The translations under genes were made by a program, and so were the position numbers. A DNA stretch of 64,000 nucleotides, taken from contig CAYLHQ010000023.1 in assembly GCA_964383585.1 (NCBI GenBank), positions 2,707 through 66,706 of the forward strand, read 5' to 3'. This document shows, piece by piece, positions 1 to 64,000 of the stretch. Source of the DNA: an uncultured Acidobacteriota bacterium. Its GTDB lineage: Bacteria; Acidobacteriota; Polarisedimenticolia; Polarisedimenticolales; DASRJG01. The first letter of the stretch is position 1; every line of letters begins with the position of its first letter. The notes beneath the pieces were generated by a model that did not search any database, was not told the DNA's origin, and worked only from the letters and a program-made list of their open reading frames with translations.

Positions 1-1431
1 CGCGGGATCGAACGCGAGCGCGAGCAGCCGCTTGCCCGAAGCGATCAACAACTCGTCGTCGCCGTCGCCGTCGAGGTCCCCCGCCTCGAGGTCGAACACC
101 CCCTCGACCGTCGCCGACCAGCGCACCTTTCCGCCCGCGTCGTAGACGACCACCCGGTCGGGGGCGACGGCGAGAGCGATCCCCCGCTCGCTCGCACCGA
201 AGAACGCTCCCTCGACCGCGTCGACCGCCGGAGCGTCGTAGACCCCGAACGCCCCTCTCGCCCCCCCCACGAGTCCGACGACCCGCGCGGGCTGCGCCGG
301 GAGGATCGCGTTCCCCTCCCTCGAGAGTTTCCGCAGTCCCCCCGACTCGTCGAGGACGAGGAGGCTGTCTCCGCTCGAAAGGACGCGGCGAACGACGAAC
401 GGCTCTCCCAGCCGCTTCGGCGCGGAGCCGTCCGCCTCGCTTCGATAGACCCCGACGGGGGTTCCCCACGCGAGGCCTCCCCCCTCGGTCTCGGCAAGGT
501 CGAAGACCGCCGCGGGGGCGAGGATCGCACGCACCTGCTCCGTCTCGGGACGGATCTCGACCGCCTTGTCCCCTCCCGCCCGCCACGCGAGCAGGCGGGG
601 AGCGCGGTCGGAGGCGGGAGACGCCGTCTCGATGCGATGGACCTCCGGCGGAACGCGGAGGCGCGTCACGCGCCGCCCCTCACCGTCGAGGATCGAAAGG
701 GACGCCGACGAGGCGACCGCGGCGCGGGGCTCCCCGCGCGCCGTCCGGTAGAAGGCCACCCCTGCCGCGGGATCGGGGAGGTCGGAGGCCCAGAGGACGC
801 GGACCGACTCCCCGCCCGGATCGGTCCGGGCGATTTCGCGCGGGGCCGCTTCGGGATCGTCGCCGAGGAGCGCGTCGACGCGCGCGGCGATCGCCGTTTC
901 GAGCCCCGGCTCGTAGCCGTCCCAGCGGGCGCGGAGCCGCCCCTCGCGATCGAGGAGGACGACGGTCGGAAGCGTCCGAGCCGCGAACCGCGCCTCCATC
1001 TCCGGGGTGTAGCGGCCGATCGGAAGGGTCAGTCCGAGTCGCTTCGCGGTGCGGAGGGCGAGGTAGTCGGGCTCCTCCGCGTTGACCGCGATCGCTTCGA
1101 GGCCGCGCGTGTGGCGGCTCTTCCAGAGAGTCTCGAGATGCGGAAGCTCGCGAAGGCACGGCTCGCACCACGACGCCCAGAAGTCGAGGAGGACGACCTT
1201 GCCGCGGGCCGACGCGCTGTCGAAGCGCCCTCCGTCGAGGAGGGGAACCGCGAACGCGGGAACCGCGGGGAAGGCGGGGGCGTGGAGGAGCGGGGCCGGC
1301 ACGGCCGATCGTTCCGGGATCGTCGCGCTCCAGACCGGCGTCACGCCGGAGTCGCCGTACCACCGGACTTCGGCGGCGGCGGGACCGAAGGAGGCGAGGA
1401 GAAGGAGCGCGTGGAGAATCGTCCGCACCAT
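1..1431 (-). CDS. TlpA-family thiol-disulfide oxidoreductase (redoxin) with a long C-terminal extension; 3' end runs off the window
   Basis: Translated by hand (not in the ORF track). ATG at 1431, signal-like MVRTILHALLLLASFGPAAA, then KVVLLDFWASWCEPCLRELP (thioredoxin WCxxC) in the same frame. Confidence 0.85.
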   Translation of the reverse strand, partial: MVRTILHALLLLASFGPAAAEVRWYGDSGVTPVWSATIPERSAVPAPLLHAPAFPAVPAFAVPLLDGGRFDSASARGKVVLLDFWASWCEPCLRELPHLETLWKSRHTRGLEAIAVNAEEPDYLALRTAKRLGLTLPIGRYTPEMEARFAARTLPTVVLLDREGRLRARWDGYEPGLETAIAARVDALLGDDPEAAPREIARTDPGGESVRVLWASDLPDPAAGVAFYRTARGEPRAAVASSASLSILDGEGRRVTRLRVPPEVHRIETASPASDRAPRLLAWRAGGDKAVEIRPETEQVRAILAPAAVFDLAETEGGGLAWGTPVGVYRSEADGSAPKRLGEPFVVRRVLSSGDSLLVLDESGGLRKLSREGNAILPAQPARVVGLVGGARGAFGVYDAPAVDAVEGAFFGASERGIALAVAPDRVVVYDAGGKVRWSATVEGVFDLEAGDLDGDGDDELLIASGKRLLALAFDPA

Positions 1432-1624
1432 CGGAGCGAGTCTACTGGCAGGCGGAGGCGGCCGCACTCCGAGGCGTTGTCACCGCAGCATAAACGGGTT
1501 AGAGTATCGGAGGCCGAGCGATCGGCCGTGCCCTCCCGGGGATGCGGACCCCGGGTCGTCTTCCCCCACGGACGGCCCCCCCCACCCCGGAAGGGCACGT
1601 CTTTCGGGGATGCGCGAGTCTGGC

Positions 1625-1807
1625 CTAGGCGCTCAGATTCTGCGCCCGCCATGTCGTGTAGATCGCGAACGCCTTCGAGGTCTCGATCTCGACGAAGCTC
1701 CGGTAGACCTTCCGGCGTTCGGGGTCGATCTGGTAGGTCCGGTCCTGGAACTCGTACTGGACGACACGGACCTTGGGAGCGGGCCTGGGAGAGGACTTGC
1801 GCGCCAC
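1625..1807 (-). CDS. Small hypothetical protein (60 aa)
   Basis: GTG start 6 nt after GGAGG. Composition is protein-like rather than Arg/Pro shadow-like (VRVVQYEFQDRTYQIDPERRKVYRSFVEIE). Confidence 0.7.
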   Translation of the reverse strand: MARKSSPRPAPKVRVVQYEFQDRTYQIDPERRKVYRSFVEIETSKAFAIYTTWRAQNLSA

Positions 1808-1854
1808 GAGAACCCTCCGCCGATCGTGAACCTGTGTCGGCAGTCACGGAATTG

Positions 1855-1870
1855 TTCAAATTCCGCGCCA
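1855..1870 (-). promoter_or_regulatory. Possible sigma-54 (-24/-12) promoter for the 60-aa gene
   Basis: Minus strand reads TGGCGCGGAATTTGAA, i.e. GG-N10-GA. The -12 C deviates from the consensus TGGCAC-N5-TTGC. Confidence 0.35.
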
Positions 1871-1972
1871 GAAACCCTACCCTTGGGCCCACACCCCCGA
1901 AACCCGCGCCACACGTGAGATAGGACGGACCCGATGAATCGCCGCACGGGCTGCCGCGGCGATCGAGTCGGC

Positions 1973-2011
1973 CACGTTGACCGACATGTCCCGGGTAAGT
2001 CGGTCAATGTG
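1973..2011. promoter_or_regulatory. 13-bp inverted repeat, candidate activator binding site (UAS)
   Basis: cacgttgaccgac-N13-gtcggtcaatgtg (1 mismatch), in the divergent intergenic region upstream of the sigma-54 activator. Confidence 0.4.
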
Positions 2012-2045
2012 GCGTCTCGGATGTCCCGCATCCTTATAATAGGCC

Positions 2046-3449
2046 GTGCCCTCCGCCGCCCCCGAATCGAGACGGGTGCTGGTCCTCGTCGAGCAGACCG
2101 AGACCCGGCAGCGCCTCGGCACTCTCTTGGCCCGGGTCGGTTTCGCCGCGACCCTCGTGGGGGACGAGACGCAGGGGGCGCGCGCCCTGTCCCGCGAAGA
2201 GCACGATGCCGCGATCGTCGATCTCGACCACGCCCGTCCCGGCGGTCTTGCGGCGCGCCTCCGGCGACAGACTCCCCCGATCCCGGTGCTCGCCCTCGCC
2301 GACCCCGCCCGGTTGAGGGAGGCGGTCGCGGCCCTCCGGGACGCCGCCGACGATTACCTCCTCGCCCCCCCCGATGCGGTCGAACTGCGGACACGCCTCG
2401 GCCGGCTCCTCGACCATCACGATCTCGGTTCGCGGCTCGCCCTCCTCCAGGACGAAGTCTCGAGGAACTTCGGGTACAAAAGCCTCGTCAGCCACTCTCC
2501 CGCGATGCGCGACGTCGTGCAGCGCATCGCGCGGGTCGCCCCGATGCGGGCGACGGTCCTGATCACCGGCGAAAGCGGGGTCGGGAAGGAGCTCGTCGCG
2601 CGCGCGATCCACTTCAACTCGCCCCGGAGGGACTTCCCCTTCGTCGCGATCAACTGCGCCGCCATCCCGACCAGCCTGATCGAGTCGGAACTGTTCGGCC
2701 ACGAGAAGGGGGCCTTCACCGGCGCCCACGCCCGCAACCGGGGGAAGTTCGAGATCGCGAACCGCGGCACCCTCTTCCTCGACGAGATCGGCGAGACCGA
2801 CCTCGCGACCCAGGTCAAGCTCCTCCGGGTCCTCGAGGAGCGGGAGTTCATGCGGGTCGGCGGCGATCGGTCGATCCGGGTCGACGTCCGCGTGATCGCC
2901 GCGACCAACGCGGATCTCGAGACCCTCGTCCACGTCGGCGCTTTCCGCCGCGACCTCTACTACCGCCTCAAGGTCGTGACGATCGCGGTCCCGCCGCTCC
3001 GCGAGCGGCGCAGGGACATCCGGTCGCTCGTCGAAGGGTTCCTGCAGGAGCTCTCCCGCTCGAACGCGGTCCCGATCCGGACGATCACCGCGGACGCCGT
3101 GGAGGCGCTCGAGGGATACCGCTGGCCGGGGAACGTCCGCGAGCTGAAGAACGTCTTGGAGAGCCTCCTGGTCTCGAGCCCCGGGGAGGTGATCCGCCGG
3201 GAGGACCTCCCCCCCTCGATCCAGCGGGAAGGGGCGGGACCGGAGCGCCTCGAGATCCGCCCCGGGATGACGATCGACGAGCTCGAGGCGGCGCTCATCC
3301 GCCGCACCCTCGAGGAGACGGGAGGGAACCGTACTCGCAGCGCGGCGATGCTCGGGATCGGGGTTCGCACCCTCCAGCGGCGGATCCGCGAGCTCGAGAT
3401 CCGGATCCCCCCGACGCGCCGCAGCAGCCGGCGGCGGGCCCTTCCGTGA
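2046..3449 (+). CDS. Sigma-54-dependent transcriptional activator (NtrC family): atypical receiver, AAA+, Fis-type HTH
   Basis: GESGVGKE Walker A, GAFTGA loop, LFLDEIG, WPGNVREL, C-terminal GNRTRSAAMLGIGVRTL HTH. Confidence 0.95.
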   Translation: MPSAAPESRRVLVLVEQTETRQRLGTLLARVGFAATLVGDETQGARALSREEHDAAIVDLDHARPGGLAARLRRQTPPIPVLALADPARLREAVAALRDAADDYLLAPPDAVELRTRLGRLLDHHDLGSRLALLQDEVSRNFGYKSLVSHSPAMRDVVQRIARVAPMRATVLITGESGVGKELVARAIHFNSPRRDFPFVAINCAAIPTSLIESELFGHEKGAFTGAHARNRGKFEIANRGTLFLDEIGETDLATQVKLLRVLEEREFMRVGGDRSIRVDVRVIAATNADLETLVHVGAFRRDLYYRLKVVTIAVPPLRERRRDIRSLVEGFLQELSRSNAVPIRTITADAVEALEGYRWPGNVRELKNVLESLLVSSPGEVIRREDLPPSIQREGAGPERLEIRPGMTIDELEAALIRRTLEETGGNRTRSAAMLGIGVRTLQRRIRELEIRIPPTRRSSRRRALP

Positions 3450-4402
3450 AAGCGCTCGTCTTCGAGGACGGGAAGCCGCGCGTTCTCCTGCGCCCCGACC
3501 CCGATCCGCCGGAAGGGGAAGCGGTCGTGCGCGTCCACCTCGCCGGGATCTGCGGAACCGATCTCGAGATCGCGCGGGGGTACATGGCCTTCGACGGCAT
3601 CCCCGGCCACGAGTTCGTCGGCGTGGTCGAGCGGAGCGCCGACCCCGCGCTCGCGGGGCGCCGGGTCGTCGGGGAGATCAACGCCGCGTGCGGCGCCTGC
3701 CTCACCTGCCGCGCGGGACGCCCGCGCCACTGCCCGAACCGCACGGTGCTCGGAATCGCGGGGCGGGACGGCGCCTTCGCCGAGCGGCTCGCCCTCCCCG
3801 AGCGGAATCTCCACCTCGTCCCCGACGCGCTCCCCGACGCCGCGGCGGTCTTCACCGAACCGATGGCGGCCGCCTGCGAGATCGCCGAGCAGATCCCGGA
3901 TCTCGCCGGCGCGCGCGCGGCGATCGTCGGAGACGGGAGGCTCGCGCGCCTCTGCGCCCGGTTGCTCGCCCGGGAGGGTGCGCCCCCGGAGGTCTGGGGG
4001 AAGTACGAGGAGAAGCTCGTTCGTTTCGAACGGGACGGCCTTCGCACCCATCGGGAAGGCGCGGGAACGGACCGCACGTTCGACGTCGTGGTGGAAGCGA
4101 GCGGCTCTCCCGAAGGGTTCGACCTCGCCCTGCGTCTCGTGCGGCCGTGCGGCACCGTCGTCCTCAAGAGCACCTACCACGGCGCGGCGCCGATCGCGCT
4201 GGCTCCCGTCGTGGTCGACGAGATCCGCGTCGTCGGCTCGCGGTGCGGACCCTTCCCCCCCGCGCTCGCGCGGATCGGAGACGATCCGTCGTTCTTCACG
4301 TCGCTCGTCTCCGACGTGCTGCCCCTCGAGGAGGCGCGGGAGGCCTTCCGGAGGGCGTCGAGCCCCGACGCGTCGAAGGTCCTCTTCGACCTCCGCGCGT
4401 GA
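3446..4402 (+). CDS. Zinc-dependent alcohol dehydrogenase (MDR family)
   Basis: GTG start overlaps the upstream TGA. GICGTD, GHEFVG and CGACLTCRAGRPRHC zinc motifs. Confidence 0.92.
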   Translation: MKALVFEDGKPRVLLRPDPDPPEGEAVVRVHLAGICGTDLEIARGYMAFDGIPGHEFVGVVERSADPALAGRRVVGEINAACGACLTCRAGRPRHCPNRTVLGIAGRDGAFAERLALPERNLHLVPDALPDAAAVFTEPMAAACEIAEQIPDLAGARAAIVGDGRLARLCARLLAREGAPPEVWGKYEEKLVRFERDGLRTHREGAGTDRTFDVVVEASGSPEGFDLALRLVRPCGTVVLKSTYHGAAPIALAPVVVDEIRVVGSRCGPFPPALARIGDDPSFFTSLVSDVLPLEEAREAFRRASSPDASKVLFDLRA

Positions 4403-4409
4403 TTTCGTC

Positions 4410-4439
4410 TTGACATCGAAAAATCGCCTTCCCTATATT
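4410..4439 (+). promoter_or_regulatory. Sigma-70-type promoter of Lys-rich microprotein 1
   Basis: TTGACA (4410-4415), 18-bp spacer, TATATT (4434-4439). Confidence 0.75.
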
Positions 4440-4499
4440 CCGCGGTGACGCATCGCCGTGCGATCGTCGAACGCGATTCGCCGGAAGGAGGTGATCGAC

Positions 4500-4562
4500 A
4501 TGGCGACGAAGAAGAAGGCCGCGAAGAAGAAGGCCACCAAGAAGAAGGCCGCCAAGAAGTAA
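4500..4562 (+). CDS. Lys/Ala-rich microprotein 1 (20 aa, MATKKKAAKKKATKKKAAKK)
   Basis: SD AAGGAGGTG just upstream, ATG...TAA, own promoter and terminator, paralog at 35523-35600. Confidence 0.8.
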   Translation: MATKKKAAKKKATKKKAAKK

Positions 4563-4588
4563 GTCGGCGACCGCAAGGTCGAAACCGA

Positions 4589-6208
4589 TCAAGAGAGATC
4601 AGGGGACGCCCGGAGGGGCGTCCCCCTTTTTTTGTCCATCCGATCGAGGATCGCCTCGAACCGCTCCCCCGCGATCGCCGCGCGCAACCGCGTCCACCGG
4701 CCGGAATACCGCCTGCGAAGCGATTCCGCCTCCGCCTCGAGGCGTTCGAGTCTCGCCTCCGCGCCCGCCCTCGCCCGTTCGGACAGGACCGTTCCGTGCT
4801 TCGCGAGGAACTTCCGGATCTCGTCGGAGGCCACGATCGTGTCCTGGTGGGCGCCGAGATGGTCCTGGAGCGCCGTGAGGCGCCGCACCAGCTCGCGGAC
4901 CCCCTCTCCTCCCAACTCGTCGTGGAACTCGAGGACGTAACGCAGCCGCTTCGCCCGGATCCGCGTGCGGTGGAGCCGCTCCGCCTCCGGGCGCGCGAGC
5001 GCGGCGTCGCCGTCGCGGACAAGTCGGTCCCGCGCGGCACGAGCTTCGGCGGCGACGTGGGAACCGACCGGGTGGAGCGCCGCCTCGGGGAGCGCCTCGA
5101 TCGACCATCCGCGGCAGACGGCGTCGAGAGTCGACAAGAGCCGCAGGTACCTCCCGGAGCGGAGTGCCTCGAGGAGCCGTTCGCGGGCCTCGTCGCGGCG
5201 GCGCTTCAGGTGCGCGAGGAAGGCAGGGAGCGTCCCCGAACCCTCGAAGCGCTCGAGGAGGACGTCGACGTCGCGGACCGCGCCGAGCCGACGCCCCAGC
5301 CAGCGCAGGTCGCGTGCGAGGGCGTCGTGGAGTTCCGGGGTCAGCGCGGGGCGATAGCTGCGGAGCGCCGCCCGGAGGCGCCGCGTCGCCACCCGCATGT
5401 CGTGAAGGTCCTCGGGGTCGCTCCCCTCGCGCGTTCCGGGGTCGTGGCGGCGGAGGCGCTGGAGCTGCCCCGAGAAGACGCGGCGCGCCGAGGTCCGCAA
5501 GGAATCCTCGGGACGGGGCTTCCCCGAGGGGACCTCGGCGAACTCGGCGTCCCCGTGGAGGGCGCGGAGGATCCGCTCGGAGTCTCCCCGCGTCGTCGCC
5601 CGGAGGGAGAACTCCCGTTCGAGACGACGGGCCGCCTCGGCCAGCGCCTCGTCGCGCAGGGTCGCCGACCGAAGCCGGACGACGTGCAGCCGGTGCGGCT
5701 CGTTCGACATCCCCCACCCCTCGACCGTCCAACTCTCGACGGCGAGCCTCCCGGCGAGGCGCCCCTCTCCCCGCACGCGGCCGAGGTCGAGATGCCGGAT
5801 CGACACCGACGCCGACGCCACCGGCTCGAGGGGGCGTCCGGCCGCGAGCGGAAGGAGCCGTTCCCGCAGCGGTCCCTCGGGGATCGGAGGAGGCCCCGCG
5901 AACCGTGCCGGGAGCGGGGCCGAATGCACGTATTCGCGGAGGACGGGGGGCGACGCGGTTTCGCTCCAGGCGAGGACCGCCTCGCGGCGACCGGTCGAAC
6001 GCCTTACGCCCAGCGAAAACCCGTTCCGCGCGAGGGAGCGGAGGTCGGTGTCGTGGAAGGTCCACTGCTCCCGGGCCGCCGCCCGCGGGAGCGCTCGGTA
6101 GCCGGCGATGGACGGGGCGCGAACGATCTCGGCGAGCGTCCTTCCGTCGGGGGCCTCGAGCACCACGCATCCCTCGCGCCCTCCCGCCCGGCGTCCCTTG
6201 CGGCTCAC
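4589..6208 (-). CDS. CYTH-like plus CHAD domain protein (polyphosphate-associated)
   Basis: CHAD motifs EDLHDMRVATRRLRAAL, LHRTRIRAKRLRYVLE and LQDHLGAHQD. N-terminal CYTH-like region (DTDLRSLARNGFSLGVR). Coupled to ppx. Confidence 0.88.
   Translation of the reverse strand: MSRKGRRAGGREGCVVLEAPDGRTLAEIVRAPSIAGYRALPRAAAREQWTFHDTDLRSLARNGFSLGVRRSTGRREAVLAWSETASPPVLREYVHSAPLPARFAGPPPIPEGPLRERLLPLAAGRPLEPVASASVSIRHLDLGRVRGEGRLAGRLAVESWTVEGWGMSNEPHRLHVVRLRSATLRDEALAEAARRLEREFSLRATTRGDSERILRALHGDAEFAEVPSGKPRPEDSLRTSARRVFSGQLQRLRRHDPGTREGSDPEDLHDMRVATRRLRAALRSYRPALTPELHDALARDLRWLGRRLGAVRDVDVLLERFEGSGTLPAFLAHLKRRRDEARERLLEALRSGRYLRLLSTLDAVCRGWSIEALPEAALHPVGSHVAAEARAARDRLVRDGDAALARPEAERLHRTRIRAKRLRYVLEFHDELGGEGVRELVRRLTALQDHLGAHQDTIVASDEIRKFLAKHGTVLSERARAGAEARLERLEAEAESLRRRYSGRWTRLRAAIAGERFEAILDRMDKKRGTPLRASPDLS
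4602..4633 (+). terminator. Rho-independent terminator
   Basis: ggggacgccc-ggag-gggcgtcccc followed by a T tract. Confidence 0.85.
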
Positions 6209-7755
6209 CGCGACCCTCCGACGCGGATCCGCACGGGAACTCCGAGGAGCGCTTCGAGCAGCTCGGTCCGGCGCCCGGCCTCCCAGACCTCGAGCTGGGC
6301 ATCGAGACCGCCGGTCGCGAGCTCGAGGACGAGGCGCTCGCCGCGGCTTCGGACCGTGACGTCCGAAACGACCCCGTACTGCGATCGGTCGAGCCCCTCG
6401 GCGAGCCTCAGGATCGACGCGAGGGCGCGCACCGTCTCCCGGCGCCTGCGGGAGAGCGGAACCGCGTCGCCGGCGCCGTTCTTCGGCTGCCCCTTACGGT
6501 TGTGCAGGCGGGCCACCTGTCCGATCACTTCGATCTCCTCGCGGGTGAATCCCAGGAGATCTCCGTGGACGATCAGGTAATACGAGTGGAGGTGGTGGTT
6601 CTCGTGGGAGATCGCGTGTCCGACGTCATGGAGGAGGGCGGCGTACTCGAGGAGGGCCCGGTCCGCGGGTTCGAGGCGGAGCCGCTCTCGGAGCTGGTCG
6701 AAGAGGCGGAGCGCGAGACGGGCGACCTGGTGGTGGTGGTTCCCGGTGTAGCCGAGCCTCCGGAGGAGGCGCATGACGCTCCGCTTCCGGACGTCCGCGA
6801 ACTTGGCGCTCTCCTCGATCCCCTTCGTGTGGCGGGCGACCCAGTCCATGAGGAGGCCCTCGCGCAGGGCCCACGTGCAGGCGGTGACCCGCTCGGCGCG
6901 GAGCAGGCGGAGGACCCGCTCGGCGAGGGCCGACCCCGCGAGCACGAGATCGACCCGCTTCTGGTCGATCCCCTTCATGCGGAGGCGCTTTTCGCGGTCC
7001 GAACGCTTGAGCGCCTCGTGCAGGTCGAGGAGTCCCTCGGCGGGAACGGCGAGGTTGTGGACGTAGTTTCCGCCGGGGTGGAGGCCCAGACGGTGGGCCG
7101 CCATCGCGATCAGCGAGAGCATCGTGCCCGAGGTCCCGACGACCCGGACGATCCCCCGGTCGGCGAGCGGCTCGAGGACCGGGCGGAGCTGCTCGTCGAG
7201 GTGGGCGCGCAGCCGTTTGAACGCCCGCTCCGTCGGAGGATCGGCGTCGAGGTACGCCTCGCTGAGCCGGGCCACCCCGAGCTTCAGGCTGTGCATCGCG
7301 GTGGGCTGCCCCCCCTCGACCGCGATCACCTCGACGCTCCCTCCCCCCGCGTCGACGATCAGGACCGGCTCGCTTCGGAGGTCGAGAGAGTTCGCGACAC
7401 CGAGCCAGACGAGACGCGCCTCCTCGCGGCCGGGGATGACCCGGACCCGGAGGCCGACTTCGTCCTTGACCCGCTGGAGGAAATCGCCGCCGTTCCGGGC
7501 CTCCCGCACGGCGCTCGTCGCAACCGTCCGGAATCGCGTGACCCCCTGCCGCTCGGCGAGGGTGCGGAAAGCGGCGAGGGTGCGCACCCCCTGGTCCATC
7601 GCGGCGCGGGTGAGGTTTCCCGTGGTGAGGGAGCGGCGGCCGAGCCTCACCATCTCCTTCGCGCGGTCCAAGACGCGGAAGTGCCCTTCCGGCTCGACCT
7701 CGGCGACGAGCATGTGGATCGAGTTGCTTCCGACGTCGATCGCCGCGATTCGCAT
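6205..7755 (-). CDS. ppx: Ppx/GppA family exopolyphosphatase with HD domain
   Basis: IAAIDVGSNS, ATSAVREARNG, GREEARL, DAGGGSVE, LREG and C-terminal LLHDVG. Confidence 0.93.
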   Translation of the reverse strand: MRIAAIDVGSNSIHMLVAEVEPEGHFRVLDRAKEMVRLGRRSLTTGNLTRAAMDQGVRTLAAFRTLAERQGVTRFRTVATSAVREARNGGDFLQRVKDEVGLRVRVIPGREEARLVWLGVANSLDLRSEPVLIVDAGGGSVEVIAVEGGQPTAMHSLKLGVARLSEAYLDADPPTERAFKRLRAHLDEQLRPVLEPLADRGIVRVVGTSGTMLSLIAMAAHRLGLHPGGNYVHNLAVPAEGLLDLHEALKRSDREKRLRMKGIDQKRVDLVLAGSALAERVLRLLRAERVTACTWALREGLLMDWVARHTKGIEESAKFADVRKRSVMRLLRRLGYTGNHHHQVARLALRLFDQLRERLRLEPADRALLEYAALLHDVGHAISHENHHLHSYYLIVHGDLLGFTREEIEVIGQVARLHNRKGQPKNGAGDAVPLSRRRRETVRALASILRLAEGLDRSQYGVVSDVTVRSRGERLVLELATGGLDAQLEVWEAGRRTELLEALLGVPVRIRVGGSR

Positions 7756-7782
7756 GAACGGTACCCGCTCGGGCCCGACATC

Positions 7783-8481
7783 TTACTCTCTCGCGGGATC
7801 CTCGATCCGGTACCCGACCCCGCGGACGGTCCCGAGCCACTGGGCGGCCGGTCCGAGCTTGCTCCTCAACCTTCGCATGTGAGTGTCGACCGTGCGGGAA
7901 AGGACGTCGCTGTCGTACCCCCAAACTTCCGACAGGAGCGCCTCGCGGGATCGGACCCTCCCGCGCGCTCGCACGAGGTCGGCGAGGAGGCGGAACTCGG
8001 TGATCGTGAGGGCGACCGGCTCTTTCTGGACGGTCGCGCGATGGGTGTCGAGATCGAGCTCGATGGGCCCGAAGCGCAGGACACGGGTCTCGGGCGCCTC
8101 CTCGACCGATCCGGACCGCTTGAGGACGGCCCGGACGCGAAGGACGACCTCGCGCGCGCTGAACGGCTTGGTCACGTAATCGTCGGCACCGAACTCGAAG
8201 CCGAGGACCCGGTCGATCTCCTCCCCCTTCGCCGTGAGGAGCAGGACGGGGACCGCCCGGGTCTCCTCCGCGCTCTTGAGGAGCTTCAGGACCTCGAGGC
8301 CCTGGATCTCGGGGAGCATGAGGTCGAGGATGACGAGATCGGGACGGTCCTTGCGGACGGCGTCGAGGGCCGACTTGCCGTCGTACGCGGAGACGACGTT
8401 CCACCCCTCGCGGCGGAAGACGTGCCCGAGGATCTCGACGATGTCCTTCTCGTCGTCGACGACCAGGATCTTGGGCGGCAT
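7783..8481 (-). CDS. OmpR/PhoB-family response regulator (no adjacent kinase)
   Basis: ILVVDDE, ILDLMLP, GADDYVTKPFS, winged helix SRTVDTHMRRLRSKL and TVRGVGY. Start set at ATG 8481. Confidence 0.93.
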   Translation of the reverse strand: MPPKILVVDDEKDIVEILGHVFRREGWNVVSAYDGKSALDAVRKDRPDLVILDLMLPEIQGLEVLKLLKSAEETRAVPVLLLTAKGEEIDRVLGFEFGADDYVTKPFSAREVVLRVRAVLKRSGSVEEAPETRVLRFGPIELDLDTHRATVQKEPVALTITEFRLLADLVRARGRVRSREALLSEVWGYDSDVLSRTVDTHMRRLRSKLGPAAQWLGTVRGVGYRIEDPARE

Positions 8482-8538
8482 CTCCGGGCTCCACGTGCGT
8501 CGTGAAGCGGCAGCATACGGAGCCGGTTCCGGCTCGGC

Positions 8539-8566
8539 GTTACGCGGGCGTAAAGTCACTGTAACT
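8539..8566. promoter_or_regulatory. Pho-box-like 11-bp direct repeats
   Basis: GTTAC (8539), GTAAA (8550), GTAAC (8561): exact 11-bp period upstream of the PhoB-like/ppx/CHAD unit. Confidence 0.5.
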
Positions 8567-8579
8567 TGCCTCCCCCCAT

Positions 8580-9971
8580 TCAACGGGCGGCCCGGGCGGC
8601 TCGTTCCACCTGCTCGAGGTAGCGGGCCACGTCGTCCCGGGGTTTGATCTCCTGGGCGCGCTTGAGGAGCGGAACGGCCTCGCCGTAGCGGGCCTGGGAC
8701 ACGAGGAGCTGGGCGTGGCGGACCCGTGCGTCCGCCTCGAACCCCTCCAGGCTCTGCGCGCGCTCGTAGTAGAAGAGAGCCTTCTCGGCCTGCTCGACCC
8801 TCGCGTAGTGTTGCCCGAGGAGAAGGAGCGCCTCCCCGTCGAGCGGATCGAGCGCGACGATCTCCTCGAGGACGGCGGCGGCTTCGTCCCCCGCCCCCTC
8901 GGCGACCGCCACACGGGCTTCGAGCTTGAGGAGCTTCTTCCGGTCGGCCGGATCGATCCGGTCTCCGAGAACCTTCTTGACCTCCGCCATGAGGGCCGTC
9001 GCCTGTTCGAGCGCCCCTCGCTGCGCGAGGACCTCGACGTTGCGGAGCGGGCGCGCGGGGGCTTGTCCCGGGTCCTTCGCGAGGGCGAGGCCGTAGGCGC
9101 GGGCGGCGAGGTCCCACATCCCCTCGTTCACATAGATGTCCCCGAGCGTGTGGAGGGTTTGCACGGTCGCGCGGCCCATCCGTTCGACGATCTCGAAATT
9201 ATGAGCGGCCCGAAGGGGCTGGCCCAGTCCGAGGAAGGCGTTCGCCTGGAGGAGCCAGTAGTCTGCCCGGTCGGGCGACTTCGCGATCAACTCGTCGCAG
9301 AGGCTGACCGCCTCACCGTACCGCTGCTGCTTGAGAACCGACATCGTGAGGCCGAGCTTCCAGTCGATCGTCCCGGGGTCGAGGAGCATCGCGTTCCGAA
9401 ACGCCGATTCGGCGGCGAGGTGCTGCTCGAGCGACGAATAGGCGTACCCCAGCAGGCCGTAGACGGTCGAGTCCCCTCCGCCCAGCTCGATCACACGGCT
9501 CAGGGACTCGACCGCGGCGGCGTAGTCTCCCTGGCGGAACCGGATGATCCCGAGGTTCTTGTGCGCGCGGCGGAAGCTCGGGAACTTCTCGAGCGCGGTC
9601 CGGTAGCGGGCGGCGGCCGGGGCGAGCTCGCCGCGCTGAAAGTAGAGGTTGCCGATCGTGAAGTCGAAGACGGCGCTCGATTCGGGCGTCGTCGCCTCCT
9701 CGAGGGCGGCGAGCGCTGCGTCGGGTTCGGTCCCGAGCATCGGGAGGATCTTCTCCATCGTCTCGCGCTCGACGAGGGTCACCCGGGGCTCGATCTCGGC
9801 GTTCACCCCGTACGAGCCGAGGAATTCCTTGCGGAACTCCGGATCGTCCCAGAGTTCGAGCCCCGGAAGGGTCGGCTTCGGAATCACCTCTTCCCGGTCG
9901 CGCGCGGCGGCTCCCTGCGCCGCGACGATCGCGACCGCCAAGAGCGTCAGCTGGATCGGTTTCCGGACCAT
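8580..9971 (-). CDS. Secreted tetratricopeptide repeat protein (TtpD-like partner of a TonB system)
   Basis: Signal peptide and multiple TPR motifs (AHKNLGIIRFRQGDYAAA). Directly downstream of tonB. Confidence 0.85.
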   Translation of the reverse strand: MVRKPIQLTLLAVAIVAAQGAAARDREEVIPKPTLPGLELWDDPEFRKEFLGSYGVNAEIEPRVTLVERETMEKILPMLGTEPDAALAALEEATTPESSAVFDFTIGNLYFQRGELAPAAARYRTALEKFPSFRRAHKNLGIIRFRQGDYAAAVESLSRVIELGGGDSTVYGLLGYAYSSLEQHLAAESAFRNAMLLDPGTIDWKLGLTMSVLKQQRYGEAVSLCDELIAKSPDRADYWLLQANAFLGLGQPLRAAHNFEIVERMGRATVQTLHTLGDIYVNEGMWDLAARAYGLALAKDPGQAPARPLRNVEVLAQRGALEQATALMAEVKKVLGDRIDPADRKKLLKLEARVAVAEGAGDEAAAVLEEIVALDPLDGEALLLLGQHYARVEQAEKALFYYERAQSLEGFEADARVRHAQLLVSQARYGEAVPLLKRAQEIKPRDDVARYLEQVERAARAAR

Positions 9972-9996
9972 GGTCTTCGCTCCTCGACGACCGCGC

Positions 9997-10665
9997 TCAC
10001 GCGGCGTTGAAGGTGATCGGGACGCGCATGCGGAACTGGACCGGCTCGCCCTTTCGGGTGCCCGGCTCGAACTTCCACTGCTTGACCGCCTCGATCGCGG
10101 GACGCTCGAAGGCGGGGTCGGTCGACTGGTCGACCTTCGCGTCGGCGACGCGCCCCTGCCGGTCGACGGTGAAGAGGACGTAAACCGTTCCCTGGCGTTT
10201 CTGCTTTCGCAGTTCGGCGGGGTAGGTCGGCGGCCTCTGGAAGATCGGGCGCGGCTTCTGGTCGAGGTCGCTCAGGGAGAAAATCTCGTCGAGCCCCGCC
10301 CCCCCTCCCTCGACCAGTTGGTTGACGAGCTTGACGGTGAAATCGCCGAAAAGCCCTTCTCCGACCGTCGGTTCGAGCGCCATCTCGAGCTGGCTCAGGT
10401 CGAGCGGGGGAGCGCTCTCCGTCAGCTCGGGGGTGGACTCGGGCGCCTCCTCCTCCTCGACTTCCTCCTCCGGAGGGGGCGGAGGAGGAGGCGGGAGCTC
10501 GGCGACGTCGAGGTTTCGGATCTCGAGGTCCGCGTTCCTCTGGGCGCTGATCGTCTGGAGCACCGGCAGGACGAGGAAGAGGGAGAACGTGACCCCCGTC
10601 GCGAAGAGCGCCACGAGGACCCTTCCGAGGATCCGGCGGAGGAGGCTCTCCCTCTTGCGCTTCAT
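9997..10665 (-). CDS. tonB: Energy transducer TonB
   Basis: N-terminal TM helix, Pro/Glu-rich linker, C-terminal YPAE...QGTVYVLFTVDRQGRV...AVKQWKFEPG. Confidence 0.92.
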   Translation of the reverse strand: MKRKRESLLRRILGRVLVALFATGVTFSLFLVLPVLQTISAQRNADLEIRNLDVAELPPPPPPPPEEEVEEEEAPESTPELTESAPPLDLSQLEMALEPTVGEGLFGDFTVKLVNQLVEGGGAGLDEIFSLSDLDQKPRPIFQRPPTYPAELRKQKRQGTVYVLFTVDRQGRVADAKVDQSTDPAFERPAIEAVKQWKFEPGTRKGEPVQFRMRVPITFNAA

Positions 10666-10682
10666 CTCCGGACCGCTCCCTC

Positions 10683-11093
10683 CTACGACGCCTGGCGCCG
10701 GGAGGCGACGCTGACCTTCGTCGCTCCCGCGAGCTTGGCCTCGTCGACCACGCGGACGAAAAGCCCCGTCGGGACCAGCGCGTCCGCCTGGACGATCACG
10801 GGGACGTCCTCCTTCTGGAGCATCCGCTTGACGAGAGGGCGCACGCCCGAGATCCCGATGTCCCGGCCGCCGTACACCACGTTCCCGTCCGCGGTGATCG
10901 CGATCAGGATGCTCGTCTTCTCGAGACGGACCGCGGAGGCGGCCTGGGGCTTGTCGACCTCGACGCCGGTCTCCTCCACGAAGGTCGTCGTCACGATGAA
11001 GAAGATCAGGAGGATGAAGACGCAGTCGATGAGCGGGGAGATGTCGATCCCCCCGGTCTCTTCCTCCTCCGAGAACGAACGGAAGCGACCCAC
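10683..11093 (-). CDS. exbD: Biopolymer transport protein ExbD/TolR
   Basis: [21 protein letters not shown] motif. Confidence 0.93.
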
Positions 11094-11096
11094 GGA

Positions 11097-11750
11097 TCAG
11101 CCCTCCAATGCCCTGGGATCCACGGGGAGATTGAGGTGCGCCCGGCGGCGGACCTCTCGACGGGAAGCGAAGAACTGCAGGCAAACCGATTCGAGGTGGG
11201 CGAGAAACGCCCGGTACCGGTCCCTCTCGCGGGTCAGGTGGTACTGGAGGAAGAGGCCCGGAAGGGCGATGACGAGGCCGGTCTCGGTCGTGATCAGCGC
11301 CTCCGAGATCCCGCCCGCCACGAGGTTCATCGTCTTGTCCCCGCCGGAACCTTCCGCGAGCGCTCGGAAGGTCGAGAGCATTCCCGTGACGGTCCCGAGG
11401 AGACCGAGGAGGGGAGCCGCCGCCACGCAGATCTTCATGAAGCGCAGGTCGCGCGCGAAGGGGGCGATCTCGGTCGCGTGGAGCTCCCCGAAACGGATCT
11501 CGAGGTCCTTGATGCGGTCGGCCTCCATCACGAACTCGATCACGTCTCCGACGGGCCCCTCCCGCTCTTCGGGACGCGCGATCCAGCGCCGCCAAACCGT
11601 TTCGGGGACCGAACGGAAGCCGCGCCCGCGCAACTTCCACCAGAGGTTCCCCCCGACGGCGAACAGGAGAAGGGACGTGGCCGCGAGCGGAAACATCGCC
11701 CACCCTCCGGCCCCCCACACCTCGATCGCCTGGGAAACGAGTCCGCTCAT
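11097..11750 (-). CDS. exbB: MotA/TolQ/ExbB proton channel protein
   Basis: AAPLLGLLGTVTGM and GISEALITTETGLVIALP. Confidence 0.92.
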   Translation of the reverse strand: MSGLVSQAIEVWGAGGWAMFPLAATSLLLFAVGGNLWWKLRGRGFRSVPETVWRRWIARPEEREGPVGDVIEFVMEADRIKDLEIRFGELHATEIAPFARDLRFMKICVAAAPLLGLLGTVTGMLSTFRALAEGSGGDKTMNLVAGGISEALITTETGLVIALPGLFLQYHLTRERDRYRAFLAHLESVCLQFFASRREVRRRAHLNLPVDPRALEG

Positions 11751-13189
11751 GCCGCGCCGACCTCCGTCCCCTCCCGAACCTCGGAGCTCGAGGGGAGGCG
11801 ATTGAGCAGGGCGACTGCGGTCTTCTCCATGCCGTCGATCACCGCGCGGGACTTGCGGGAGAGGTACGCGTAGATCAGGAGGGACGGGATCGCGACGATC
11901 AGACCGAACTCGGTCGTGATCAGCGCCTCCGAGATCCCCGAGGAGAGAGTCTTCGCGTCCCCCGAGCCGAAGACCGTGATCAACTTGAACGTGCTGATCA
12001 TCCCCGTGACGGTGCCGAGCAGCCCCAGGAGCGGCGCGGCCGACGCGGAGAGGGCGATGAAGGGGAGGAATCCCTGGAGTTGGAGGCGGGTTTCGAGCAT
12101 CCGCTCGAACATCACCTCTTCGATGTAATCCTTCGGCTCTCCGATCTTGTCGACCCCGGCGCGGATCATCTCGCCGACGGGCCCCTGCACCCGCTCCGCG
12201 ACCCGGGCTGCGGCGGAGCGATCTCCATTTCGAACCGCCTCGAGGAGGGAGTCGATCGTGGCCGTCGAGGGGATTCGAACGCGGACGAGCTGCACCCATT
12301 TGAGGAGCGCGACCACGAGGGCCGCTCCGGCCATGAGGAGGATCGGGATCATCACCGGCCCGCCCTTCGAGATGTGCTCGAAGAGGGTCTCCTTCGTCTC
12401 CTCGACCTTCCTCGCGTTCCCGAGCGAAGGATCGAAGGGAAGCGTTCCCCTCCCGGAGGCGAGGAGGCCCGAGACGCTCGCCGCGAGTTCGGGGACCTCG
12501 ACCGGCACCATGTTCGGCTCGAGGGAGCCGAGCCGCTGCTCCGCCGTCCCCGCGCTCGAGCCGTCCTCGGCCGCGTAGACCGTGACCGGGCCGAGCAGCC
12601 CGAACGTCACCGCGCGCACCTTTCCGTCGGGTCCGACCGCGTCGCCGGCGAAGGTCGTCCCACCGACGAGGTCGAGAAGGCGGTCGACCGAGAGTTCCAC
12701 GACGTCGGTTTGCATCCCGAACGACTCCGCCGGAGACAGCGCCGTGTTCTCCTGGGCGAGCCGTCCCCGCTCGAGGGCGTCGCGGTAACGCTGCAGCTCC
12801 GCAATGTCGATCCGCGTCTCGAAGTTCCGCACGTACTCCCCGATCAAGTTCGAGAGGTAGGCGACCTCGTCCTGCCGCGCCTTCACCTCGTTCTGGAGGG
12901 TCGCGAAGTCGAGGTTCCGCGTGTCGACCGTCCGCCCGATCGACTCCTGTTCCGCGCGGAGCCGGGCGAGTTCCGCCTCGAGGTCGGCGACCTTCTTCGC
13001 CATCGGGATCTTCTCGGCGGCGATCCGCTCCCTCAGGGCCGCGAGTTCACGCAGGCTCGACTCGAGGTCTTTCTGGGCGGAACTCGCCGCGGCGTCGAAG
13101 GACTCCTGGGCGCGGGCCGCCCCGCCGAGGAGCAGGGCGGCCGCCAGGGCCGGCAGGGCGATGCGCCGGAACATCCGCGCGCTCCTCAT
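11747..13189 (-). CDS. Long ExbB-family protein with periplasmic coiled-coil N-terminus (TtpC-like)
   Basis: Signal peptide, coiled coil, C-terminal APLLGLLGTVTGMI and GISEALITTEFGL. Confidence 0.88.
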   Translation of the reverse strand: MRSARMFRRIALPALAAALLLGGAARAQESFDAAASSAQKDLESSLRELAALRERIAAEKIPMAKKVADLEAELARLRAEQESIGRTVDTRNLDFATLQNEVKARQDEVAYLSNLIGEYVRNFETRIDIAELQRYRDALERGRLAQENTALSPAESFGMQTDVVELSVDRLLDLVGGTTFAGDAVGPDGKVRAVTFGLLGPVTVYAAEDGSSAGTAEQRLGSLEPNMVPVEVPELAASVSGLLASGRGTLPFDPSLGNARKVEETKETLFEHISKGGPVMIPILLMAGAALVVALLKWVQLVRVRIPSTATIDSLLEAVRNGDRSAAARVAERVQGPVGEMIRAGVDKIGEPKDYIEEVMFERMLETRLQLQGFLPFIALSASAAPLLGLLGTVTGMISTFKLITVFGSGDAKTLSSGISEALITTEFGLIVAIPSLLIYAYLSRKSRAVIDGMEKTAVALLNRLPSSSEVREGTEVGAA

Positions 13190-13965
13190 CGGAGGGTCAC
13201 CGGCAGCGGCACGTACGCCGGGACGCTTTCGTTTTGGAGGATCGAGATCGCCTGCCGTACCGCCGGGGCGAGTTCGTTCGACTGGGTCCATTCCCAGCCC
13301 TCGTCGGACGGGACGCCGACCCCCGCCGCGGAGCCGTCGGCGGTCACGTAATACCCCTGGCCGAGCCCGAGGTAGAGCGCCTGGACCTCGACGCGCGCTC
13401 CGTCCGAGAGGGTGCGGATCTCGCTCGCGACCGTCACGTCGCGTTGGAACTTGTTCACCTCGTTCAACACGCCGATGACGTTCTGGTAGCGCTCCCCCAG
13501 AGAGAGAGCGGTCGCCGCGCCGCGCCCGGGGAGACGTTGGCTCAAGGGAGCCACCCGCGCGCGGAGGGGCTCTGGCGATCGGGAGAGGAGCGTTCGGACC
13601 TTGCCCTCGAGGCGTTCCACCCTCTCGGCGAGCACGGCCGTCGCCGCTCGGAGGGACTCTCCCTCCCTCACCAGATCGTAACGGCGCCGGTCGGCCTCGC
13701 CGAGGGTGTTCCGGGACTCCGCCACCTTCGCTTCGAGCGAGCGGATCTCGCTCTCGAGGAGCTCGATCCTTCGCTCGAGGATCTCCTTGCCGTCCTGCCA
13801 GTCCTTCTTTTCGCGCGCCAGGATTTGCTGGGTCTCGACCCACTTGGCGACGGTGTCCCGCGCCGACTGGAGATTCGGCTGCGCCGGCTCCTGGGCGATG
13901 GAGGCCGTCGCCCCGGCGAGCAGCAGCGCCCCGATCCACGCGTGGAAGCGTCCGATCGTTTTCAT
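13186..13965 (-). CDS. DUF3450-family periplasmic coiled-coil protein (TtpB-like)
   Basis: Signal peptide, coiled coil, VQALYLGLGQGYYVTADG motif, position just before the long ExbB. ATG 13965 has a GGAG SD. Confidence 0.78.
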   Translation of the reverse strand: MKTIGRFHAWIGALLLAGATASIAQEPAQPNLQSARDTVAKWVETQQILAREKKDWQDGKEILERRIELLESEIRSLEAKVAESRNTLGEADRRRYDLVREGESLRAATAVLAERVERLEGKVRTLLSRSPEPLRARVAPLSQRLPGRGAATALSLGERYQNVIGVLNEVNKFQRDVTVASEIRTLSDGARVEVQALYLGLGQGYYVTADGSAAGVGVPSDEGWEWTQSNELAPAVRQAISILQNESVPAYVPLPVTLR

Positions 13966-13994
13966 GCCATTCACTCCCGTGCTCCCTGAGATCG

Positions 13995-14022
13995 TTTCAC
14001 GACGAGGTTTCGGTCCTGTTAC
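13995..14022 (-). promoter_or_regulatory. Conserved tripartite operator (Pho-box-like), copy 1
   Basis: Plus strand TTTCAC-N5-GGTTTC-N5-TGTTAC, same hexamers and spacing as 18345-18372. Confidence 0.6.
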
Positions 14023-14043
14023 AAGGAGATGAATTTCTCGGGC

Positions 14044-17000
14044 TCACCACGCGTAGGAGACCGACAGCGAGATCAGGACCGGCGTTTCCCGCCGGGTCTT
14101 GAGGCGCTCCTCGCCGGTCGGGAGGCGGTAGACCGAATCCCGATCCGGGCTCAGGAGGTTCCTCCCGCGGAGGGTCACGGTCGCGCCGTCGATCTTCTGG
14201 CTGACGGAGACGTCGAAGACGGCGTGGGCGACGTCGAAGACGTTCGGGATCCCGCCGTCCTGGCCGACCGAAGCCCCCGTCAGGAGCGTGTCCCCGGTCC
14301 GGTTGTAGAACAGGCCGGCGGAGGTTCCCGTCCGATCGTTGTCGTAGGTGATGTTGAAATTAAAGACGTCGGCCGGCTGTCCCTGGAGGCGCCGCGTGTC
14401 GCTCCCGAGACCGAAGACCGCCAGGTTCTGGCGTTCTTCGGCCGGGATGTCCACCTCGGAGTCGATCCGGCTGTAGTTCCCCCCCACCACGATCCCCCGG
14501 AGCCAGGACACCCACCGCCCGAGGCTCGCTCGCGCTTCCAATTCGATCCCCTTCGCCCGGCCCGTCTCGTAGTTCACCGGCTGGATGTAGGTCGCCCCGG
14601 CGGCGACGAAGCTGATCAGCTCGATCGGGTCGGTGATGTCTTTCTCGAAGAGGCTCGCCGCGAGGACGTCCCCCTCGTCCCGAAACCACTCCCAGCGGAC
14701 GTCCCAGTTCTCGACCCCCGACAGGCGCAGGTCCGGGTTCCCGAGGAAGGAGTCGCCCGCGAGGAACTCTTCCGTGCCGACCGGCGCCAATTCGCGGTAC
14801 GTCGGGCGGGCGAGGGTCCTACTCCACGACGCGCGGAGGTTCATGCGCGGCACCACCTCCCACACCACGCCGAGCGACGGGAGCCAGGAGGCATCGGAGA
14901 CGTCGGCGACCGCCTCTTCCTGCGGCACGTTCGGGTCGACCACGTAAGTCCCGTTCTCGTTCCGGAACGCGACGGACACGCGGCCGAACGCCTCGTTGAT
15001 CGGGACGATCGAAATGTCGGTGCCCTCCCAGCGCGCCCCGCCGACCAGACGGACCTTCGAGGAAAGGGGGAGGTCGCCCATCGCGTAGGCCGCCCGGATC
15101 GTCTGGTCGCCGTCGTAGATCACGTCCTCGGCGAGACGGTTCGCGTACCAGAGCAACTGGCTCGGCTGGGCGCAGGTGCGGTTCTGGAACGCCGTCGTCG
15201 GGGGCTCGCAGCGATTCTCCGAAAGCCCGATGCGTTCCGGCGCCAGGAAAAAGTCGGTCCAGAGCGCGTCGGGCCCCGAGAGAACCGCGCTCCCGTACGT
15301 GTTGTTGATCGACGCCTGCTCGTTCGACGCCGGCTGGCTGAACTGGAACGCGTAGAAGAACGAGTTCTGGTCGTACTCGCGGGTGGATCCTTCGTGGTAA
15401 AGGCCGGCCTTGAGACGACCCTCCGAGTCGCTCCACTGCGTGAAGGGAAGCACGAGATTCAGGGACGCCTGCTCGCTCCGCTCGTGGATGTCGCGGAAGA
15501 TGCGGCGCGTCTTGAGCGTGTCCGGTATCGCCCCGATCTCGAAGAAGGCGGTGTTCGTCGTCGGGTCGAACACGTTCCGGAAGAAGCGGACGTCCGGCTC
15601 GTACTGGCGCGTGAGGTTTCCGGCGGCGAACCAGTCGACCTCGAGCCCGGAAAACCCTCGCGCGCCCGAGGACCCGAGAAGGTCCGGCCAACGATGGCCC
15701 CCGTGCACCTGAAGCGACGCGAGGCTGCGCTGGGTGTACTTGAGGCTCTGATTCTGGAGAGTGGTGCCGCGGTCTTCGGTCTGAAATCTCGCCTCGTCCT
15801 CGGCGCTCTGGTTCCCGACGAACCGGACGGAGTAGTGGTGGTCGTCCCCCACCTCCCAGTCGAGCGTGCCGAGCGCCCCGATGAGAAGCTCCTCGGTGCC
15901 CCGGCTGTCCTCGCGAGCCGTTCGCGTGAATTGAGGCGTGTTCGTCTCGGGGTCGACCTGCACGTCGACGCGGTCGTTCACGGCCCCTTCGTAGAAGTCG
16001 TACTTCCTGGAATACGTGAGGGCGGCGAGAGCGCCGAAGAGGCCGCTCGTCGTGTCCCACCGGTCTCCCCAAACCCCCGACAGCCCGAAGCCCGCCCCGG
16101 GTGCATCCCGGGACGTTCCGATCACCGGAGTGAACGATCGCGTGAAGGCGTCGTACTGCTCCGCGATCGCGATCCTGCGCGCGAGTTCCTCCGACGTGAT
16201 TCGCGTCCCCCCGGGTCTGTTGTCGTCGATCCGGCTGTAGTTCACCGGGGCGGGTGTGTCGGTCGGCGGGGCCTTCGCCGCGTCGGGGAGTGCGCGATCG
16301 CCGTTGTCGAAGCCGCTCCAGGAGACCCCGCCCCCACGGTAGGTCAGGAAGGCGTCTTCCCCTGTCGCGAGGTTCGAGTACTCCCCCGAGACCGAGATCT
16401 TCGCGATCCGTTCCTCGGGGATGGTCTTGGTCACGATGTCGACGCCGCCTCCGGAGAAGTCTCCTTGGAGGTCGGGCGTGAAGGTCTTCGTCACCGTGAC
16501 GCTCTCGATCGTTCCGGTCGGGAAGAGATCCATCTGGACCGCGCGCTTCCTGGGGTCGGCGCTCGGGACGCGAACGCCGTTGAGCGTCGTCCCGGTGTAG
16601 CGGTCCGAAAGCCCGCGCACGGTCGCGTACTTTCCGTCGGCGACCGAGGCTCCGACGACGAGCCGGAGGGCTCCCGCGGCGTCGCCCACTCCCGCCTTGC
16701 TGATCAGCTCCGCCGAAACCGCGTCCTGCACGGTGACCGCGTCGGCACGCACCTCGAGAAGAGCGATCTCGGTCCCTTCGAGCAGGTCGGTGCCGGTCAC
16801 GACCATCTCCTCGAGCTCCACCACCTCGAGGCTCAATTCGGCACGAATCTCGGAGAGCTTCCCCGGCGTGACGACGACTCCGGTACGCGTCGCCCTCCCG
16901 TACCCGTCCTTGGCGAAGACGACCGTGTACGTCCCGGCGGGAAGGCGGTCGAAGACGAACGACCCGTCGGGTCCGGTCGTCCGGTTCTGCGCGGCCTCGA

Positions 17001-17154
17001 CGACGGTCACGCGTGCGTCGGCGAGCGGGACGCCGTAATCGAGGTCGACCACCACCCCGCGCAGCGCGCCGACCGCCCCCTCCTGGGAAAACGTCGGCCC
17101 GACGAAGGAGAGCGAGAAGGCGAGCGTGACGACCGGCCAGAGACGACGTGTCAC
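14044..17154 (-). CDS. TonB-dependent receptor with N-terminal carboxypeptidase-regulatory-like domain
   Basis: Signal peptide, GALRGVVVD...LADARV domain, plug (VRGLSDRYTGTTLNG, FTPDLQGDFSGGGVDI), beta-barrel, terminal ISLSVSYAW. GTG overlaps the upstream TGA. Confidence 0.93.
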   Translation of the reverse strand: MTRRLWPVVTLAFSLSFVGPTFSQEGAVGALRGVVVDLDYGVPLADARVTVVEAAQNRTTGPDGSFVFDRLPAGTYTVVFAKDGYGRATRTGVVVTPGKLSEIRAELSLEVVELEEMVVTGTDLLEGTEIALLEVRADAVTVQDAVSAELISKAGVGDAAGALRLVVGASVADGKYATVRGLSDRYTGTTLNGVRVPSADPRKRAVQMDLFPTGTIESVTVTKTFTPDLQGDFSGGGVDIVTKTIPEERIAKISVSGEYSNLATGEDAFLTYRGGGVSWSGFDNGDRALPDAAKAPPTDTPAPVNYSRIDDNRPGGTRITSEELARRIAIAEQYDAFTRSFTPVIGTSRDAPGAGFGLSGVWGDRWDTTSGLFGALAALTYSRKYDFYEGAVNDRVDVQVDPETNTPQFTRTAREDSRGTEELLIGALGTLDWEVGDDHHYSVRFVGNQSAEDEARFQTEDRGTTLQNQSLKYTQRSLASLQVHGGHRWPDLLGSSGARGFSGLEVDWFAAGNLTRQYEPDVRFFRNVFDPTTNTAFFEIGAIPDTLKTRRIFRDIHERSEQASLNLVLPFTQWSDSEGRLKAGLYHEGSTREYDQNSFFYAFQFSQPASNEQASINNTYGSAVLSGPDALWTDFFLAPERIGLSENRCEPPTTAFQNRTCAQPSQLLWYANRLAEDVIYDGDQTIRAAYAMGDLPLSSKVRLVGGARWEGTDISIVPINEAFGRVSVAFRNENGTYVVDPNVPQEEAVADVSDASWLPSLGVVWEVVPRMNLRASWSRTLARPTYRELAPVGTEEFLAGDSFLGNPDLRLSGVENWDVRWEWFRDEGDVLAASLFEKDITDPIELISFVAAGATYIQPVNYETGRAKGIELEARASLGRWVSWLRGIVVGGNYSRIDSEVDIPAEERQNLAVFGLGSDTRRLQGQPADVFNFNITYDNDRTGTSAGLFYNRTGDTLLTGASVGQDGGIPNVFDVAHAVFDVSVSQKIDGATVTLRGRNLLSPDRDSVYRLPTGEERLKTRRETPVLISLSVSYAW

Positions 17155-18311
17155 CACGGGTCCCCGAGTCCGTCGCGGAGCCGTTCGAGCCGGGACTCCC
17201 GATCCTGGGTCAGATCGAGGTCGAAGCGGGCCATCGCCCGGCAGATCTCGACGACGGCCAGGGCGCGCGGGCGGGCGTTTTCGAGGGCCGTGGCCCGCGT
17301 CAGAGCTTCGTCGAGCAGCCGCCCGGCCCGGGTATCGTCCCCCGCGGCTTTCCAAGCCCCGGCCAGGTTGGCGAGGACCGCCGGCTGTTCGATCACCGGA
17401 ACCCGGTCGACGGACGGATCCGCGGTCGCCAACAGGCGTCGGGCTCGGGCGGGGTCCCCCTGGGCGGCCCATCCGCGCGCGACCTCCGCGACGAGGGGCC
17501 CCTTGAGCGGTTCGCGATCGGAGATCTTGGTCGCGATCGTCTCCGCCTCTTCGAGGCACGCCCGAGCATCCCGCTTGCGGCCCGCCTTGCGATACTCGGC
17601 GGCGAGAACCGGAAGGTTCTCGGCGCGCTGCCAAGGGGCCAGCTCGGAGGCCGCGGCACGCCCGCCGTCGAGGAGCCTCCTTCGGTCCTTCTTCGAAAGT
17701 GTCCCGACGCGAGAGGCTTCGACATGACCGTGGAATTTCCACCAGGCCGACTCCGGGTCGAACTCGGCGTCGACACCCGCGAGGACCGCGAGGGCGTCGT
17801 CGACGCGTCCGTGGCGAGCGAGGGTGACCGCCGCCGCCGCCCCGGCCTTCCCGGAGTATTGCTTGTCGGACGCGGCCAGCTCGGCGGCGGCCTCCTGCGA
17901 GACCTCGGGATCCCCGAGGAGCGCGCGCGCCCAGAGGATGTGCGACTGGACCCGGAGCCCCTGCCATCCTTCCGCCCGGGAGCGCACCCCCTCCGCCTGC
18001 GCAAGGAGGACGCGAGCGTCGTCGGGACGGCCGCGCCGGGCCATCTCCGCGGCCACCTCGGCGTAGGCGACGCCCTGCCGCCAGCCCTCGACACGCCCCG
18101 CCTCGACGGCGGCCCCGTCCGGGTCCCCCGCCGTCGCCCGCTCGAGCACCACCGCCTCTTGGGCGCGGGCGCGGTCCTTCTCGTCGGACTCGATCGCGGA
18201 GGCGAACGCGAAACCCCAGTCGAGGGCCGAGCGCGGCCGGTCTGGCGGAACGGCCGCGGCGGCGGCGGTCAAGCAGAGCGCGACGGCGGCTGGAAACGAA
18301 CGACGACGCAT
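17151..18311 (-). CDS. Secreted alpha-helical repeat (TPR-like) hypothetical protein
   Basis: Signal-like MRRRSFPAAVALCLTAAAAA and Ala-rich helical repeats. Stop overlaps the receptor start. Confidence 0.7.
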   Translation of the reverse strand: MRRRSFPAAVALCLTAAAAAVPPDRPRSALDWGFAFASAIESDEKDRARAQEAVVLERATAGDPDGAAVEAGRVEGWRQGVAYAEVAAEMARRGRPDDARVLLAQAEGVRSRAEGWQGLRVQSHILWARALLGDPEVSQEAAAELAASDKQYSGKAGAAAAVTLARHGRVDDALAVLAGVDAEFDPESAWWKFHGHVEASRVGTLSKKDRRRLLDGGRAAASELAPWQRAENLPVLAAEYRKAGRKRDARACLEEAETIATKISDREPLKGPLVAEVARGWAAQGDPARARRLLATADPSVDRVPVIEQPAVLANLAGAWKAAGDDTRAGRLLDEALTRATALENARPRALAVVEICRAMARFDLDLTQDRESRLERLRDGLGDPW

Positions 18312-18344
18312 GGTGGGCTCCGTGACGAACATGGCGACGGATAC

Positions 18345-18372
18345 TTTCACGGTCGGGTTTCGAGACTGTTAC
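18345..18372 (-). promoter_or_regulatory. Conserved tripartite operator (Pho-box-like), copy 2
   Basis: TTTCAC-N5-GGTTTC-N5-TGTTAC, 34 bp upstream of ATG 18311. Confidence 0.6.
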
Positions 18373-18405
18373 GAATTCTTGAAATCGATCGAACGCGCTC
18401 GCTCG

Positions 18406-18445
18406 AAAAAAAGGGCGGCGGAGGCCGACCGTGCCTCCGCCGCCC
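18406..18445 (-). terminator. Rho-independent terminator after the large secreted protein
   Basis: 13-bp perfect stem gggcggcggaggc/gcctccgccgccc with a 7-nt loop, followed by a T tract on the minus strand. Confidence 0.85.
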
Positions 18446-18471
18446 CGAGGAGCGATCGTTCGAACCGCGGA

Positions 18472-21400
18472 CTACGGGCAGACCACCCCGACCCGCTCGA
18501 CCCCGTTCGAGCGGTAGCCGAGGGTTCCGTTTCCGCAGGGATTGCTTCCACGGACGAGGTAGTGGAAGACCTGACCCGCCGCCGGAACGGTGGCGTCCGT
18601 CGCCTGGGTGTCCGCGTCGTTCTTCTCGACACAGGTCGCGATGGTGAAGTCCGACGCGGAGGTCGAACGGACGACGTCGTATCCGAGGTTGTTGAACGTG
18701 AGCCCGGTCCAGGAGAAGAGGTCCTTGCTCACGAAGGAAACCCCTTCGACTTCGTCCGGAACGGCGTTCGGGAAGTTGACGGTGTCGCACACGGGGAAGT
18801 ACCCGAGCCGCGACAGGGTCGACCAGCCGATCGCCCAGTTGTTCGGGTTCGCGAACGCTCCGCGGTAGGACGCCGGCTCGAAGAAGCCGTCGACCGGGGC
18901 CGCCTTCGCGTTCGTCTTGAGGCTGCTGCCGTCGGACGGCCTGGGGTCGATCACGACCGTCGGGTTCGGCTTGGTCGCGTCGGCGAGCGTTTCTCGGACG
19001 AGCGTTCGGATGGGAAGGGCCGAACCGCAGGTCAGGTACTCGTTCGCGAGCGAGGCGTTCGAGAACACGTCGAGGAACGACCGGCCCCGGTGGATCTTCC
19101 CGGTGTCCCCGCCGTAAGTCACGCCTTCATCCACGCAGGTCTCGCCCACGGGGCAGTCGGCGTTCGTGCAGCAGGCCTGTGTCGTCGTCACGCTGCACGT
19201 CGCGCCCGGCACCCGGTTCGGAATCGACTCCGACCCCGCGCACCACCACGAGTTGTTCGAGAAGAACAGCTCCTTGTCGTTCGCCTCGTCCGGAGCGAGG
19301 TAGTACACCCCGTCCGCCACGTAGTTCGTGTTGTACCGCTCGCCGGACGATCCGGCGCCCTGGCAGCTCGTGCCCGTCCCCTCGACCAGCATCGTCGCGC
19401 CGCCGAAATCGAGGAATGCGCTGTTGTAGTACCGCGCCCCGGCGTTGTCTCGAATGTGCAGTGCGGCGTTCTTCAGACGGTCGGTGTAGGTCTTCTGGCC
19501 CTGACCCACCATCGTCACGTTGTAGAAGACGGGGGTCGTCCGCGGGAGACTCGTGTCGGGCCCGTTCCCCCCGTCGTGCTCCCCGCCCTTGTCCGACTTG
19601 TCGGGACCGGGAAGGCCCTGGAGGATGAACGCGTATTGGACCTTCCCGCGCCACCCCTCGTCGTAGTCGAGGCCGTCGTCCCCGCAGGCCGCCCCGATGA
19701 AGTGCTTCAGATTGGCCGCCCCGCCGAACCACTCGACGCAGTCGTCCTTGTTCTGGACCACCTCGATGTAGTCGAGGTCGGTCTCCCGGCCCACCGCGCC
19801 GAGCGTCAGGCCGTTGATCTCGTTGTTGCCGCCGATCACGAACCCGCCGTAGCGGAGCGACGTGTAGGTCACCGCCCCGCTGTCGCCGTCGTCGCAGTTC
19901 CGGCCGTAGGGGCCAGGGAGGAACGCCGCGCAGTTCCCGTAGAGACCCTTCCCCGCGTTCGGGTCGAGACCCTCGATCTGGAACTCCCGCGTCGGGTCGG
20001 GACCGGCCGCCGTGTTGTTCGCCACGTACCCGTATCCGAGGAGGATCAGGCCGCCCCAGTTCGACGTGAGCGCACGGGCGGTTGCGGCGCTGTCGTAGGG
20101 AGCGGTCCCCGGGAAGCCCCGCACGTTGTCGTCGTCGAGGTCGGTGAAGACGATCGGCTTTTCCGCAGTGCCGCGGGCGACGATCTTCGCCCCACGGGTG
20201 ATGATGAGGGCACCGGGGTCCTTGGCGCCGGCGGAAGACTCCGGCTCGTTTCGGACGACCGTCCCGGGCTCGATCGTGAGCGTGGCGCCGTTCGTCACGT
20301 AGACCTGGTTCTGGAGGACGTACTCGTTGTCGGCGGTCCAGGTCTGGCTGCTGGTGATGTCGGCCGAGACGTTGACCTGAGTCCGCGGCGGGAAGTATCC
20401 GAGCCTCGAGAGGGTCGACCAACCTTCCGCCCAGTTCGACGTCCCGAAAGCGCCCCGGTAGGAGACCGGCTCGAAGAACCCGTCGACCGGCGTGGCCTTC
20501 ACGTTCGCGAGGAGAGGCGAACCCGTCGCCGGCCTCGGGTCGATCGAATTGACGGGATCCGGCTTGCTCGCGTCGAGCAGGGCCTCGCGTCCGAGAGCCC
20601 GGATCGGGAGGGCCGAACCGCAGGTCAGGTACTCGTTCGCGAGCGAGGCGTTCGAGAACACGTCGAGGAACGACCGGCCCCGGTGGATCTTCCCGGTGTC
20701 CCCGCCGTAAGTCACGCCTTCATCCACGCAGGTCTCGCCCACGGGGCAGTCGGCGTTCGTGCAGCAGGCCTGTGTCGTCGTCACGCTGCACGTCGCGCCC
20801 GGCACCCGGTTCGGAATCGACTCCGACCCCGCGCACCACCACGAGTTGTTCGAGAAGAACAGCTCCTTGTCGTTCGCCTCGTCCGGAGCGAGGTAGTACA
20901 CCCCGTCCGCCACGTAGTTCGTGTTGTACCGCTCGCCGGACGATCCGGCGCCCTGGCAGCTCGTGCCCGTCCCCTCGACCAGCATCGTCGCGCCGCCGAA
21001 ATCGAGGAATGCGCTGTTGTAGTACCGCGCCCCGGCGTTGTCTCGAATGTGCAGTGCGGCGTTCTTCAGACGGTCGGTGTAGGTCTTCTGGCCCTGACCC
21101 ACCATCGTCACGTTGTAGAAGACGGGGGTCGTCCGCGGGAGACTCGTGTCGGGCCCGTTCCCCCCGTCGTGCTCCCCGCCCTTGTCCGACTTGTCGGGAC
21201 CGGGAAGGCCCTGGAGGATGAACGCGTATTGGACCTTCCCGCGCCACCCCTCGTCGTAGTCGAGGCCGTCGTCCCCGCAGGCCGCCCCGATGAAGTGCTT
21301 CAGATTGGCCGCCCCGCCGAACCACTCGACGCAGTCGTCCTTGTTCTGGACCACCTCGATGTAGTCGAGGTCGGTCTCCCGGCCCACCGCGCCGAGCGTC

Positions 21401-22062
21401 AGGCCGTTGATCTCGTTGTTGCCGCCGATCACGAACCCGCCGTAGCGGAGCGACGTGTAGGTCACCGCCCCGCTGTCGCCGTCGTCGCAGTTCCGGCCGT
21501 AGGGGCCAGGGAGGAACGCCGCGCAGTTCCCGTAGAGACCCTTCCCCGCGTTCGGGTCGAGACCCTCGATCTGGAACTCCCGCGTCGGGTCGGGACCGGC
21601 CGCCGTGTTGTTCGCCACGTACCCGTATCCGAGGAGTATCAGGCCGCCCCAGTTCGACGTGAGCGCACGGGCGTCCTGAAGGTTGTCGTAGGGCGGAGTC
21701 CCGAGGCTCGAGCCGATGTTGTCGTCGTCGAGGTCGGTGAAGGTGATGGGAGCCAGGAGGGTCCCCAAGGCCTTGATTTTCGCCCCGCGCGTGATGATGA
21801 GCGCGCCGGGATCTTTCGCTCCCGGGGCCGATTCGGGATCTCCGCGGACGATCGTGCCCGGCTCGATCGTGAGCGTGGCACCGTTCGTCACGTAGATCTG
21901 CTTGTCGAGACAGTACTGTTTGTCCGCAGTCCACGTGGTGCTCGTGGTGATGTCGGCGGTGACCACCTCGTCGCAGTCCGGAATCAGCTGCGCATGGGCC
22001 GACACCGCTGCGGCGAGCCACAGCCCCGCGACCGCCATCGTCGCGACCAAGTATTTCCTCAC
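18472..22062 (-). CDS. Large secreted protein (about 1196 aa): two tandem copies of a beta-helix-like domain plus a C-terminal Cys-containing domain
   Basis: SD AAGGAGGAG before GTG 22062, signal peptide. Repeated motifs LTIEPGT, WGGLILLG, NEINGLTLGAVG, DDCVEWFGG and DDGLDYDEGWRGKVQY match a family I recall occurring beside TonB-dependent receptors. Confidence 0.85.
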   Translation of the reverse strand: MRKYLVATMAVAGLWLAAAVSAHAQLIPDCDEVVTADITTSTTWTADKQYCLDKQIYVTNGATLTIEPGTIVRGDPESAPGAKDPGALIITRGAKIKALGTLLAPITFTDLDDDNIGSSLGTPPYDNLQDARALTSNWGGLILLGYGYVANNTAAGPDPTREFQIEGLDPNAGKGLYGNCAAFLPGPYGRNCDDGDSGAVTYTSLRYGGFVIGGNNEINGLTLGAVGRETDLDYIEVVQNKDDCVEWFGGAANLKHFIGAACGDDGLDYDEGWRGKVQYAFILQGLPGPDKSDKGGEHDGGNGPDTSLPRTTPVFYNVTMVGQGQKTYTDRLKNAALHIRDNAGARYYNSAFLDFGGATMLVEGTGTSCQGAGSSGERYNTNYVADGVYYLAPDEANDKELFFSNNSWWCAGSESIPNRVPGATCSVTTTQACCTNADCPVGETCVDEGVTYGGDTGKIHRGRSFLDVFSNASLANEYLTCGSALPIRALGREALLDASKPDPVNSIDPRPATGSPLLANVKATPVDGFFEPVSYRGAFGTSNWAEGWSTLSRLGYFPPRTQVNVSADITSSQTWTADNEYVLQNQVYVTNGATLTIEPGTVVRNEPESSAGAKDPGALIITRGAKIVARGTAEKPIVFTDLDDDNVRGFPGTAPYDSAATARALTSNWGGLILLGYGYVANNTAAGPDPTREFQIEGLDPNAGKGLYGNCAAFLPGPYGRNCDDGDSGAVTYTSLRYGGFVIGGNNEINGLTLGAVGRETDLDYIEVVQNKDDCVEWFGGAANLKHFIGAACGDDGLDYDEGWRGKVQYAFILQGLPGPDKSDKGGEHDGGNGPDTSLPRTTPVFYNVTMVGQGQKTYTDRLKNAALHIRDNAGARYYNSAFLDFGGATMLVEGTGTSCQGAGSSGERYNTNYVADGVYYLAPDEANDKELFFSNNSWWCAGSESIPNRVPGATCSVTTTQACCTNADCPVGETCVDEGVTYGGDTGKIHRGRSFLDVFSNASLANEYLTCGSALPIRTLVRETLADATKPNPTVVIDPRPSDGSSLKTNAKAAPVDGFFEPASYRGAFANPNNWAIGWSTLSRLGYFPVCDTVNFPNAVPDEVEGVSFVSKDLFSWTGLTFNNLGYDVVRSTSASDFTIATCVEKNDADTQATDATVPAAGQVFHYLVRGSNPCGNGTLGYRSNGVERVGVVCP
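19016..21673. repeat. Intragenic direct repeat: about 1065 bp (19016-20080 vs 20609-21673), offset 1593 bp, essentially identical
   Basis: Identical translations in several frames of the ORF track. One mismatch seen (20044 vs 21637). Flanks diverge abruptly. Confidence 0.93.
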
Positions 22063-22217
22063 GACCTCTCCTCCTTGGGAACGCTTGTAGGGTTTCGTCG
22101 GCTGCATTGGACCCCTGCCCGGCGACGGAGCGCGGAAGACCCGGTGACTGTTCGGTGAAGAATCGGATCGAACCGACCGCCGCCCGCGGCATCCTGGCCG
22201 ACCGTTGCTTCCGGCTC

Positions 22218-22244
22218 GTCACGGCCGCGTCACGCCTTCGTGAC
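22218..22244. promoter_or_regulatory. Pho-box-like direct repeats in the divergent promoter region
   Basis: GTCAC (22218), GTCAC (22229), GTGAC (22240): 11-bp period. Confidence 0.6.
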
Positions 22245-22334
22245 GGGGTGCATCTACGCTCCTCTCGTGGAATTCGGCGGAAACCCCGTGGGAAGGACCG
22301 GCGGAACGGCCCTTTGTGTCGTTTCCTTGACGGA

Positions 22335-22363
22335 TTTAACGCCGCGTTCACATGGTCGTTACA
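22335..22363. promoter_or_regulatory. Pho-box-like direct repeats upstream of the porin-pst operon
   Basis: TTTAAC / GTTCAC / CGTTACA, with the AC dinucleotide at 22339, 22350 and 22361. Confidence 0.55.
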
Positions 22364-22417
22364 TTCGCGACAAGGTGGTCGACTCCACTGCGCCTCCCGC
22401 CACGGAGGGAACCGCTC

Positions 22418-23635
22418 ATGAACGACGGGCTGGCGCGCAGTCCACGGTTGTCGGCCGCGATCGCGATCGCTCTTCTCCTGGGCGCACCGGCGGCATTCGC
22501 GGAGAAGGAGAGGAAGACGATCGAGGTGGATGTTTCGAAGGGGGGCCTCACGGTCTCCTCGGGAGAGACGAGTTTCCACCTCGGAGGCTACATGCACCTC
22601 CTCTACAGCGGCGTCGACCGTGAACGGTACGACGCGGACGACTCGGGGACCGGTGTCGGCGTGGAGGATGGGTACTCCTCGTCGTTCTCGGTCCGCCGCG
22701 CCCGAATCGAGATGAAGGGCACGATGTACCGGAATTGGCTGAAGTACGCGATCACGTACGAGCTCTCCGAGACCTTGGGGAGCAACGACTCGAAGATCAA
22801 AGACGTCTACCTTCGGTTCGCCAAGTTCGACGGGGCGCACCTGATGGCCGGCCAATACAAGGTCCCGTTCAGCATGCAGGAGCTGACCTCCGACACCCGG
22901 CAGCAGTTCGTCGACCGGTCGATCACGAACGTCTTCGCGCCGGCTCGGGACCAGGGAGTGACCGTGACCGGGACCTTCCTCGAGAAGAAGCGGCTGGGCT
23001 ACGCCGCCGGAGTCTTCAACGGCTCGGGCGACGCGATCCGCCAGGAGGACCAGGGCCTTCTGTTCGTCGGCCGCGTCTGGTTCGACCCCTTCGGCGAGTT
23101 CGAACTCGTGGAGGGGACGGTCGACGCGGGAGAGCGCCACGACTGCCACTTCGGCCTCGCCTACCGGACGGGAGAAGTGGCGCGGTTCACGAAAGACGAC
23201 GGGATCTTCCAAGACCCCGACGATCAAACGGCCGTCAATTTCGAGGCCGCCTGGCGCTGGAACCGCCTCGCCGCGACCGCCGAGTACTTCGTGCAGACGA
23301 ACGAGTTCGCGAACCCTGTGGCCGCCCCCGACCTCGACCAGGAAGGCTGGCACGCCCAGATCGCCGTGGCCGCGATCCCGCAGAAGCTCGAACTGGGGCT
23401 CCGCTTCGCGATGGTCGACGGCGACACCGGCGCTTCGAACGCGCGGTCGACCGAAACCCGCTTCGGGGTCCAGTACTACATCCTGAAGTACAACCTAAAG
23501 ATCCAGGCCGACCTCGTCCGCCTCGACTTCGAGCCCGAAGCGATCGGTCGATCGAACGGCGGCCGTCTTCCGGACGCGGCCGGGCAAGACGTCACCGACG
23601 ACCAGATCCGAATCCAGGCTCAGCTGGCCTTTTGA
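22418..23635 (+). CDS. Phosphate-selective porin (OprO/OprP family)
   Basis: Signal peptide, [32 protein letters not shown], terminal QAQLAF. Lies upstream of pstS. Confidence 0.88.
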
Positions 23636-23658
23636 CCCCCGCACACGGAGGTGAACCG

Positions 23659-24639
23659 ATGATCCGATACCGAAGAATGCAGGTGACCGCCGCCTTGGCG
23701 TTGGGCGCGTTCGTCGCCGGAACCGTTCTCGCCCAGACCGTCAGGCTCGACCCCGGCATCAAGCCGTACGCGAAGACGAGCGGCGTCTCCGGGAGCCTGA
23801 GCTCGGTCGGTTCCGACACCTTGAACAACCTGATGGCCCTGTGGACCGAGGGCTTCAAGTCGCAGTACCCGAACGTGAAGACCCAGGTCGAGGGGAAGGG
23901 GTCGTCGACCGCCCCTCCCGCGCTCATTTCCGGAACGGCCCAGCTCGGCCCCATGAGCCGCGCGATGAAGCCGACCGAAATCGACGAGTTCGAGAAGAAG
24001 TACGGTTACAAGCCGACCGCGATTCGAGTCGCCGTTGACGGCCTCGCGGTCTTCGTCAACAAGGACAACCCCCTCGAACGGCTCACCCTGCCGCAGGTCG
24101 ACGCGATCTTCTCGAAATCCCGGAAGGGGGGCGCTCCCGCGGACATCGTCACCTGGGGCGATCTCGGCCTGAAGGGGGAGTGGGCCTCGCGCCCCCTGAG
24201 CCTCTACGGCCGGAACTCGGCCTCCGGGACCTACGGCTACTTCAAGGAGCACGCCCTCTACAAGGGGGACTTCAAGGACACGGTGAAGGAGCAGCCGGGC
24301 TCCGCGGCGGTCGTCCAGGGGATCACGGCCGACAAGTACGGGATCGGCTACAGCGGAATCGGGTACAAGACGTCCGACGTCAAGGCGCTGAAGATCGCGG
24401 CGAAGGACGGAGGGGAGTACTACAGCGACGAGGCGGAGAACGTGTACTCCGGCAAGTACCCCCTGTCGCGCTTCCTGTACATCTACGTCAACAAGGCCCC
24501 CAACAAGCCTCTCGATCCGCTGGTCCGGGAGTTCCTCCGATACGTCCTCTCGTCCCAAGGGCAGGACAACGTGCTCAAGGACGGTTACCTTCCCCTCACC
24601 GCCAAGGTCGTGGAGGAGGAGTTGGCCAAGCTGCAGTAG
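23659..24639 (+). CDS. pstS: Phosphate ABC transporter substrate-binding protein
   Basis: [42 protein letters not shown]. Confidence 0.95.
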
Positions 24640-24656
24640 GATCCGGAGGCGACGCG

Positions 24657-26921
24657 ATGAGCGAACCCGTCCCGACCGAAGCGAGCGTCCCGGAGCGCGA
24701 GATCGTGCGCGGCGACCGGCGTCCGCGCCGGACCTCCCCGCGCCGCCTTCTCGCCGACCGTTCGGCGGCGTGGATCGTCCGCGCGGGCGGGTTCGCCATC
24801 ATCGCGGGAATCCTCGGAATCCTGCTGTTCATCGTGATCGAGGTGCTTCCGCTCGCGGCGCCCGCCCGGGTCGGGGCGGTGCGCTCCGCCGCGATCTCCG
24901 GAGAGGTCGCGGCGCTTCTTTCCGACGAGCACCGATCCGCCGTCGCCGCCACGGGTCTCGACGGCCGCCTGCGCGTCGTCGACCCGGCCGACGGCCGCGT
25001 GTTCCTCGAACTCCCCTGGATCGATCCGGGGGGTGGTTCGCCTCTGTCGTTTACCGCGGTCGCCGCCGTGCCCGGGGCGCCCGGGTTCTCCGCCAATCTC
25101 GGGGACGGGCGCGTCGCCCATCTCCCCGTCCGCTGGTCGGTGACGTTCGAGGAGGACAGGCGCGTGGTGACCGCGGAGGCGGGCCAACCCGTCGTCACGA
25201 CGCTCGATCCGTCCGGCGCCTCCGTCGGGGCGTTCTCCACCCGGCTCCGCGCCGACGGCTCGGTGTTCGCGGCGGCGCAGCTGGCGGACGGCCGGGTCTC
25301 CGTCGTCGCGCGCACCCGTGACGAGAACGCGATGACCGGAGAGGTCACGGAGGAGGAGGCGCGGCTGGAGTTCCCCGACCCGGGACCGCTCTCCGTTCTC
25401 CTGCTCGACGCCGAGGGGCGGAACCTCTTCGGGGGGGATCGCGCGGGGGGTCTCCACTGGTGGGAGGTCTCGGCCGACGGGGCGGCGACGGCCCACGCGA
25501 CGAAGCCGTCGGGCTCGGCCGTCACCGCCCTCACGCTGCTCTTGGGCGACCGCTCGGTCGTCGCCGGTCACGCGGACGGCCGGCTCGACGTCTGGTTTCT
25601 CGCGAAGGCGGAGGACGGCTCCCGCCTCCTCGAGGAGAGCCGCAGTTTCCCGCCCCTCACCGCCGCGGTCCGCGGGCTCGCGCCGTCGCAGCGGGGCAAG
25701 GGATTCGTGGCGCTCGACGCGGAGGGGGGCCTCGGCCTCTACTATTCCACGTCGGAACGCGTCCTCTGGACGGGCGATGCCGGAGTTCCCTCCGCGGCGG
25801 CGGTCGCTTACGCCCCGAAGGCGGACGGCGCGTTCGTCGCGGGGGGAGGACGGCTCGTCGAGTTCGCGATCGACGCCCCGCACCCCGAGGTGAGCTGGCG
25901 CGCCCTTTTCGGAAGAGTCTGGTACGAGGGATCCGATAAGCCCGAGTTCGTGTGGCAGAGTACGGGCGGCACCGACGATTTCGAGCCGAAGCTCAGTCTC
26001 ACCCCGCTCCTGTTCGGCACGCTCAAGGGGACCTTCTTTTCGATGCTCCTCGCGTTCCCCCTCGGCGTCCTCGCCGCCGTCTACGCATCTCAGTTCATGC
26101 ACCCGAACCTCAAGCGGATCGTGAAGCCGACGGTCGAGATCATGGCGGCGCTTCCGAGCGTGGTTCTCGGCTTCCTCGCCGGACTCTGGCTCGCCCCGCG
26201 CGTCGAGGCGATCTTCCCCGCCCTGCTCCTGATGGGAATCGTGCTCCCGTCGTCTGTTCTCGTCGCCGGCTGGGGGTGGAGCGCGGTCCCTCGCGGGGTG
26301 CGCGGGCGCTTTCCGGAGGGGAGCGAGACCGCCCTGTTCGCGGGCGCGCTCGTCCTCGGCGCGGCCGTCTGCGTGGCGCTCAACGAGCCGTTCGCCGCGT
26401 CGGCCTTCGCGGGGGACTTCCAGACGTGGCTCTTCGAGAACGCGGGGATGCGTTACGACCAGCGCAACGCCGTCGTGGTCGGGCTCGCGATGGGGTTCGC
26501 GGTCATCCCGATCATCTTCGCGATCGCGGAGGACGCCCTCTCGAACGTCCCGCGGAACCTGACTTCCGGCGCGCTCGCGCTCGGGGCGACGAACTGGCAG
26601 ACGGTCGCACGGATCGTGGTCCCGACGGCGAGCCCCGGCATCTTCGCCGCCGTCATGGTCGGATTCGGCCGCGCGGTGGGCGAGACGATGATCGTCCTGA
26701 TGGCGACGGGGAACACGCCGATCATGGACTGGAGCCCGTTCAACGGCTTCCGGACCCTCTCCGCCAACATCGCGGTCGAAATCCCGGAGGCCCCTCAGGG
26801 CGGGACTCTCTACCGCACCCTGTTCCTCGCGGCGCTGCTGCTCTTCGTGATGACCTTCATCGTGAACACCGCGGCGGAGCTGGTCCGCCAGCGGCTCCGC
26901 AGCAAGTACTCGAACCTCTGA
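24657..26921 (+). CDS. pstC: Phosphate ABC permease PstC with large periplasmic beta-propeller-like domain
   Basis: KPTVEIMAALPSVVLG, SGALALGATNWQT, GRAVGETMIVLMATGN. Confidence 0.92.
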   Translation: MSEPVPTEASVPEREIVRGDRRPRRTSPRRLLADRSAAWIVRAGGFAIIAGILGILLFIVIEVLPLAAPARVGAVRSAAISGEVAALLSDEHRSAVAATGLDGRLRVVDPADGRVFLELPWIDPGGGSPLSFTAVAAVPGAPGFSANLGDGRVAHLPVRWSVTFEEDRRVVTAEAGQPVVTTLDPSGASVGAFSTRLRADGSVFAAAQLADGRVSVVARTRDENAMTGEVTEEEARLEFPDPGPLSVLLLDAEGRNLFGGDRAGGLHWWEVSADGAATAHATKPSGSAVTALTLLLGDRSVVAGHADGRLDVWFLAKAEDGSRLLEESRSFPPLTAAVRGLAPSQRGKGFVALDAEGGLGLYYSTSERVLWTGDAGVPSAAAVAYAPKADGAFVAGGGRLVEFAIDAPHPEVSWRALFGRVWYEGSDKPEFVWQSTGGTDDFEPKLSLTPLLFGTLKGTFFSMLLAFPLGVLAAVYASQFMHPNLKRIVKPTVEIMAALPSVVLGFLAGLWLAPRVEAIFPALLLMGIVLPSSVLVAGWGWSAVPRGVRGRFPEGSETALFAGALVLGAAVCVALNEPFAASAFAGDFQTWLFENAGMRYDQRNAVVVGLAMGFAVIPIIFAIAEDALSNVPRNLTSGALALGATNWQTVARIVVPTASPGIFAAVMVGFGRAVGETMIVLMATGNTPIMDWSPFNGFRTLSANIAVEIPEAPQGGTLYRTLFLAALLLFVMTFIVNTAAELVRQRLRSKYSNL

Positions 26922-26932
26922 AGGGGCACGGA

Positions 26933-28558
26933 ATGCCTGGCCTCAGATCTCGAGCCTCGAGCGACGGGGTCGGCACCTCGCTCACGTACCTGTGCGGGGG
27001 AGCGCTCGCGCTCAACCTCCTCCTGATCGTCGGCCTGCTGGCCCTCCTGTCCTGGCACGGGCTCGGCTACTTCTGGCAGGACCGCGTCACCGAGCTCACC
27101 TTCGAGGATGGGACCAAGGTGATCGGGGAGATCCAGACGGAAGAATCGGTCGCGCTGATCTCGGCGGGAGGGGTCTCCCGCGAGGAGAGCCGGATCCAGC
27201 TCAAGACCGGGAACCGCGATTTCTTCGGAATCGATTTCCGCTGGGTCGACGCCTCCCGCGTCGTCGCGCGCGCCGAACCCGAGGATCTCGTCCTGCTCGA
27301 GCGGCTCGAGTGGGGGAACTTCTACGGCCGGCTACTCGAGATCCGGAAGGGGGACGAGGTTCTCGCGAGCGGCCCGCAAGAGGTCTGGCGGACCCTCCCA
27401 GCGCTGCGGAAGCAGAAGGAGGCCCAATTCCGCCGGATCATGCGCTTCGAGAAGGGCGAGATCGGCGACGTGAACTACGAGCTCGAGCGGCTTCGGCTCG
27501 AGCGGAAGAAGGCGGCGTCCGACGCCCGTCGCGCGGAGATCGACTCCCGCATCGCCTCGACGGAGGCGGAATACGAGACCCTGATCGCCCGGCTCGACGC
27601 TCTCCGGGACGAGTGGCGGCTCGAGACGGTGCGGCTCGAAGCGGCGGACGGCTCGACCCGGACCCTCCCCGTCGGCAGCATCGTCCGCGCGATCCGACCC
27701 AACGGGATGAGCCTTCCCGCCCGGCTCGGTCTCTATCTCGACCGCCTCCGGGAGTTCCTCCTCGGCGCGCCGCGCGAGTCGAACACGGAGGGAGGGATCT
27801 TCCCGGCGATCTTCGGCACCGTGCTCATGGTCTTCCTGATGTCGGTGGCGGTCGTCCCGCTCGGCGTGCTCGCCGCCCTCTACCTCCGGGAGTACGCAAG
27901 GCAAGGGTTCGTCGTCCGGATGGTCCGCATCGCGGTGAACAACCTCGCGGGGGTCCCGTCGATCGTGTTCGGCGTCTTCGGCCTCGGCTTCTTCGTGTAC
28001 CTGATCGGCGGCTCGATCGACACCCTGTTCTTCCCCGAGCGCCTCCCGAGCCCGACCTACGGAACCGGAGGAATCCTGTGGGCGAGCCTCACCCTCGCCC
28101 TCCTGACCGTGCCGGTCGTGATCGTCGCGACCGAGGAAGGACTGGCGGCGGTCCCGCGGATCGTCCGCGAGGGATCCCTCGCCCTCGGAGCGACCAAGTT
28201 CGAGACGACCTGGAAGGTCGTGATTCCTGCCGCGGCCCCGGGGATCCTGACCGGGACGATCCTCGCGATGGCCCGCGCCGCAGGGGAGGTCGCCCCCCTG
28301 ATGATCGTGGGGATGGTCAAGCTCGCCCCGAGCCTTCCGCTCGACCACCACTTCCCCTTCCTCCACCTGGAGCGGAAGTTCATGCACCTCGGCTTCCACA
28401 TCTACGACCTCGGCTTCCAGAGCCCCAACGTGGAGGCGACCAAACCGCTCGTCTTCGCCACCGCGCTCCTCCTGATCGCCGTGGTGACGGTCATCAATCT
28501 GGTCGCGATCGCGGTCCGGAACCGCCTGCACCGCAAGTACGCGTCGGGCGCGGTATGA
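26933..28558 (+). CDS. pstA: Phosphate ABC permease PstA (long form)
   Basis: [40 protein letters not shown]. Confidence 0.93.
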
Positions 28559-28562
28559 GAGG

Positions 28563-29408
28563 ATGGAGACGATGTCCGTGGTGAACTCCGAGCGCCCCTC
28601 CCGGGAGGAACCGATGACGGCCCCCCTCGACCCCGCCGTCCATCCGGAGGTGAAGGACCCGATCCTCGAGGTCGACCTCCTCTCTCTCTGGTACGGGTCG
28701 TCCCAGGCCTTGCGCGACATCTCGCTCCGCATCCCCGCCAGGAAGATCACCGCCTTCATCGGCCCCTCGGGTTGCGGAAAGTCCACGCTCCTGCGCTGTT
28801 TCAACCGGCTCAACGACCTTGTCGAAGGGGTCCGGATCGCGGGCACGATCCGCTTCGAGGGGGGAAACATCCACGACCCCGCCCTGGACGTCAACGCCCT
28901 GCGCGCCCGGATCGGGATGGTCTTCCAGAAGTCGAACCCCTTCCCGAAGTCGATCTACGAGAACGTCGCCTTCGGGTGCAGGATCCAGGGGATCAACCGG
29001 AAGAAGGACCTCGACCCGATCGTCGAGAAGAGCCTCCAGGGGGCCGCCCTTTGGGACGAAGTCAAGGACCGGCTCGACGAGAGCGCCCTGGGGCTCTCGG
29101 GCGGCCAGCAGCAGCGCCTGTGCATCGCCCGCGCGATCGCCGTCGAGCCGGAGGTGATTCTCCTCGACGAGCCGTGCTCCGCCCTCGATCCGATTGCGAC
29201 CGCGAAGGTCGAGGAACTGATGCTCGAGCTCAAGAACCGCTACACCCTCGTCATCGTGACCCACAACATGCAGCAGGCGTCGCGCGTGTCGGACCTGACG
29301 GCGTTCCTGTACCTCGGAACCCTGGTGGAGTACGGGGAGACGGAGCGCCTCTTCGTCAACCCGCTGAAGAAGCAGACCGAGGACTACATCACGGGCCGCT
29401 TCGGATAG
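28563..29408 (+). CDS. pstB: Phosphate ABC transporter ATP-binding protein
   Basis: [40 protein letters not shown]. Confidence 0.97.
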
Positions 29409-29419
29409 ACGAGGAGTCC

Positions 29420-30112
29420 ATGGAAAAGCTCCAGCGCCATTTCGAAGAGCAGCTCGACATCCTCTCCGAGAAGATCCTGGTCATGGGAGGGCTCGTCGAG
29501 GAGGCGATCGGGAAGTGCGTCGCCGCGCTCGTCGACCGCGACTCGGACCTCGCCCGCGCCGTGATCGCGGAAGACGCGAGGGTCGATCGTCTGGAGCTCG
29601 AGATCGACCAGATCTGCACGAGCATCCTCGCCCTGCAGCAGCCGTTCGCAAGGGACCTCCGGTTCGTGACGACGGCCATGAAGATCACGACCGATCTCGA
29701 ACGGATCGCCGACCTGGCGGTCAACATCTGCGAGCGCGCCCTCGAGCTGAACGAGGAGCCCCAGTTGAAGCCCCTCGTCGACATCCCCGTCATGGCGCGC
29801 AAGGCGCAGGAGATGGTCCGGGGCGCGCTCGACGCCTTCGTCCAGCGCGACCCCGACTCGGCCCGCGCGGTGATCCGGATGGACGACACGCTCGACGCCC
29901 GGATGGAGCAGGTCTTCCGGGAACTCCTCTCCTACATGATGGAGGACCCCAAGACGATCACCCGGGCCCTCCGCCTGATCTTCGTCGCGAAGTCGTTCGA
30001 GCGGATCGGCGACCAGGCGACGAACATTTGCGAGCAGGTGGTCTACATGACCGAGGGCCGGGTGATCAAGCACCCGTACCTCTCCTCCGGAGACCGAGCG
30101 CACGAAGCCTGA
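29420..30112 (+). CDS. phoU: Phosphate signalling complex protein PhoU
   Basis: LALQQPFARDLR, DLERIADLAVNI, ERIGDQATNICE. Confidence 0.95.
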   Translation: MEKLQRHFEEQLDILSEKILVMGGLVEEAIGKCVAALVDRDSDLARAVIAEDARVDRLELEIDQICTSILALQQPFARDLRFVTTAMKITTDLERIADLAVNICERALELNEEPQLKPLVDIPVMARKAQEMVRGALDAFVQRDPDSARAVIRMDDTLDARMEQVFRELLSYMMEDPKTITRALRLIFVAKSFERIGDQATNICEQVVYMTEGRVIKHPYLSSGDRAHEA

Positions 30113-30114
30113 CC

Positions 30115-30807
30115 ATGGCGCGCATCCTGATCATCGAGGACGACTCGGACATCGCGCTCTCGCTCAAGCACATCCTCGAGCGGGAGGGCGACCACTCGGT
30201 CTCCGTCGCCGCCGACGGGACCGAGGGCCTCCGCGCGGCCCTGTCCCCCCCCGTCCCGAACCTCGTCCTCCTCGACCTGAGTCTCCCCGGCTTGGACGGC
30301 ACCGAGGTCTGCCGACGGATCCGGAAGGAGCCGGCGACGGCCGGGGTCTCGGTGATCATGTTGACCGCGCGCGTCGAAGAGGCGGACCGCGTCCGCGGGC
30401 TCGATCTCGGCGCCGACGACTACGTCACCAAGCCGTTTTCGGTGAAGGAGGTCGTCGCCAGGGTCCGGGCGGTGCTGCGCCGGACCGAGCGGGCCGAGGG
30501 AGCGCCGGAACAGCTCGCCGACGGACCGATCCGGGTCGATCTCGCCGCGCGCCGCGTCCACGTGGACGCGAAGGAAGCGGTCCTGACCCGGAAGGAGTTC
30601 GACCTGCTCGTCGAGATGATGCGGCATCGGGGCCGGGTGCTGACCCGTGAGCGGCTCCTCGAGGGGGTCTGGGGGTACGACTACCCCGGCGAGACCCGCA
30701 CGGTCGACGTGCACATCCGCCGCCTCCGCAAGAAACTCGGGGAGGCTGCGGAGGAGCGGATCGAGACCGTCGTCGGCGTCGGCTACCGTTGGAAGCGGCC
30801 GGCTTGA
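30115..30807 (+). CDS. phoB: Phosphate regulon response regulator (PhoB/PhoP)
   Basis: Receiver plus winged helix (TRTVDVHIRRLRKKL, TVVGVGY), between phoU and phoR. Confidence 0.88.
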   Translation: MARILIIEDDSDIALSLKHILEREGDHSVSVAADGTEGLRAALSPPVPNLVLLDLSLPGLDGTEVCRRIRKEPATAGVSVIMLTARVEEADRVRGLDLGADDYVTKPFSVKEVVARVRAVLRRTERAEGAPEQLADGPIRVDLAARRVHVDAKEAVLTRKEFDLLVEMMRHRGRVLTRERLLEGVWGYDYPGETRTVDVHIRRLRKKLGEAAEERIETVVGVGYRWKRPA

Positions 30808-32204
30808 GCGCACACGGTCGATCGGCCGCGCTCCTCGCCGCGGCGGCGGCCATCGGCGGCGCGGCCGTCGCCGTCGCGGTCCGTCTCGCCCTCGGCGGGC
30901 CGGGCTCCTTCGCCCCGCTCCTCGCCGCGGCGCTCGTCTCGGCGGCGCTCCCGGCGGCGGCGGCATGGATCCTCCTGCGGCGTCTTTCCTGCCCGGTGAC
31001 GCGGTTGACGGAAGTCGCGGGGAAGGTCGCCTCGGGCCGCCTCGACGTCGAGATCCCCTCGTTCCGGGACGACCAAGCCGACGACCTCGCCGACGCCCTC
31101 CGCCGGATGCGCGACGCGCTCGTCGTGAAGATCGGGGAGTCGGAGGACGGCCGGCGCCTCGCCCTTACCGTCCTCGCGGGGATGCGGGAGGGGCTCATCT
31201 GGACCGGCCCCGACCGGAAGATCCGCCTTGCGAACGACGCGTTCCGGCAGATCTTCTGCGGGGGCCAGGACCCGACCGATCATCTCCTCGCGGAAATCGT
31301 CAGAAGCCCGGCGGTGATCCGGGAGCTCGAGCAGGCGATCCAGACCGGCCGCGAAGTCCGCGAACTGGTGCTCCAGCACCCGCCAGGGTCGGGGCGGACC
31401 TTCGAAGTCCACGTCACCCCTTTCGCGGAGCGCCCCGGGGAGAAAGAGTCCGGCGCGATCGTCCTCTTCTTCGACATCACCCGGCTCGAGGCGCTCGAAC
31501 GGGTCCGCCGCGACTTCGTCTCGAACGTCTCGCACGAGCTCCGCACCCCGCTCACCTCGATCAAGGCCTTCATCGAGACCCTCCTCGAGGACGGACTCGA
31601 GGACCGTGCGTCGAGCCTTCGCTTTCTCGGCATCGTCCGGAAGAACGTCGAACGGATGGAAGAACTGATCGACGACCTCACCGATCTCTCGCAGATCGAG
31701 ACCGGCGCCGTCGCCCTCGAACTCCGGGAGATCGACGCCCGCGAGGTGGCCCGGGAAGTCGCCGCCCATCTCGAGCCCCGGCGCGCCGCCTCGGGGGTCG
31801 AGGTGCGCGTCGAGGTCCCTCCCGGCTTCCTTCTGCGCGCCGACCGTCGGCGTCTCGAGCAGATCCTCGTCAACCTCCTCGACAACGCGATCAAGTTCAA
31901 CAGGACCGGCGGATGGGTGCGCGTCGAGGGCGGGCACGAAGGCGGACGGCCTTTCCTCGCCGTGACGGACAACGGCCCCGGCATCCCGGCGGACAGCCAC
32001 GAGCGGATCTTCCAGCGGTTCTACCGGGTCGACAAGGCACGCGCCCGCGAGGTCGGGGGCACGGGGCTCGGCCTGTCGATCGTGAAGCACCTGATGCTGC
32101 TCCACGGCGGAACCGTACGCGTCGAGTCGGAGCTGGGGAAAGGGTCCCGCTTCGTCCTCGAGTTCCCCGCTCTTCCGGTCAAGGAGCCGACCGCCCGAAC
32201 GTGA
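30804..32204 (+). CDS. phoR: Phosphate regulon sensor histidine kinase (HAMP-PAS-HisKA-HATPase)
   Basis: VSNVSHELRTPLTSI, NLLDNAIKF, FYRVDKARAR, GTGLGLSIV. Start uncertain (TTG 30789 or 30804). Confidence 0.9.
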   Translation: MSAHGRSAALLAAAAAIGGAAVAVAVRLALGGPGSFAPLLAAALVSAALPAAAAWILLRRLSCPVTRLTEVAGKVASGRLDVEIPSFRDDQADDLADALRRMRDALVVKIGESEDGRRLALTVLAGMREGLIWTGPDRKIRLANDAFRQIFCGGQDPTDHLLAEIVRSPAVIRELEQAIQTGREVRELVLQHPPGSGRTFEVHVTPFAERPGEKESGAIVLFFDITRLEALERVRRDFVSNVSHELRTPLTSIKAFIETLLEDGLEDRASSLRFLGIVRKNVERMEELIDDLTDLSQIETGAVALELREIDAREVAREVAAHLEPRRAASGVEVRVEVPPGFLLRADRRRLEQILVNLLDNAIKFNRTGGWVRVEGGHEGGRPFLAVTDNGPGIPADSHERIFQRFYRVDKARAREVGGTGLGLSIVKHLMLLHGGTVRVESELGKGSRFVLEFPALPVKEPTART

Positions 32205-32871
32205 TCCGCTCGGGGGTGTACGGGACGGGCTCCGGAATCGGCGGCGGGCTCCCCGACTTCGAGATTCGGATCGAGCGGATCTCCACCGGGGCTCCCGGCC
32301 GGCCCTCCCGGTCGACCGGGGTCGCACAGATCGCGTCAACCGTCTCCTTCCCGTCCACCACCACCCCGAAGCAGGGGAATCTCGCGTTGAGGTAGGGCTG
32401 CGCGGTGCGGGTCACGAAGAAGAGCGCGGCGCTGATCTTCCCTCCTCCCGACCGCGTCATCCCCATGCGATACGGGTAGGTGAAGTCGACCGGCCCCCTC
32501 TCGAGGGGGACGTAGACGAGCGGATACCCGCGGCCGGTCCCCGTGCGGTCCCCCGCCTCGATCCGCTCTCCGGTCGCGATCTTGTGGACGAGGACGCCGT
32601 CGTAGTACGGCTCCTTTCGGGTGCGGCCGGTCTCGGTGTCGACCCATTCGAGCCGGCCTTCGGCGAAGGCGGCGAAATGGGCGACCGTCTGAGGGGCCTG
32701 CTCGACGAGAAGACGGACCGTGAACGTCCCCTTCGACGTGTCGACGACTGCGTACCATCCCTCCGGAAGCGCCTCCGCGGCTTTCGGGGCCGCCGGGGCT
32801 TCGACGGCGAGCGCGGAGAGCGGGAGCGCGGCGACGATGAAAAGGGTCCATGCCGACTTCGGGACGGTCAT
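32179..32871 (-). CDS. Secreted cyclophilin-type peptidylprolyl isomerase homolog (divergent active site)
   Basis: DTSKGTFTVRLL, APQTVAHFAAFAEG, PYYDGVLVHK, FGVVVDGKETVDAI. Confidence 0.82.
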   Translation of the reverse strand: MTVPKSAWTLFIVAALPLSALAVEAPAAPKAAEALPEGWYAVVDTSKGTFTVRLLVEQAPQTVAHFAAFAEGRLEWVDTETGRTRKEPYYDGVLVHKIATGERIEAGDRTGTGRGYPLVYVPLERGPVDFTYPYRMGMTRSGGGKISAALFFVTRTAQPYLNARFPCFGVVVDGKETVDAICATPVDREGRPGAPVEIRSIRISKSGSPPPIPEPVPYTPERITFGRSAP

Positions 32872-32901
32872 CGCTTGCGATCGTCGCACGCCCCCGCTGG
32901 A

Positions 32902-33892
32902 GAGGCAAATCAACGTGGCCGCGAGGTTGTTGGGGGATGGAACGCTCGAGGTGGCGCGAAGGGTGGGGAGGACTCGCGCCGCGCAGGAGGCCGAAGTTGC
33001 GGTGGGTGTGACAGTTCCAGCGCCACGCCCGTGGCAACCGACCCGAGACCGCGCTTTCGGGACGGGGCGGGACCGGTACCCGGAGGACCCAACGCAACTT
33101 CGGCCCGGCCGATCGCGACCCGATTCGCCGGCGACCGGCAGGCGGAAAGCGCGGGGAACGCGCACGCCCCAACCCACAATCTCGCGGCCACGTTGGAGGC
33201 AAATCAACGTGGCCGCGAGGTTGTTGGGGGATGGAACGCTCGAGGTGGCGCGAAGGGTGGGGAGGACTCGCGCCGCGCAGGAGGCCGAAGTTGCGGTGGG
33301 TGTGACAGTTCCAGCGCCACGCCCGTGGCAACCGACCCGAGACCGCGCTTTCGGGACGGGGCGGGACCGGTACCCGGAGGACCCAACGCAACTTCGGCCC
33401 GGCCGATCGCGACCCGATTCGCCGGCGACCGGCAGGCGGAAAGCGCGGGGAACGCGCACGCCCCAACCCACAATCTCGCGGCCACGTTGCACGGAATCCA
33501 ACGTGGCCGCGAGGTTGTTGGGGGATGGAACGCTCGAGGTGGCGCGAAGGGTGGGGAGGACTCGCGCCGCGCAGGAGGCCGAAGTTGCGGTGGGTGTGAC
33601 AGTTCCAGCGCCACGCCCGTGGCAACCGACCCGAGACCGCGCTTTCGGGACGGGGCGGGACCGGTACCCGGAGGACCCAACGCAACTTCGGCCCGGCCGA
33701 TCGCGACCCGATTCGCCGGCGACCGGCAGGCGGAAAGCGCGGGGAACGCGCACGCCCCAACCCACAATCTCGCGGCCACGTTGCACGGAATCGCCGACTT
33801 GCGCTCCATTTCCGCGTCCTCGGACGGTCCGGCTGCCCGGACGGCCCGTCCGAAGGCGGACCGTCCCCGCCCACAACCTCGCGGCCACGTTG
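32902..33892. repeat. Array of three identical 285-bp elements with 20-bp terminal inverted repeats (period 294 bp), plus a solo fourth right-end repeat; MITE/REP-like
   Basis: Units 32911-33195, 33205-33489 and 33499-33783. Ends caacgtggccgcgaggttgt...acaatctcgcggccacgttg, separated by 9-bp spacers. Solo acaacctcgcggccacgttg at 33873-33892. Confidence 0.9.
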
Positions 33893-33949
33893 GTTTGAAT
33901 CGGGCCTCCTCAGGACCCATATTCCGGACGACCGAGGGAGGGAAACCGA

Positions 33950-35374
33950 TTGGCCCAGCTCGACCCGATGCTGCGCGCCCTCGTCGACCGGGGCGCGGGC
34001 AGCCTCGAGCTCGCCGAAGGGGGGCGACCGACGTTCCGGTTCCCGCAGGGAGATCGTCCGGTCTCGCAGGCCGTCCTTTCCCGTGCCCAGATCCTCACGC
34101 TCGTCGGCGAACTGTCCGGCAAACCCGTCGTGCCGGGTCGGGACGGGGGTCCGTCGGAGTTCGTCTACGCGACGCCGGACGGCCGTGCCTTCACCTGCCG
34201 CACCGAATCGGGCGATGGAGGAATCCGGGTCCGGATCGCCCCGGCGGCCGGGACCGGAGCCGAGAGACCGGCCCCCGCGCGCGAGGGGGCCCCGGAGATC
34301 GAGCGCTACCTTGCGCGGCTCGTCGAATCGGGGGCGAGCGACCTCCATCTGAGCACCGGAGAGGTGCCGATGGTCCGCCTTCACGGCGAGATGGGAAAGC
34401 TCGAGGGGGAAAAGCCGCTGACCCCCGAACAGGCGGCCCGGCTCATCTATCCGATCGTCCCTCCCGGGAACAAGCAGGCATTCGAGGAGACGAGCGACTC
34501 CGACTTCGCCTACGAGATCCCAGGGCTCGCCCGCTTCCGCTGCAACATCTTTCAGGATCGGAAGGGGCTCGGTGCGGTCTTCCGCGTGATCCCGAGCAAG
34601 ATCCCCTCCGCCGCCGACCTCAACCTGCCGCAGTCGCTTCTCGATCTCTGCGCGCTGCCGAAAGGGCTCGTCCTCGTGACCGGTCCGACCGGGTCGGGAA
34701 AGTCGACCACCCTCGCTGCGCTGGTCGACCACGTGAACCGTACGCGCACCGACCACATCATCACGATCGAGGACCCGATCGAGTTCGTGCACGAGAACCG
34801 GAAGTGTCTCATCAACCAGAGGCAGGTCGGGCTCCACACCCGTGACTTCAAGCAGGCCCTGCGCGCGGCGCTCCGCGAGGACCCCGACATCGTCCTCGTC
34901 GGCGAGATGCGCGACCTCGAGACGATCGCGATCGCGATCGAGACGGCGGAGACCGGCCACCTCGTCTTCGGGACGCTCCACACCTCCACCGCGCCTTCGA
35001 CCGTCGACCGGATCATCGACCAGTTCCCGGCTGACCGTCAGTCACAGATCCGCGTGATGCTCTCCGAATCGCTCCGGGGGGTCGTCTCGCAAAACCTCCT
35101 CCGCCGGAAGGAAGGGGGCCGGGTGGCGGTCATGGAGATCCTGATCGGGATCCCCGCGATCGCGAACCTGATCCGCGAGGGAAAGACGTTCCAGATCCCG
35201 AGCATCATGCAAACCGGCAAGAAGCACGGGATGGTGCTGCTCAACGACGCGCTCGCCGACCTCGTCCGCAAGGGAATCGTGACTGCGGACGAGGCGCTCG
35301 CGAAGGCCGTCGACAAGAACGGCCTCGCTGCGCTCCTGCGAGGAGCCTCCGCATCGGCCGCCGCCCCCTCCTGA
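33950..35374 (+). CDS. pilT: Type IV pilus retraction ATPase PilT/PilU family with N-terminal extension
   Basis: GPTGSGKSTTLAA, ITIEDPIEF, ALREDPDIVLVGEMRDLET, GTLHT, ANLIREGKTFQI. Confidence 0.9.
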   Translation: MAQLDPMLRALVDRGAGSLELAEGGRPTFRFPQGDRPVSQAVLSRAQILTLVGELSGKPVVPGRDGGPSEFVYATPDGRAFTCRTESGDGGIRVRIAPAAGTGAERPAPAREGAPEIERYLARLVESGASDLHLSTGEVPMVRLHGEMGKLEGEKPLTPEQAARLIYPIVPPGNKQAFEETSDSDFAYEIPGLARFRCNIFQDRKGLGAVFRVIPSKIPSAADLNLPQSLLDLCALPKGLVLVTGPTGSGKSTTLAALVDHVNRTRTDHIITIEDPIEFVHENRKCLINQRQVGLHTRDFKQALRAALREDPDIVLVGEMRDLETIAIAIETAETGHLVFGTLHTSTAPSTVDRIIDQFPADRQSQIRVMLSESLRGVVSQNLLRRKEGGRVAVMEILIGIPAIANLIREGKTFQIPSIMQTGKKHGMVLLNDALADLVRKGIVTADEALAKAVDKNGLAALLRGASASAAAPS

Positions 35375-35399
35375 CTGCGACCCGGGTCGTCGCTTTTTC

Positions 35400-35427
35400 T
35401 TGACACAGATTCACCACCCTATATATT
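35400..35427 (+). promoter_or_regulatory. Sigma-70-type promoter of Lys-rich microprotein 2
   Basis: TTGACA (35400-35405), 16-bp spacer, TATATT (35422-35427). Confidence 0.7.
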
Positions 35428-35522
35428 GGGTGGCGATTTGGGGAGGTCCCCAGATCTTGAGCCCAGGAACTCCCGGCCACGGGCTCGAACGAATGCACGG
35501 GAGAGGCAAGGAGTCCGACACG

Positions 35523-35600
35523 ATGGCCACCAAGAAGAAGGCCGCCAAGAAGAAGGTCGCGAAGAAGAAAGTCGCCAAGAAGAAGGCTGCCAAGAAGTAA
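35523..35600 (+). CDS. Lys/Ala-rich microprotein 2 (25 aa, MATKKKAAKKKVAKKKVAKKKAAKK)
   Basis: SD AAGGAG upstream, same MATKKKAAKKK start as 4500-4562, own promoter and terminator. Confidence 0.8.
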   Translation: MATKKKAAKKKVAKKKVAKKKAAKK

Positions 35601-35631
35601 ACAGGCAACAGATCTCAGGCCGTCACGAGGA

Positions 35632-35661
35632 GGGCCGGCGCTCAGGCGCCGGCCCTTTTTT
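35632..35661 (+). terminator. Rho-independent terminator
   Basis: gggccggcgc-tcag-gcgccggccc followed by TTTTTT. Confidence 0.85.
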
Positions 35662-36104
35662 CATGCGCCGTTCGTCCCGGTGTCGCTCAGGTCGATCAGA
35701 CGAATCCCGAGCTGTCTCGCCACCTCGATGCTCCGCGTGTCCCGGTAGAATTCGCCGTAGTAGATCTCGCGGATCCCCGCGTTTGCGATCAGTTTGAAGC
35801 AGTTCCAGCAGGGGGAGGCGGTCGTGTACAGCTCGGCGCCGTCGATTCGGACGCCGTTCTTCGCCGCCTGGATGATCGCGTTCGCCTCGGCGTGCACCGT
35901 CGCCACGCAGTGGCCGTTCTCCATGAGGTGGCCGACCTCGTCGCAGTGCGGCATCCCCCGGATCGATCCGTTGTACCCCGTCGAGAGGATCGTCTTGTCT
36001 CGCACGATGACCGCGCCCACGTTCTTCCGGTCGCAGGTCGATCGCGTGGCGGCCTGCCGCGCGATGTTCATGAAGTAGGTGTGCCAGTCAACCCGCTTGG
36101 ACAC
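35661..36104 (-). CDS. dCMP deaminase / ComEB family protein
   Basis: STCDRKNVGAVIV, GYNG, HAEANA and SPCWNC zinc motifs. Confidence 0.92.
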   Translation of the reverse strand: MSKRVDWHTYFMNIARQAATRSTCDRKNVGAVIVRDKTILSTGYNGSIRGMPHCDEVGHLMENGHCVATVHAEANAIIQAAKNGVRIDGAELYTTASPCWNCFKLIANAGIREIYYGEFYRDTRSIEVARQLGIRLIDLSDTGTNGA

Positions 36105-36232
36105 GGTCCCTCCGTTCGCGTGGAGCCCGCGAATCGTACACCACGCGGCTTGACAGGGAACCGGACCGCCGCGAAACTGCGGCGGTGCGGTCGACCGGGC
36201 GACCGGACCGGCCTGGGAGGGGGGACCCGGCC

Positions 36233-37012
36233 ATGCGTGAAGACTCCGGAGAGACCGCGCTCGGGCAGGATGCGCTGACCGCGTACCTGCGGAGGATCCG
36301 CCGCATCGATCTCCTCACGCGGAGCGGGGAGTTCCGGCTCGCGACCCTTCAGAGGCTCGATCCGGCATCGCCCGAGGCGAAGGCCGCGCGGGAGCGCCTC
36401 GTCGAGTCGAACCTCCGCATCGTGGTCAAGCTCGGCCACGAGTACCGGGGACGGGGAGTCTCGGTCGACGACCTGATCTCCGAGGGAAACCTCGGACTGA
36501 TCGAGGCCGCGGCCCGTTTCGACCCCTCGCGAGGGGTGCGCTTCGTGACCTACGCCGTGTGGTGGGTGCGGAAGTTCATGCTCGGCGCGATCCGGAGGAG
36601 CGCGAGGCAGCGGTTCGCCCCGATGTCGGGCACGGATGCGTTCGCGCCCGACATGCGCAGCTCCGCGGAGCACGATTTCTCTTCGCTACGGCGGGCGGTC
36701 CTCTCCCTCGACGGCGGCGCCGCGCCGGGGGCAGGCCCGCGACGGGGCCAGGAGTCGGCGACTTCGGAGCGCGCTCCCGATCCCGAGACCCACGCGGTCG
36801 ACCAACAGATGGAGGGAGCGCTCCGGAGAATCCTGGGGAAACTGCCCGCGCAGGAGCGACGGGTCTTGACCGCCCACTACGGACTCGACGGGTCGCCACC
36901 CCGCACACTCCAGCAGATCGGGGACGAGCTGGGGATGACGCGCGAGCGCGTGCGGCAGATCGAGTTACGGGCGAGGGGCCGGGTGCTGCGACTGCTCAGA
37001 CGAGGCCTTTAG
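36233..37012 (+). CDS. Short RNA polymerase sigma-70 factor (RpoD/RpoS/RpoH-like)
   Basis: Region 1.2 LTAYLRRIRRIDLLT, region 2 LVESNLRIVV...DLISEGNLGLIEAAARFD...FVTYAVWW, region 4 TLQQIGDELGMTRERVRQIE. Confidence 0.9.
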   Translation: MREDSGETALGQDALTAYLRRIRRIDLLTRSGEFRLATLQRLDPASPEAKAARERLVESNLRIVVKLGHEYRGRGVSVDDLISEGNLGLIEAAARFDPSRGVRFVTYAVWWVRKFMLGAIRRSARQRFAPMSGTDAFAPDMRSSAEHDFSSLRRAVLSLDGGAAPGAGPRRGQESATSERAPDPETHAVDQQMEGALRRILGKLPAQERRVLTAHYGLDGSPPRTLQQIGDELGMTRERVRQIELRARGRVLRLLRRGL

Positions 37013-37155
37013 GGAAGGGGGACAGGCACCGCCCCTCGGGCGGAGCCAATCCCCGGCTCAGGGAAGGGGGACAGGCACCGCCCCTCGGGCGGAGCCAGTC
37101 CCCGGCTCAGGGAAGGGGGACAGGCACCGCCCCTCGGGCGGAGCCAGTCCCCGGC
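37011..37155. repeat. Three tandem 49-bp REP-like palindromic units between convergent genes
   Basis: Units start at 37011, 37060 and 37109: agggaagggggacaggcaccgcccctcgggcggagcca(a/g)tccccggctc. Each unit folds as a hairpin. Confidence 0.88.
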
Positions 37156-37156
37156 G

Positions 37157-38551
37157 TCATCCCACTTGCTTGTTCTTCGTCCACCTCGGGTTCTTGATCT
37201 CGTACTTCGCGACCTTGTAGTTCATGACGCGCGACGAGATCCCGAGGAACTGCGCGGCGTCCTTCTGGACCCAGTTGCTGATGCGGAGCGCCTCGAGGAT
37301 CGCCTGCCGCTCCAGCTCGTCGAGGGGAATACCGTTCGGCGGGAGACGCAGGTTGAGCGACGCGACGTTGTCGCCGCCCCCGGCGCGATTCTCCGACCCG
37401 ACGTGCAGGTCCTCCTCGGTGACGTAGCGCCCCTCGGCCATCAGCACGGCCCGCTCGACGGCGTTTTCGAGCTCGCGGATGTTCCCCGGCCAGGTGTGAC
37501 GCTTCAGCGCCCGGACGGCGCTCGGGTCGAGGCCGCGGACGTCCTTGTGCAGTTCCCGCCCGAACCTCTCGATGAAATGGGTCGCGAGGGGGACGATGTC
37601 TTCCTTCCGCTCCCGGAGCGGCGGAACGGTGATCGTCACGACGTTGAGCCGATAGTAGAGGTCCTCGCGGAACTCGCCGCGCTGGATCGCGTCCTCGAGG
37701 TTCTTGTTGGTGGCGGCGACGAGGCGCACGTCGACCTTGACGGTGCGCGAGCCTCCGAGCCGCTCGAACTCGCGCTCCTGGAGGACGCGCAGCACCTTCG
37801 TCTGCGTCGACGCCGTCATGTTCCCGATCTCATCGAGGAACAGGGTCCCCTCGTTCGCGAGCTCGAACCGCCCGATCCGCTGCCGATCGGCTCCGGTGTA
37901 GGCCCCGCGCTCGTGGCCGAAGAGTTCCGACTCGAGGAGGTTCTCGTGCAGAGCCGCACAGTTCATCTTCACGAACGATCGGTGCGCGCGGCTCGAGTTC
38001 CGGTGGAGCGCCTCGGCGACGAGTTCCTTCCCGACCCCCGTCTCCCCGAGGATCAGGACGGTGGCGTTCGACCGTGCGACCTTCTCGATCGTGCGGAAGA
38101 TCTCTTTCATCTGGGGACTCTCCCCCACGATGTTCTCGAACGAGGGAACCAGGGAGTTTCGGTCCTGGGCCTGGAGCCGGGCGAGGAGCCTCCGGTGCTC
38201 GAGCGCCTTTTCGACCTTCAGCTCGAGTTCTTCGAGGTCGAACGGCTTGAGCACGTAGTCGTGAGCCCCCGCCTTCATCGCCTCGACCGCCGACTCGACC
38301 GTCCCGTAGGCGGTCATCATGATCCCGACCGTCCCGTCGTTGATCATCTTGCAGCGCTTGAGGACGTCGAGCCCGCTGCGCTCGGGCATCTTGTAGTCGG
38401 TGACGAGGACGTCGAAGACCTCCTCCTCGAGGTGGCGGACCGCCTCGGTGCCGTCCGGGGCCTCGGTGACCTCCCAGCCCCGCTCGCGGAACGCCGTGGC
38501 GATCCCTTCGCGGAGGGTCGGCTCGTCCTCGGCCACGAGAATCTTCTTCAT
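37157..38551 (-). CDS. Sigma-54-dependent response regulator (NtrC/AtoC family)
   Basis: Canonical receiver (AEDE, VTDYKMP, KPF), GETGVGKE, GAYTGA, WPGNIREL, HTH. Confidence 0.95.
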   Translation of the reverse strand: MKKILVAEDEPTLREGIATAFRERGWEVTEAPDGTEAVRHLEEEVFDVLVTDYKMPERSGLDVLKRCKMINDGTVGIMMTAYGTVESAVEAMKAGAHDYVLKPFDLEELELKVEKALEHRRLLARLQAQDRNSLVPSFENIVGESPQMKEIFRTIEKVARSNATVLILGETGVGKELVAEALHRNSSRAHRSFVKMNCAALHENLLESELFGHERGAYTGADRQRIGRFELANEGTLFLDEIGNMTASTQTKVLRVLQEREFERLGGSRTVKVDVRLVAATNKNLEDAIQRGEFREDLYYRLNVVTITVPPLRERKEDIVPLATHFIERFGRELHKDVRGLDPSAVRALKRHTWPGNIRELENAVERAVLMAEGRYVTEEDLHVGSENRAGGGDNVASLNLRLPPNGIPLDELERQAILEALRISNWVQKDAAQFLGISSRVMNYKVAKYEIKNPRWTKNKQVG

Positions 38552-39732
38552 CGAATTGCCCCCTCGAGCGTCCGCACGGCGACCGGCAGGCGGACGGTGA
38601 AGACCGTCCCCTCTCCCTTCCGGCTGTGTACGTCGATGAGTCCGCGGTGGGAGTCCACGATCTTCCGGGCCATCGCGAGGCCCACCCCGGACCCCTGCTT
38701 CTTGGTGGTGAAGAACGGATAGAAGAGCTTGTCGGCGTGCTCCTCCGCGATCCCGCATCCGGTGTCGGCGACACGGACCACGGCGTAGCGATCGAATCCC
38801 GTCCAAGGGTCGGCGGGCGCGGGGCCCGCCGGCCGGTACGGCACGGTCGGTCCTGCAGGGGCCGGCACCGATCCGGTCTCGACCGAGAGCGTCCCCTCGT
38901 CTCCCATCGCCTCCATCGCGTTGAGAAAGAGGTTCTCGAAGACCTGGCGCAGTTGGCCGCGGTCCATGAGCATCTCGCCCGGGTCGGCGCCGTACGCGCG
39001 GACGACGCGGATCCCCGGCCGCCCGCACCGTCCGACGGCGGTCGCGAGCGCCTCGTCGAGCACGTCGGTGAGCCGAGCCTCGGAGAGGTTGAGCGACACC
39101 GGACGGACGAACTCCAGGCTCGACGTGATCGTCCGGTTGAGGCGGCGGACTTCCGCGATGATCTTCTCGAGGAGATCGCGCTCGGCCCCTTGCGCCCCCA
39201 TCCTCCGCTTCAGGAGCGAGCAGGAGACCTCGATCGAGGCGAGCGGGTTCCGGATCTCGTGCGCGAGATTCGCGGCCATCTGCCCGAGCGCCGCGAGCCG
39301 GTCTTTGAGCCGCTCCTGCTCCTCCTTGTGCTCGACGTGGGTGAGATCCTTGAAGAAGATCGCAGCACCCTCCACGGAGCCGTCTTCCGCGCGGACGAGC
39401 GACAGGGTGAACCCGATCGTCTTCCCGCAATCGGATCGACTTCGCACGTCGATCTCGGCGCGGTTCGGCAGGCTCGCCATCGCGAACGACTCGCGGAGGA
39501 TCTGGGCGAGTTGCGGGTGACCGGCGAGGACCTCCTCGACGGAGGCCCCCTCGCGTGTCCCGGGTTCGAGTTCGAGGATCTGCCGGGCGTGGTCGTTGAG
39601 CATCACGACCGTCCCGGCCCGATCGATCGTCAGGATGCCGCAGCGCATCCCCTCGATCAGCCGGCGGTGGAATGCCCCCGTTCCCTGTCCGTCCGGAAGG
39701 GGTTCCGCCACACGTCGAACCGGAGACTTCAC
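38548..39732 (-). CDS. Cytoplasmic PAS-domain sensor histidine kinase
   Basis: PAS region, AHEIRNPLASI, NLFLNAMEAM, DTGCGI, FFTTK, GSGVGLA. No obvious TM helix. Start uncertain (GTG 39732 or 39711). Confidence 0.9.
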   Translation of the reverse strand: MKSPVRRVAEPLPDGQGTGAFHRRLIEGMRCGILTIDRAGTVVMLNDHARQILELEPGTREGASVEEVLAGHPQLAQILRESFAMASLPNRAEIDVRSRSDCGKTIGFTLSLVRAEDGSVEGAAIFFKDLTHVEHKEEQERLKDRLAALGQMAANLAHEIRNPLASIEVSCSLLKRRMGAQGAERDLLEKIIAEVRRLNRTITSSLEFVRPVSLNLSEARLTDVLDEALATAVGRCGRPGIRVVRAYGADPGEMLMDRGQLRQVFENLFLNAMEAMGDEGTLSVETGSVPAPAGPTVPYRPAGPAPADPWTGFDRYAVVRVADTGCGIAEEHADKLFYPFFTTKKQGSGVGLAMARKIVDSHRGLIDVHSRKGEGTVFTVRLPVAVRTLEGAIR

Positions 39733-39845
39733 GCGCCGAGCCCCTCCCCACCCGCGATCGATCGACCCTTCGCCGGCCTTACCTCCGGCGCCCGCGACAA
39801 AATCTAGGCACCGATCGCCCCGAGGCAAGGCGGGCGGGAATGTCG

Positions 39846-40409
39846 CTACCGTTGCCCCGTGACGACGCCGGTTTCCCAGGTGATACCGGCCTTCGACTGC
39901 GGCGGTGTCTGCCCGTCGAAGAGCGCCGCGTTCTCGAAGGTCAGGCGGAAGCTCCCCACCTCCTTGACCCGGAAGCTGAGGCGGATCATCGGTGCGGGCG
40001 TCGAGACGTTCACCGTACCGACGTTCCCGTTCCTGGAGACTCCGGCCACGACGCGCCCCGCGACCGGGTTCTCGACCTGGTAGGTCGGGGTGTGGCTCCC
40101 CTGCTCGAAGACGGTGCCGGCGGAATGGCCGAGATAGGTCAGCTTCGTCGAGTCGAAAGTCACGTCGAAGGCCGCGGCGTAAAGCCCCGTCGTCTGCGAG
40201 ACGTTGACGTGGACCGTGACCGAGTCCCCGCTCTTCGAACCTTCCGCCATGGCGACCGTGTTCGAGCCGGGAGACGGCTCGTCGGCGACGAAGGCTGCGA
40301 GGAGCGGAGGGGTCGTCACCCCGCCCGAGGAATCGCCGCCTCCTCCGCCTCCGCAGGCGGTCGCGACGGCGAGGAGAGCGAACGAACACGCGGTCGAAAA
40401 GCGCCCCAT
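39846..40409 (-). CDS. Cohesin-domain lipoprotein
   Basis: Lipobox VATAC plus Gly linker. GDSVTVHVNV..TGLYAAAFDVTFDSTKLTY...IRLSFRVKEVG...LTFENAALFD matches the cohesin pattern. Confidence 0.75.
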   Translation of the reverse strand: MGRFSTACSFALLAVATACGGGGGGDSSGGVTTPPLLAAFVADEPSPGSNTVAMAEGSKSGDSVTVHVNVSQTTGLYAAAFDVTFDSTKLTYLGHSAGTVFEQGSHTPTYQVENPVAGRVVAGVSRNGNVGTVNVSTPAPMIRLSFRVKEVGSFRLTFENAALFDGQTPPQSKAGITWETGVVTGQR

Positions 40410-40426
40410 GGAATTCCCCTCTCGGT

Positions 40427-41263
40427 TCAGCGGAGGTTGGCGGGACAGGCTGAAACCGCCCAGCCCGCGCCGTCCCAGCAACGCCCCATGTTGCTGGCAA
40501 GATAAGCCAGATCCTGCCCGTCAACCCAGCCGTCCCCGTCGAAATCGAAGTCGGGATCGTAAAGGGCGGTGCCCTCGTTCCCGCCGAACATCCGGGCCAT
40601 CCAGACGGTGTCCTTGCCGTCGAGGCGGTTCCGCGTCGCCGTGTCGGATTGATTCACGTCGAAGCGGGCCGGGTTGACGACCACCGTGAAGGCGTCCGAC
40701 TTCTGTCCGAAGACGTCGTCGGGGTTCGCGACGGTGACGTCGATCGCCCCGATTCCCGCGGGCCTCACGTTCGCCGCGGTCGGTTCGACCGTCGCGAGCA
40801 CCTGCATCCGGCCGCACGCGAGAACCTGGGTCGAGGCGAGGCGGACATGGGGGTTGTCGAACTCGATCACCGCGCCGTTCTGGAAGTTCGTGCCCGTGAG
40901 CTCGATGACGAGCTGGTCCCCCTGCTTCGCGGACGAAGGGGTCGCCGCGGTGACCACCGGACGCGGCCAGCCGGCGATCTCCTGGGAGAACTGGTCGGAC
41001 TCGCCGGCGGAGTTGTACGCCTTGACCGCGACGTACCAGGTCGTGCAGTCCTGGAGATTCTGGAGGGTCGCGCTCGTGGAGGACGTTTGAAGGGGATTCG
41101 ATCCGTACACCCCTGACTGCGTCCCGTAGTAAACGCGATAGCCGTTCGCTCCGGGAACGGGGTCCCAGGCGATCGAGATCGTCCCCGCGGCGGCGGGGAG
41201 CGCCGCGGCGAGGAGGAAAGCGGTGCCGGCGATCACGGCGATGCGCGGGGGGAAGCGTCGCAT
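40427..41263 (-). CDS. Secreted FnIII + IPT/TIG + dockerin-like domain protein
   Basis: Signal peptide. FnIII (ISIAWDPVPGANGYRVYYG...YVAVKAYNSAGES), IPT (PVVTAATP...LTGTNF), paired Ca-binding repeats DVNQS...LDGKDTVWMARMFG and DFDGDGWVDGQDLAYLASNMG. Confidence 0.78.
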   Translation of the reverse strand: MRRFPPRIAVIAGTAFLLAAALPAAAGTISIAWDPVPGANGYRVYYGTQSGVYGSNPLQTSSTSATLQNLQDCTTWYVAVKAYNSAGESDQFSQEIAGWPRPVVTAATPSSAKQGDQLVIELTGTNFQNGAVIEFDNPHVRLASTQVLACGRMQVLATVEPTAANVRPAGIGAIDVTVANPDDVFGQKSDAFTVVVNPARFDVNQSDTATRNRLDGKDTVWMARMFGGNEGTALYDPDFDFDGDGWVDGQDLAYLASNMGRCWDGAGWAVSACPANLR

Positions 41264-41325
41264 CCGTCGGTCTCCTTTTCGGTCCGGTCCTTGGCGCCCC
41301 GGGGGAGGCGCTCGGAGCCCTGCAG

Positions 41326-41341
41326 GGCAAGGTGGGTGCCA
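41326..41341 (-). promoter_or_regulatory. Sigma-54 (-24/-12) promoter
   Basis: Minus strand TGGCACCCACCTTGCC, a match to TGGCAC-N5-TTGC, about 65 bp upstream of ATG 41263. Confidence 0.8.
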
Positions 41342-41592
41342 GGAGGCCGGCCGTGCCGACAATGCCGACGCGATTTCCTAAGTCCCCCTATTTCCATGAG
41401 TTAGGAACGAGCCGCGAAGCGGAACCGGGCCCTGACCGGGTCCTTCGACGTACGCTCGGGTACGGATCTGTAATTCCTACCGGCTGGCTGTAATTATTGG
41501 ATGGTTGCGGCGCCGTCGGCATGCCTCGAATCCGTCCCAATACGGGCGTGCTAGGATCTGCCGATTCCGGCCCTTTTTCAGGAGAACCCCCG

Positions 41593-42726
41593 TTGGACAT
41601 CCGGATCCCGCTCTCCCGCCCCGACCTCGACGAGACCGACTTCGACGCGGTCTCCCGGGTCCTCCGTACCGACATCCTGAGCCTGGGGCCGACGGGGCCG
41701 GCCTTCGAGGAGGCGATCGCCGCCTACACGGGGGCGCGCCACGCGGTGGCGGTCAACAGCGGCACGAGCGGCCTCCACCTCGCGGTGATCGCCCTCGGGA
41801 TCGGGGCCGGGGACGAGGTGGTGACGACCCCCTTCTCCTTCGTCGCTTCGACGAACTGCTTCCTCTTCGAGGGAGCGACGCCGGTCTTCGCCGACATCGA
41901 CCCCGACACCTGGGATCTCGATCCATCGGCGGCCGAGGCCGCGATCACGGGACGAACGCGCGCTCTCCTCCCGGTCCACGTCTTCGGGAGGCCGTGCAAG
42001 ATCGAGGCGTTCGTCGCGCTCGGCCGGAAACGGGGGCTCGCGGTCCTCGAGGACCCGTGCGAGTCGCTCGGCTCGACGGTCGGCGGGAAGATGACCGGCA
42101 CCTTCGGCGACGCGGGGGTCTACGCCTTCTACCCGAACAAGCAGATCACGACGGGGGAAGGAGGGGTCCTCGTGACCGACCGCGAGGAGATCGCGGCCCT
42201 TTGCCGGAGCCTGCGAAACCAGGGTCGCGGCGCGGGAGGGGGCTGGCTCGAGCACGAGCGGATGGGATTCAACTACCGCCTCGCCGATCTCAACGCGGCG
42301 CTCGGCCTATCCCAGCTCCGGCGTATCGAGACCTTCATCGAGATGCGCGCGCGGGTGCACGCCCTTTACGGCGAGGCCCTCGCGGACGTCCCCGAGGTGA
42401 TCGTGCCTGCCCCCGCGCGCCCGGGAGAGCGCATCTCCTGGTTCGTCTACGTCGTTCGCCTCGCGGATCGATTCACCCGCGAGGACCGCGACCGCGTCCT
42501 CGTCGAGCTGCGGCGGCGCGGAATCGCCTGCCGGAACTACTTCGTCCCGATCCATCTCCAGCCCTACATGCGGGAGCGGTTCGGTTTCCGCGAAGGGATG
42601 TTCCCGGTGACCGAGGCGGTGAGCGCCCGGACGATCTCCCTCCCCTTCCACAACCGGATCACCGAGGGGGAGATCGCGGAGACCGCCGCGGCCCTCCGGG
42701 CGGCAATCGCGGCGGTCGAACGCTAG
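41593..42726 (+). CDS. DegT/DnrJ/EryC1/StrS family nucleotide-sugar aminotransferase
   Basis: NSGTSGLHLA, PVHVFG, YAFYPNKQITTGEGG, GFNYRL. TTG start after CAGGAG. Confidence 0.93.
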   Translation: MDIRIPLSRPDLDETDFDAVSRVLRTDILSLGPTGPAFEEAIAAYTGARHAVAVNSGTSGLHLAVIALGIGAGDEVVTTPFSFVASTNCFLFEGATPVFADIDPDTWDLDPSAAEAAITGRTRALLPVHVFGRPCKIEAFVALGRKRGLAVLEDPCESLGSTVGGKMTGTFGDAGVYAFYPNKQITTGEGGVLVTDREEIAALCRSLRNQGRGAGGGWLEHERMGFNYRLADLNAALGLSQLRRIETFIEMRARVHALYGEALADVPEVIVPAPARPGERISWFVYVVRLADRFTREDRDRVLVELRRRGIACRNYFVPIHLQPYMRERFGFREGMFPVTEAVSARTISLPFHNRITEGEIAETAAALRAAIAAVER

Positions 42727-42727
42727 A

Positions 42728-44278
42728 TTGGGCCCCGTGGAACCGTTCCTCCTGCACGAGTTCCTCTCCCGGTCGGCCGACCGGGACCCGTCCGCTCCGG
42801 TCCTCGTGCAGGGGGTGTCCCGCGTTTCTTACGGCGAAGTCGAGAGCGAGGCGAACCGGATCGCCCGCCTCCTCCGCGAGGAAGGGATCGCGCGCGGAGA
42901 CCGCGTCGGCGTCCTCGACGACAACGGCCCGTTCTACGTCGCGGCGTACTACGGCGTGCTCAAGGCGGGGGCGATCGCCGTTCCGCTCAACACCCACCTC
43001 GACCCGCACTCCCTCCGCACCCAGCTCGTCGATTGCGAGGCGCGGGCGCTCGCGGCCGGGACCCGACTCGCCAACCTCGCGCGCCGGTCGATCGAGGGGA
43101 CCCCCTCGGTCGAGTTGCTCCTCTCCCCCGCGCCGGTCGAGGCGAAGGTCCGCGTCCGCACGCGCGGGGACTGGTCGTCCCTCGACGGCGCCTCGGCCCC
43201 GGGGGTCGCGCTCCTCGACCTCGACCGCGCCTCGATCGTCTACACGTCGGGAAGCACCGGGAAGCCGAAAGGCGCGACCCTCACCCACCTGAACCTCGTC
43301 GCGAACACGAGGAGCATCGTCCGCTACCTCGGCCTGACCGCGGCCGACCGGATGCTCGTCGTCCTCCCGTTCTTCTACGTCTATGGGAAATCGCTCCTCA
43401 ACACCCACGTCGCGGCGGGGGGAAGCCTGGTCCTCGAAAACCGATTCCTCTTCCCCCAACTCGCGGTCGACGCGATGGAGCGGGAGGAGGCGACCGGCTT
43501 CGCCGGGGTTCCCTCGACCTTCGCGATCCTGCTCGACCGGACGAACGTCGCGAGGAAGCGCCTCCCCGCGCTCCGCTACCTGACGCAGGCCGGCGGAGCG
43601 ATGGCTCCCGCGACGATCCGCCGGGTCCTCGAAACGTTCCCGGGAAAGAAGCTCTGGATCATGTACGGGGCGACCGAGGCCGGGGCGCGCCTGACGTACC
43701 TCCCGCCGGAGGACCTCCCGCGGAAGATCGGCTCCATCGGGATCGCGATCCCGAACGTCGAGATGCGCGTCCTCCGGAGGGACGGCACCGAGGCGGCGCC
43801 GAACGAGGAGGGAGAACTGGTCGCGCGGGGTTCGAACCTCATGGAGGGGTACTGGAACGACCCCGAGGAGACGGCGCGCGTCCTCGACGGTAACGGGTAC
43901 CACACCGGCGACCTCGGCCGCCGCGACGAGGATGGCTACTTTTGGGTCCTCGGCCGTACCCGGGAGATGATCAAGAGCGGCGCCCATCGGATCTCCCCGA
44001 AGGAGATCGAGGAGGCGATCCTCGAGCACCCGGGGGTTTCGGAAGCGGCGGTGATCGGCGTTCCCGACCCGCTCCTCGGTGAGGCGATCCGGGCTTATGT
44101 CGTCCCCCGCGCCGGCGCGGCGTTGAGCGGGGAAGAACTGGGGACATTCCTCAAAGACCGCCTCGCCGCCTACAAGATTCCGGGCCGATTCGTGACGCTC
44201 GAAGCACTCCCCAAGAGCGCCGCAGGAAAGATCCGGAAGGACCGCCTGCGCGAGCAGGCGGCGGAGGAACGGACGTGA
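42728..44278 (+). CDS. AMP-forming acyl-CoA/acyl-ACP ligase (ANL family)
   Basis: YTSGSTGKPKG, MYGATE, YHTGDLG, SGAHRISPKEIE, LPKSAAGKI. Confidence 0.92.
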   Translation: MGPVEPFLLHEFLSRSADRDPSAPVLVQGVSRVSYGEVESEANRIARLLREEGIARGDRVGVLDDNGPFYVAAYYGVLKAGAIAVPLNTHLDPHSLRTQLVDCEARALAAGTRLANLARRSIEGTPSVELLLSPAPVEAKVRVRTRGDWSSLDGASAPGVALLDLDRASIVYTSGSTGKPKGATLTHLNLVANTRSIVRYLGLTAADRMLVVLPFFYVYGKSLLNTHVAAGGSLVLENRFLFPQLAVDAMEREEATGFAGVPSTFAILLDRTNVARKRLPALRYLTQAGGAMAPATIRRVLETFPGKKLWIMYGATEAGARLTYLPPEDLPRKIGSIGIAIPNVEMRVLRRDGTEAAPNEEGELVARGSNLMEGYWNDPEETARVLDGNGYHTGDLGRRDEDGYFWVLGRTREMIKSGAHRISPKEIEEAILEHPGVSEAAVIGVPDPLLGEAIRAYVVPRAGAALSGEELGTFLKDRLAAYKIPGRFVTLEALPKSAAGKIRKDRLREQAAEERT

Positions 44279-44514
44279 GCCAGGAAACCCTCGATCGGGT
44301 CGCGACGATCGTCGCCGGGGTTCTTCCTCCGGGGACGTCGCGGCCGGGTCCGAAGGACGATCTCCTCGATCTCGGCCTCGACTCGGTCGGGATGATCACC
44401 CTCTTGGGCGAAGTCGAGGCGGCATTCGGCCTCGCGATCCCCCCGGAGGACGTGATGCCGGAGAACTTCGCGAACGTCGCGGCGATCGCGGAGCTGGTCG
44501 AGAGGATCAGGTAG
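44275..44514 (+). CDS. Acyl carrier protein
   Basis: DLGLDSVG phosphopantetheine site. Overlaps the ligase stop. Confidence 0.9.
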   Translation: MSQETLDRVATIVAGVLPPGTSRPGPKDDLLDLGLDSVGMITLLGEVEAAFGLAIPPEDVMPENFANVAAIAELVERIR

Positions 44515-45142
44515 GGGGAATTGCCCGCGCCGGGTTCCCGAACACGGTGACTCCCGCGGGAACGTCCCTCAGAACCACGGCCCCCGCCCCCACGACGGCG
44601 CCGTTCCCCACCGAGAGCGACGGGAGGACCGTCGCGTTTGCGTGGATCTGGCATCCCTCGCCGACCGTCACCTTCCCGAGGAGGTTCACTCCGGGGGCCA
44701 CCGTGGAGTAGTCGCCCAGCACGACGTGGTGTCCGACCGTGGCGTTCAGGTTGACCGTCACGTGGGCACCGAGGCGCGCCTCGTAGACGATCGCAACCCC
44801 GGCGTTGACGATCGAGCCCGGCCCGATCGAGACGCTCGGCGAAAGCGACGCCGTCGGGTGGACCGCGGTCGCCCAGCGCGCCCCCGCGGCGTCGAGCTTC
44901 CCGGCGAGCTTCCGCTTCGCGCCCGGCGCGGCGATCGCGAGGAGGACCCGCGCGTCGAGGGAGGAGAGGTTCGCCGCGAGCCAGTCGGTCGTCCCGAGCA
45001 CCGGAATCCCGAGAACCGGGCCGGCCTCCGGGTCGTCGTCCGCGAAGCCGACGACCTCCGCCCCTCCGATCCGCATCAGGATCTCGAGGACCCCGCGTCC
45101 GTGGTCCCCCGCCCCGACGAGCACGATCCGCTCAGCGCCCAT
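44507..45142 (-). CDS. NeuD/PglD-family sugar acetyltransferase (hexapeptide repeats)
   Basis: LVGAGDHGR, VHPTASLS, LNATVGHHVVLG, VFGNPAR. Confidence 0.9.
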   Translation of the reverse strand: MGAERIVLVGAGDHGRGVLEILMRIGGAEVVGFADDDPEAGPVLGIPVLGTTDWLAANLSSLDARVLLAIAAPGAKRKLAGKLDAAGARWATAVHPTASLSPSVSIGPGSIVNAGVAIVYEARLGAHVTVNLNATVGHHVVLGDYSTVAPGVNLLGKVTVGEGCQIHANATVLPSLSVGNGAVVGAGAVVLRDVPAGVTVFGNPARAIPPT

Positions 45143-45782
45143 CGCGCGCCTCCCGCTCCTTCGCCCGTTCCTTCCAGTAATCGCGGCCCGCGATCATGTC
45201 CTGCCCTTTCAGGATCGACGGGATGGTGAGAAGGATGATCTTCAGGTCCATTGCGAGGGAGACCCGTTCGACGTACTCGAGGTCGAGTTCGATCCGGCGC
45301 GGCCACTCGATCGAGTTCCTTCCGTTGACCTGCGCCCAGCCGGTCACCCCCGGCTTGACGAGAAGGCGGCGGCGCTGGACGTCGTCGTAGAGCTCCACCT
45401 GGTAGCGGAGGCCGGGCCGCGGTCCGACGACGCTCATCTCCCCCGTGACCACGTTGAAGAGCTGCGGGATCTCGTCGAGGCTCGCTTTTCGGATGATTCT
45501 CCCGACCCGCGTCACCCTCGGATCGCCCTTTTCGACGAGCGCTCCCGCTCCCCTGTGCTCCGCCCCGACGACCATCGAGCGAAACTTCCACAGACGGAAG
45601 GGCCGGCCGTTCCGCCCGATCCGTTCCTGCCGGTAAAACGCCCCCCCGCGGGATTCGAGCACGATCGCGAGGGCGACGAGGAGCCAGAGGGGCGAAAGGA
45701 GGGCGAGCGCGGCGAGAGACACCACGAGATCGAGGACGCGCTTTCCGAACCGAACGTAGACGGTCGGCTTCGGGCCGCTCAT
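45132..45782 (-). CDS. Initiating sugar-phosphate transferase (PglC/WcaJ/EpsL type)
   Basis: KRVLDL, KFRSM, SLDEIPQLFNV, SVVGPRP, KPGVTGWAQVNGRN. Confidence 0.93.
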   Translation of the reverse strand: MSGPKPTVYVRFGKRVLDLVVSLAALALLSPLWLLVALAIVLESRGGAFYRQERIGRNGRPFRLWKFRSMVVGAEHRGAGALVEKGDPRVTRVGRIIRKASLDEIPQLFNVVTGEMSVVGPRPGLRYQVELYDDVQRRRLLVKPGVTGWAQVNGRNSIEWPRRIELDLEYVERVSLAMDLKIILLTIPSILKGQDMIAGRDYWKERAKEREARDGR

Positions 45783-47020
45783 CGTCCCGCCTCGAGCAGC
45801 TGGAGCGGCGCGCAGGGGAACACCGCCACGCGCGGGCGGTCTCCCGCGAGGGCCCGAACGCGCCGGACCGCGCCGGCCCACGTCGGCTCGAACGGGTACC
45901 CTTCCCAGAACGAAACGCGCGCGTCGGCCTCGTTCAGATTCGGCGAGTGGAAGACGACCGGCCGGCCCTCGAGCCATTCGCGCTCGACCGGCTTCCGGTA
46001 GAGGCGCCCGCCGGGGCCGTGGAGCGAATGCCAGCCTCGCCCGCGCGGGCAGGCTGCGGTCACGACGACCGCACCCCCCGATCGCACCGGCATCGCGTTC
46101 GAGGAGCGCAGCACGTTGAAGGCGTTCCCGACCTGAAGCAGCTCGCCGTCCTTCGGGTAGGCGTTGAGGACGACGACATCGGCGGGACGGGACGGCGCAC
46201 GGGTGGCGTACACCTTCCGCGCGAGGGCAACCGCCGCGCGATGCGCGGCGACCGGGTGCCCGTAGAAGACCCCGGCGGTGCGGCGGCGCTCGTCGGTGAC
46301 GACGTTGACGATCGCCTCGAGACCGACCCGGAGCGCGATCTCCTCCATCTCCTCGCGCGCGGTGTTCGTCTCGACATTCCCGAGCCCACCGCTCACCCCC
46401 GTCACGGCGGGACGGTGATTCGCCTCGAGCGTCTCGATTCCGGACACCCCGGGAAGCACGATCTTCGCCCCGCCGCCGAACCCGGCGTAAGGGTGCGGCA
46501 GCACCGATCCCACGGCGATCTTGAGATCGGCCTCGTGGAAGAGTCGGTCGATCCGGATCGGGATCCCGCGCCTCGAAGTGCCGAGATCGACCAGGTTCTC
46601 GTAGGGGTGGTGGTTCGCGACGGAATATTGCGAGACGATCGTCCGCCCCAGCTTGCGAATCAGGTCGGGCCGCTCCATCGGGGCGTGTGCTCCCGATCCG
46701 ACGAGGATCCGGGTGCGCTCGCGAGGAACCCCGCCCGCGTGGATCGCGGCGAGGACGGCAGGGAGGATCTCGTCGAGACGCGCCGGGCGCGTGCCATCTT
46801 CGACGACGATGCAGGCGTCGCGGCGGCCGCGGGCGAGATCCTCGAGCGGCTTTGCCTCGATCGGTTCCGCGAGCGCCCGGGCGACCGCACCCTGCGGTGC
46901 GGGGCGCGCCCCCTTCGGGCGGTACACCGTCACACGCCAGCCCGGAGGGACGGCGAGCCGCCGCTCCCGCTCTCCGAATCCCGCTCCCCAGGGGAGGACG
47001 ATGGCGGGTCCTGCGCTCAC
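45779..47020 (-). CDS. LarA-superfamily (lactate racemase/DUF2088) nickel-pincer-dependent isomerase homolog
   Basis: IVVEDGTRP, LVGSGAHAPM, PHPYAGFGGGAKIVLPGV, EANH, VFYGHPVAAH. Confidence 0.82.
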   Translation of the reverse strand: MSAGPAIVLPWGAGFGERERRLAVPPGWRVTVYRPKGARPAPQGAVARALAEPIEAKPLEDLARGRRDACIVVEDGTRPARLDEILPAVLAAIHAGGVPRERTRILVGSGAHAPMERPDLIRKLGRTIVSQYSVANHHPYENLVDLGTSRRGIPIRIDRLFHEADLKIAVGSVLPHPYAGFGGGAKIVLPGVSGIETLEANHRPAVTGVSGGLGNVETNTAREEMEEIALRVGLEAIVNVVTDERRRTAGVFYGHPVAAHRAAVALARKVYATRAPSRPADVVVLNAYPKDGELLQVGNAFNVLRSSNAMPVRSGGAVVVTAACPRGRGWHSLHGPGGRLYRKPVEREWLEGRPVVFHSPNLNEADARVSFWEGYPFEPTWAGAVRRVRALAGDRPRVAVFPCAPLQLLEAGR

Positions 47021-47988
47021 TCCTCGTCGGGCTCCACCTCGACGGCGGGGATGTCCTGGCCGCGCGAGCCGAGGAAGATCACGATCTCGCCGATGAGGCC
47101 GATGGAGACGATCTGGACGCCCAGGACGAGGAGAAGGACGCCGAGCAGGAGCAGCGGCCGCTCCGCGAGGGCGGTCTTTCCGAAGAGGCGTTCGGCGGTC
47201 AGCCAGAGGGCGATCGCGAGGCCGACGGCCCCGAGCGCGAGGCCGATCAGACCGAAGAACCGGAGAGGCTTCCTCGTGAACTTCGTCAGAAAGAAGATCT
47301 GGAGGATGTCGAGGAGGCGGCGCGCGTAGACCCCGGGTCCGAAGACGCGGAGCCGGGCGTCCTCCTCGCGTTGCCGGACGGGGATCTCCTGGACGGCGAA
47401 GCCCCGCGCCGCGGCGAGGATCGGGAGGAACCGGTGCAGGTCGCCGTAGAGTTCGAGAGAGCGCGCCGCCTCCCGCGTGAAGCCGCGCAGGGCACAGGTC
47501 ATGTCCTGGAAACGCCTCCCCGAAAGCTTGCGGGTGAGCGCGTGGAAGACTCGGGCTTGCAAACGGTTGAGCAACGGGTCCCGACGCGGCTCCCGGCGCG
47601 TGACGACGACTTCGTCCCCCGCGTCGAGGCGGCCGAGGACGGCGAGGAGGTCGTCCGGTTCGACCTGGAAGCGGTCGGGGATCGTGACGACGAGGGCACC
47701 GCGGGCGCGCGCGAAGGCGAGGTCGAGCGCCGCCGCCTCGCCGAACCCCTTCGCGAGGCGGAAGACCTTCCGGGAGAACGGCCCCGCGGGCTCGGCGAGC
47801 AGCGAAGCCTCCGCTTCCGGCCGGGGACCGTTCAAGACGTAGAGGAACTCGGCCGAGCGTCCGTTCCGCGCCACGACCTCGGAGTAGGCGCGATGCACGG
47901 CTCCGAGATCCTTCGCCAGCCGGCTCACCGAGCAGACGACACTCAGGTCGATCTCGGCGCCGTCGGATGCCCGGCGCGACGGCCTCAT
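47017..47988 (-). CDS. Glycosyltransferase family 2 (ArnC/Dpm1-like) with C-terminal TM helices
   Basis: FGEAAAL, DMTCALRGF, GDLHRFLP, C-terminal QIVSIGLIGE. Confidence 0.85.
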   Translation of the reverse strand: MRPSRRASDGAEIDLSVVCSVSRLAKDLGAVHRAYSEVVARNGRSAEFLYVLNGPRPEAEASLLAEPAGPFSRKVFRLAKGFGEAAALDLAFARARGALVVTIPDRFQVEPDDLLAVLGRLDAGDEVVVTRREPRRDPLLNRLQARVFHALTRKLSGRRFQDMTCALRGFTREAARSLELYGDLHRFLPILAAARGFAVQEIPVRQREEDARLRVFGPGVYARRLLDILQIFFLTKFTRKPLRFFGLIGLALGAVGLAIALWLTAERLFGKTALAERPLLLLGVLLLVLGVQIVSIGLIGEIVIFLGSRGQDIPAVEVEPDEE

Positions 47989-49055
47989 GCGGAGTCTCCC
48001 TTCGGCGCGACCCCGTTCTCCGCGACGGGCGCCGCGAGGACCGCGGCGAGCCGCGACAGGAAGGCCTTGTCGGAGCCGGCGAGAACCAACTCCCCGAAGA
48101 CCGAAAGGGCGAGGAGGTGTCCGGCCAGGTAGAAGAACATCGCCGCGACCGAGGGGAAGACGATCGTCGCGGCCCCCGCGGGCCCACGCAGTTGCCAGAG
48201 CCACGCGGCCGCCGCCACGCCTCCGAGGACGAGCCACGGAAATGCGAGCCTTCCGAACCACGCCGACGGGCGCGAGCCGAACTGCGTGATCATCTTGATC
48301 GTGACCATGTCGGCGAGGACCTTGAACGTACGGGAGATCCCGTACTTGCTCTCCCCGTGGATCCGCGGGTGGTGCCGAACGACCACCTCGTCGATCCGCG
48401 CCCCCGTCATTGACGAGAGCGCCGGAAGGAACCGGTGCATGTCGGAGTAGAGACGGAGCGACCGGATCACCTCCGCCCGGTACGCCTTGAGCGAGCACCC
48501 GTTGTCGTGGATCGGTACCCCGGTCATCCAGGCGATGATCCGGTTGGCGATCTTCGACGGGAGTTTTCTCGAAAGCCACCTGTCCTTCCGGTCCTTCCGC
48601 CACCCGCAGACGACGTCCCATCCCGACTCGACCCGGTCGACGAGAAGAGGAATGTCCCGGGGATCGTTCTGGAGATCGCCGTCCATGCTGACGATGATCC
48701 TCCCGCGCGAGTGGGCGAACCCGGTCGCCATCGCGGCCGTCTGGCCCGAGTTCCGCCGCAGGAAGAGGAGACGGAACCGCCGGTCGCGGCGGCGCTCCTC
48801 GACGAGACGTTCCCGCGTCCCGTCCCGGCTCCCGTCGTCGACGAGGACCGCTTCCCAAGTGCGGGGCCACTCGCGCAGCGCCTCCCGGATCGCGGCGCAG
48901 AGGGGCCCCACGTTCGCTTCCTCGTTGTAGAGGGGAACGACGATCGAGACGTCGGGACCGGTCGACGGCACGGAACCGAACGATACGGACCGGGTGGGCG
49001 CGGTGTCAACGCGCCGAAAGTCGTGAGTCCCCGGGAACGGCCGTTTTCCTCTCAT
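47985..49055 (-). CDS. Glycosyltransferase family 2 (polyprenol-phosphate sugar transferase-like)
   Basis: VSIVVPLYNEE, VDDGSRD, RNSGQTAA, MDGDLQNDP, DNGCSLKAYR. Start uncertain. Confidence 0.9.
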   Translation of the reverse strand: MRGKRPFPGTHDFRRVDTAPTRSVSFGSVPSTGPDVSIVVPLYNEEANVGPLCAAIREALREWPRTWEAVLVDDGSRDGTRERLVEERRRDRRFRLLFLRRNSGQTAAMATGFAHSRGRIIVSMDGDLQNDPRDIPLLVDRVESGWDVVCGWRKDRKDRWLSRKLPSKIANRIIAWMTGVPIHDNGCSLKAYRAEVIRSLRLYSDMHRFLPALSSMTGARIDEVVVRHHPRIHGESKYGISRTFKVLADMVTIKMITQFGSRPSAWFGRLAFPWLVLGGVAAAAWLWQLRGPAGAATIVFPSVAAMFFYLAGHLLALSVFGELVLAGSDKAFLSRLAAVLAAPVAENGVAPKGDSA

Positions 49056-49090
49056 TCCTCCACCCGATCCGGACACGGAAAGGCGTTTCG

Positions 49091-49112
49091 ATCGCGGTAT
49101 ATATACTGCGAT
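49091..49112. promoter_or_regulatory. 22-bp near-perfect palindrome in a divergent promoter region
   Basis: atcgcggtatatatactgcgat (one mismatched pair). Confidence 0.45.
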
Positions 49113-49213
49113 CCGCACGATGACATGCGAGGACGCCGTCCCATATAGTCGCGCGAGAACCGTTCTCTGAGACATGCTGCCGCCGAACCGGCAGCCGTTC
49201 GTTCGAGGGCTCG

Positions 49214-50020
49214 ATGGAACCCACTCCCTGGCAACTGCAGATGTTCTCGAAGTCCCTGAAAAAGCGGCAGAAGCTTCGCCTCATCCTGAAGCAACTGGGC
49301 GAGTTGGAAGGCCTGCGCTGCGCCCTCGTCACGAACGGGGACAACAACGGCGCCCTGAATCACCACTTCCGCGCCGCGGGGGGAAGCTGGATCTGGGTCG
49401 AGAACGAGCCGGAGCACATCGCCGAGATGGAGGAGTTGCTCGGAGAGCGGGTTCTCGCCGGGTCCCCGGACAAGATCCCGCTCCCCGACGGTTCGCTCGA
49501 CGTCGTCGTGAGCATCGACGTCCACGAGCACCTCACCGACTGCCGCCCGTTCTCCCGCGAGCTTGCCCGAGTGGTGAAACCCGGCGGTACGGTGATCGCG
49601 AGCACGCCGACGGGGGAAACCTGGAAACCGGTGACGGTCCTCAAGCACCTCGTCGGCATGCGCAAGGAGGACTACGGCCACGTCGTCGTGGGGTACACCC
49701 TCGAGGACCACGAACGGATGTTCCGTGAAGCGGGGATCGAGCCGGTCGCGCGGGGAACGTACTCGAAGTTCTTCACCGAGATGCTCGAGCTCGCGATCAA
49801 CTTCGCCTACGTGAAGATCCTCGCGAAGAAGAAGGCGGGGCCCGCCGTGAAGGAAGGAACGATCGCTCCCTCCTCGAAAGACCAGCTCCGGGCGGTCGAA
49901 AAGCAGCTCCGCGTGTATTCGTTCGCCTATCCCTTCCTGCGGGCGATCTCGAGCCTCGACGCCCTCCTCTTCTTCTTCCGCGGGTACGCGGTCTCCGTGG
50001 TGGGGAGGCGGTCCGCGTGA
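49214..50020 (+). CDS. Class I SAM-dependent methyltransferase-like protein
   Basis: IPLPDGSLDVVVSIDVHEHL and ARVVKPGG. Motif I is atypical (LVTNGDNNG). Confidence 0.75.
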   Translation: MEPTPWQLQMFSKSLKKRQKLRLILKQLGELEGLRCALVTNGDNNGALNHHFRAAGGSWIWVENEPEHIAEMEELLGERVLAGSPDKIPLPDGSLDVVVSIDVHEHLTDCRPFSRELARVVKPGGTVIASTPTGETWKPVTVLKHLVGMRKEDYGHVVVGYTLEDHERMFREAGIEPVARGTYSKFFTEMLELAINFAYVKILAKKKAGPAVKEGTIAPSSKDQLRAVEKQLRVYSFAYPFLRAISSLDALLFFFRGYAVSVVGRRSA

Positions 50021-51027
50021 GCGAACGGGTGCTCGTCACCGGCGCGGGGGGGTTCATCGGCAGCCACCTCGCCGCCGACCAGCTGCGACGGGGGCGGACG
50101 GTCGTGGCAGTCGACCTCCACCTCGACCGCCTCGCCCCCCTCGGCACCCGCGCCGGCCTCGAACGGATCGAGGGGGACGTCGCCGACCCCGAAGTCCAGG
50201 CGCGCGCGGTCCGCGGCGTCGACACCGTCTTCCACCTCGCGGCCGCCCACCTCGGCGCCTCGGTCCCCGCCTCGGAGTTCGACCGCATCAACGTCTCCGG
50301 GGTGAAGACCCTCGTCGACGCGTCGGCCGCGGAGCGGGTGCGCCGCTTCGTCCACTGCAGCAGCGTCGGCGTGTACGGTGAGGTGGCCGATCCCCCGTAC
50401 GACGAGGACTCTCCCTGCCGGCCCGAACTCGATTACGAGCGGACCAAACTCGCGGGAGAGCGGGTCGTCCTCGAAGCGGCGAAGGCGGGATTTCCGGGGG
50501 TCGTTCTCCGCCCGGCCTGGGTCTACGGGCCCGGATGCCCGCGCACGGAGAAGCTCTTCCGGTCGATCGGGAAGGGCCGGTTCTTCCTCGTCGGGAAGGC
50601 CGACACGCTCCGGCACTGCGTCTACATCCGCGACATGGTCGACGCGTTCGAACTCGCCGCGCGGAGCGACGCGGCGCTCGGAAAGGTCTTCGTGATCGCG
50701 GACGCGGGCGCGGTTCCCGTGAGGGACCTCGTGCGCGAGATCGCCCGCCTCACCGGGGCGCCGATGCCGCGCACGGTGCCGGCGCCGCTCTTCCTCGCGG
50801 GGGCGGTCGCGCTAGAAGCCGCGTTCGGCGTTTTCGGGAAGGAGCCTCCGGTCTCCCGGCGCACGATGCGGTTTTTCACGGGAAACACCGCGTTCGACAT
50901 CTCGCGCGCCCGCTCGGTCCTCGGGTACGAACCCCGGTGGGATTTCGCGCGCGGGCTCGAGGAAACGGCGGCGATTCTCGCGCGCGGCCCCTTCCACGTC
51001 CCGCTCCCCGAAAGGGCCGCGCCGTGA
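50017..51027 (+). CDS. NAD-dependent epimerase/dehydratase
   Basis: VTGAGGFIGSHL, HCSSVGVYG, YERTK, RPAWVYGP. Confidence 0.93.
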   Translation: MSERVLVTGAGGFIGSHLAADQLRRGRTVVAVDLHLDRLAPLGTRAGLERIEGDVADPEVQARAVRGVDTVFHLAAAHLGASVPASEFDRINVSGVKTLVDASAAERVRRFVHCSSVGVYGEVADPPYDEDSPCRPELDYERTKLAGERVVLEAAKAGFPGVVLRPAWVYGPGCPRTEKLFRSIGKGRFFLVGKADTLRHCVYIRDMVDAFELAARSDAALGKVFVIADAGAVPVRDLVREIARLTGAPMPRTVPAPLFLAGAVALEAAFGVFGKEPPVSRRTMRFFTGNTAFDISRARSVLGYEPRWDFARGLEETAAILARGPFHVPLPERAAP

Positions 51028-51845
51028 GCCGGAGTCCCCGCCTCCTCGCCGACGGCCACGTCCACCTTCACCCCTGCTTCGAGTTGGGGACATTCCTCGA
51101 CGCGGCGAAGGCGAACCTCGGGACGGGCGCGAGGGAGGTCCCGAACGCGGCGGTCGAACCGGGGGTGCTCTTCCTGACCGAGTCGGCCGGGGTTCGTCGG
51201 CTTCGGGACATCCTCGACGCTCCCCTCCCCCGTGCCGCGGGACGGTGGACGATCGCCGCGGGAGCGGACGGTCGCTCCGCCCTCGCACGCGACGGAGAGG
51301 GCTCGTCGATCCTCCTCGTCGAAGGACGCCAGATCGCGACGCGCGAGCGGCTCGAGGTGCTCGGTCTCGGATGCGGCGCGGAGATCCCCGACGGGCTTTC
51401 CCTCGAGGAATCCCTCGCGCGCGTCCTCGCGAGCGGCGCCCTCGCGGTGATCCCCTGGGGCTTCGGAAAGTGGTGGGCCTCGCGCGGACGACGCGTCGCG
51501 GAGGCGATCGCCGGGGCGGACCGCCTGCGGGTCTTCCTCGGAGACAACGGCGGCCGCCTCCGCCACGGCCCTCCTCCCGCGCTCTTCCCGCGCGCCGAGG
51601 CGCTGGGCTTCCGAGTGCTCCCCGGGAGCGACCCTCTCCCCTTCCCGCGCGAGGTACGGCGCGTCGGCTCGTACGGCTTCGCCCTCGACGCGTCCGTCGA
51701 CGCCGCGGCCCCGGTCGCTTCGCTTCTCGCGCGCCTCGCGTCGCCCGGGCCCGGCTTCGACCGCTTCGGCCGGCGGGCCTCGGTGATCGAGTTCGCCCGC
51801 AACCAGATCGCCATGCAGTGGCGCCTCCGCGCGGCGAGGGTCTGA
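51024..51845 (+). CDS. PHP-like metal-dependent hydrolase (hypothetical)
   Basis: N-terminal DGHVH and C-terminal GSD motifs. Both ends overlap neighbouring genes. Confidence 0.6.
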   Translation: MSRSPRLLADGHVHLHPCFELGTFLDAAKANLGTGAREVPNAAVEPGVLFLTESAGVRRLRDILDAPLPRAAGRWTIAAGADGRSALARDGEGSSILLVEGRQIATRERLEVLGLGCGAEIPDGLSLEESLARVLASGALAVIPWGFGKWWASRGRRVAEAIAGADRLRVFLGDNGGRLRHGPPPALFPRAEALGFRVLPGSDPLPFPREVRRVGSYGFALDASVDAAAPVASLLARLASPGPGFDRFGRRASVIEFARNQIAMQWRLRAARV

Positions 51846-53029
51846 TGCGCGCCCTCGTGATCGCCCCCCAGCCTTTCTTTTCGCCACGCGGAACTCCGTT
51901 CAGCGTCTACTACCGCACGCTCGTCACGAGCGAGTTGGGCGTCGAGGTCGACCTTCTGACCTACGGGGAAGGACAGGACCCGGATCTGCCGGGGGTGCGG
52001 ATCGTCCGGATCCCGCGTTTCCGCTTCCTCGGCCCGATCCCGGTCGGCCCCTCCGCCGTCAAAGCGTTCCTCGACCTCTTCGTCGTCCTCTGGACGCTCG
52101 GGCTTCTCCTCCGCAGGCGCTACGACGTCGTGCACGCCCACGAGGAAGCGGTCTTCTTCTGCCGGTTCTTGAAGCCCCTCTTCCGCTTTCGACTGATCTA
52201 CGACATGCACTCGAGTCTCCCGCAGCAACTCACCAACTTCGCCTTCACGAAGTCGCGCCTCCTGATCGGGGCGTTCGAGGCGCTCGAAAACTCCGCCCTC
52301 CGCGCCGCGGACGGGGTCATCACGATCTGCCCCGAGCTCGCCGACTACGCGGTCCCCCGCATGCCCGACCCCGGCCGGCACTTCCTGATCGAGAACTCGA
52401 TCTTCGAACCGGTGCGCCTGAAGGCGGCCCCCGGAGACGCCGCCGCCTCGTCCGTCGCGGCTCCGCTCCCCGAAGACCGTCCGATCGTCGCCTACGCGGG
52501 GACGATGGAGGCCTATCAGGGGATCGGGCTCCTGCTCGACGCCTTCGCGGCGGCGAAGGACTCCCCGTCCCGCCCGTTGCTCCTCCTCGTCGGCGGCACG
52601 GCCGAGCAGGTCGCGCGCTACCGCGAGCACGCGGCGCGGGTCGGGATCGCGGACGACACGATCTTCACGGGCCGCGTTCCCCAGAGCGACGCGCGGCGCC
52701 TTCTCGACCGCGCCGCGGTCCTCGTGTCGCCCCGCGTCGAGGGGACGAACACCCCGCTCAAGATCTACGAGCAGCTCGCGAGCGGGAAGCCGCTCGTCGC
52801 CACGCGGATCCTCTCCCACACCCAGGTCCTCGACGACGACGTCTGCTTCCTCGCGGATCCGGACGCCTCCTCCTTCGGAAACGCGCTCCGCCGCGCTCTC
52901 GAGGACCGCGTCGAAGCGGAGCGGGTCGTGCGCGGGGCGCTCGCCCTCTACGAACGGCGCTACGCGCGTCCGGTCTACGTGGAAAAGATGAAACGCCTCT
53001 TCGCGCGGGTCCTGCCGTGTGCGGGATAA
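51845..53029 (+). CDS. Glycosyltransferase family 4
   Basis: VHAHEE, YAGTMEAYQG, VSPRVEGTNTPLKIYE. Confidence 0.9.
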   Translation: MRALVIAPQPFFSPRGTPFSVYYRTLVTSELGVEVDLLTYGEGQDPDLPGVRIVRIPRFRFLGPIPVGPSAVKAFLDLFVVLWTLGLLLRRRYDVVHAHEEAVFFCRFLKPLFRFRLIYDMHSSLPQQLTNFAFTKSRLLIGAFEALENSALRAADGVITICPELADYAVPRMPDPGRHFLIENSIFEPVRLKAAPGDAAASSVAAPLPEDRPIVAYAGTMEAYQGIGLLLDAFAAAKDSPSRPLLLLVGGTAEQVARYREHAARVGIADDTIFTGRVPQSDARRLLDRAAVLVSPRVEGTNTPLKIYEQLASGKPLVATRILSHTQVLDDDVCFLADPDASSFGNALRRALEDRVEAERVVRGALALYERRYARPVYVEKMKRLFARVLPCAG

Positions 53030-54888
53030 CCGGGATTGTCCCGCTCGCGGGGACGAACGTCCCCCTCGACCGGCTCGACGCGATGGCCGAAACGCTCGTC
53101 CATCGCGGACCGGACGGCGCCTACCGGCACGACGCCTTCGGGGTCGGCCTCGCGATGCGCCGCCTCGCGATCATCGACGTCGAAGGGGGCGCCCAGCCCT
53201 ATTTCGACGAGACGGGCTCGATCCGCGCCGTCTTCAACGGGGAGATCTACAACTTCCGGGAGCTGCGGGAGGATCTCGAGACACGCGGCCATCGCTTCGC
53301 CTCCCACACCGACGGCGAGGTGATCCCCCACCTCTGGGAGGAGCACGGCGAGGCGTTCGTCGAACGCCTCAACGGGATGTTCGCGATCGCCCTCCACGAC
53401 GCGCGGCGTGGGGTCGTCCTCCTCGCACGGGATCGGATCGGGATCAAGCCGCTCTACTACGCTCTCTCCCCGAAGCACCTGGTCTTCGGTTCCGAGCTCA
53501 AGTCCCTCCTCGCCTCGGGCCTCGTCGAGCGCCGTCTCGACGTCGACGCGCTCGGACAGCTCCTCGCTTGGGAGTACGTTCCGGCCCCCGCGACCCTCCT
53601 CGTGGGGGTCCACAAGCTCCGGCCCTCCGAAACGCTCCTCGTCGACCTGCGGACGGGGGCCTCGCGCTCGCGACGCTACTGGGACCTTCCTCCGCCGGAG
53701 GTCCGCCCCTCCGTGTCCGCCGGCGAATGGGGAGACCGCATCGAGGAATCGGTCGGCCGCGCGGTCCGGCGGCAGATGGTCAGCGACGTCCCGCTCGGCG
53801 CCTTCCTCTCGGGCGGGGTCGACAGCTCGCTCGTCGTCGCGATGATGGGAGACGCCCGCGCGTTCAGCATCGCCTTCGACGACCCGACCTACGACGAGAG
53901 CCCGTGGGCGCGCCGTGTCGCTGCCCACCTCGGGGTGCGCCACCGGGTCGAGACGATCCGCCCCGACGTCGCCGGGACGTTCGACCGGTTGATGCGCCAC
54001 ATGGACGACCCGATCGGCGACTTCTCGATCTTTCCGACGTTCCTCGTGTCGAGGCTCGCGCGGGAGGAGGTCACGGTCGTCCTCTCCGGCGACGGAGGCG
54101 ACGAGGTCTTCGGCGGGTACGAGACGTACGCCGCCCTCGGCCGGGAGAAGACGTGGAACCGGATCCCGGGGCTCCTCCGCAAGGGGGCCCTCGAACCGGC
54201 GATCGACGCGCTCCGGCCGACCCGCGCGAAGAAAGGGCTCGTCAACAAGGCGAAGCGGTTCGTCGCGGGGGCCCGGCTCGACCCGGCGATGGGGCACGCG
54301 CGCTGGAGGATCTTCCTCGACGACGCGGCGCGGGAGGGGCTCTTCACGGCCGACGCCCTCTCGGCGATCTCCACCCCGGCGGGCGCGCACATCGTCGAAC
54401 TCGCCGCGCGGGCGGGCTCGAGGGATGCGGTCGATCGCGCCCTCTACGTCGACCTCTTCAGTTACCTCCCGGAGAACTGCCTCGCGAAGGTCGACCGGAT
54501 GTCGATGGCGGTCTCTCTCGAGGGACGCGTCCCCCTCCTCGATCATGAGGTGGTCGAGCTGGCCTTCTCCGCGCCCTCCTCCCTCAAGGTCCGAGGGGCG
54601 GCGACGAAGATCCTCCTCAAGGAGGTCGCCGCCCGCCGGGTTCCCCGGAAGTGCGTCTACCGCCGCAAGGAGGGATTCAGCATCCCGATCAAGAACTGGC
54701 TCGGCGGGGAGCTGCGCCCGCTCATGGAGGATCTGCTCTCTCCCGCGCACCTCGCCGAGCAAGGGCTCTTCCGGACGGGCGCGGTCGAGCGCCTGAAGCG
54801 CGAACACCTCGAAGGCGCGGCGAACCACTCCCATGTGCTCTGGACCCTCATGGTCTTCCAGGATTGGAGGCGGCGATGGGGGGTGTGA
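53017..54888 (+). CDS. asnB: Asparagine synthase (glutamine-hydrolysing) family amidotransferase
   Basis: MCGI N-terminus, RGPD, FNGEIYN, LSGGVDSS, SGDGGDE. Confidence 0.93.
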   Translation: MCGITGIVPLAGTNVPLDRLDAMAETLVHRGPDGAYRHDAFGVGLAMRRLAIIDVEGGAQPYFDETGSIRAVFNGEIYNFRELREDLETRGHRFASHTDGEVIPHLWEEHGEAFVERLNGMFAIALHDARRGVVLLARDRIGIKPLYYALSPKHLVFGSELKSLLASGLVERRLDVDALGQLLAWEYVPAPATLLVGVHKLRPSETLLVDLRTGASRSRRYWDLPPPEVRPSVSAGEWGDRIEESVGRAVRRQMVSDVPLGAFLSGGVDSSLVVAMMGDARAFSIAFDDPTYDESPWARRVAAHLGVRHRVETIRPDVAGTFDRLMRHMDDPIGDFSIFPTFLVSRLAREEVTVVLSGDGGDEVFGGYETYAALGREKTWNRIPGLLRKGALEPAIDALRPTRAKKGLVNKAKRFVAGARLDPAMGHARWRIFLDDAAREGLFTADALSAISTPAGAHIVELAARAGSRDAVDRALYVDLFSYLPENCLAKVDRMSMAVSLEGRVPLLDHEVVELAFSAPSSLKVRGAATKILLKEVAARRVPRKCVYRRKEGFSIPIKNWLGGELRPLMEDLLSPAHLAEQGLFRTGAVERLKREHLEGAANHSHVLWTLMVFQDWRRRWGV

Positions 54889-56318
54889 TCGCCCGCGACC
54901 CCGAAACCGCGGCGCGGACCTCCTGGGACCTCGTGGTCGTGGGCGGGGGCGTCTACGGCGTCGGAGTCGCGCTCGAGGCGGCCCGGCGCGGCCTCCGTCC
55001 CCTCCTCCTCGAGCGGGGTGACTTCGGCGGGGAGACGACCTGGAACAGCCTCCGGATCGTCCACGGGGGCCTCCGCTACCTCCAGAGCCTCGACCTCCCT
55101 CGCTTCCGGGAGTCGGTCCGCGAGCGCCGCTGGTTCCTCCGCCATTTCCCCGATCGGGTCGAGCCGCTCCCGTGTCTGATGCCGCTCTACGGGGAAGGGG
55201 CCCGCCGTCCTTCGATCCTCGCGGCCGCGCTCGCGGCGAACCATCTCCTGTCCGCCACGAAGAATCTCGGGGTGCGGGGGGATCGGAAGCTCCCCTGGGG
55301 AGGGATCGCGTCGGCGGCCGAGGTGCGGAGGATCTTCCCGGGAGCGAGGCCCGACGGCCTCCGCGGAGGAGCGATCTGGTTCGACGCCGTCATGCCCGAC
55401 TCCGAGCGACTCCTCGTCGAGATGCTCCGCGCCGCCTGCGACCTCGGCGCCTCCGCCCTCAACCGGATGGAGGCGGTCTCGATCCGCGTCCGAGGAGAAC
55501 GCGCGGTCGGGGTCGTCGCGCGCGACGCGGAGACCGGGATCGAGCGGTCGTTCGACGCACCGGTCGTCGTGAATTGTGCCGGCCCTTGGGCGCGGGAGTT
55601 CGGGGACATTCCTGATTTGTTCCACCCTTCGCTCGCCTTCAATCTCCTGTTCGACCGCCCACCGGTGTCGACCCACGCCGTCGCGGTCGCCCCCCCGAAT
55701 CCGGGCGCCCGCACCTACTTCGTCACCGGCTGGAAGGGACGGCTCTTCGCCGGGACCTACCACCACGGGTGCGATCCGTCGGTCCGAACGGCGTCGCCGA
55801 GCGAATCGCAGATCGACCGATTCGTCGCCGACCTCAACGCGGCGATTCCCGGTTTCGACCTGCGGCGCGGCGAGATCTTGCGCGTTCACGCCGGGCTCCT
55901 CCCCGCGCGGCGCCCGGGGAGCGACGCGCTGGCGGTGAGGGAGACGATCCACGACCACGGAGCCGCGGGGGGACTCCGCGGACTCCACTCGGTCTCCGGG
56001 GTCAAGTGGACGACGGCGCGACTCGTCGGCGCGAAGACGGTCGACCGGATCTTCCCCGGACGCCGAGCCCTTCCGTTCTCGCGATCGCCGGGACCGCCCC
56101 CCCCCTCCTGGCGGGAGTTCCGCGATCTCGCCGCGCGCGACCGCTCCGCCGCCCGCGCCGTCGTCGAGGCGATCGTCCGGCGCGAATCGGTCCGCACTCC
56201 GGAGGACCTCGTGCTGCGGCGGACCGGCTGGGGCTCGGTCCCCTCCGACGCGCTCGAAGCGGAAGCGCTCGTCCTCGAACTCCTCGGGCCGGGCGCCTTC
56301 GCCGGAGCGATGCGTTGA
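54885..56318 (+). CDS. FAD-dependent oxidoreductase, glycerol-3-phosphate dehydrogenase (GlpA/GlpD) family
   Basis: VVVGGGVYG, LLLERGDFGGETT, VHGGLRYL, NCAGPW, KWTTAR. Confidence 0.85.
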   Translation: MIARDPETAARTSWDLVVVGGGVYGVGVALEAARRGLRPLLLERGDFGGETTWNSLRIVHGGLRYLQSLDLPRFRESVRERRWFLRHFPDRVEPLPCLMPLYGEGARRPSILAAALAANHLLSATKNLGVRGDRKLPWGGIASAAEVRRIFPGARPDGLRGGAIWFDAVMPDSERLLVEMLRAACDLGASALNRMEAVSIRVRGERAVGVVARDAETGIERSFDAPVVVNCAGPWAREFGDIPDLFHPSLAFNLLFDRPPVSTHAVAVAPPNPGARTYFVTGWKGRLFAGTYHHGCDPSVRTASPSESQIDRFVADLNAAIPGFDLRRGEILRVHAGLLPARRPGSDALAVRETIHDHGAAGGLRGLHSVSGVKWTTARLVGAKTVDRIFPGRRALPFSRSPGPPPPSWREFRDLAARDRSAARAVVEAIVRRESVRTPEDLVLRRTGWGSVPSDALEAEALVLELLGPGAFAGAMR

Positions 56319-57289
56319 GCGGCCGTTCGGTCCAGGTCGTCCTCCGGACCGCGGTGGGGATCGCCCTCCTCGGCTGGCTCCTCTCCGCCCTCGATCCGCA
56401 AGAGGTCGCCCGGTCGCTCGGAGGCGCCGACTGGCGCTGGGTGGCGGGAGGTCTCGCCGCCCAACTCGTGGCCAAGTTCGTCTGGGCGGCCCGGTGGCGG
56501 CGGATCCTCCTCGCGGGCGGTGTGCGGCGCGGGTTCTGGGACCTCCTCGCCCTCGTCCACATGGGACTCTTCTTCAACAGCTTTCTCCCGACGTCGGTCG
56601 GAGGGGACCTCGTCCGCGGCTACTACGCCTCGGGCCGCGGCGGGAAGACCGCGTCCTATGCCGCGCTCCTGGTCGAGCGCGGGATCGGGTTCGTCGCGAT
56701 GCTCGCCGTCGGCGGCGTCGCCGCGTCGCTCGCGCTCTTCGAGGAGGCCCCTCCCTTCCCCCCGCCGGTCCTCGTCGGCGTCGCGATCGGCGCGGGGCTC
56801 GCGGTCGCGCTCGGCCTCCTGGTCCCCCGGGTCGGATGGGTCGATTGGATCTCCGGCCGCCTCGCGTCCCGCGGCGGGCGCCTCGCGCGGCTTTCGACCC
56901 CCCTTTCGGAGTCGTCGAGGCTCTTTCGCGCGGGGGCCTCCTCCCCCGCGATCGTCGGCTGGTCGATCGCACTCCAGTTCGTCGCCGTCCTCTTCCACGT
57001 CGCGTGCGCGAGGGCGGTCGGGATCGAGGTCCCTCTCCTCGACTTCTTCCTGATCGTGCCCGCCTCGGTCGTCGCCTCCATGATCCCGATCTCGCTCAAC
57101 GGCCTCGGGATCCGCGAGGGCGTGCTCGTCGCCCTGACGACCGTCCGCGGCGCGGGAGGGGCCGACGCCGGAGGATTCGCGCTGCTCGCCCTTCTCCTCT
57201 CCACGCTCTTCGCGGGGATCGGTGGAATCCTCTATGCCCTCGGAATGCTCGGACGGATCGGAGGCCGAAGTGTCGCGTCTCGCCCCTGA
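56315..57289 (+). CDS. Lysylphosphatidylglycerol synthase TM-region (flippase-like, UPF0104) membrane protein
   Basis: Multiple TM helices, RWRRIL, FFNSFLPTSVGGDLVR, PISLNGLGIRE. Confidence 0.85.
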   Translation: MSGRSVQVVLRTAVGIALLGWLLSALDPQEVARSLGGADWRWVAGGLAAQLVAKFVWAARWRRILLAGGVRRGFWDLLALVHMGLFFNSFLPTSVGGDLVRGYYASGRGGKTASYAALLVERGIGFVAMLAVGGVAASLALFEEAPPFPPPVLVGVAIGAGLAVALGLLVPRVGWVDWISGRLASRGGRLARLSTPLSESSRLFRAGASSPAIVGWSIALQFVAVLFHVACARAVGIEVPLLDFFLIVPASVVASMIPISLNGLGIREGVLVALTTVRGAGGADAGGFALLALLLSTLFAGIGGILYALGMLGRIGGRSVASRP

Positions 57290-58076
57290 GGACCTCATCC
57301 GCGCCTACCCCGAGATCGACTTCCTGGTCGCCGAGGGGAAGGTGTCGAGCGACTACATGGTCGCCGTTCACAACGCCTTCTACGCGTTCGCGGCGGAACG
57401 GGTCGCGGAGCGGAGCGTCCTCGACGCCGGGTGCGGGGCGGGGTTCGGCGCCGCGATCCTCGCCCGGCGCTCCCCGTTCGCGGTGGGGCTCGACCTGAAG
57501 CCGCTTCTCCTGCGCTACGCCCGCGAGAACTACGGGAAACCGGGCCTCGAGTACGTCCGCATGGCGGCGGAGCGGATCGCCTTCGAGGATGCCTCGTTCG
57601 ATGCGGTCGTCGCCGACGAGCTTCTCGAGCACCTCCCCGACCACGTGCCGTTTCTCGACGAGGCGGCGCGCGTCCTCCGGCCCGGCGGCGTCTTCGTCTG
57701 CGCGACGGTCAACGGAGCGCTCTCCTTCGGCTCGCTCGAGGACCCCTTGAACCGGAACCACTTCCGCGAATTCGACGCCCCCGCCTTCCGCGCGGAGCTC
57801 GCGAAGTGGTTCGACGACGTGGAGCTCTACGGCCAGCGGATCGGCGATCGTTACAAGCGCTACATGAAGCACCCCGCCGCGCGCGCGATCGAGTGGTTCC
57901 TCGTGAAACTCAACGTCAAGCACCGGATCCCGGCGGCGATTCGCGCCAAGGTCCGGGGGAAGATCACGGGAGTCCGCTCGACCGAGGCGGCCCGGGAGGA
58001 CTTCGCCGTGGTCCGCGAGGGCCTCGAGTCGTCCTTCTACCTCGTCGCGACCGCGAGGGGGAGGGGACCGCGGTGA
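57270..58076 (+). CDS. Class I SAM-dependent methyltransferase
   Basis: VLDAGCGAGFG, FDAVV, LLEHL, RVLRPGG. Start uncertain (57222 or 57270). Confidence 0.9.
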   Translation: MSRLAPEDLIRAYPEIDFLVAEGKVSSDYMVAVHNAFYAFAAERVAERSVLDAGCGAGFGAAILARRSPFAVGLDLKPLLLRYARENYGKPGLEYVRMAAERIAFEDASFDAVVADELLEHLPDHVPFLDEAARVLRPGGVFVCATVNGALSFGSLEDPLNRNHFREFDAPAFRAELAKWFDDVELYGQRIGDRYKRYMKHPAARAIEWFLVKLNVKHRIPAAIRAKVRGKITGVRSTEAAREDFAVVREGLESSFYLVATARGRGPR

Positions 58077-58999
58077 AGCGGACCGTCGCGATCGCCGCGT
58101 TGGTTCTCGCGGGACTCGGCACGGCCGTCCTCCTCTCGCGCCTCGCCGACGCGACGCGGAAGACGCGCGCCGAAGGGGGATGGGCGGCCCTCCGCCTCGC
58201 CTTTCCCGAGCCCGACGAGCGGATCGCTCTCGACTCGTTTCCCGGCCGCCTCGACGTCGCGGTCTATCGACCGGCGAACGTCCCCCCGGCGGCGTCGATC
58301 CTGCTCCTCCACGGGAACCGGCGCGCGGGGGCCGACGCGGGGCTCTACCGCCTCCTCGCGCGGTGCCTCGCCGAGCGGGGCGCAGAGGTGTACGCACCCA
58401 GCCTCCCGGGGTACGGGAGGTCCGATCCGTATCCCGAGGGACGCGCGGTCTCGTCCGCCGACTTTCGTCGCGCGGCGGGCGATGCGCTCGCTCTCGTCCG
58501 GAACCGCGCGCACGCAGGCTCTCCCGTGGCGGTCGTGGGACACTCGCTCGGCGCGAACCTGGCCCTGGGACTCGTCCACGGGGACCTCTCCGTCGTCGCG
58601 ATCGAGCCCGGAAGGAGACTCAGGGAACGCGTCTGGGAGACGCCCTCGCCGGACCTTCCCGAGTTCGTCGAGAAGCTCAGGGGCAACATCCGAGGCGGGG
58701 TCGTGGACGAGTCGTCGGTCAGAACCCTCTACCGGGCCCTCGACCCGGAGCTGGGCGCCCCCGGGCCGCCCGGACCTTGCGCCGTGCTCTACACTCGGCG
58801 CCTGTCGCCGCCGGACCTCGACGCGGTCCGGCGGATCGGCGGGGCGAACGCGGCCGAGATCGTCTGGCTCGACAATCGCGGCCACGACTTCGGGGCCGAA
58901 GAACTCCTGGGGGGGGTCGCGTACCCATCCCCGTTGATCGAGACGCTCGTCGACACCATCTTGTCTCGAATCTCCGCGCCGGACGCGCGGGAGAAGTGA
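58073..58999 (+). CDS. Alpha/beta hydrolase with N-terminal anchor
   Basis: LLHG, SLPGYGRS, GHSLG nucleophile elbow. Confidence 0.82.
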   Translation: MKRTVAIAALVLAGLGTAVLLSRLADATRKTRAEGGWAALRLAFPEPDERIALDSFPGRLDVAVYRPANVPPAASILLLHGNRRAGADAGLYRLLARCLAERGAEVYAPSLPGYGRSDPYPEGRAVSSADFRRAAGDALALVRNRAHAGSPVAVVGHSLGANLALGLVHGDLSVVAIEPGRRLRERVWETPSPDLPEFVEKLRGNIRGGVVDESSVRTLYRALDPELGAPGPPGPCAVLYTRRLSPPDLDAVRRIGGANAAEIVWLDNRGHDFGAEELLGGVAYPSPLIETLVDTILSRISAPDAREK

Positions 59000-59009
59000 G
59001 GAAACGCCG

Positions 59010-60764
59010 ATGTCGATCATCCTCGGGGTCACCGACGGCGACGATGCGGGAGCCGTCGTCCTGGTCGACGGCCGTCTCGTCGCGGCCGTCAACGAAGAGC
59101 GGCTGAACCGCATGAAGATGTCGATCGGCTTCCCGCGCCTTTCCGTGCGGGAGGCGCTCCGGCTCGCGCGGGTGGAACCGAAGGACGTCACGCACGTCGC
59201 CATGGCGGCGATCGGCGAGACCTTCCATCCCGAGTCGAAGCCGAACAAGGGGTGGTTCCAGGAGGCTTCGACGGTCGCTCGCGTCCGAAACGAGATCTCG
59301 GCCGCGCTCGCGAAACCGCTCGGCGGCTCGAAGGCGGCGCGGAACGCTTACCGGCACCTGAAGCGGCTCACCATGGGCCGCCGTCGCGCGGGAGCGAAGC
59401 GGCTCCTCGAAGAGGCGGGGGTTCGCGCGCCGATGTCCTACCACGACCACCACACCTGCCACGCGATGTCGGCCTACCTCGCGAGCGGCGAGGAGACGGT
59501 CCTGTCGATCTCGCTCGACGGCGGGGGGGACGGCTCGGCCGCTTCGATCTGGGCGATCGAGGGGGGACGACCCCGCCTCCTCCACCGGATCGACTCGTTC
59601 GATTCGATCGGGAACTTCTACGCCTACGTCACCCACCTGTGCGGCTATCGCGCGTCGATCCACGAGGGGAAGATCACCGGCCTCGCGGCGCACGGGGAGC
59701 CCCGCTACCTCGACCTCTTCCGCTCCTGGATCCGTTACGAGGACGGCGACATCCGGAACGAGGGGCGGCTCTTCCACCGCGCCGCGCTCCTCGCGATGGC
59801 CGCGGCGCTTCCCCCCGACTGGGAGCACCGCGACCTCGCCGCCTCGGTGCAGAAGCACCTCGAGGAGGTCGTCGTCGCCTTCGTCGAGCACTGGGTGCGG
59901 AAGAGCGGACTCGGCCGCGTCTGCCTTTCGGGCGGGGTCTTCGCGAACGTCCTCCTGAACCAGCGGATCGCCGACCTCCCCGGCGTCGAAAAGGTCTACG
60001 TCTTCCCCGCGATGGGGGACGGCGGGCTCGCCGCGGGCTCGGCCGCCGACGCGTACATGGCGGAGGCCCGCATGGCGGGGAGGTCTCCGGCCTTCGAGCG
60101 GCTCGCGCACGTCTATCTCGGTCCGGCCTACTCCGACGCCGAGATCGAGCGCGCTCTCCGCTCCGCAGGATTTCCCTACCGCCGCCTCGACCCGATCGAG
60201 GACGAGATCGCGCGGCTCATCCACGCCGGGCGAGTCGTCGCGCGCTTCGACGGGGCGATGGAGTACGGACCGCGCGCCCTCGGAAGCCGCACGATCATGT
60301 ACCGGACCTCCGACCCGAGCGTGAACACCTGGCTCAACAAGCGCCTCAACCGGACCGAGTTCATGCCGTTCGCCCCCGCCGTCCTTCCGGGGTTCGAGTC
60401 GCAGCTCTTCCGATGGAACCCCGCGTCGGAGTGGTCGGCGCGATTCATGACGATCACCCTCGACTGCACCGACTGGATGAAGGAGCGCTGCCCCGCGGTC
60501 GTCCACATCGACGGAACGGCGAGGCCGCAGATCGTCCACGCGGAGACCAACCCGTCGTTCCATGCCGTGCTCCGCAAGTACCGCGAGCTGTCGGGCGTCC
60601 CCGTCGTCGTGAACACCTCGTTCAACATGCACGAGGAGCCGATCGTCTGCTCCCCCGACGACGCGATCCGCTCGTGGGCGCAGGGGAAGCTCGACAACCT
60701 CGCGATCGGACCGTTCCTCGTCGGGCCGACCGCTTCGGAGCCTGCGCCTGTACACGCCGATTAG
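59010..60764 (+). CDS. Carbamoyltransferase (NodU/CmcH/TobZ family)
   Basis: AAVNEERLNR, HHTCHA, EGKITGLAAHG, EYGPRALGSR, FMPFAP, HIDGTARPQ, VNTSFN. Confidence 0.93.
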   Translation: MSIILGVTDGDDAGAVVLVDGRLVAAVNEERLNRMKMSIGFPRLSVREALRLARVEPKDVTHVAMAAIGETFHPESKPNKGWFQEASTVARVRNEISAALAKPLGGSKAARNAYRHLKRLTMGRRRAGAKRLLEEAGVRAPMSYHDHHTCHAMSAYLASGEETVLSISLDGGGDGSAASIWAIEGGRPRLLHRIDSFDSIGNFYAYVTHLCGYRASIHEGKITGLAAHGEPRYLDLFRSWIRYEDGDIRNEGRLFHRAALLAMAAALPPDWEHRDLAASVQKHLEEVVVAFVEHWVRKSGLGRVCLSGGVFANVLLNQRIADLPGVEKVYVFPAMGDGGLAAGSAADAYMAEARMAGRSPAFERLAHVYLGPAYSDAEIERALRSAGFPYRRLDPIEDEIARLIHAGRVVARFDGAMEYGPRALGSRTIMYRTSDPSVNTWLNKRLNRTEFMPFAPAVLPGFESQLFRWNPASEWSARFMTITLDCTDWMKERCPAVVHIDGTARPQIVHAETNPSFHAVLRKYRELSGVPVVVNTSFNMHEEPIVCSPDDAIRSWAQGKLDNLAIGPFLVGPTASEPAPVHAD

Positions 60765-60890
60765 CCGGATAGGCTAGAATCCGCCTGCCTCCAGGGGACG
60801 GGCATTCATAGTTGGTGTGCCCGGTTCGAATAGGCGATACAAAAAGCCCCTGCGCCCGCTTCCGAACGACTGTATATCCACAGCAGCCCG

Positions 60891-63800
60891 ATGTACCGAA
60901 TCGTCCTGCGCTCCTCCACCCCCCCGCGGGGATCGCGTGCGCGGCGCCTCGTCGCCGTGCTCGGAGGGCTGTCTCTCGCGATCTTCCTCGTCGCCCCCGC
61001 GCTCGCGGCGGACACGGACGGGGACGGCGTCGACGACGCGTTCGACTGCGCGCCGAACCTTCGCGCGACGTGGACGACACCCGGAGAGACACCCGATCTT
61101 CGCTTCGACGCGTCGGGGGCGCTGACCTGGAACGGAGCGCCTCAGGCGCACGTTTACAACGTCTACCGCGGCTCGGTCGCCGCGGACGACCCGTTCTCGT
61201 ACAACCACGCGTGCCGCGCGCCTCAGCTCGCCACGCGCGAGACGGTCGACGCCGAAGACCCGCCTCCCGGCGTCCTCTTCTACTACGTCGTCGGAGGCCG
61301 GAACGGCTGCGGCGACGGGACCCTCGGGGAAGGGACGGCCGGCCCGAGGCCGGACGGCGCGGCCTGTGCGGTCGACCCGCTCGCCGACTCCGACGCGGAC
61401 GGCATCCCCGACCTCGACGACGTCTGCGCGGCAACGGCGGACGCCGCGCAGGAAGACGCCGACCTCGACGGGGTCGGCGACACGTGCGACGTGTGCCCCT
61501 CCGCAGGCGACCCCGCGCAGTCCGACGCCGACGGGGACGGCGTCGGCGACGCCTGCGACCCCTGCCCGGACGACCTCAACAACGACCCCGACGCCGACGG
61601 GCTCTGCGACGTCGCGGACAACTGCCCGGCGGTCGCGAACGCCGATCAGGCCGACGCCGACGCCGACGGGTTCGGAAACGTCTGCGATCCGTGCCCCGTC
61701 GATCCGGGGAACGACGCCGACGCCGACGGAGTCTGCGCGGACGCCGACAACTGCCCGGCGATCTCGAACGCCGGCCAGGAGGACGCGGACGGGGACGGGA
61801 TCGGAAACGTCTGCGATCCGTGCCCCCTGGACCCCGCGAACGACACGGACGCCGACGGCGTCTGCGGCGACGTCGACAATTGCCCCGCGATCGCGAACCC
61901 CGGCCAGGCCGATCTCGACGGCGATGCGCAGGGAGACGCCTGCGACCTCGACGACGACGGGGACGGCGTTCCCGACCTCGCCGACAACTGCCCCGCGATC
62001 GCGAACGCCGGCCAGGAGGACGCGGACGCCGACGGAACGGGCGACCCCTGCGACGCATGCCCCAACGACCCCTCCGACGACGTCGACGCCGACGGCGTAT
62101 GCGGCCTCGACGACAACTGCCCCGCCGTCGCGAACGCCGACCAGGCGGACCTCGACGGCGACGCGCAGGGAGACGCGTGCGACCTCGACGACGACGGGGA
62201 CGGGGAACCGGACGATTCGGACAACTGCCCGGCGGTCGTGAACGCGGACCAGGCCGACGCCGACGCCGACGGGATCGGCGACGCCTGCGACGCGTGCGGG
62301 AACGATCCCGGGAACGACCTCGACGGCGACGGTCTCTGCGGCGATTCCGACAACTGCCCCTCCGTCGCGAACCCCCTCCAGACCGACACCGACGGAGACG
62401 GGTTCGGCGATCCTTGCGAACCCCGGCGGGTGAACTTCAGCCCCGCCGCGTCGGCGATCCCTCCCGACTTCGTCAAGGACGACGGAAGCGCCTTCTCCGG
62501 GGCGCGCCGGTACGGGTGGAACGCGGCGGTCGAAACGCGCGAGACGGTCAGTCCGGAACCGCTCGAGCGGGATACCTTCGCGCTCGTGACGGTCGAGCGG
62601 CGGTGGACCTTCGAGCTCCCGCCGGGCGACTACGACGTCCGGGTCGTCGCCGGGGACGCGGTCGATCCGCGAGGCCCCCACCGGGTCGAAACCGAGGGTG
62701 TCCCGGCGATCGCGGACGTTGCGACCGCGGCGGGCGAGTTCCTCACGGAGACCCGCCGCGTCCGCGTGCGGGACGGCCGGCTCGACTTCCGGGTCGGGGG
62801 GAGCGCGGGCGACACCGCTCTCGACTACACCGAGATCTTTGTCGCTCCCGACACGAAGCCCTCGCTCCGCTCGATCAACTTCGAGCCTTCGACCTCGGCG
62901 ACCCCCGCGGGGTGGGAGCGGGACACGGGGGCGGTCTTCTCCGCCGCGCGGGGCTACGGCTGGAGCGAAACGCCGGCGATGCGGGACCGCGCACGCGACG
63001 TGCCGCAGGTGCTCGACACCTTCGCGTTCACCTCGGCGCCGAAGACGTGGGATCTCGTCGTCCCGAACGGCTTCTGGGACGTCTGGCTCTCGATCGGCGA
63101 CACCGACTTCCCGCACGCCCGGCAGCGGGTCCTGCTCGAGGGCGTTCCCGTCATCCCCGCGGCCGACACCGTCGCCGGTCAGTTCGTCGAGGTTCGGACG
63201 GGCGCCGAGGTCGCGGACGGGCGCCTGTCGGTCACGATCGGCGGCAACATTCAGAACACCTGCCTCAACTACGTCGTCGTCGCCCCGGCCGCTCCGGACG
63301 CCGACGGCGACGGGTTGGCGAACGAGTCGGACAACTGCCCGTTCGTCACGAACGCCGACCAGGCGAACGCCGACGGTGACGCCCTCGGAGACGCGTGCGA
63401 CGCCGACACCGACGGCGACGGGACCGAGAACTTCCGGGACAACTGTCCGGCCACTCCGAATCCGACCCAGACCGATTCCGACGGCGACGCGTTCGGCGAC
63501 GCCTGCGACAACTGCCCGGCCGTGGCGAACTCGAGCCAGGCGAACGCCGACGGCGACGCCTTCGGCGACGTCTGCGACGCTTGCCCGGCCGACCCGCTGA
63601 ACGACGCGGACGCCGACGGCGTGTGCGGCAATGTCGACAACTGCCCCGCGGTTGCGAATGCCGAGCAGGGGAATGGCGACGGAGACGCGTTGGGCGACGC
63701 CTGCGACGCTTGCCCCGCCGACCCGTTCAATGACGCGGACGCCGACGGCGTGTGCGGCAATGTCGACAACTGCCCCGCGGTCGCGAACGCCGACCAGCTC

Positions 63801-64000
63801 AACGCGGATGGTGACGCCTTCGGCGACGCCTGCGACGCCTGCCCCAACGATCCGTTGAACGACGCGGATGCCGACGGCGTCTGCGGCAACGCCGACAACT
63901 GCCCGGCGGTCGCGAATGCCGACCAGGTGAACACGGACGGCGATGCCCTCGGCGACGCGTGCGACGCTTGCCCCGCCGACCCGCTCAACGACGCGGACGC
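60891..64000 (+). CDS. Large secreted thrombospondin type-3 (TSP3) repeat protein with an N-terminal Cys-containing domain and two galactose-binding-like domains; runs off the window
   Basis: Translated by hand from ATG 60891. Signal region, at least 13 DNC motifs in DxDxDG..D.CDxC repeats (often 129-bp period). Central tandem domains NF.P....P..W..D.G..F...R.YGW...G.YDV....GD. Confidence 0.88.
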   Translation, partial: MYRIVLRSSTPPRGSRARRLVAVLGGLSLAIFLVAPALAADTDGDGVDDAFDCAPNLRATWTTPGETPDLRFDASGALTWNGAPQAHVYNVYRGSVAADDPFSYNHACRAPQLATRETVDAEDPPPGVLFYYVVGGRNGCGDGTLGEGTAGPRPDGAACAVDPLADSDADGIPDLDDVCAATADAAQEDADLDGVGDTCDVCPSAGDPAQSDADGDGVGDACDPCPDDLNNDPDADGLCDVADNCPAVANADQADADADGFGNVCDPCPVDPGNDADADGVCADADNCPAISNAGQEDADGDGIGNVCDPCPLDPANDTDADGVCGDVDNCPAIANPGQADLDGDAQGDACDLDDDGDGVPDLADNCPAIANAGQEDADADGTGDPCDACPNDPSDDVDADGVCGLDDNCPAVANADQADLDGDAQGDACDLDDDGDGEPDDSDNCPAVVNADQADADADGIGDACDACGNDPGNDLDGDGLCGDSDNCPSVANPLQTDTDGDGFGDPCEPRRVNFSPAASAIPPDFVKDDGSAFSGARRYGWNAAVETRETVSPEPLERDTFALVTVERRWTFELPPGDYDVRVVAGDAVDPRGPHRVETEGVPAIADVATAAGEFLTETRRVRVRDGRLDFRVGGSAGDTALDYTEIFVAPDTKPSLRSINFEPSTSATPAGWERDTGAVFSAARGYGWSETPAMRDRARDVPQVLDTFAFTSAPKTWDLVVPNGFWDVWLSIGDTDFPHARQRVLLEGVPVIPAADTVAGQFVEVRTGAEVADGRLSVTIGGNIQNTCLNYVVVAPAAPDADGDGLANESDNCPFVTNADQANADGDALGDACDADTDGDGTENFRDNCPATPNPTQTDSDGDAFGDACDNCPAVANSSQANADGDAFGDVCDACPADPLNDADADGVCGNVDNCPAVANAEQGNGDGDALGDACDACPADPFNDADADGVCGNVDNCPAVANADQLNADGDAFGDACDACPNDPLNDADADGVCGNADNCPAVANADQVNTDGDALGDACDACPADPLNDAD

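Follow-up and report, generated by a model that had tools for sequence, protein, structure and literature searches.

Low-complexity lysine/alanine repeats, very strongly positive in charge and presumably disordered, are known from AlgP, the C-terminal domain of PhaF, the tail of mycobacterial HupB and the chlamydial proteins Hc1 and Hc2. These known examples bind DNA, RNA or polyphosphate (polyP)-associated structures (PMC12818456, PMC9239181). Of these, the Lys/Ala/Pro-repeat protein AlgP is found in association with polyP granules (PMC9239181), and RNA is bound by the KPAA tail of PhaF, which is Lys-rich and disordered (PMC12818456). In proteins of the AlgP/PhaF type, approximately 20-30 tandem KPAA tetrads are attached to a larger protein or make it up. 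Comparable in size are the tiny basic ribosomal proteins, including eL41 (25 aa), bTHX (26 aa), bL37 (24 aa), bS22 (33 aa) and bL36 (38 aa), which are Arg-rich, non-repetitive, fixed in length and seen in ribosome structures. Comparable in gene layout are the dual-function small RNAs SgrS/SgrT and SR1/SR1P.

We examined a micro-gene for a 20-residue Lys/Ala peptide, designated copy 1, in the window (the whole 64,000-nt stretch of DNA that was analysed). The peptide shares the composition, charge and presumed disorder of the Lys/Ala-repeat proteins. Unlike the histone H1-like proteins, however, it has no folded partner domain and is the product of its own gene with promoter and terminator, and its proline-free KKKAA/KKKAT pentads do not match the KPAA pattern of AlgP and PhaF. 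With the tiny ribosomal proteins it has in common its size, basic charge, strong expression signals and, in one clade, a position behind rplU-rpmA, but it is Lys/Ala-repetitive and variable in length across its relatives. As in the dual-function small RNAs, a tiny ORF sits on a transcript of some 190 nt that has a promoter and an intrinsic terminator to itself; in contrast to them, no base-pairing target or RNA module is common to the family, and the peptide is what stays constant across lineages.

Two micro-genes in the window

The signals of copy 1 were read directly from the sequence (window 4410-4632), and a second paralogue of the same layout, copy 2, was found at 35400-35661. The features are listed below, together with the neighbours of copy 1; L002 is a locus in a close relative.

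4410-4415, + strand: copy 1, -35 hexamer TTGACA (promoter scan), same in L002
4434-4439, + strand: copy 1, -10 hexamer TATATT after an 18-nt spacer (promoter scan)
4446-4499, + strand: copy 1, 5' UTR, its start at about 4446 being estimated from the -10 position
4485-4493, + strand: copy 1, Shine-Dalgarno (SD) sequence AAGGAGGTG, ATG 6 nt downstream
4500-4562, + strand: copy 1, micro-ORF MATKKKAAKKKATKKKAAKK, ATG at 4500, 20 codons and TAA
4568-4581, + strand: copy 1, GCAA-tetraloop hairpin near the stop, cgacc-GCAA-ggtcg, 5-bp stem, same in L002
4602-4632, + strand: copy 1, intrinsic terminator, 10-11-bp G+C stem, GGAG loop, T7
4589-6208, - strand: CHAD gene (PF05235), convergent neighbour of copy 1
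6205-7755, - strand: Ppx gene, convergent neighbour of copy 1
35400-35427, + strand: copy 2, promoter TTGACA-N16-TATATT, 11/12 match, the sole promoter-like match in 30000-42000
35508-35513, + strand: copy 2, SD sequence AAGGAG, ATG 9 nt downstream
35523-35600, + strand: copy 2, micro-ORF MATKKKAAKKKVAKKKVAKKKAAKK, 25 codons and TAA
35632-35661, + strand: copy 2, intrinsic terminator, G+C-rich hairpin of about 15 bp, TCAG loop, T6

Each signal that the earlier note had described for copy 1, from the promoter to the terminator, was recovered at its position, and so were the two convergent minus-strand genes. Its argument that such signals would hardly arise by chance also held, as they lie far beyond chance expectation. 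The copy-1 promoter (TTGACA-N18-TATATT) matches the sigma-70 consensus at 11/12 positions, and across the 62 kb scanned only two promoters reached 11/12, one ahead of each micro-ORF. The G+C content at copy 1 is 55-60% compared to a background of 72%. At an AAR frequency of 1.3% among the trinucleotides of the window, a run of 20 codons with at least 11 AAR would be expected only about 3e-11 times per window. The peptide MATKKKAAKKKATKKKAAKK contains 11 Lys in 20 residues, arranged as 3.5 KKKAA/KKKAT pentad repeats, with a net charge of about +10.5 to +11 and a mass of 2.19 kDa. It was noted that the description of copy 1 as strongly expressed-looking is a statement on signals.

The source assembly's gene caller called no gene at copy 1. 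The frame had been thought too short to be listed among the open reading frames at all, which proved incorrect: an ORF listing shows it as a 34-aa ORF with a GTG start (4458-4562). For copy 2, a 35-aa reading from an upstream ATG is also available, and a protein representative search returned its orthologue P0001 as the only match. Copy 2 sits between a T2SSE-type ATPase gene and a cytidine deaminase gene.

From the RNA folding of copy 1, the GCAA hairpin was found in the MFE and centroid structures alike, and 5' UTR positions 4453-4469 were predicted to pair with the region from the SD to the start codon. The terminator stem occupies 4602-4625 (10 pairs, 9 of them G-C), followed by CTTTTTTT. 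It scores on the minus strand too, and it falls within the last 12-14 codons of CHAD, whose product ends in ...KKRGTPLRASPDLS*. Within 4595-4615 L002 differs at 4 nt, each of them a synonymous change for CHAD.

A widespread family under coding-type selection

We collected relatives by a pattern fixing the first 11 residues. The family was defined by the N-terminus MATKKKAAKKK, 13-39 codons of Lys-rich pentads, a stop and an own intrinsic terminator, and both window copies belong to it. A degenerate DNA search found MATKKKAAKKK micro-ORFs, mostly of 13-29 codons, in at least 120 metagenome contigs. Most members have a promoter and a terminator of their own and translation signals suited to the host; for 78 of 104 small ORFs a strict terminator lies within 130 nt, and compensatory changes were seen in 11/11 pairs of the terminator stems. 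The 13/14-aa relatives have stop-proximal hairpins analogous to the GCAA hairpin of copy 1 (90% paired); RNAalifold on 73 of their transcripts, a mixed alignment too heterogeneous for the purpose, gave no consensus 5' UTR structure. Family length shifts by gain or loss of KKKxx pentads, and a 17-aa member (L094, ...KKKATKKKH) links the KKKAT type of the window with the 14-aa type inside one syntenic context. Relatives of 61 to more than 123 aa share the same N-terminus and resemble histone H1-like Lys/Ala-repeat proteins. The three matches on viral contigs were all N-termini of long proteins. Gene contexts were heterogeneous.

On sequence grounds the family is widespread and unannotated. None of nine exact micro-peptide sequences, from the window and relatives, occurs in a collection of 15 billion proteins, and Pfam gave no match to the micro-peptides, nor did NCBIfam and PDB chains at E values up to 10. 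The histone H1-like HC2/Hc1 Pfam models (PF07382, PF07432) did not match the 20-, 25- and 39-aa peptides; the 85- and 88-aa relatives reached E = 7-10 against PF07382 (about 7 bits, below the cut-off of 40). A literature search for the peptide motif with keywords returned nothing relevant.

A sister Acidobacteriota MAG has both copies in synteny, and all ORF differences there are synonymous or conservative. The copy-1 unit (4403-4588) is 98.4% identical to L002 compared to 86.3% in the flanks (binomial P ~6e-9), and the ORF differs by a single synonymous change (4535 GCC>GCG). In orthologous contigs from four other metagenomes (~93% identical), no variant fell at 4391-4583 among the best-supported variants listed. 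When copy 1 is compared with the 21-aa relatives L109 and L129, which have different UTRs, all 4 differences in codons 12-20 are synonymous. The copy-2 orthologue L202 carries 5 synonymous changes and one V>A; its terminator stem is retained with an altered loop.

The same trend was observed in codons outside the search pattern. In the 23-aa subgroup, 11/12 third positions vary compared to 0/24 first and second positions. Basic codons free of the pattern constraint are AAA or AAG, with AGA confined to the final codon; neither AAY nor any other AGN codon was present among them. This restriction favours Lys/Arg coding over an RNA (ARN) motif. Family indels are in frame without exception, and translation signals follow the host: lineages of high GC have a strong SD and the Bacteroidota-like one lacks it. 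The paralogues in the window have the peptide in common and unrelated UTRs, and UTRs diverge between lineages as well. The sequence evidence thus supports well the proposal of the earlier note that copy 1 is indeed a stand-alone micro-gene coding for a Lys/Ala polycation: the peptide is kept while UTRs diverge, differences fall at synonymous sites and a widespread family stands behind it.

The metatranscriptomes bore out transcription for relatives, which appear as discrete RNAs of about 190 nt; for copy 1 itself they contained no RNA contig over the UTR. Contigs matching copy 1 do so at its Lys/Ala-coding core alone, which reflects cross-matching from many other K/A-rich mRNAs. For the relative L082, RNA contigs cover positions ~2985-3173 and stop at the T-run; depth reaches 269 there and is zero on either side. 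Copy 2 has orthologous RNA contigs in three metatranscriptomes, with no signal from the flanking genes.

Proposed action of the peptide and rival explanations

We favour, with modest confidence, an independently transcribed and translated micro-gene whose product would be an abundant stand-alone polycation binding nucleic acids by charge. The near-consensus sigma-70 promoter would drive an RNA of about 190 nt comprising the 5' UTR, a strong SD, 20 codons, the small hairpin and the intrinsic terminator. Its product would be a 20-residue Lys/Ala peptide, probably of 19 residues and 2056.6 Da once Met is removed, that is likely too short and repetitive for folding. Presumably made in quantity, as its signals suggest, it could act as a diffusible polycation on polyanions, with RNA, the ribosome or the nucleoid as the likeliest partners. 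Binding may resemble that of the Lys/Ala tails of histone H1, HupB, AlgP and PhaF, or that of very small basic ribosomal proteins. By analogy, binding of DNA, RNA or polyP by the copy-1 peptide is chemically plausible.

One rival explanation is that the peptide is instead a dedicated ribosome component or assembly factor, in the manner of eL41, bTHX, bL37 or bS22. Besides the similar size and charge, the consensus promoters, the strong SD and the abundance of relatives in metatranscriptomes would fit this explanation, as would 13 low-GC, Bacteroidota-like loci in which the micro-ORF lies approximately 110 nt past rplU-rpmA on the same strand, with its terminator closing the unit. The L27 protein beside it was identified by its best matches (bL27 chains 9i5t and 7jil), and soil RNA runs gave thin coverage across rpmA and the micro-ORF. 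This placement is confined to one clade, and therefore counts as one evolutionary event. However, neither window copy lies in a ribosomal-protein operon, and neither they nor the 13/14-aa groups have translation genes nearby. A length of 13-39 residues set by repeat number would also be unusual given a fixed rRNA binding site. The micro-peptide was unmatched by the bS22, bL37, bTHX, bL36 and bL34 models (NCBIfam/Pfam) and by the chains of solved ribosomes. From this examination, a dedicated ribosomal role appears unlikely. For the ribosomal-operon context, an identity as bL38 was also considered and rejected; the bL38 of Flavobacterium is a 5.6-kDa protein encoded behind bL28/bL33.

The earlier note had also raised a role as polyP-granule counter-ion; the explanation weighed here is a counter-ion or organiser of such granules with a functional link to CHAD and Ppx next door. 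The micro-gene does adjoin CHAD-Ppx in both the window and L002, AlgP with its Lys/Ala/Pro repeats offers a precedent on polyP granules (PMC9239181), and the PPK2 proteins encoded beside CHAD in Chloroflexota loci bear poly-Lys C-terminal tails, showing that Lys-rich sequences do accompany polyP enzymes elsewhere. Against this, the convergent orientation means that the micro-gene shares no transcript with CHAD-ppx, and it has a promoter and terminator of its own. Outside the window the adjacency is seen only in L002, as its close relatedness would lead one to expect, and copy 2 has no polyP neighbours. No CHAD or Ppx homologue was encountered in 120 metagenome family loci (748 kb fetched), and no MATKKKAAKKK micro-ORF in 79 more distant CHAD loci. 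The neighbourhood looks coincidental, and the functional tie to polyP is accordingly rated quite improbable.

It was also considered whether the transcript acts mainly as RNA, either as an Hfq-type sRNA or sponge or as an antisense to the 3' end of the CHAD mRNA, with the ORF secondary or RNA-stabilising. The (AAG)n runs are (ARN)n motifs, the terminator is U-tailed and overlaps the last CHAD codons, and relatives form discrete RNAs. The whole copy-1 transcript folds more stably than shuffled sequence (z = -4.4), and the unit including its UTR is 98-100% conserved. At 100% identity with L002 (4450-4499), the 5' UTR is conserved beyond the need of a plain mRNA, and it may have an additional RNA-level role. 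However, the peptide persists where UTRs are unrelated, and the third-position-only variation, the AAA/AAG/AGA restriction and the in-frame indels follow codons rather than ARN motifs. Rfam 15 covariance models gave zero gathering-score matches across the whole window and only chance-level matches (E > 0.3) for window 4380-4660 and L082. The family is also present in the Bacteroidota-like lineage, and Hfq is, to our knowledge, generally absent from Bacteroidota. With the same counter-evidence the antisense variant was rejected; the copy-2 terminator scarcely overlaps its convergent gene. A mainly RNA-acting transcript is rated slightly less probable than the polyP role.

A Lys-rich leader peptide of an attenuator sensing Lys-tRNA supply is close to refuted: the series of 11 Lys codons, then hairpins and a terminator, is superficially like his-/trp-type leaders, but both copies, like the 13/14-aa relatives, face a convergent gene with no co-oriented gene downstream, and both copies fold with the terminator only and no alternative antiterminator pairing.

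Returning to the charge-based polycation, we tentatively suggest that the MATKKKAAKKK micro-genes could be a multi-phylum class of the shortest stand-alone bacterial protein genes (13-39 codons), yielding oligolysine-like peptides in bulk, either as genetically encoded counter-ions in the manner of polyamines or as a component of the ribosome or nucleoid that has been missed. They would have been overlooked by gene callers, Pfam and tryptic proteomics because they are below the gene-caller length limit, too low in complexity for profile databases and shredded by trypsin before mass spectrometry. If made as the signals suggest, the peptides would be an abundant product class, missed by standard methods, in at least two phyla of soil and sediment bacteria, and a free high-copy oligolysine would affect how nucleic acids are charge-balanced, how the nucleoid or ribosome behaves and how condensates form. 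The family is a clean, testable case of selection on a product of 13-25 residues, and pipelines for small-ORF discovery would gain a useful positive control from it.

Two promoter-to-terminator units for Lys/Ala micro-peptides

We determined that copy 1, a 20-codon Lys/Ala micro-gene, is a real stand-alone gene, since its promoter-to-terminator unit is kept in a sister Acidobacteriota MAG and belongs to a family of at least 120 stretches. The promoter, Shine-Dalgarno sequence (SD), reading frame, hairpin, and terminator described in an earlier note were all re-read at their exact positions. A scan of the window for Lys-rich reading frames identified one further frame, the 25-codon paralogue copy 2.

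Features of copy 1, its neighbours, and copy 2 (window coordinates; signals by direct reading unless noted)
ends 4402, +, Zn-dependent alcohol-dehydrogenase-type gene, upstream of copy 1
4410-4415, +, copy 1 promoter -35 TTGACA (18-nt spacer to -10)
4434-4439, +, copy 1 promoter -10 TATATT
4485-4493, +, copy 1 SD AAGGAGGTG
ATG at 4500, TAA at 4560-4562, +, copy 1 micro-ORF MATKKKAAKKKATKKKAAKK, 20 codons
4568-4581, +, copy 1 hairpin cgacc-GCAA-ggtcg
4602-4625 (stem), +, copy 1 terminator, 10-11-bp G+C stem, then T7
4589-6208, opposite to copy 1, CHAD gene (PF05235), downstream
6205-7755, opposite to copy 1, Ppx gene, downstream
beyond Ppx, opposite to copy 1, OmpR-type response regulator, TPR protein, and TonB/ExbBD genes, downstream
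35400-35427, +, copy 2 promoter TTGACA-N16-TATATT (11/12; sole promoter-like match within 30-42 kb)
upstream of 35523, +, copy 2 5' UTR of ~95 nt, then AAGGAG
ATG at 35523, stop at 35598-35600, +, copy 2 micro-ORF MATKKKAAKKKVAKKKVAKKKAAKK
after the stop, unit ends 35661, +, copy 2 terminator, ~15-bp hairpin, then T6 (fold)

In the consensus scan, the copy 1 promoter scored 11/12 and its terminator was detected on both strands; no further 11/12 promoter besides those of the two copies was found in the 62 kb of window scanned. The GC content at copy 1 is 55-60% compared to ~72% around it. Of all trinucleotides in the window, 1.3% are AAR, and 11 AAR in 20 codons are expected ~3e-11 times. These values bear out the earlier judgement of "very unlikely by chance", and it is confirmed that the signals and Lys run of copy 1 are not chance.

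The micro-gene does converge on the CHAD and Ppx genes (4589-7755), as had been claimed, and its co-transcription with CHAD-ppx is therefore impossible. The last 12-14 CHAD codons (...KKRGTPLRASPDLS, then the stop) cross the copy 1 terminator hairpin (window 4589-4632). Because all four nucleotide differences in the sister contig L002 (4595, 4598, 4613, and 4615; loop and beyond) are synonymous for CHAD, this stretch is constrained both as terminator and as coding sequence. Copy 2 has a T2SSE-type ATPase gene on one side and, on the other, a cytidine deaminase gene that converges on it, with a sigma-70 factor further out; no polyphosphate genes were found among its neighbours. The UTRs of the two copies are unlike, and their common feature is the peptide.

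L002, from an uncultured Acidobacteriota MAG, is the closest genome match to the window's CHAD (85% amino acid identity) and carries copy 1 at the equivalent place with an identical peptide; the copy 2 orthologue (P0001/L202, same assembly) is also at the equivalent place. The copy 1 unit (4403-4588) is 98.4% identical to L002 (186 nt with 3 differences: a promoter-spacer change, a synonymous GCC>GCG, and a change 3' of the hairpin), compared to 86.3% for the flanking 5.5 kb (excess in the unit, P ~6e-9). Orthologous contigs, ~93% identical, occur in four further metagenomes, where none of the best-supported variants listed falls between 4391 and 4583 and the flanking genes vary throughout. 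Compared with L202, the copy 2 ORF has five synonymous substitutions and a single V>A, and the UTR is ~92% identical.

Elsewhere in the window, back-to-back 10/12 promoter-like sites lie in an intergenic region at 48980-49149 (TTGACA-N18-TATCGT, -; ATGACA-N18-TATAGT, +), with a TATATATA run at ~49099. An identical 23-nt hairpin-forming GAGTTGTTCGAGAAGAACAGCTC at 19250-19272 and 20843-20865, 1593 nt apart, is probably a duplicated gene segment.

The MATKKKAAKKK family

The search for MATKKKAAKKK in relatives proposed in the earlier note was run as one metagenome scan with a degenerate pattern, which gathered at least 120 stretches. Because this family exists, copy 1 is more interesting than a lone oddity; the gene is real, and the interest lies in the family.

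Among the matches listed, 83/124 encode MATKKKAAKKKKH or MATKKKAAKKKKKH (13 or 14 aa), other members have 17-39 residues (...KKKATKKKH, ...KKKATKKKAAKKK, ...KKKAGGKKKAAKKR, ...KKKAAPKKKAAKKKK), and a few are N-termini of long K/A-repeat proteins. The small members share the copy 1 layout of a TTGACA-type promoter, 60-110-nt 5' UTR, SD, ORF, and intrinsic terminator, often with a hairpin immediately 3' of the stop. A strict terminator test was passed by 78 of 104 small ORFs among the matches listed. In a set of 73 distinct transcripts from the 13/14-aa groups, compensatory changes occur in 11/11 pairs of the terminator stem, which is 86% paired, compared to ~50% with partners slid. The same peptide is found with unalignable UTRs in several lineages. 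Loci L109 and L129 encode the window's copy 1 peptide plus one Lys, with four synonymous and no non-synonymous differences in codons 12-20. Since L094 (17 aa) shares a thiolase/UvrD-like context with the 14-aa group, peptide length alters by pentad gain or loss.

Many contigs from soil, peat, and permafrost carry the 13-14-codon micro-genes MATKKKAAKKKK(K)H (L082-L201; at least four UTR subgroups), including the L082 unit at 2985-3173 (sORF 3064-3105). In metatranscriptomes these micro-genes appear at high depth as discrete ~190-nt RNAs. Their terminator hairpins (L082 3138-3173; alignment columns 297-325) contain CACCUCC, resembling the 16S anti-SD, and in the RNAalifold structure the SD GGAGG of the mRNA is paired to the 5' arm of its terminator; this pairing may be trivial, as CUCC opposes GGAG in any such stem.

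None of nine exact micro-peptide sequences looked up was present in a 15-billion-protein collection, no entry in Pfam, NCBIfam, Rfam, or PDB matched the micro-peptides, and no matching text was found in the literature searched. Membership tests for HC2/Hc1 and for KPAA-repeat proteins were both run, and the results place the micro-peptide outside both. A lineage-conserved gene that stands alone, has its own promoter and terminator, and encodes an oligolysine-like peptide of 13-25 residues is not described in the databases and literature searched.

Transcription and the probable peptide product

In metatranscriptomes from peat, permafrost, and soil, contigs span L082 (13 aa) over ~2985-3173 (~190 nt) and end at the terminator T-run. 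Depth reaches 269 within this stretch and is zero in both flanks; one contig has an adapter at its 5' end. For copy 2, a 169-170-nt contig (35449-35618, ~95% identical) was found in three metatranscriptomes, with no flanking-gene signal next to it. Copy 1 contigs match the Lys/Ala-coding core alone, and one 393-nt RNA contig spans the unit. The core cross-matches many other transcripts and the 393-nt contig overruns both ends, so these contigs do not establish copy 1's own transcription. RNAs that code for Lys/Ala repeats are, taken as a class, highly abundant in RNA from soil and sediment: in metatranscriptome runs X25, X31, X38, X70, and X77, hundreds of distinct contigs per run match the AAGAAGAAGGCNGCN core alone (window 4497-4572, 35516-35610), with summed depths in the thousands.

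Codon patterns favour a translated peptide over an RNA product. In the 23-aa group, codons outside the search pattern vary at 11/12 third positions and 0/24 first and second positions, and family indels are in frame. Basic positions left free by the pattern carry AAA or AAG, or AGA at the end, and AAY is absent, which fits Lys/Arg rather than an Hfq-type (ARN) motif. Translation signals match the host: the high-GC lineages have a strong SD, and the low-GC lineage, in which L27 is closest to ribosome chains of Bacteroidota, lacks one. Copy 1 may also act at the RNA level besides encoding the peptide, as its UTR is fully conserved in L002 and, by prediction, base-pairs with the region of the start codon.

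Peptide function and the polyphosphate question

The copy 1 peptide (charge ~+10.5, 2.19 kDa) is without amphipathic pattern, and its chemistry suggests that it binds polyanions electrostatically. We infer an abundant, diffusible polycation that would act on RNA, ribosome, or nucleoid, a working mode like that of the Lys/Ala tails of H1-like proteins. Lys/Ala(Pro) repeat tails are known to bind RNA (PhaF) and DNA.

The main rival is a dedicated ribosomal role. The micro-peptide resembles the smallest ribosomal proteins in size and charge, but matches none in sequence. Family contexts are varied (Dps-like, thiolase, helicase-nuclease, glycosyltransferase), with the exception of 13 low-GC loci (L088, L100, L110, L113, L134, L145, L150, L153, L161, L162, L178, L180, and L190) where the micro-ORF lies ~110 nt 3' of rplU-rpmA, on the same strand and last in the unit. 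This variant (MATKKKAAKKKAAPKKK..., 23-39 aa) is on low-GC, SD-less, Bacteroidota-like contigs, with a PolX/PHP-type gene 3' of it.

A polyP-granule role, suggested earlier from the CHAD and Ppx neighbours, has precedent in the Lys/Ala(Pro) repeat protein AlgP, which associates with polyP granules (PMC9239181). It did not hold across the family: no CHAD or Ppx homologue was found in 748 kb around the 120 listed members, no MATKKKAAKKK micro-ORF was found in 79 more distant CHAD loci, and copy 2 is in an unrelated place.

In CHAD loci of Chloroflexota/Anaerolineae, the neighbouring PPK2 proteins carry C-terminal poly-Lys tails of 15-40 residues.

PPK2 genes with poly-Lys tails
L008, 5618-6523
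L014, 5783-6694
L025, 5813-6604
L039, 7217-7999
also L006, L021, L045, and L073

Separate K-rich ORFs were also noted near those loci (L025, 42 aa; L069, 57 aa; L036, 137 aa; L055, 148 aa). The PPK2 tails are a possible polyP-binding device, unrelated to the MATKKKAAKKK family.

Follow-up and report, generated by a model that had tools for sequence, protein, structure and literature searches.

A putative phosphorus acquisition system in an uncultured Acidobacteriota bacterium: a beta-helix protein of the ElpS/FII/BT4056 family, its TonB-dependent receptor and a dedicated TonB cassette

The stretch of DNA analysed here, 64,000 nucleotides from an uncultured Acidobacteriota bacterium and hereafter called the window, contains a run of nine co-oriented minus-strand genes (8580-22062) which probably encodes a Pho-controlled, TonB-energised outer-membrane system for phosphorus acquisition. 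The secreted beta-helix protein encoded first in this run belongs, by homology and synteny, to the ElpS/FII/BT4056 family, which was already known to be widespread, receptor-linked and induced by phosphate starvation in two model bacteria. ElpS-type beta-helix/receptor pairs are very common, and are strongly induced by phosphate starvation in Flavobacterium and starvation-induced in Caulobacter. In the window the pair is directly linked to phosphate machinery, having a promoter region in common with OprO/P-pstSCAB-phoU-phoBR and being followed by the gene of a PhoB paralogue and by ppx/CHAD. What is new in the window pair is that the beta-helix protein is not a lipoprotein and shows tandem duplication with gene conversion, and that the pair comes with an additional helical partner and with a TonB system dedicated to it.

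Genes were predicted by GC3-based gene calling and domains were assigned with Pfam and NCBIfam profiles. The features of the locus are listed below.

4589-6166, minus strand: CHAD-domain protein, downstream of the run
6205-7755, minus strand: exopolyphosphatase Ppx/GppA, downstream of the run
7783-8481, minus strand: orphan PhoB-like response regulator (OmpR/PhoB family), between the TPR gene and ppx
8580-9971, minus strand: TtpD-like TPR protein (multiple TPR families)
9997-10665, minus strand: TonB (TonB_C)
10683-11093, minus strand: ExbD (ExbD, Pfam/NCBIfam)
11097-11750, minus strand: ExbB (MotA_ExbB)
11747-13189, minus strand: TtpC-like long MotA/ExbB protein, 480 aa (Pfam/NCBIfam)
13186-13974, minus strand: TtpB-like DUF3450 protein (Pfam; layout as in PMC6957404)
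14044-17157, minus strand: TonB-dependent receptor, 1037 aa (CarboxypepD_reg, Plug and TonB_dep_Rec barrel)
17151-18272, minus strand: exported TPR-like helical protein, 373 aa (weak TPR_19 match; no Pfam model for the family)
18412-18446, minus strand: intrinsic-terminator-like hairpin just 3' of the beta-helix gene (14-bp stem with 12 G-C pairs, T7 tail)
18472-22062, minus strand: secreted beta-helix protein, 1196 aa (signal peptide, two Beta_helix_4 (PF28492) units, C-terminal domain)
22144-22244, no strand assigned: Pho-box-like half-site cluster in the divergent promoter region (GTCAY at 11-bp spacing)
22448-23635, plus strand: phosphate-selective porin O/P (Porin_O_P), divergent from the beta-helix gene
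23677-29408, plus strand: pstS, pstC (754 aa), pstA (541 aa) and pstB, divergent operon
29420-32204, plus strand: phoU, phoB and phoR, after the pst genes

The nine-gene run described in the initial annotation was confirmed at these coordinates by gene calling, Pfam and NCBIfam, and Pfam also confirmed that it is divergent from porin-pstSCAB-phoU-phoBR and leads into ppx/CHAD. The likeness seen there between the DUF3450/long ExbB/TPR layout and the Vibrio TonB2-type (Ttp) systems was borne out as well, the Pfam assignments giving the six-gene order TtpB(DUF3450)-TtpC(long ExbB)-ExbB-ExbD-TonB-TtpD(TPR), which matches the published one (PMC6957404). The orphan PhoB-like regulator (7783-8481) and the hairpin (18446-18412) had been overlooked. 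The stop codon of the gene for the 373-aa TPR-like protein overlaps the start of the receptor gene. Since the strong terminator-like hairpin follows the beta-helix gene, the nine genes are not necessarily transcribed as one unit. That they are arranged in this way is not due to chance, as the same order was found again in other, independent loci of both metagenomic and genomic origin. From 32 to 64 kb the window is given over to polysaccharide/glycoconjugate biosynthesis, and no secretion system for the beta-helix protein was found there.

A type-I signal peptide (..AVSAHA/QL; the N-terminus reads VRKYLVATMAVAGLWLAAAVSAHA/QLIPDC) opens the 1196-aa protein and is followed by two tandem right-handed beta-helix units of 531 aa and a small, Cys-rich C-terminal domain of approximately 100 aa. 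One unit was modelled from an 80-sequence alignment as a right-handed beta-helix (pLDDT 87, pTM 0.91), superseding an earlier, poor model from a 14-sequence alignment (pLDDT 62). The gene contains a perfect internal repeat of 1 kb, and from its sequence the protein is a tandem duplication with gene conversion. The possibility that the repeat is an assembly artefact was ruled out, as independent assemblies show the same within-protein homogenisation. There is no lipobox at the N-terminus, unlike in the Flavobacteriales and Sphingomonas members of the family, and so the window protein represents a variant that is not a lipoprotein. Neither a T9SS tail on the protein nor a T2SS beside its gene was found.

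Local Pfam and NCBIfam profile searches gave no match for the 1196-aa protein; its assignment to PF28492 comes from Pfam matches precomputed on database proteins, which include the window's own protein (P0001) and all 360 homologues listed. PDB sequence and profile searches gave no match for the protein or its C-terminal domain. With both models, the matches found by Foldseek in the PDB were generic beta-helix matches (best E 2e-3, TM 0.26 or less, 6-12% identity), and the protein had no Pfam match to any lyase or hydrolase family, including those of polysaccharide lyases and GH28-type enzymes. Structure prediction and Foldseek, proposed earlier as a check, upheld the beta-helix fold and returned no close match to a catalytic family; judged from the models, only the general fold is common to the window protein and the polysaccharide lyase/GH28-type enzymes. 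Twelve residues, D218, D219 and E222, D240, D241, D244 and D246, E273 and D275, and R316, D317 and N318, are invariant across 80 diverse sequences and mark a putative binding site, and this row of Asp/Glu with Arg/Asn recurs at roughly one-rung intervals along the protein sequence, which suggests that the ligand would probably be polyanionic and held through metal ions.

Beta-helix unit 1 has 34% identity over 296 residues (BLASTP, E 2e-30) with a Sphingomonas lipoprotein which is encoded in the lipoprotein-receptor-T2SS order described for elpS, and the Sphingomonas homologues also carry PF28492. The window receptor is homologous to the Sphingomonas receptor of this ElpS-type synteny (E 5e-47). 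A Flavobacteriales locus has 42% identity with the beta-helix protein over 310 aa (tblastn), and the Flavobacteriales loci comprise a PF28492 lipoprotein, a CarboxypepD_reg receptor and PhoBR-like genes. No F. johnsoniae, B. thetaiotaomicron or Caulobacter entry was among the matches listed in the protein searches seeded from Flavobacteriales and Sphingomonas, and the link to CC_0170, Fjoh_0546 and BT4056 therefore rests on the Pfam family and synteny. By the same two lines of evidence, the receptor-lipoprotein pairs of Flavobacterium that were mentioned when the run was first described belong to this family, and match Fjoh_0542-0546 (PMC8115612). The family is large: of the 8,000 candidates scored in one search, no fewer than 7,988 had E ≤ 1e-10, and it is represented by at least 587 species-level loci. 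A locus labelled Hyphomicrobiales (L036) was rejected as a proteobacterial bridge, being low in GC, T9SS-tailed and Bacteroidota-like.

ElpS of Caulobacter is phosphate-starvation induced and surface-exposed, and its gene adjoins that of the receptor CC_0171; the refolded protein had no phosphatase activity, and deletion of elpS left the alkaline phosphatase activity of the supernatant unchanged (PMC2996285). In F. johnsoniae, Fjoh_0545/0546 rank among the genes most strongly induced by phosphate depletion, and FI, a paralogue of FII (Fjoh_0546), makes up 18.7% of the exoproteome (PMC8115612). The FII paralogues are FI and FIII, and the loci are named PUSIII/PUSIV (PMC8115612). Proximity of receptor and beta-helix genes of the BT4055/BT4056 type has been reported in 621 genera, and AlphaFold-Multimer gave few high-confidence contacts between BT4055 and BT4056 (bioRxiv 10.1101/2023.03.17.533168).

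The receptor consists of an N-terminal CarboxypepD_reg domain, a TonB-box-like EEMVVTG, a plug and a barrel. Its best NCBIfam match was TIGR01782 (TonB-Xanth-Caul) with 226 bits, below the cut-off of 310, and none of the NCBIfam matches was to a SusC model. No SusD Pfam match was found anywhere in the run, and a PDB sequence/profile search with the receptor was empty. The exported 373-aa TPR-like protein may be an accessory partner that serves as a lid/adaptor or as a periplasmic chaperone. The genes of the beta-helix family nearly always lie next to those of one particular receptor subfamily: a homologous receptor gene adjoins the beta-helix gene in 41 of 42 well-flanked loci, and the paired loci surveyed span Acidobacteriota, Verrucomicrobiota, Planctomycetota, Bacteroidota, Zixibacteria and Proteobacteria.

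The CarboxypepD_reg domain of the receptor is Oar-like, as far as the Pfam domain goes, and the Oar protein of Myxococcus is needed for secretion of the protease PopC. The receptor and the TonB motor could then serve to export or display the beta-helix protein, nothing being imported through the receptor, and the exported protein would act alone outside the cell, e.g. by activating or scaffolding phosphatases. Such a role would suit a protein with a Sec signal peptide as its only export signal, and in Caulobacter ElpS reaches the surface by a route independent of the T2SS, while its overproduction results in higher extracellular phosphatase activity (PMC2996285). However, Bacteroidota homologues which have their own lipobox or T9SS C-terminal domain retain the neighbouring receptor, so the pairing is independent of any need for export, and in Alphaproteobacteria a T2SS adjoins the pair. 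The models of Price and Arkin also place BT4056 as a lid on the outer face of BT4055 (bioRxiv 10.1101/2023.03.17.533168), and we consider the export role unlikely.

The TonB cassette is not peculiar to the window. At least 12 loci, belonging to four phyla, have the same cassette after the beta-helix/receptor pair, and so has Pseudoalteromonas, where P. donghaensis HJ51 carries the cassette, the receptor and a beta-helix protein of three units; the window and Pseudoalteromonas cassettes have 32-48% similarity over their conserved parts. The presence of a private six-gene motor argues for energised transport as the purpose of the system. No kinase gene is found beside the orphan PhoB-like regulator, an orthologue of which accompanies the cassette in loci without pst. 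This kinase-less regulator could be the target of an external cue sensed and transduced by the receptor and the beta-helix protein, and a sensing role has indeed been suggested for CC_0171 by Le Blastier et al. (PMC2996285). Against this, the window receptor has no FecA-type signalling extension and no anti-sigma/ECF sigma pair beside it, deletion of cc0171 did not stop ElpS production (PMC2996285) and a full six-gene motor would be costly for mere sensing; a sensor function is regarded as very improbable.

In the divergent promoter region, an exact Pho-box-like site, GTCACGGCCGCGTCAC, occupies 22218-22233 and is overlapped by an inverted half-site that extends to 22244. The exact pattern GTCAY-N6-GTCAY occurs once in the 64 kb, compared with 0.19 occurrences expected, and four of the nine one-mismatch sites of the window fall within the 22144-22244 region. 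Among Acidobacteriota orthologues, the motif is found upstream of the orthologous gene exactly in loci L001, L008 and L009 and with one mismatch in L002. The classic E. coli-type Pho box (TGTMAY-N5-TGTMAY) has no match in the 64-kb window, the resemblance being limited to the GTCA core and the spacing. PhoB and/or its orphan paralogue encoded next to the run probably drive expression via the 11-bp-spaced GTCAY repeats.

Phosphate genes (pst, phoU, ppk1, ppx, VTC) were found within 10 kb in 9 of the 42 well-flanked loci, from several phyla, whereas by our own estimate, which is not a computed control, approximately 2-3% of random 20-kb windows would be expected to contain them. The examples include pst, phoU, phoBR, porin and ppx genes near L001, ppk1 and pstCAB-phoU near L003, VTC near L004, and PhoBR-like genes, a Na/Pi-PhoU gene and Porin_O_P near L091 (Flavobacteriales). 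The other 33 loci had no phosphate gene within 10 kb, so the case for phosphate rests on enrichment and published induction data and not on universal linkage. In the co-occurrence check named in the initial annotation, phosphate neighbours recurred in unrelated phyla but were absent from most loci. The interpretation offered there is partly supported. Its phosphate reading is borne out by what is known of the ElpS/FII/BT4056 family, namely its induction by phosphate starvation and its link to a receptor, and by the linkage beyond the window and the Pho-box-like repeat; import of a larger P source, with the beta-helix protein as capture or hydrolytic partner, is a hypothesis.

The 33 loci without phosphate neighbours would also agree with uptake of a nutrient other than phosphorus, such as an acidic glycan or a metal chelate, by a system which merely lies beside pst in some lineages. 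The beta-helix fold is common to pectate, alginate and chondroitin lyases and to tailspikes, and as it is the fold of polysaccharide lyases and hydrolases, a glycan ligand is possible; Vibrio TonB2, with the same gene layout, serves iron uptake (PMC6957404). The matches to glycan-active enzymes were weak, however, as given above for Foldseek and Pfam, phosphate neighbours were found repeatedly in unrelated phyla, and a Pho-box-like motif is present. In addition, the low-phosphate-inducible loci of F. johnsoniae, including Fjoh_0545/0546, the homologous pair, were described by Lidbury et al. as tightly repressed under N and Fe limitation (PMC8115612). A non-phosphorus substrate is accordingly held to be rather improbable.

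In the phosphorus acquisition system favoured here, the beta-helix protein would be located on or near the cell surface, bind a phosphorus-containing ligand and hand it to the adjacent CarboxypepD_reg receptor, which would be opened by the cassette's own TtpB-TtpC-ExbB-ExbD-TonB-TtpD motor. Candidate ligands are polyphosphate, phytate, nucleic-acid or teichoic-acid fragments and metal-phosphate complexes. Once in the periplasm, the ligand itself or phosphate freed from it would supply PstSCAB, and Ppx and the CHAD protein would take part in intracellular polyphosphate handling. The pst operon is transcribed divergently from the promoter region which it has in common with the beta-helix gene. 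The hairpin after the first gene would permit an excess of beta-helix protein over receptor.

A bolder version, which we put forward as a long shot, has the beta-helix protein acting as a 'phosphophore', an abundant scavenger, either secreted or at the surface, whose metal-loaded acidic groove would bind orthophosphate, metal-phosphate complexes or short polyphosphate and hand inorganic phosphate to the receptor. If true, this would be the first energised outer-membrane route of inorganic phosphate uptake, beside the passive OprO/P porin, and the dedicated TonB3-like motor would also account for the orphan TonB3 systems found in vibrios and Alteromonadales. If the ligand, whichever it is, were known, models of how bacteria scavenge phosphorus in soils, sediments and oceans would gain a new route, and a function might be given to TonB3-type systems.

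The system resembles ElpS (CC_0170)/CC_0171 of Caulobacter in the Pfam family, as shown through the Sphingomonas orthologue defined by synteny, in the homologous adjacent receptor, in the connection with phosphate starvation and in having an extracellular or surface protein. However, ElpS is a single-unit lipoprotein (LAGC) of approximately 50 kDa, encoded beside the T2SS that releases it (PMC2996285), whereas the window protein has two units and a C-terminal domain, with neither lipobox nor T2SS, and its locus adds the helical protein, its own TonB system and the pst-pho genes. With FII (Fjoh_0546)/Fjoh_0545 it shares a beta-helix ('pectin-lyase fold') exoprotein, a CarbopepD_reg/Plug receptor and an OprP/phoBR cluster (PMC8115612), a likeness drawn via related Flavobacteriales loci carrying PF28492; the Flavobacterium proteins differ in being single-unit lipoproteins or T9SS cargo, with no adjacent TonB cassette or helical partner. 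The conserved proximity of receptor and beta-helix genes is common to BT4055/BT4056 (621 genera, compared with 41 of 42 loci here), but there the suggested lid is a small lipoprotein, and the 1196-aa tandem protein with its helical partner may dock differently.

The TonB cassette has the six genes of the Vibrio TonB2/TonB3 (Ttp) systems in the same order, as judged by Pfam and gene order (PMC6957404), and a receptor gene leads the cassette in TonB3 as in the window; Vibrio TonB2, in contrast, is Fur-regulated and serves siderophores, whereas the window cassette lies in a phosphate cluster. The combination of a surface binding partner with a CarboxypepD_reg TonB-dependent transporter is also that of the SusCD/PusCD systems of Bacteroidota, some of which are induced by phosphate depletion. 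The window differs from these in having neither a SusC signature nor SusD, the partner being a beta-helix protein and not a helical lid of the SusD type, although the 373-aa TPR-like protein could play a role analogous to that of SusD.

The window has about 70 % G+C, and raw lists of its open reading frames are crowded with spurious frames. Genes were called from third-position G+C and a simple codon-position model, and assigned to families with Pfam and NCBIfam (the source of the assignments below unless stated otherwise). The calls bear out the initial annotation of a co-oriented run at 8580-22062, divergent from the porin-pst-pho genes and with ppx and a CHAD gene after it:

18472-22062 (-), beta-helix protein, 1196 amino acids, without a family in the local Pfam/NCBIfam copies
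17151-18272 (-), helical protein, 373 amino acids, weak TPR_19 match
14044-17157 (-), TonB-dependent receptor, 1037 amino acids (CarboxypepD_reg, Plug, barrel)
13186-13974 (-), DUF3450 protein (TtpB-like), 262 amino acids
11747-13189 (-), long MotA/ExbB (TtpC-like), 480 amino acids
11097-11750 (-), ExbB, 217 amino acids
10683-11093 (-), ExbD, 136 amino acids
9997-10665 (-), TonB, 222 amino acids
8580-9971 (-), multi-TPR protein (TtpD-like), 463 amino acids
7783-8481 (-), OmpR/PhoB-type response regulator, between the TPR gene and ppx
6205-7755 (-), Ppx/GppA, 281 bits with the exopolyphosphatase model, under its 307-bit cut-off
4589-6166 (-), CHAD protein (Pfam)
divergent from the beta-helix gene (+), Porin_O_P, PstS, PstC, PstA, PstB, PhoU, PhoB and PhoR

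The response regulator and a strong terminator-like hairpin directly after the beta-helix gene (18446-18412) had not been part of that annotation. The top NCBIfam match of the receptor was TIGR01782 (TonB-Xanth-Caul), under cut-off. PstC (24657-26921, +, 754 amino acids) and PstA (26933-28558, +, 541 amino acids) have roughly double the usual length, their permease domain lying in the C-terminal portion, and long forms (722 and 525 amino acids) recur in the homologous locus L001. Elsewhere in the window are small cohesin-domain and fn3-domain proteins (39846-41263, -), a polysaccharide/glycoconjugate biosynthesis cluster (41.5-60.8 kb) and, running off the window end, a protein of more than 1014 amino acids with thrombospondin type-3 repeats (60957-63998, +).

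The beta-helix protein consists of a type-I signal peptide (..AVSAHA/QL) without a lipobox, two units of 531 amino acids and a Cys-containing C-terminal domain of about 100 amino acids, which also ends single-unit relatives. The model of one unit, from an 80-sequence alignment, was confident (pLDDT 87, pTM 0.91) and consisted mostly of short beta-strands. The earlier description as a secreted tandem beta-helix-like protein holds. Foldseek returned only generic right-handed parallel beta-helix neighbours, namely tailspikes, PL3/PL6/PL9 lyases, GH28 and NosD (top E 2e-3, TM at most 0.26, identity 6-12 %), and no solved structure was found to match the protein by sequence or profile. Residues invariant in 80 diverse sequences are mainly carboxylates (E193/N195, D218/D219/E222, D240/D241/D244/D246, E273/D275, R316/D317/N318). 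Since these recur at a spacing of about one helix rung, they may form a putative metal-binding groove of the kind by which Ca2+-dependent lyases hold polyanions. The C-terminal 110 or so amino acids (18475-18810, -) contain the conserved Cys-containing domain (..FYYLVRA.N.CG.GTLG..S.G.ER.G..C), for which no Pfam or PDB match was found. It ends non-Bacteroidota family members in place of the T9SS tail of Bacteroidota, and could serve as a signal for sorting or anchoring.

A 1028-bp stretch common to both units (19016-20043 and 20609-21636) is 100 % identical in DNA, with flanks of 62-86 %. Among 12 two-unit orthologues, units within one protein are 75-93 % identical, compared with 56-63 % against units of more distant orthologues and 81-86 % against those of the closest orthologue (P0002). 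As units thus resemble each other above the identity between more distant orthologues, and long identical runs between units are seen in independent assemblies too, the sequences indicate ongoing gene conversion (concerted evolution). The same two observations argue against an assembly artefact as the source of the perfect repeat. Unit number across the family ranges from one to four.

A protein database search with the beta-helix protein gave 1,231 relatives at E<=1e-5, the nearest named ones from Candidatus Polarisedimenticolia and other Acidobacteriota, which makes this phylum the probable origin of the window, and all listed relatives carry Pfam PF28492 (Beta_helix_4), a precomputed assignment on database proteins that postdates the local Pfam copy. 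With a Flavobacteriales member as query, at least 7,988 of 8,000 scored candidates were relatives at E<=1e-10. On phosphate depletion, Flavobacterium johnsoniae massively induces the receptor Fjoh_0545 and, with a pectin-lyase fold, the 'hypothetical lipoprotein FII' (Fjoh_0546), and the two genes cluster with OprP (Fjoh_0542), PhoR and PhoB; the FII paralogue FI is the top exoprotein (18.7 %), and FI/FII-type proteins were related to Caulobacter ElpS (Lidbury et al., PMC8115612). ElpS (CC_0170 of C. crescentus) is a surface lipoprotein induced by phosphate starvation and released by a T2SS-dependent protease, its gene adjoining receptor CC_0171 and a T2SS; it is itself no phosphatase, but its overproduction gives more extracellular phosphatase activity (Le Blastier et al., PMC2996285). 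In Bacteroides thetaiotaomicron, BT4056 is the putative 'lid' of BT4055, and such pairs are adjacent in 621 genera (Price and Arkin, bioRxiv 10.1101/2023.03.17.533168).

The link to ElpS, FII and BT4056 was made through bridge loci, by Pfam family and synteny, rather than by aligning these three sequences. A Sphingomonas parapaucimobilis replicon carries a PF28492 lipoprotein (lipobox LSAC; E 2e-30 against window unit 1), a receptor (E 5e-47 against the window receptor) and gspN/D/E/F, the arrangement reported for cc0170/cc0171 in Sphingomonas (Le Blastier et al., PMC2996285). In three Flavobacteriales loci (L045, L063, L091) a PF28492 lipoprotein of 450-480 amino acids adjoins a CarboxypepD_reg receptor and PhoBR-like genes, in L091 also Porin_O_P, matching the Fjoh_0542-0546 layout; by Pfam family and synteny, the Flavobacterium receptor-lipoprotein pairs mentioned in the initial annotation belong to the same family. 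Because of both bridges, the window protein is classed, by sequence and synteny, as a tandem member of the ElpS/FII/BT4056 family that is not a lipoprotein. In S. parapaucimobilis (L087) and Indioceanicola profundi (L089) the beta-helix gene and receptor immediately precede a T2SS operon (gspN, D, E, F, G); the I. profundi protein has two units (956 amino acids), and its gene has a winged-helix regulator upstream. A contig labelled uncultured Hyphomicrobiales (L036, CAYXMM010000007.1) is AT-rich and encodes a receptor like those of Bacteroidota together with a beta-helix protein that ends in a T9SS tail; it probably stems from Bacteroidota and was mis-binned. An Oar-like role of the receptor in export is quite unlikely, as Bacteroidota members keep the receptor despite export signals of their own (lipobox or T9SS C-terminal domain).

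The helical protein represents a separate family, uniform in length at about 390 amino acids (nearly all 380-410), with 743 representatives after 50 % clustering (E<=1e-3), for which no Pfam model was found. Acidobacteriota members carry a signal peptide, those of Planctomycetota and Lentisphaerae a lipobox; in the loci examined, the family occurs only with non-lipoprotein, multi-unit beta-helix variants. The stop of the gene overlaps the receptor start, and its product may be an adaptor, a SusD-like lid or a periplasmic partner.

The DUF3450-to-TPR cassette has the same composition and order as the Vibrio TonB2 and TonB3 operons (TtpB, TtpC, ExbB, ExbD, TonB, TtpD), of which TonB3 is additionally headed by a receptor gene and lacks an iron role (Barnes et al., PMC6957404), confirming the proposed TonB2-type layout. 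It stands beside the beta-helix/receptor pair in Acidobacteriota, Verrucomicrobiota, Planctomycetota and one unassigned genome, and was not seen next to Bacteroidota pairs among the loci examined. The recurrent association of this motor with the pair speaks for energy-dependent transport through the receptor as the core of the system. In the culturable gammaproteobacterium Pseudoalteromonas donghaensis (L088, NZ_CP032091.1, 226161-238374) a Ttp-type cassette is followed by a three-unit beta-helix protein of 1366 amino acids and then a receptor. This locus and the Vibrio TonB3 operon in the literature suggest that TonB3-type systems may work for receptors of the ElpS type.

Altogether 93 loci were fetched, of which 86 were scanned for neighbours (7 were added later) with the window's own proteins and PPK1 and VTC queries from two loci; counts refer to the 42 non-redundant loci flanked by 7 kb or more on each side. 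A receptor homologue adjoins the beta-helix gene in 41 of them, an OmpR/PhoB-type regulator occurs in 12, and the full cassette in 7 at the thresholds used, with L001 an eighth below the ExbD threshold. The expected co-occurrence with pst/ppx stood in part: pst, phoU, ppk1, ppx or VTC lay within 10 kb in 9/42 loci, a large enrichment against the few per cent that we estimate, rather than compute from a control, for a random 20-kb window, whereas in the other 33 no phosphate gene was seen within 10 kb. The entire window layout recurs in L001. The order in L003 is ppk1 - receptor - beta-helix(T9SS) - pstCAB - phoU, L004 has a VTC polyphosphate-polymerase-domain gene, and the order in L091 is kinase - regulator - beta-helix lipoprotein - receptor - Na/Pi-PhoU - Porin_O_P.

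The PhoB box of E. coli is CTGTCAT at 11-bp spacing, and GTCAY-N6-GTCAY shares the GTCA core and 11-bp periodicity of PhoB-type boxes. The exact motif occurs once in the 64-kb window (0.19 expected), at 22218-22233 within the 385-bp divergent intergenic region; with one mismatch allowed, 4 of 9 window sites fall at 22144-22244. It recurs exactly in the 450 bp that precede the orthologous gene of L001, L008 and L009, with a one-mismatch copy in L002, and was absent from more distant phyla among the loci scanned. The orphan regulator at 7783-8481 has no adjacent kinase. With the PhoB model it reaches 235 bits, compared with 228 for PhoB of the pst-pho operon, and in L002, L009, L011, L013 and L034 the cassette is accompanied by an orthologue of this regulator and not by pst. 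The predicted sites could be used by either regulator. A non-phosphorus substrate, with which the beta-helix fold and the many loci without phosphate neighbours would agree, is unlikely, as neither the promoter motif nor the published phosphate-responsive induction fits it.

The best-supported reading as a whole, and one we hold to be reasonably probable, is capture of a phosphorus ligand and its TonB-driven import under Pho-type control. Pho-type regulators would switch on the run, and the beta-helix protein, made in excess with the aid of the hairpin after its gene, would capture a phosphorus-containing ligand, probably polyanionic and metal-bridged, outside the cell. This ligand would enter through the receptor, powered by a Ttp-type TonB motor of its own; PstSCAB would take up phosphate, and Ppx and CHAD would be part of polyphosphate handling. 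Established here are the family, the receptor pairing, the gene context and the conserved motif; location at the surface, binding, import and the kind of ligand are inferred. A sensing role is very improbable.

Because the pair and its induction by phosphate starvation are already in the literature, the kind of system is not new. The ElpS-type family is very large, and the question of its ligand and mechanism can be approached in culturable carriers. Whereas ElpS and the Bacteroidota proteins bear a lipobox or T9SS tail, the window protein has a plain type-I signal peptide and two units. This tandem architecture without a lipobox, in which the units evolve in concert, is new, as are the conserved partner of helical type, a TonB motor of the Ttp type dedicated to the pair, the PhoB paralogue without a kinase, and the position of the whole between OprO/P-pst-pho and ppx/CHAD, along with a Pho-box-like element that is conserved.

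Follow-up and report, generated by a model that had tools for sequence, protein, structure and literature searches.

Lysine-rich tails are known on the HU proteins of mycobacteria and Deinococcus, and the C-terminal domain of eukaryotic linker histone H1, ca. 100 aa long and with S/TPKK motifs, is attached to a winged-helix globular domain. This H1 domain is Lys/Ala rich and disordered and neutralizes DNA charge (PMC9239181). Among bacterial proteins, chlamydial Hc2 (hctB), a DNA- and RNA-binding protein made of K-rich pentamers, differs in size through the number of its repeats (PMC2848022). In the AlgP/PhaF type of Pseudomonas, a disordered Lys/Ala-rich repeat is joined to a folded N-terminal domain, and AlgP, whose KPAA tail is DNA binding, localizes to granules of polyphosphate (PMC9239181). 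H1-like proteins have ca. 100 to 350 aa, usually with non-repeat flanks or a second domain. In contrast, in the window (by which we mean the whole 64-kb stretch of DNA that was analyzed), two separately transcribed genes encode lysine-rich peptides of only 20 and 25 residues, all of them repeat. We call the paralog at 4410 to 4633 locus 1 and the transcription unit at 35400 to 35661 locus 2. Their features are as follows.

35400 to 35427, forward strand: locus-2 sigma-70-type promoter, TTGACA (35400-35405), 16-nt spacer, TATATT (35422-35427), 11/12 match
35434 to 35522, forward strand: locus-2 5' leader, ca. 89 nt, with two hairpins in the fold; predicted start site near 35434
35435 to 35456 and 35457 to 35488, forward strand: predicted leader hairpins SL1 and SL2, respectively
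35450 to 35464, forward strand: invariant 15-mer CCAGATCTTGAGCCC, covering the 3' arm of SL1 and the 5' arm of SL2
35508 to 35513, forward strand: locus-2 Shine-Dalgarno (SD) site AAGGAG, 9 nt upstream of the ATG
35523 to 35600, forward strand: locus-2 micro-ORF MATKKKAAKKKVAKKKVAKKKAAKK, 25 codons plus TAA, 14 Lys
35601 to 35631, forward strand: locus-2 3' UTR, with the motif CTCAGGCCGT (35614-35623) conserved in orthologs
35632 to 35661, forward strand: locus-2 intrinsic terminator in the fold, 10-bp GC stem with loop TCAG, GGGCCGGCGC-TCAG-GCGCCGGCCC (35632-35655), then T6 (35656-35661)
35661 to 36104, reverse strand: dCMP deaminase gene, convergent, its stop codon abutting the locus-2 terminator
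4410 to 4439, forward strand: locus-1 promoter TTGACA-N18-TATATT, 11/12 match, conserved in the relative loci L230-L236
4446 to 4499, forward strand: short locus-1 leader carrying the 12-nt SD AAGGAGGTGATC (4485-4496)
4500 to 4562, forward strand: locus-1 micro-ORF MATKKKAAKKKATKKKAAKK, 20 codons plus TAA, 11 Lys
4602 to 4633, forward strand: locus-1 intrinsic terminator, 10-bp stem (4602-4625) plus T7
4589 to 6208, reverse strand: CHAD gene, convergent, facing the locus-1 terminator

The TTGACA-N16-TATATT promoter, the AAGGAG site, and the intrinsic terminator that the preliminary description had placed at locus 2 were all read in the sequence or in its fold; the coordinate of the ATG is corrected to 35523 and the number of lysines in the peptide to 14. 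The leader was described there as structured, which both the fold and the covariation among orthologs uphold, while its length comes to ca. 89 nt and not 95 nt if transcription starts near 35434. Throughout the 64 kb, on both strands, the two micro-ORF promoters were the only sites with an 11/12 match to the sigma-70 consensus (shuffled sequence is expected to give 0.1 such sites per 1.2 kb). The terminator hairpin of locus 2 is seen in the fold but was missed by the pattern scanner, in which stem extension probably consumes the T run. Locus 1 shares the layout of locus 2, that is, promoter, SD, micro-ORF, terminator, and a convergent gene, and the first 11 residues of the two peptides are identical, while codons, leaders, and terminators differ. 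Each locus has its own orthologs, its own conserved leader, and its own syntenic position, in agreement with the earlier view of the pair as old paralogs.

Both micro-ORFs are real genes. They are the only K-rich reading frames in 64 kb with a G+C content of 69.4%, and relatives whose neighboring protein is as little as 40% identical carry orthologs, reached via the neighboring genes (deaminase, CHAD, and PilT), at the two syntenic positions. Named PilT matches of 66 to 67% identity hint at Acidobacteriota/Polarisedimenticolia; DNA and translated comparison with the named genome loci gave matches to the generic sigma-54 activator domain only. At locus 2, the orthologous peptides have 19, 25, 26, and 29 aa (with PilT 66 to 79% identical to that of the window) and lie behind a CTCTTGACA-N17-TATATTGGG promoter; at locus 1, they have 20 to 24 aa in the same position. 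All differences among orthologs were synonymous changes, K/R swaps, or in-frame indels (19 to 29 aa), with the ends conserved. Summed over four clades, the variable sites at codon positions 1, 2, and 3 numbered 4, 5, and 36, respectively. The pooled pN/pS ratio was 0.07, a value that is biased downward for the genome set because the pattern used to gather it fixes the lysine codons, whereas the neighbor-ascertained sets are unaffected, and there, 43 synonymous and 0 nonsynonymous pairwise differences were counted. This pN/pS analysis, akin to the dN/dS check that had been proposed, indicates purifying selection on the frame.

RNA contigs also cover the unit. Four metatranscriptomes each contained one contig of ca. 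170 nt, ca. 95% identical and spanning 35443/50-35618 (leader plus ORF), and the same four metatranscriptomes had no contigs on the genes neighboring locus 2. In one soil metatranscriptome, the locus-1 ORF was covered by 302 contigs of 88% or higher similarity, whose word depths added up to ca. 18,000; depth of contigs reflects expression poorly, and these K-rich matches may include other lysine-rich mRNAs. An exact-25-mer pattern gave 0 matches in metagenome contigs. The preliminary description had let its case depend on selection for the reading frame and on translation; what we found supports a translated gene under purifying selection, with RNA over the unit. A promoter, an SD, a terminator, and the pattern of synonymous substitution suffice for calling such a gene, which can serve as a test case for small-ORF annotation.

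A family of such proteins, with a variable number of repeats and easily missed by annotation pipelines, had been proposed together with a pattern search across the phylum. When species genomes were scanned with the pattern, the family spread far beyond one phylum: among the at least 120 matches listed, at least 87 were stand-alone ORFs (40 aa or less) of 16 to 37 aa, distributed over at least 10 phyla, and 71 of these 87 had a clear SD. Repeat number was indeed variable, with 19 to 29 aa in the locus-2 orthologs, 16 to 27 aa across clades, and, among the matches listed, a continuous range of lengths up to pure-repeat forms of 122 aa. The consensus of 24 members is MAxKKKAAKKKxxKKKxAKKK, with KKKxA pentads throughout. 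Leaders are unrelated between clades, while the type of peptide is shared. In other proteins, the N-terminal module MAxKKKxxKKKxxKKK is fused to HU (L023 and L035), to SWIB (L057 and L064), and in one case to PFK.

With regard to annotation, gene callers gave at these loci nothing, an antisense ORF of 48 aa, or over-extensions of 38 and 66 aa, and none of eight true peptides (0/8) was present in a collection of 15 billion proteins, so that the genes are missed as had been expected. The micro-peptides had no match in Pfam, NCBIfam, or PHROGs. In the papers searched, no account of such micro-proteins was found, and peptide-string matches were to unrelated expression tags only. Across 27 de-duplicated lineages, no gene neighbor was universal; the most frequent family, RpiA, was found in 4 of them, all within one gammaproteobacterial group, and this lack of a conserved partner fits a general housekeeping role. 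Locus 1 adjoins a Ppx-CHAD polyphosphate gene pair, and this arrangement persists in relatives with CHAD identities as low as 40%. As a general link between the family and polyphosphate, this was rejected: the Ppx-CHAD neighborhood was found only in the window's own lineage, and no polyphosphate genes were found near the micro-ORF in other clades.

The label histone H1-like, applied to the peptides from the start, is a putative one: composition and type of repeat agree with Hc2 and BpH1, and on the family models only the long forms score, below the cut-offs. Under this label, the 20- to 25-aa peptides would bind DNA or compact the nucleoid; they may also bind ribosomes, RNA, or polyphosphate. 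As in the Hc2/BpH1 type, the micro-ORFs encode one lysine-rich pentamer after another, the spacer residues being Ala, Val, Thr, or Pro, and the size polymorphism through repeat number that characterizes Hc2 recurs here (19 to 29 aa at locus 2, 20 to 24 aa at locus 1, and 16 to 122 aa in the family). However, Hc2 has 165 to 237 aa, its repeats are flanked by non-repeat sequence, and each pentamer holds two basic residues, while the micro-ORF product has 16 to 29 aa, three lysines per pentamer, and nothing else; a peptide of 20 to 25 residues cannot bridge DNA segments as H1-like proteins of 150 to 350 aa can. The long pure-repeat relatives (91 to 112 aa) matched HC2 at E values of ca. 1e-6 (best, 6.5e-7 and 30 bits, against a cut-off of 40). 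On PF07382, NF038052, and NF038053, the long forms reached 24 to 30 bits, all below the cut-offs of 40, 80, and 135, and the micro-forms gave no match to these models at E values up to 10. The long forms could owe their HC2 and NCBIfam matches to composition alone. The AlgP/PhaF tail shares the disordered Lys/Ala-rich repeat but is built of KPAA tetramers with one Lys per unit, has ca. 154 aa, and belongs to a larger protein, and in the HU and SWIB fusions, the module is appended to a folded DNA-binding domain, whereas in the micro-ORFs it is the whole protein. With the eukaryotic H1 tail, the likeness is one of composition and, putatively, of mode, with no homology known here.

On this basis, we lean, with modest confidence, toward the micro-ORFs encoding an abundant stand-alone polycation that resembles an H1 tail and binds nucleic acids or other polyanions. 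Each locus would be a self-contained gene, probably with strong expression, whose peptide product is cytoplasmic and carries a net charge of ca. +11 to +14. Transcription would run from the near-consensus sigma-70 promoter to the intrinsic terminator and yield an mRNA with a structured, conserved leader, which at locus 2 is predicted to open with a 5'-terminal stem-loop of a kind that stabilizes mRNAs. From the good SD, MA(T/A)KKK(xxKKK)n would be translated, and the Met preceding Ala is probably removed. The predicted product has neither a hydrophobic face nor a fold of its own and may be seen as a lysine/alanine pentamer tail standing alone. Its action would most likely be electrostatic and independent of sequence, with DNA and RNA (including rRNA) as the chief targets and polyphosphate as a possible one. 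Binding would neutralize charge and compact or protect the polyanions in a salt-dependent manner, much like an encoded oligolysine or polyamine. Selection would then retain the charge, the small spacer residues, and both ends, leaving the exact length free.

Another possibility, which we consider unlikely, is an unannotated ribosomal or ribosome-bound microprotein, placed as a basic helix in an rRNA pocket and made in ribosome-like amounts. We know of no ribosome structure or proteome of a carrier organism. The models would be bS22, bL37, bTHX, and eL41, which have 24 to 33 aa, are often unannotated, and in the case of bS22 and eL41 are at least 60% basic; bS22 (61% K/R, ca. 30 aa) is unannotated in Borrelia and was found only by cryo-EM (PMC10618245). 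The micro-ORF products have 55 to 56% K/R in 20 to 25 aa, versus 68% in the 25-aa eL41, and with 55 to 56% Lys and a promoter and terminator of their own, they fall within the size class of tiny ribosomal proteins (ca. 35 aa or less, more than half basic, own gene). Several other observations are favorable: no other promoter in the window is as strong as those of the micro-ORFs, whose SD sites are strong too, the family occurs (among the matches listed) in reduced CPR and DPANN-type genomes, and rplM-rpsI lies no more than 3.5 kb away in three unrelated lineage groups. Within some clades, moreover, length and C-terminus are fixed (KKKKQ in Reyranella and KKKRH in Verrucomicrobia), which hints at a partner more specific than bulk polyanions. 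However, the known proteins are fixed, non-repetitive, and Arg rich, whereas the micro-ORF family is a K/A repeat of variable length, and the individual peptide, built purely of K/A/V/T repeats, lacks the R, W, L, and M anchor residues of eL41. The variation of length among close orthologs (19 to 29 aa, continuous to 122 aa in the family) is hard to reconcile with a fixed rRNA pocket. In addition, neither the single peptide nor the 24-member profile matched any PDB chain, ribosomal ones included, at E values up to 10, nor was there an NCBIfam match; the same module is fused to DNA-binding domains; and the de-duplicated context scan showed no enrichment of ribosomal genes, Ribosomal_L13 occurring in 2 of 133 neighboring ORFs.

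The conserved non-coding parts raise the question of whether the RNA is the main product, that is, a small regulatory or dual-function RNA that affects other targets through its leader and 3' UTR motifs, the peptide then being of lesser importance. The 15-mer CCAGATCTTGAGCCC was identical in 15/15 orthologous locus-2 leaders while PilT identity dropped to 66%, and the CTCAGGCCGT motif of the 3' UTR was kept in the locus-2 orthologs along with a homologous hairpin and T run. In the consensus structure of this leader, from 12 to 15 orthologs, 92.9% of cells were paired (28 to 52% in slid controls), and compensatory change was seen at 4 pairs. At locus 1, where the leader fold had a z-score of -4.1 and its 5' end was predicted to pair with the AUG region, the leader was nearly unchanged in L230, L231, and L232 (CHAD identity of 86%, 56%, and 89%, respectively), and these sequences, too few and too alike, gave no compensatory pairs. 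The discrete transcript of ca. 200 nt with its own terminator would also suit an RNA. The polycation model leaves these conserved parts, such as the invariant 15-mer, without an account. Nevertheless, variation falls at third codon positions, indels are in frame only, the SD spacing and the position of the stop are kept, and leaders are unrelated across clades that have the peptide type in common. The covariance model of the leader found no other copy in the window or among 87 sources (window and deaminase-, CHAD-, and PilT-derived loci); Rfam had nothing at the gathering threshold over the whole window, and when both loci were searched at an E-value threshold, the matches were all sub-threshold and fell on the terminator-like ends of unrelated sRNAs. 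An RNA function could only be additive to the coding function and no replacement for it, and as the main product the RNA seems improbable.

We regard as very improbable a regulatory leader peptide, or sensor of lysyl-tRNA supply, in which translation of the Lys codons would control a downstream gene. The dense run of Lys codons would be appropriate, and in some clades the next gene is co-oriented and lies within 70 to 330 nt, with no clear T run in between (TetR in Reyranella, rpiA in gammaproteobacteria, and uvrA in Eisenbacteria). Yet both copies in the window end at strong terminators and face convergent genes, the downstream genes vary by clade and none is related to lysine, selection also restricts the non-lysine positions to small residues, and the folds show a single terminator hairpin, with no terminator/antiterminator alternative seen. 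Least credible of all is a secreted or membrane-active antimicrobial. The peptide is short and highly cationic, but it lacks a signal peptide as well as any hydrophobic segment, and the hydrophobic moment of its helix, 0.10 to 0.11, is below the 0.45 to 0.56 of magainin 2 and LL-37. Genes for export, modification, or immunity were not found nearby, and the distribution and conservation of the peptide resemble those of a housekeeping gene.

Returning to the encoded polycation, we tentatively extend the proposal, as a possibility that we ourselves still doubt, to the whole set of 16- to 29-residue KKKxA peptides. They may be an unrecognized core component that many bacterial phyla and some CPR and archaeal lineages produce in large amounts, either as an oligolysine polycation for the charge balance of chromosome, ribosome, or polyphosphate or as a ribosome- or nucleoid-bound microprotein. 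They would have escaped notice because they are passed over by gene finders and digested by trypsin. Should the peptides reach the abundance that the promoters and metatranscriptome contigs suggest, a common component of the cytoplasm would be absent from annotations, databases, and tryptic proteomes. Such abundance would bear on how nucleic acids are neutralized and compacted in bacteria without classical histones, on the minimal functional unit of an H1-type tail, and on whether bacterial H1-like proteins grew from micro-genes by repeat expansion.

A complete small transcription unit, recognized by sequence reading, promoter scan, and folding, occupies the plus strand at 35400-35661 (here, locus 2) and consists, with its neighbors, of the following features.

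ends at 35374: PilT-type ATPase gene, upstream of locus 2
35400-35427, plus strand: promoter, TTGACA (35400-35405), 16-nt spacer, TATATT (35422-35427), 11/12 of the sigma-70 consensus
plus strand, upstream of the ORF: 5' leader of ~89 nt
35508-35513, plus strand: Shine-Dalgarno (SD) site AAGGAG, 9 nt 5' of the ATG
35523-35600, plus strand: micro-ORF encoding MATKKKAAKKKVAKKKVAKKKAAKK, with 14 lysines
plus strand, between ORF and terminator: 3' UTR of 31 nt
35632-35661, plus strand: terminator, 10-bp GC stem (35632-35655) with loop TCAG, then T6 (35656-35661)
35661-36104, minus strand: convergent dCMP deaminase gene, whose stop codon meets the terminator T run

The preliminary description had reported a second KKKxA microprotein gene here, and its promoter, SD, ORF, and terminator are all in the sequence; only details changed, the leader measuring ~89 nt instead of 95, the ATG lying at 35523, and the lysines numbering 14. 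A 294-nt unit occurs 3.0 times in tandem, with 99% identity (32911-33792, plus an incomplete copy at 33852-33893), in the interval from the PPIase gene to pilT. A terminal inverted repeat of ~23 nt closes each unit, and each folds strongly (z-scores of -4.3 on the plus and -5.3 on the minus strand); the repeat had no Rfam match and no copy in any other locus compared, and the interval is only ~125 to 155 nt in the relatives L238 and L240.

The paralogous unit (locus 1) has the same kind of parts.

4410-4439: promoter, TTGACA-N18-TATATT
4485-4496: 12-nt SD, AAGGAGGTGATC, complementary to the usual 16S rRNA 3' end
4500-4562: micro-ORF encoding MATKKKAAKKKATKKKAAKK
4602-4625: terminator, plus T7
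4589-7755, minus strand: CHAD and Ppx/GppA exopolyphosphatase operon, convergent on the micro-ORF

In the 64-kb window (69.4% G+C), these micro-ORFs were the only K-rich frames, and only their promoters reached 11/12 of the sigma-70 consensus. The two paralogues, with their different leaders, are probably under different regulation. Genes for sigma-54-dependent (NtrC-type) activators lie within ~2 kb of each (2046-3449, plus; 37166-38563, minus), and in 13 Eisenbacteria-type loci among the matches listed such a gene immediately precedes the micro-ORF (activator-adjoining loci include L011, L015, L049, L059, L080, L085, L090, L091, L093, L098, L100, and L107); since the micro-ORF promoters look sigma-70-like, this proximity may be a coincidence.

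Orthologues were gathered through neighboring genes, so that sampling was blind to the ORF itself. For locus 2 we used relatives of the deaminase and of PilT, in which the unit is flanked by pilT and the deaminase gene or is at most 3 kb from the latter. The 19-aa peptide MATKKKAAKKTTKKKAAKK recurred at many loci, including L238 (assembly GCA_036275915.1), while L240 encodes MATKRKAAKKKKTTKRKASKKKAAKK (26 aa), L239 MATKKKAAKKKAAKKTTKKKATRKKAAKK (29 aa), and other loci additional variants of 19 to 21 aa. For locus 1, CHAD relatives at 89, 86, 56, and 40 to 43% identity retained the gene block intact, with the response regulator sharing one strand with Ppx and CHAD, and the micro-ORF sharing the facing strand with alcohol dehydrogenase and the NtrC-type activator, the CHAD-Ppx/GppA order facing the micro-ORF being kept down to 40% CHAD identity, and the peptides were MATKKKAAKKKATKKKAAKK, MATKKKAAKKKTTKKKAAKK, MATKKKAAKKKAAKRTTKKKAAKK, and MATKKKAAKKAAKKTTKKKAAKK. 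Orthologues differed by synonymous changes, K/R swaps, and whole-codon indels, with both peptide ends constant (MATKKKAAKK... and ...KKKAAKK). The comparison of synonymous and nonsynonymous changes proposed in the preliminary description gave a pN/pS ratio of 0.07 pooled over five clades; clades from our pattern scan (MAxKKKxxKKKxxKKK) bias this ratio, since nine lysine codons are set by the pattern itself. The neighbor-ascertained sets are free of this bias, and in the 19-aa set pairwise differences were 43 synonymous and 0 nonsynonymous. Summed over four clades, variable sites at codon positions 1, 2, and 3 numbered 4, 5, and 36. The micro-ORF is very probably a translated gene. The duplication is old, as had been proposed, and no assembly artifact, because each paralogue retains its own leader throughout its relatives. 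Orthologues of both loci occur in the ENA metagenome ERZ925370, and exact matches to the window only in one freshwater metagenome run. The closest named PilT relatives (66 to 67% identity) belong to Candidatus Polarisedimenticolaceae, Acidobacteriota, one assembly of which carries the same pilT, micro-ORF, and deaminase unit; placement of the uncultured source bacterium in this phylum is tentative.

Metatranscriptomes contained contigs matching either locus. Four metatranscriptome runs (wetland, sediment) each contained one contig of ~170 nt, ~95% identical to locus 2 and spanning 35443/35450 to 35616/35618, a stretch from the leader through the ORF and the 3' UTR as far as the terminator hairpin; none of the four had a contig over pilT or the deaminase gene. 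Of the listed differences from the window, four fall in the leader; the fifth, AAA to AAG at 35570, is a synonymous change in the ORF. For the locus-1 ORF, one soil metatranscriptome contained 302 contigs with 88% or higher similarity, their word depths adding up to ~18,000, which suggests that transcripts of such K-rich ORFs are abundant in nature. Contig depth is, however, a poor measure, such runs can contain DNA, and other lysine-rich mRNAs may add to the total. As for the peptides, trypsin would reduce them to di- and tripeptides, a point of over-digestion also made for AlgP and PhaF (PMC9239181).

Fifteen orthologous locus-2 leaders align and support two hairpins, SL1 (35435-35456) and SL2 (35457-35488). 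Although the alignment was fitted to the structure model and hence favors it, 92.9% of cells were paired versus 28 to 52% with partners slid, four pairs showed compensatory change, and the covariation score was 0.233 versus 0.146 in shuffles. A 5'-terminal stem-loop is a known mRNA-stabilizing feature. The 15-mer CCAGATCTTGAGCCC (35450-35464), covering the SL1 3' arm and the SL2 5' arm, was invariant in 15/15 leaders, down to 66% PilT identity, and could be a binding site. In the window, as in L239 and L240, the stop codon is followed by a look-alike, CAGATCTCAGGCC (35609-35621). The locus-1 leader is predicted to pair its 5' end with the AUG region, leaving the SD in a loop (z-score, -4.1), the sequences at hand being too alike for covariation. 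Neither locus matched an Rfam family.

A scan of one genome per species gave at least 120 matches, at least 87 of them stand-alone ORFs of 16 to 37 aa, with a clear SD in 71 of the 87 listed. The matches listed came from Pseudomonadota (Reyranella, Steroidobacteraceae, and others), Acidobacteriota, Eisenbacteria, Verrucomicrobiota, Planctomycetota, Nitrospirota, Bdellovibrionota, Gemmatimonadota, Omnitrophota, CPR groups, and some MAGs labeled archaea; a few such micro-ORFs were also present in viral contigs. Within clades the peptide is fixed and the DNA varies synonymously, as among the matches listed for MAAKKKAAKKKAAKKKKQ (13 Reyranella-type loci), MAKKKKAAKKKSAKKKRH (6 Verrucomicrobia loci), and MAAKKKAAKKK[AGV]TKKKAAKKKK (13 Eisenbacteria-type loci). 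The remaining listed matches form a continuum that includes pure repeats of 52 to 122 aa, bearing out the suggestion of a family with variable repeat number, and the same N-terminal module was fused to HU (2), SWIB (2), and phosphofructokinase (1). The last, a 457-aa ORF (L102) with an MAAKKKTAKKKVAKKK tail of the microprotein type at its N terminus, is a surprising fusion partner for a module of putative nucleic-acid-binding function. Gene neighborhoods are kept within clades (nrdJ and TetR in Reyranella; histidine kinase, NtrC-type activator, and UvrA in Eisenbacteria; an EVE-domain gene and rpiA in the gammaproteobacterial group) and not between them, and no neighbor family recurred across 27 de-duplicated lineages.

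Among the matches listed, a CTAACC motif stands 6 to 14 nt 5' of the SD in micro-ORFs of unrelated lineages (Reyranella, Steroidobacteraceae-type gammaproteobacteria, a Terriglobia MAG, and three viral contigs; L012, L022, L029, L038, L061, L217, L223, L225, and relatives). It also occurs in 3' UTRs of Reyranella and Verrucomicrobia copies and is absent from both copies of the window.

The peptides carry a net charge of +11 to +14, lack acidic and large hydrophobic residues, and have a helical hydrophobic moment of 0.10 to 0.11, and are therefore neither membrane peptides nor folded domains. Charge is under selection, with K/R swaps tolerated, as are the small spacer residues (A, T, V, G, S, P) and the termini; length is not fixed. 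By repeat type, the nearest proteins are H1-like proteins of the Hc2/BpH1 type; the long pure-repeat forms match Pfam HC2 (E value, 6.5e-7) as well as NCBIfam NF038053 and NF038052, in each case with a score under the cut-off. Hc2 itself has K-rich pentamers in variable number and binds DNA and RNA (PMC2848022). The HU and SWIB domains to which the same module is fused suggest that DNA is a target. Because of these peptide properties, repeat likeness, and fusions, we favor, with moderate confidence, an abundant stand-alone polycation resembling an H1 tail. Such a peptide would bind nucleic acids electrostatically, perhaps also polyphosphate, and would neutralize or compact the bound polyanion. 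Counted among the alternatives, a polyphosphate link is suggested by the Ppx-CHAD genes that adjoin locus 1 and by the precedent of AlgP (PMC9239181); this synteny is limited to the window's own lineage.

The main alternative, a ribosome-bound microprotein of the bS22/eL41 kind, would suit the size, charge, and strong expression signals, and bS22 was likewise once an unannotated gene (PMC10618245); however, close relatives differ in length, the family grades into long repeats, and no PDB chain is similar, which together make it unlikely. A function of the RNA in addition to the peptide may exist, given the invariant leader block, with a lower probability still. Leader-peptide control is very improbable and an antimicrobial peptide marginally more so, given the terminators, convergent neighbors, absence of amphipathicity, and gene context.

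The H1-tail-like polycation remains our preferred reading, and the earlier interpretation is partly supported, in all but the functional meaning of its putative "H1-like" label. Its expectation that such genes are easily missed proved correct. The micro-forms had no match in Pfam, NCBIfam, or PHROGs, and on the retrieved contigs gene callers skipped the ORF or miscalled it, either extending it upstream (to 66 or 38 aa) or placing a 48-aa ORF on the antisense strand, and were right once, with the true 29-aa product. The antisense calls (opposite strand; L233, 4575-4721; L235, 3024-3170; L236, 3541-3687; L237, 3536-3682) are a systematic artifact of the K-rich repeat. None of eight true peptide sequences was present among ~15 billion proteins, where only the 66-aa artifact was found. 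The literature searched contained no description of the micro-ORF family, which is not proof of novelty because most subscription journals fell outside its scope. The peptides would represent an apparently new, minimal, stand-alone form of the known lysine-rich H1-like repeat proteins, a form that is widespread and unannotated.
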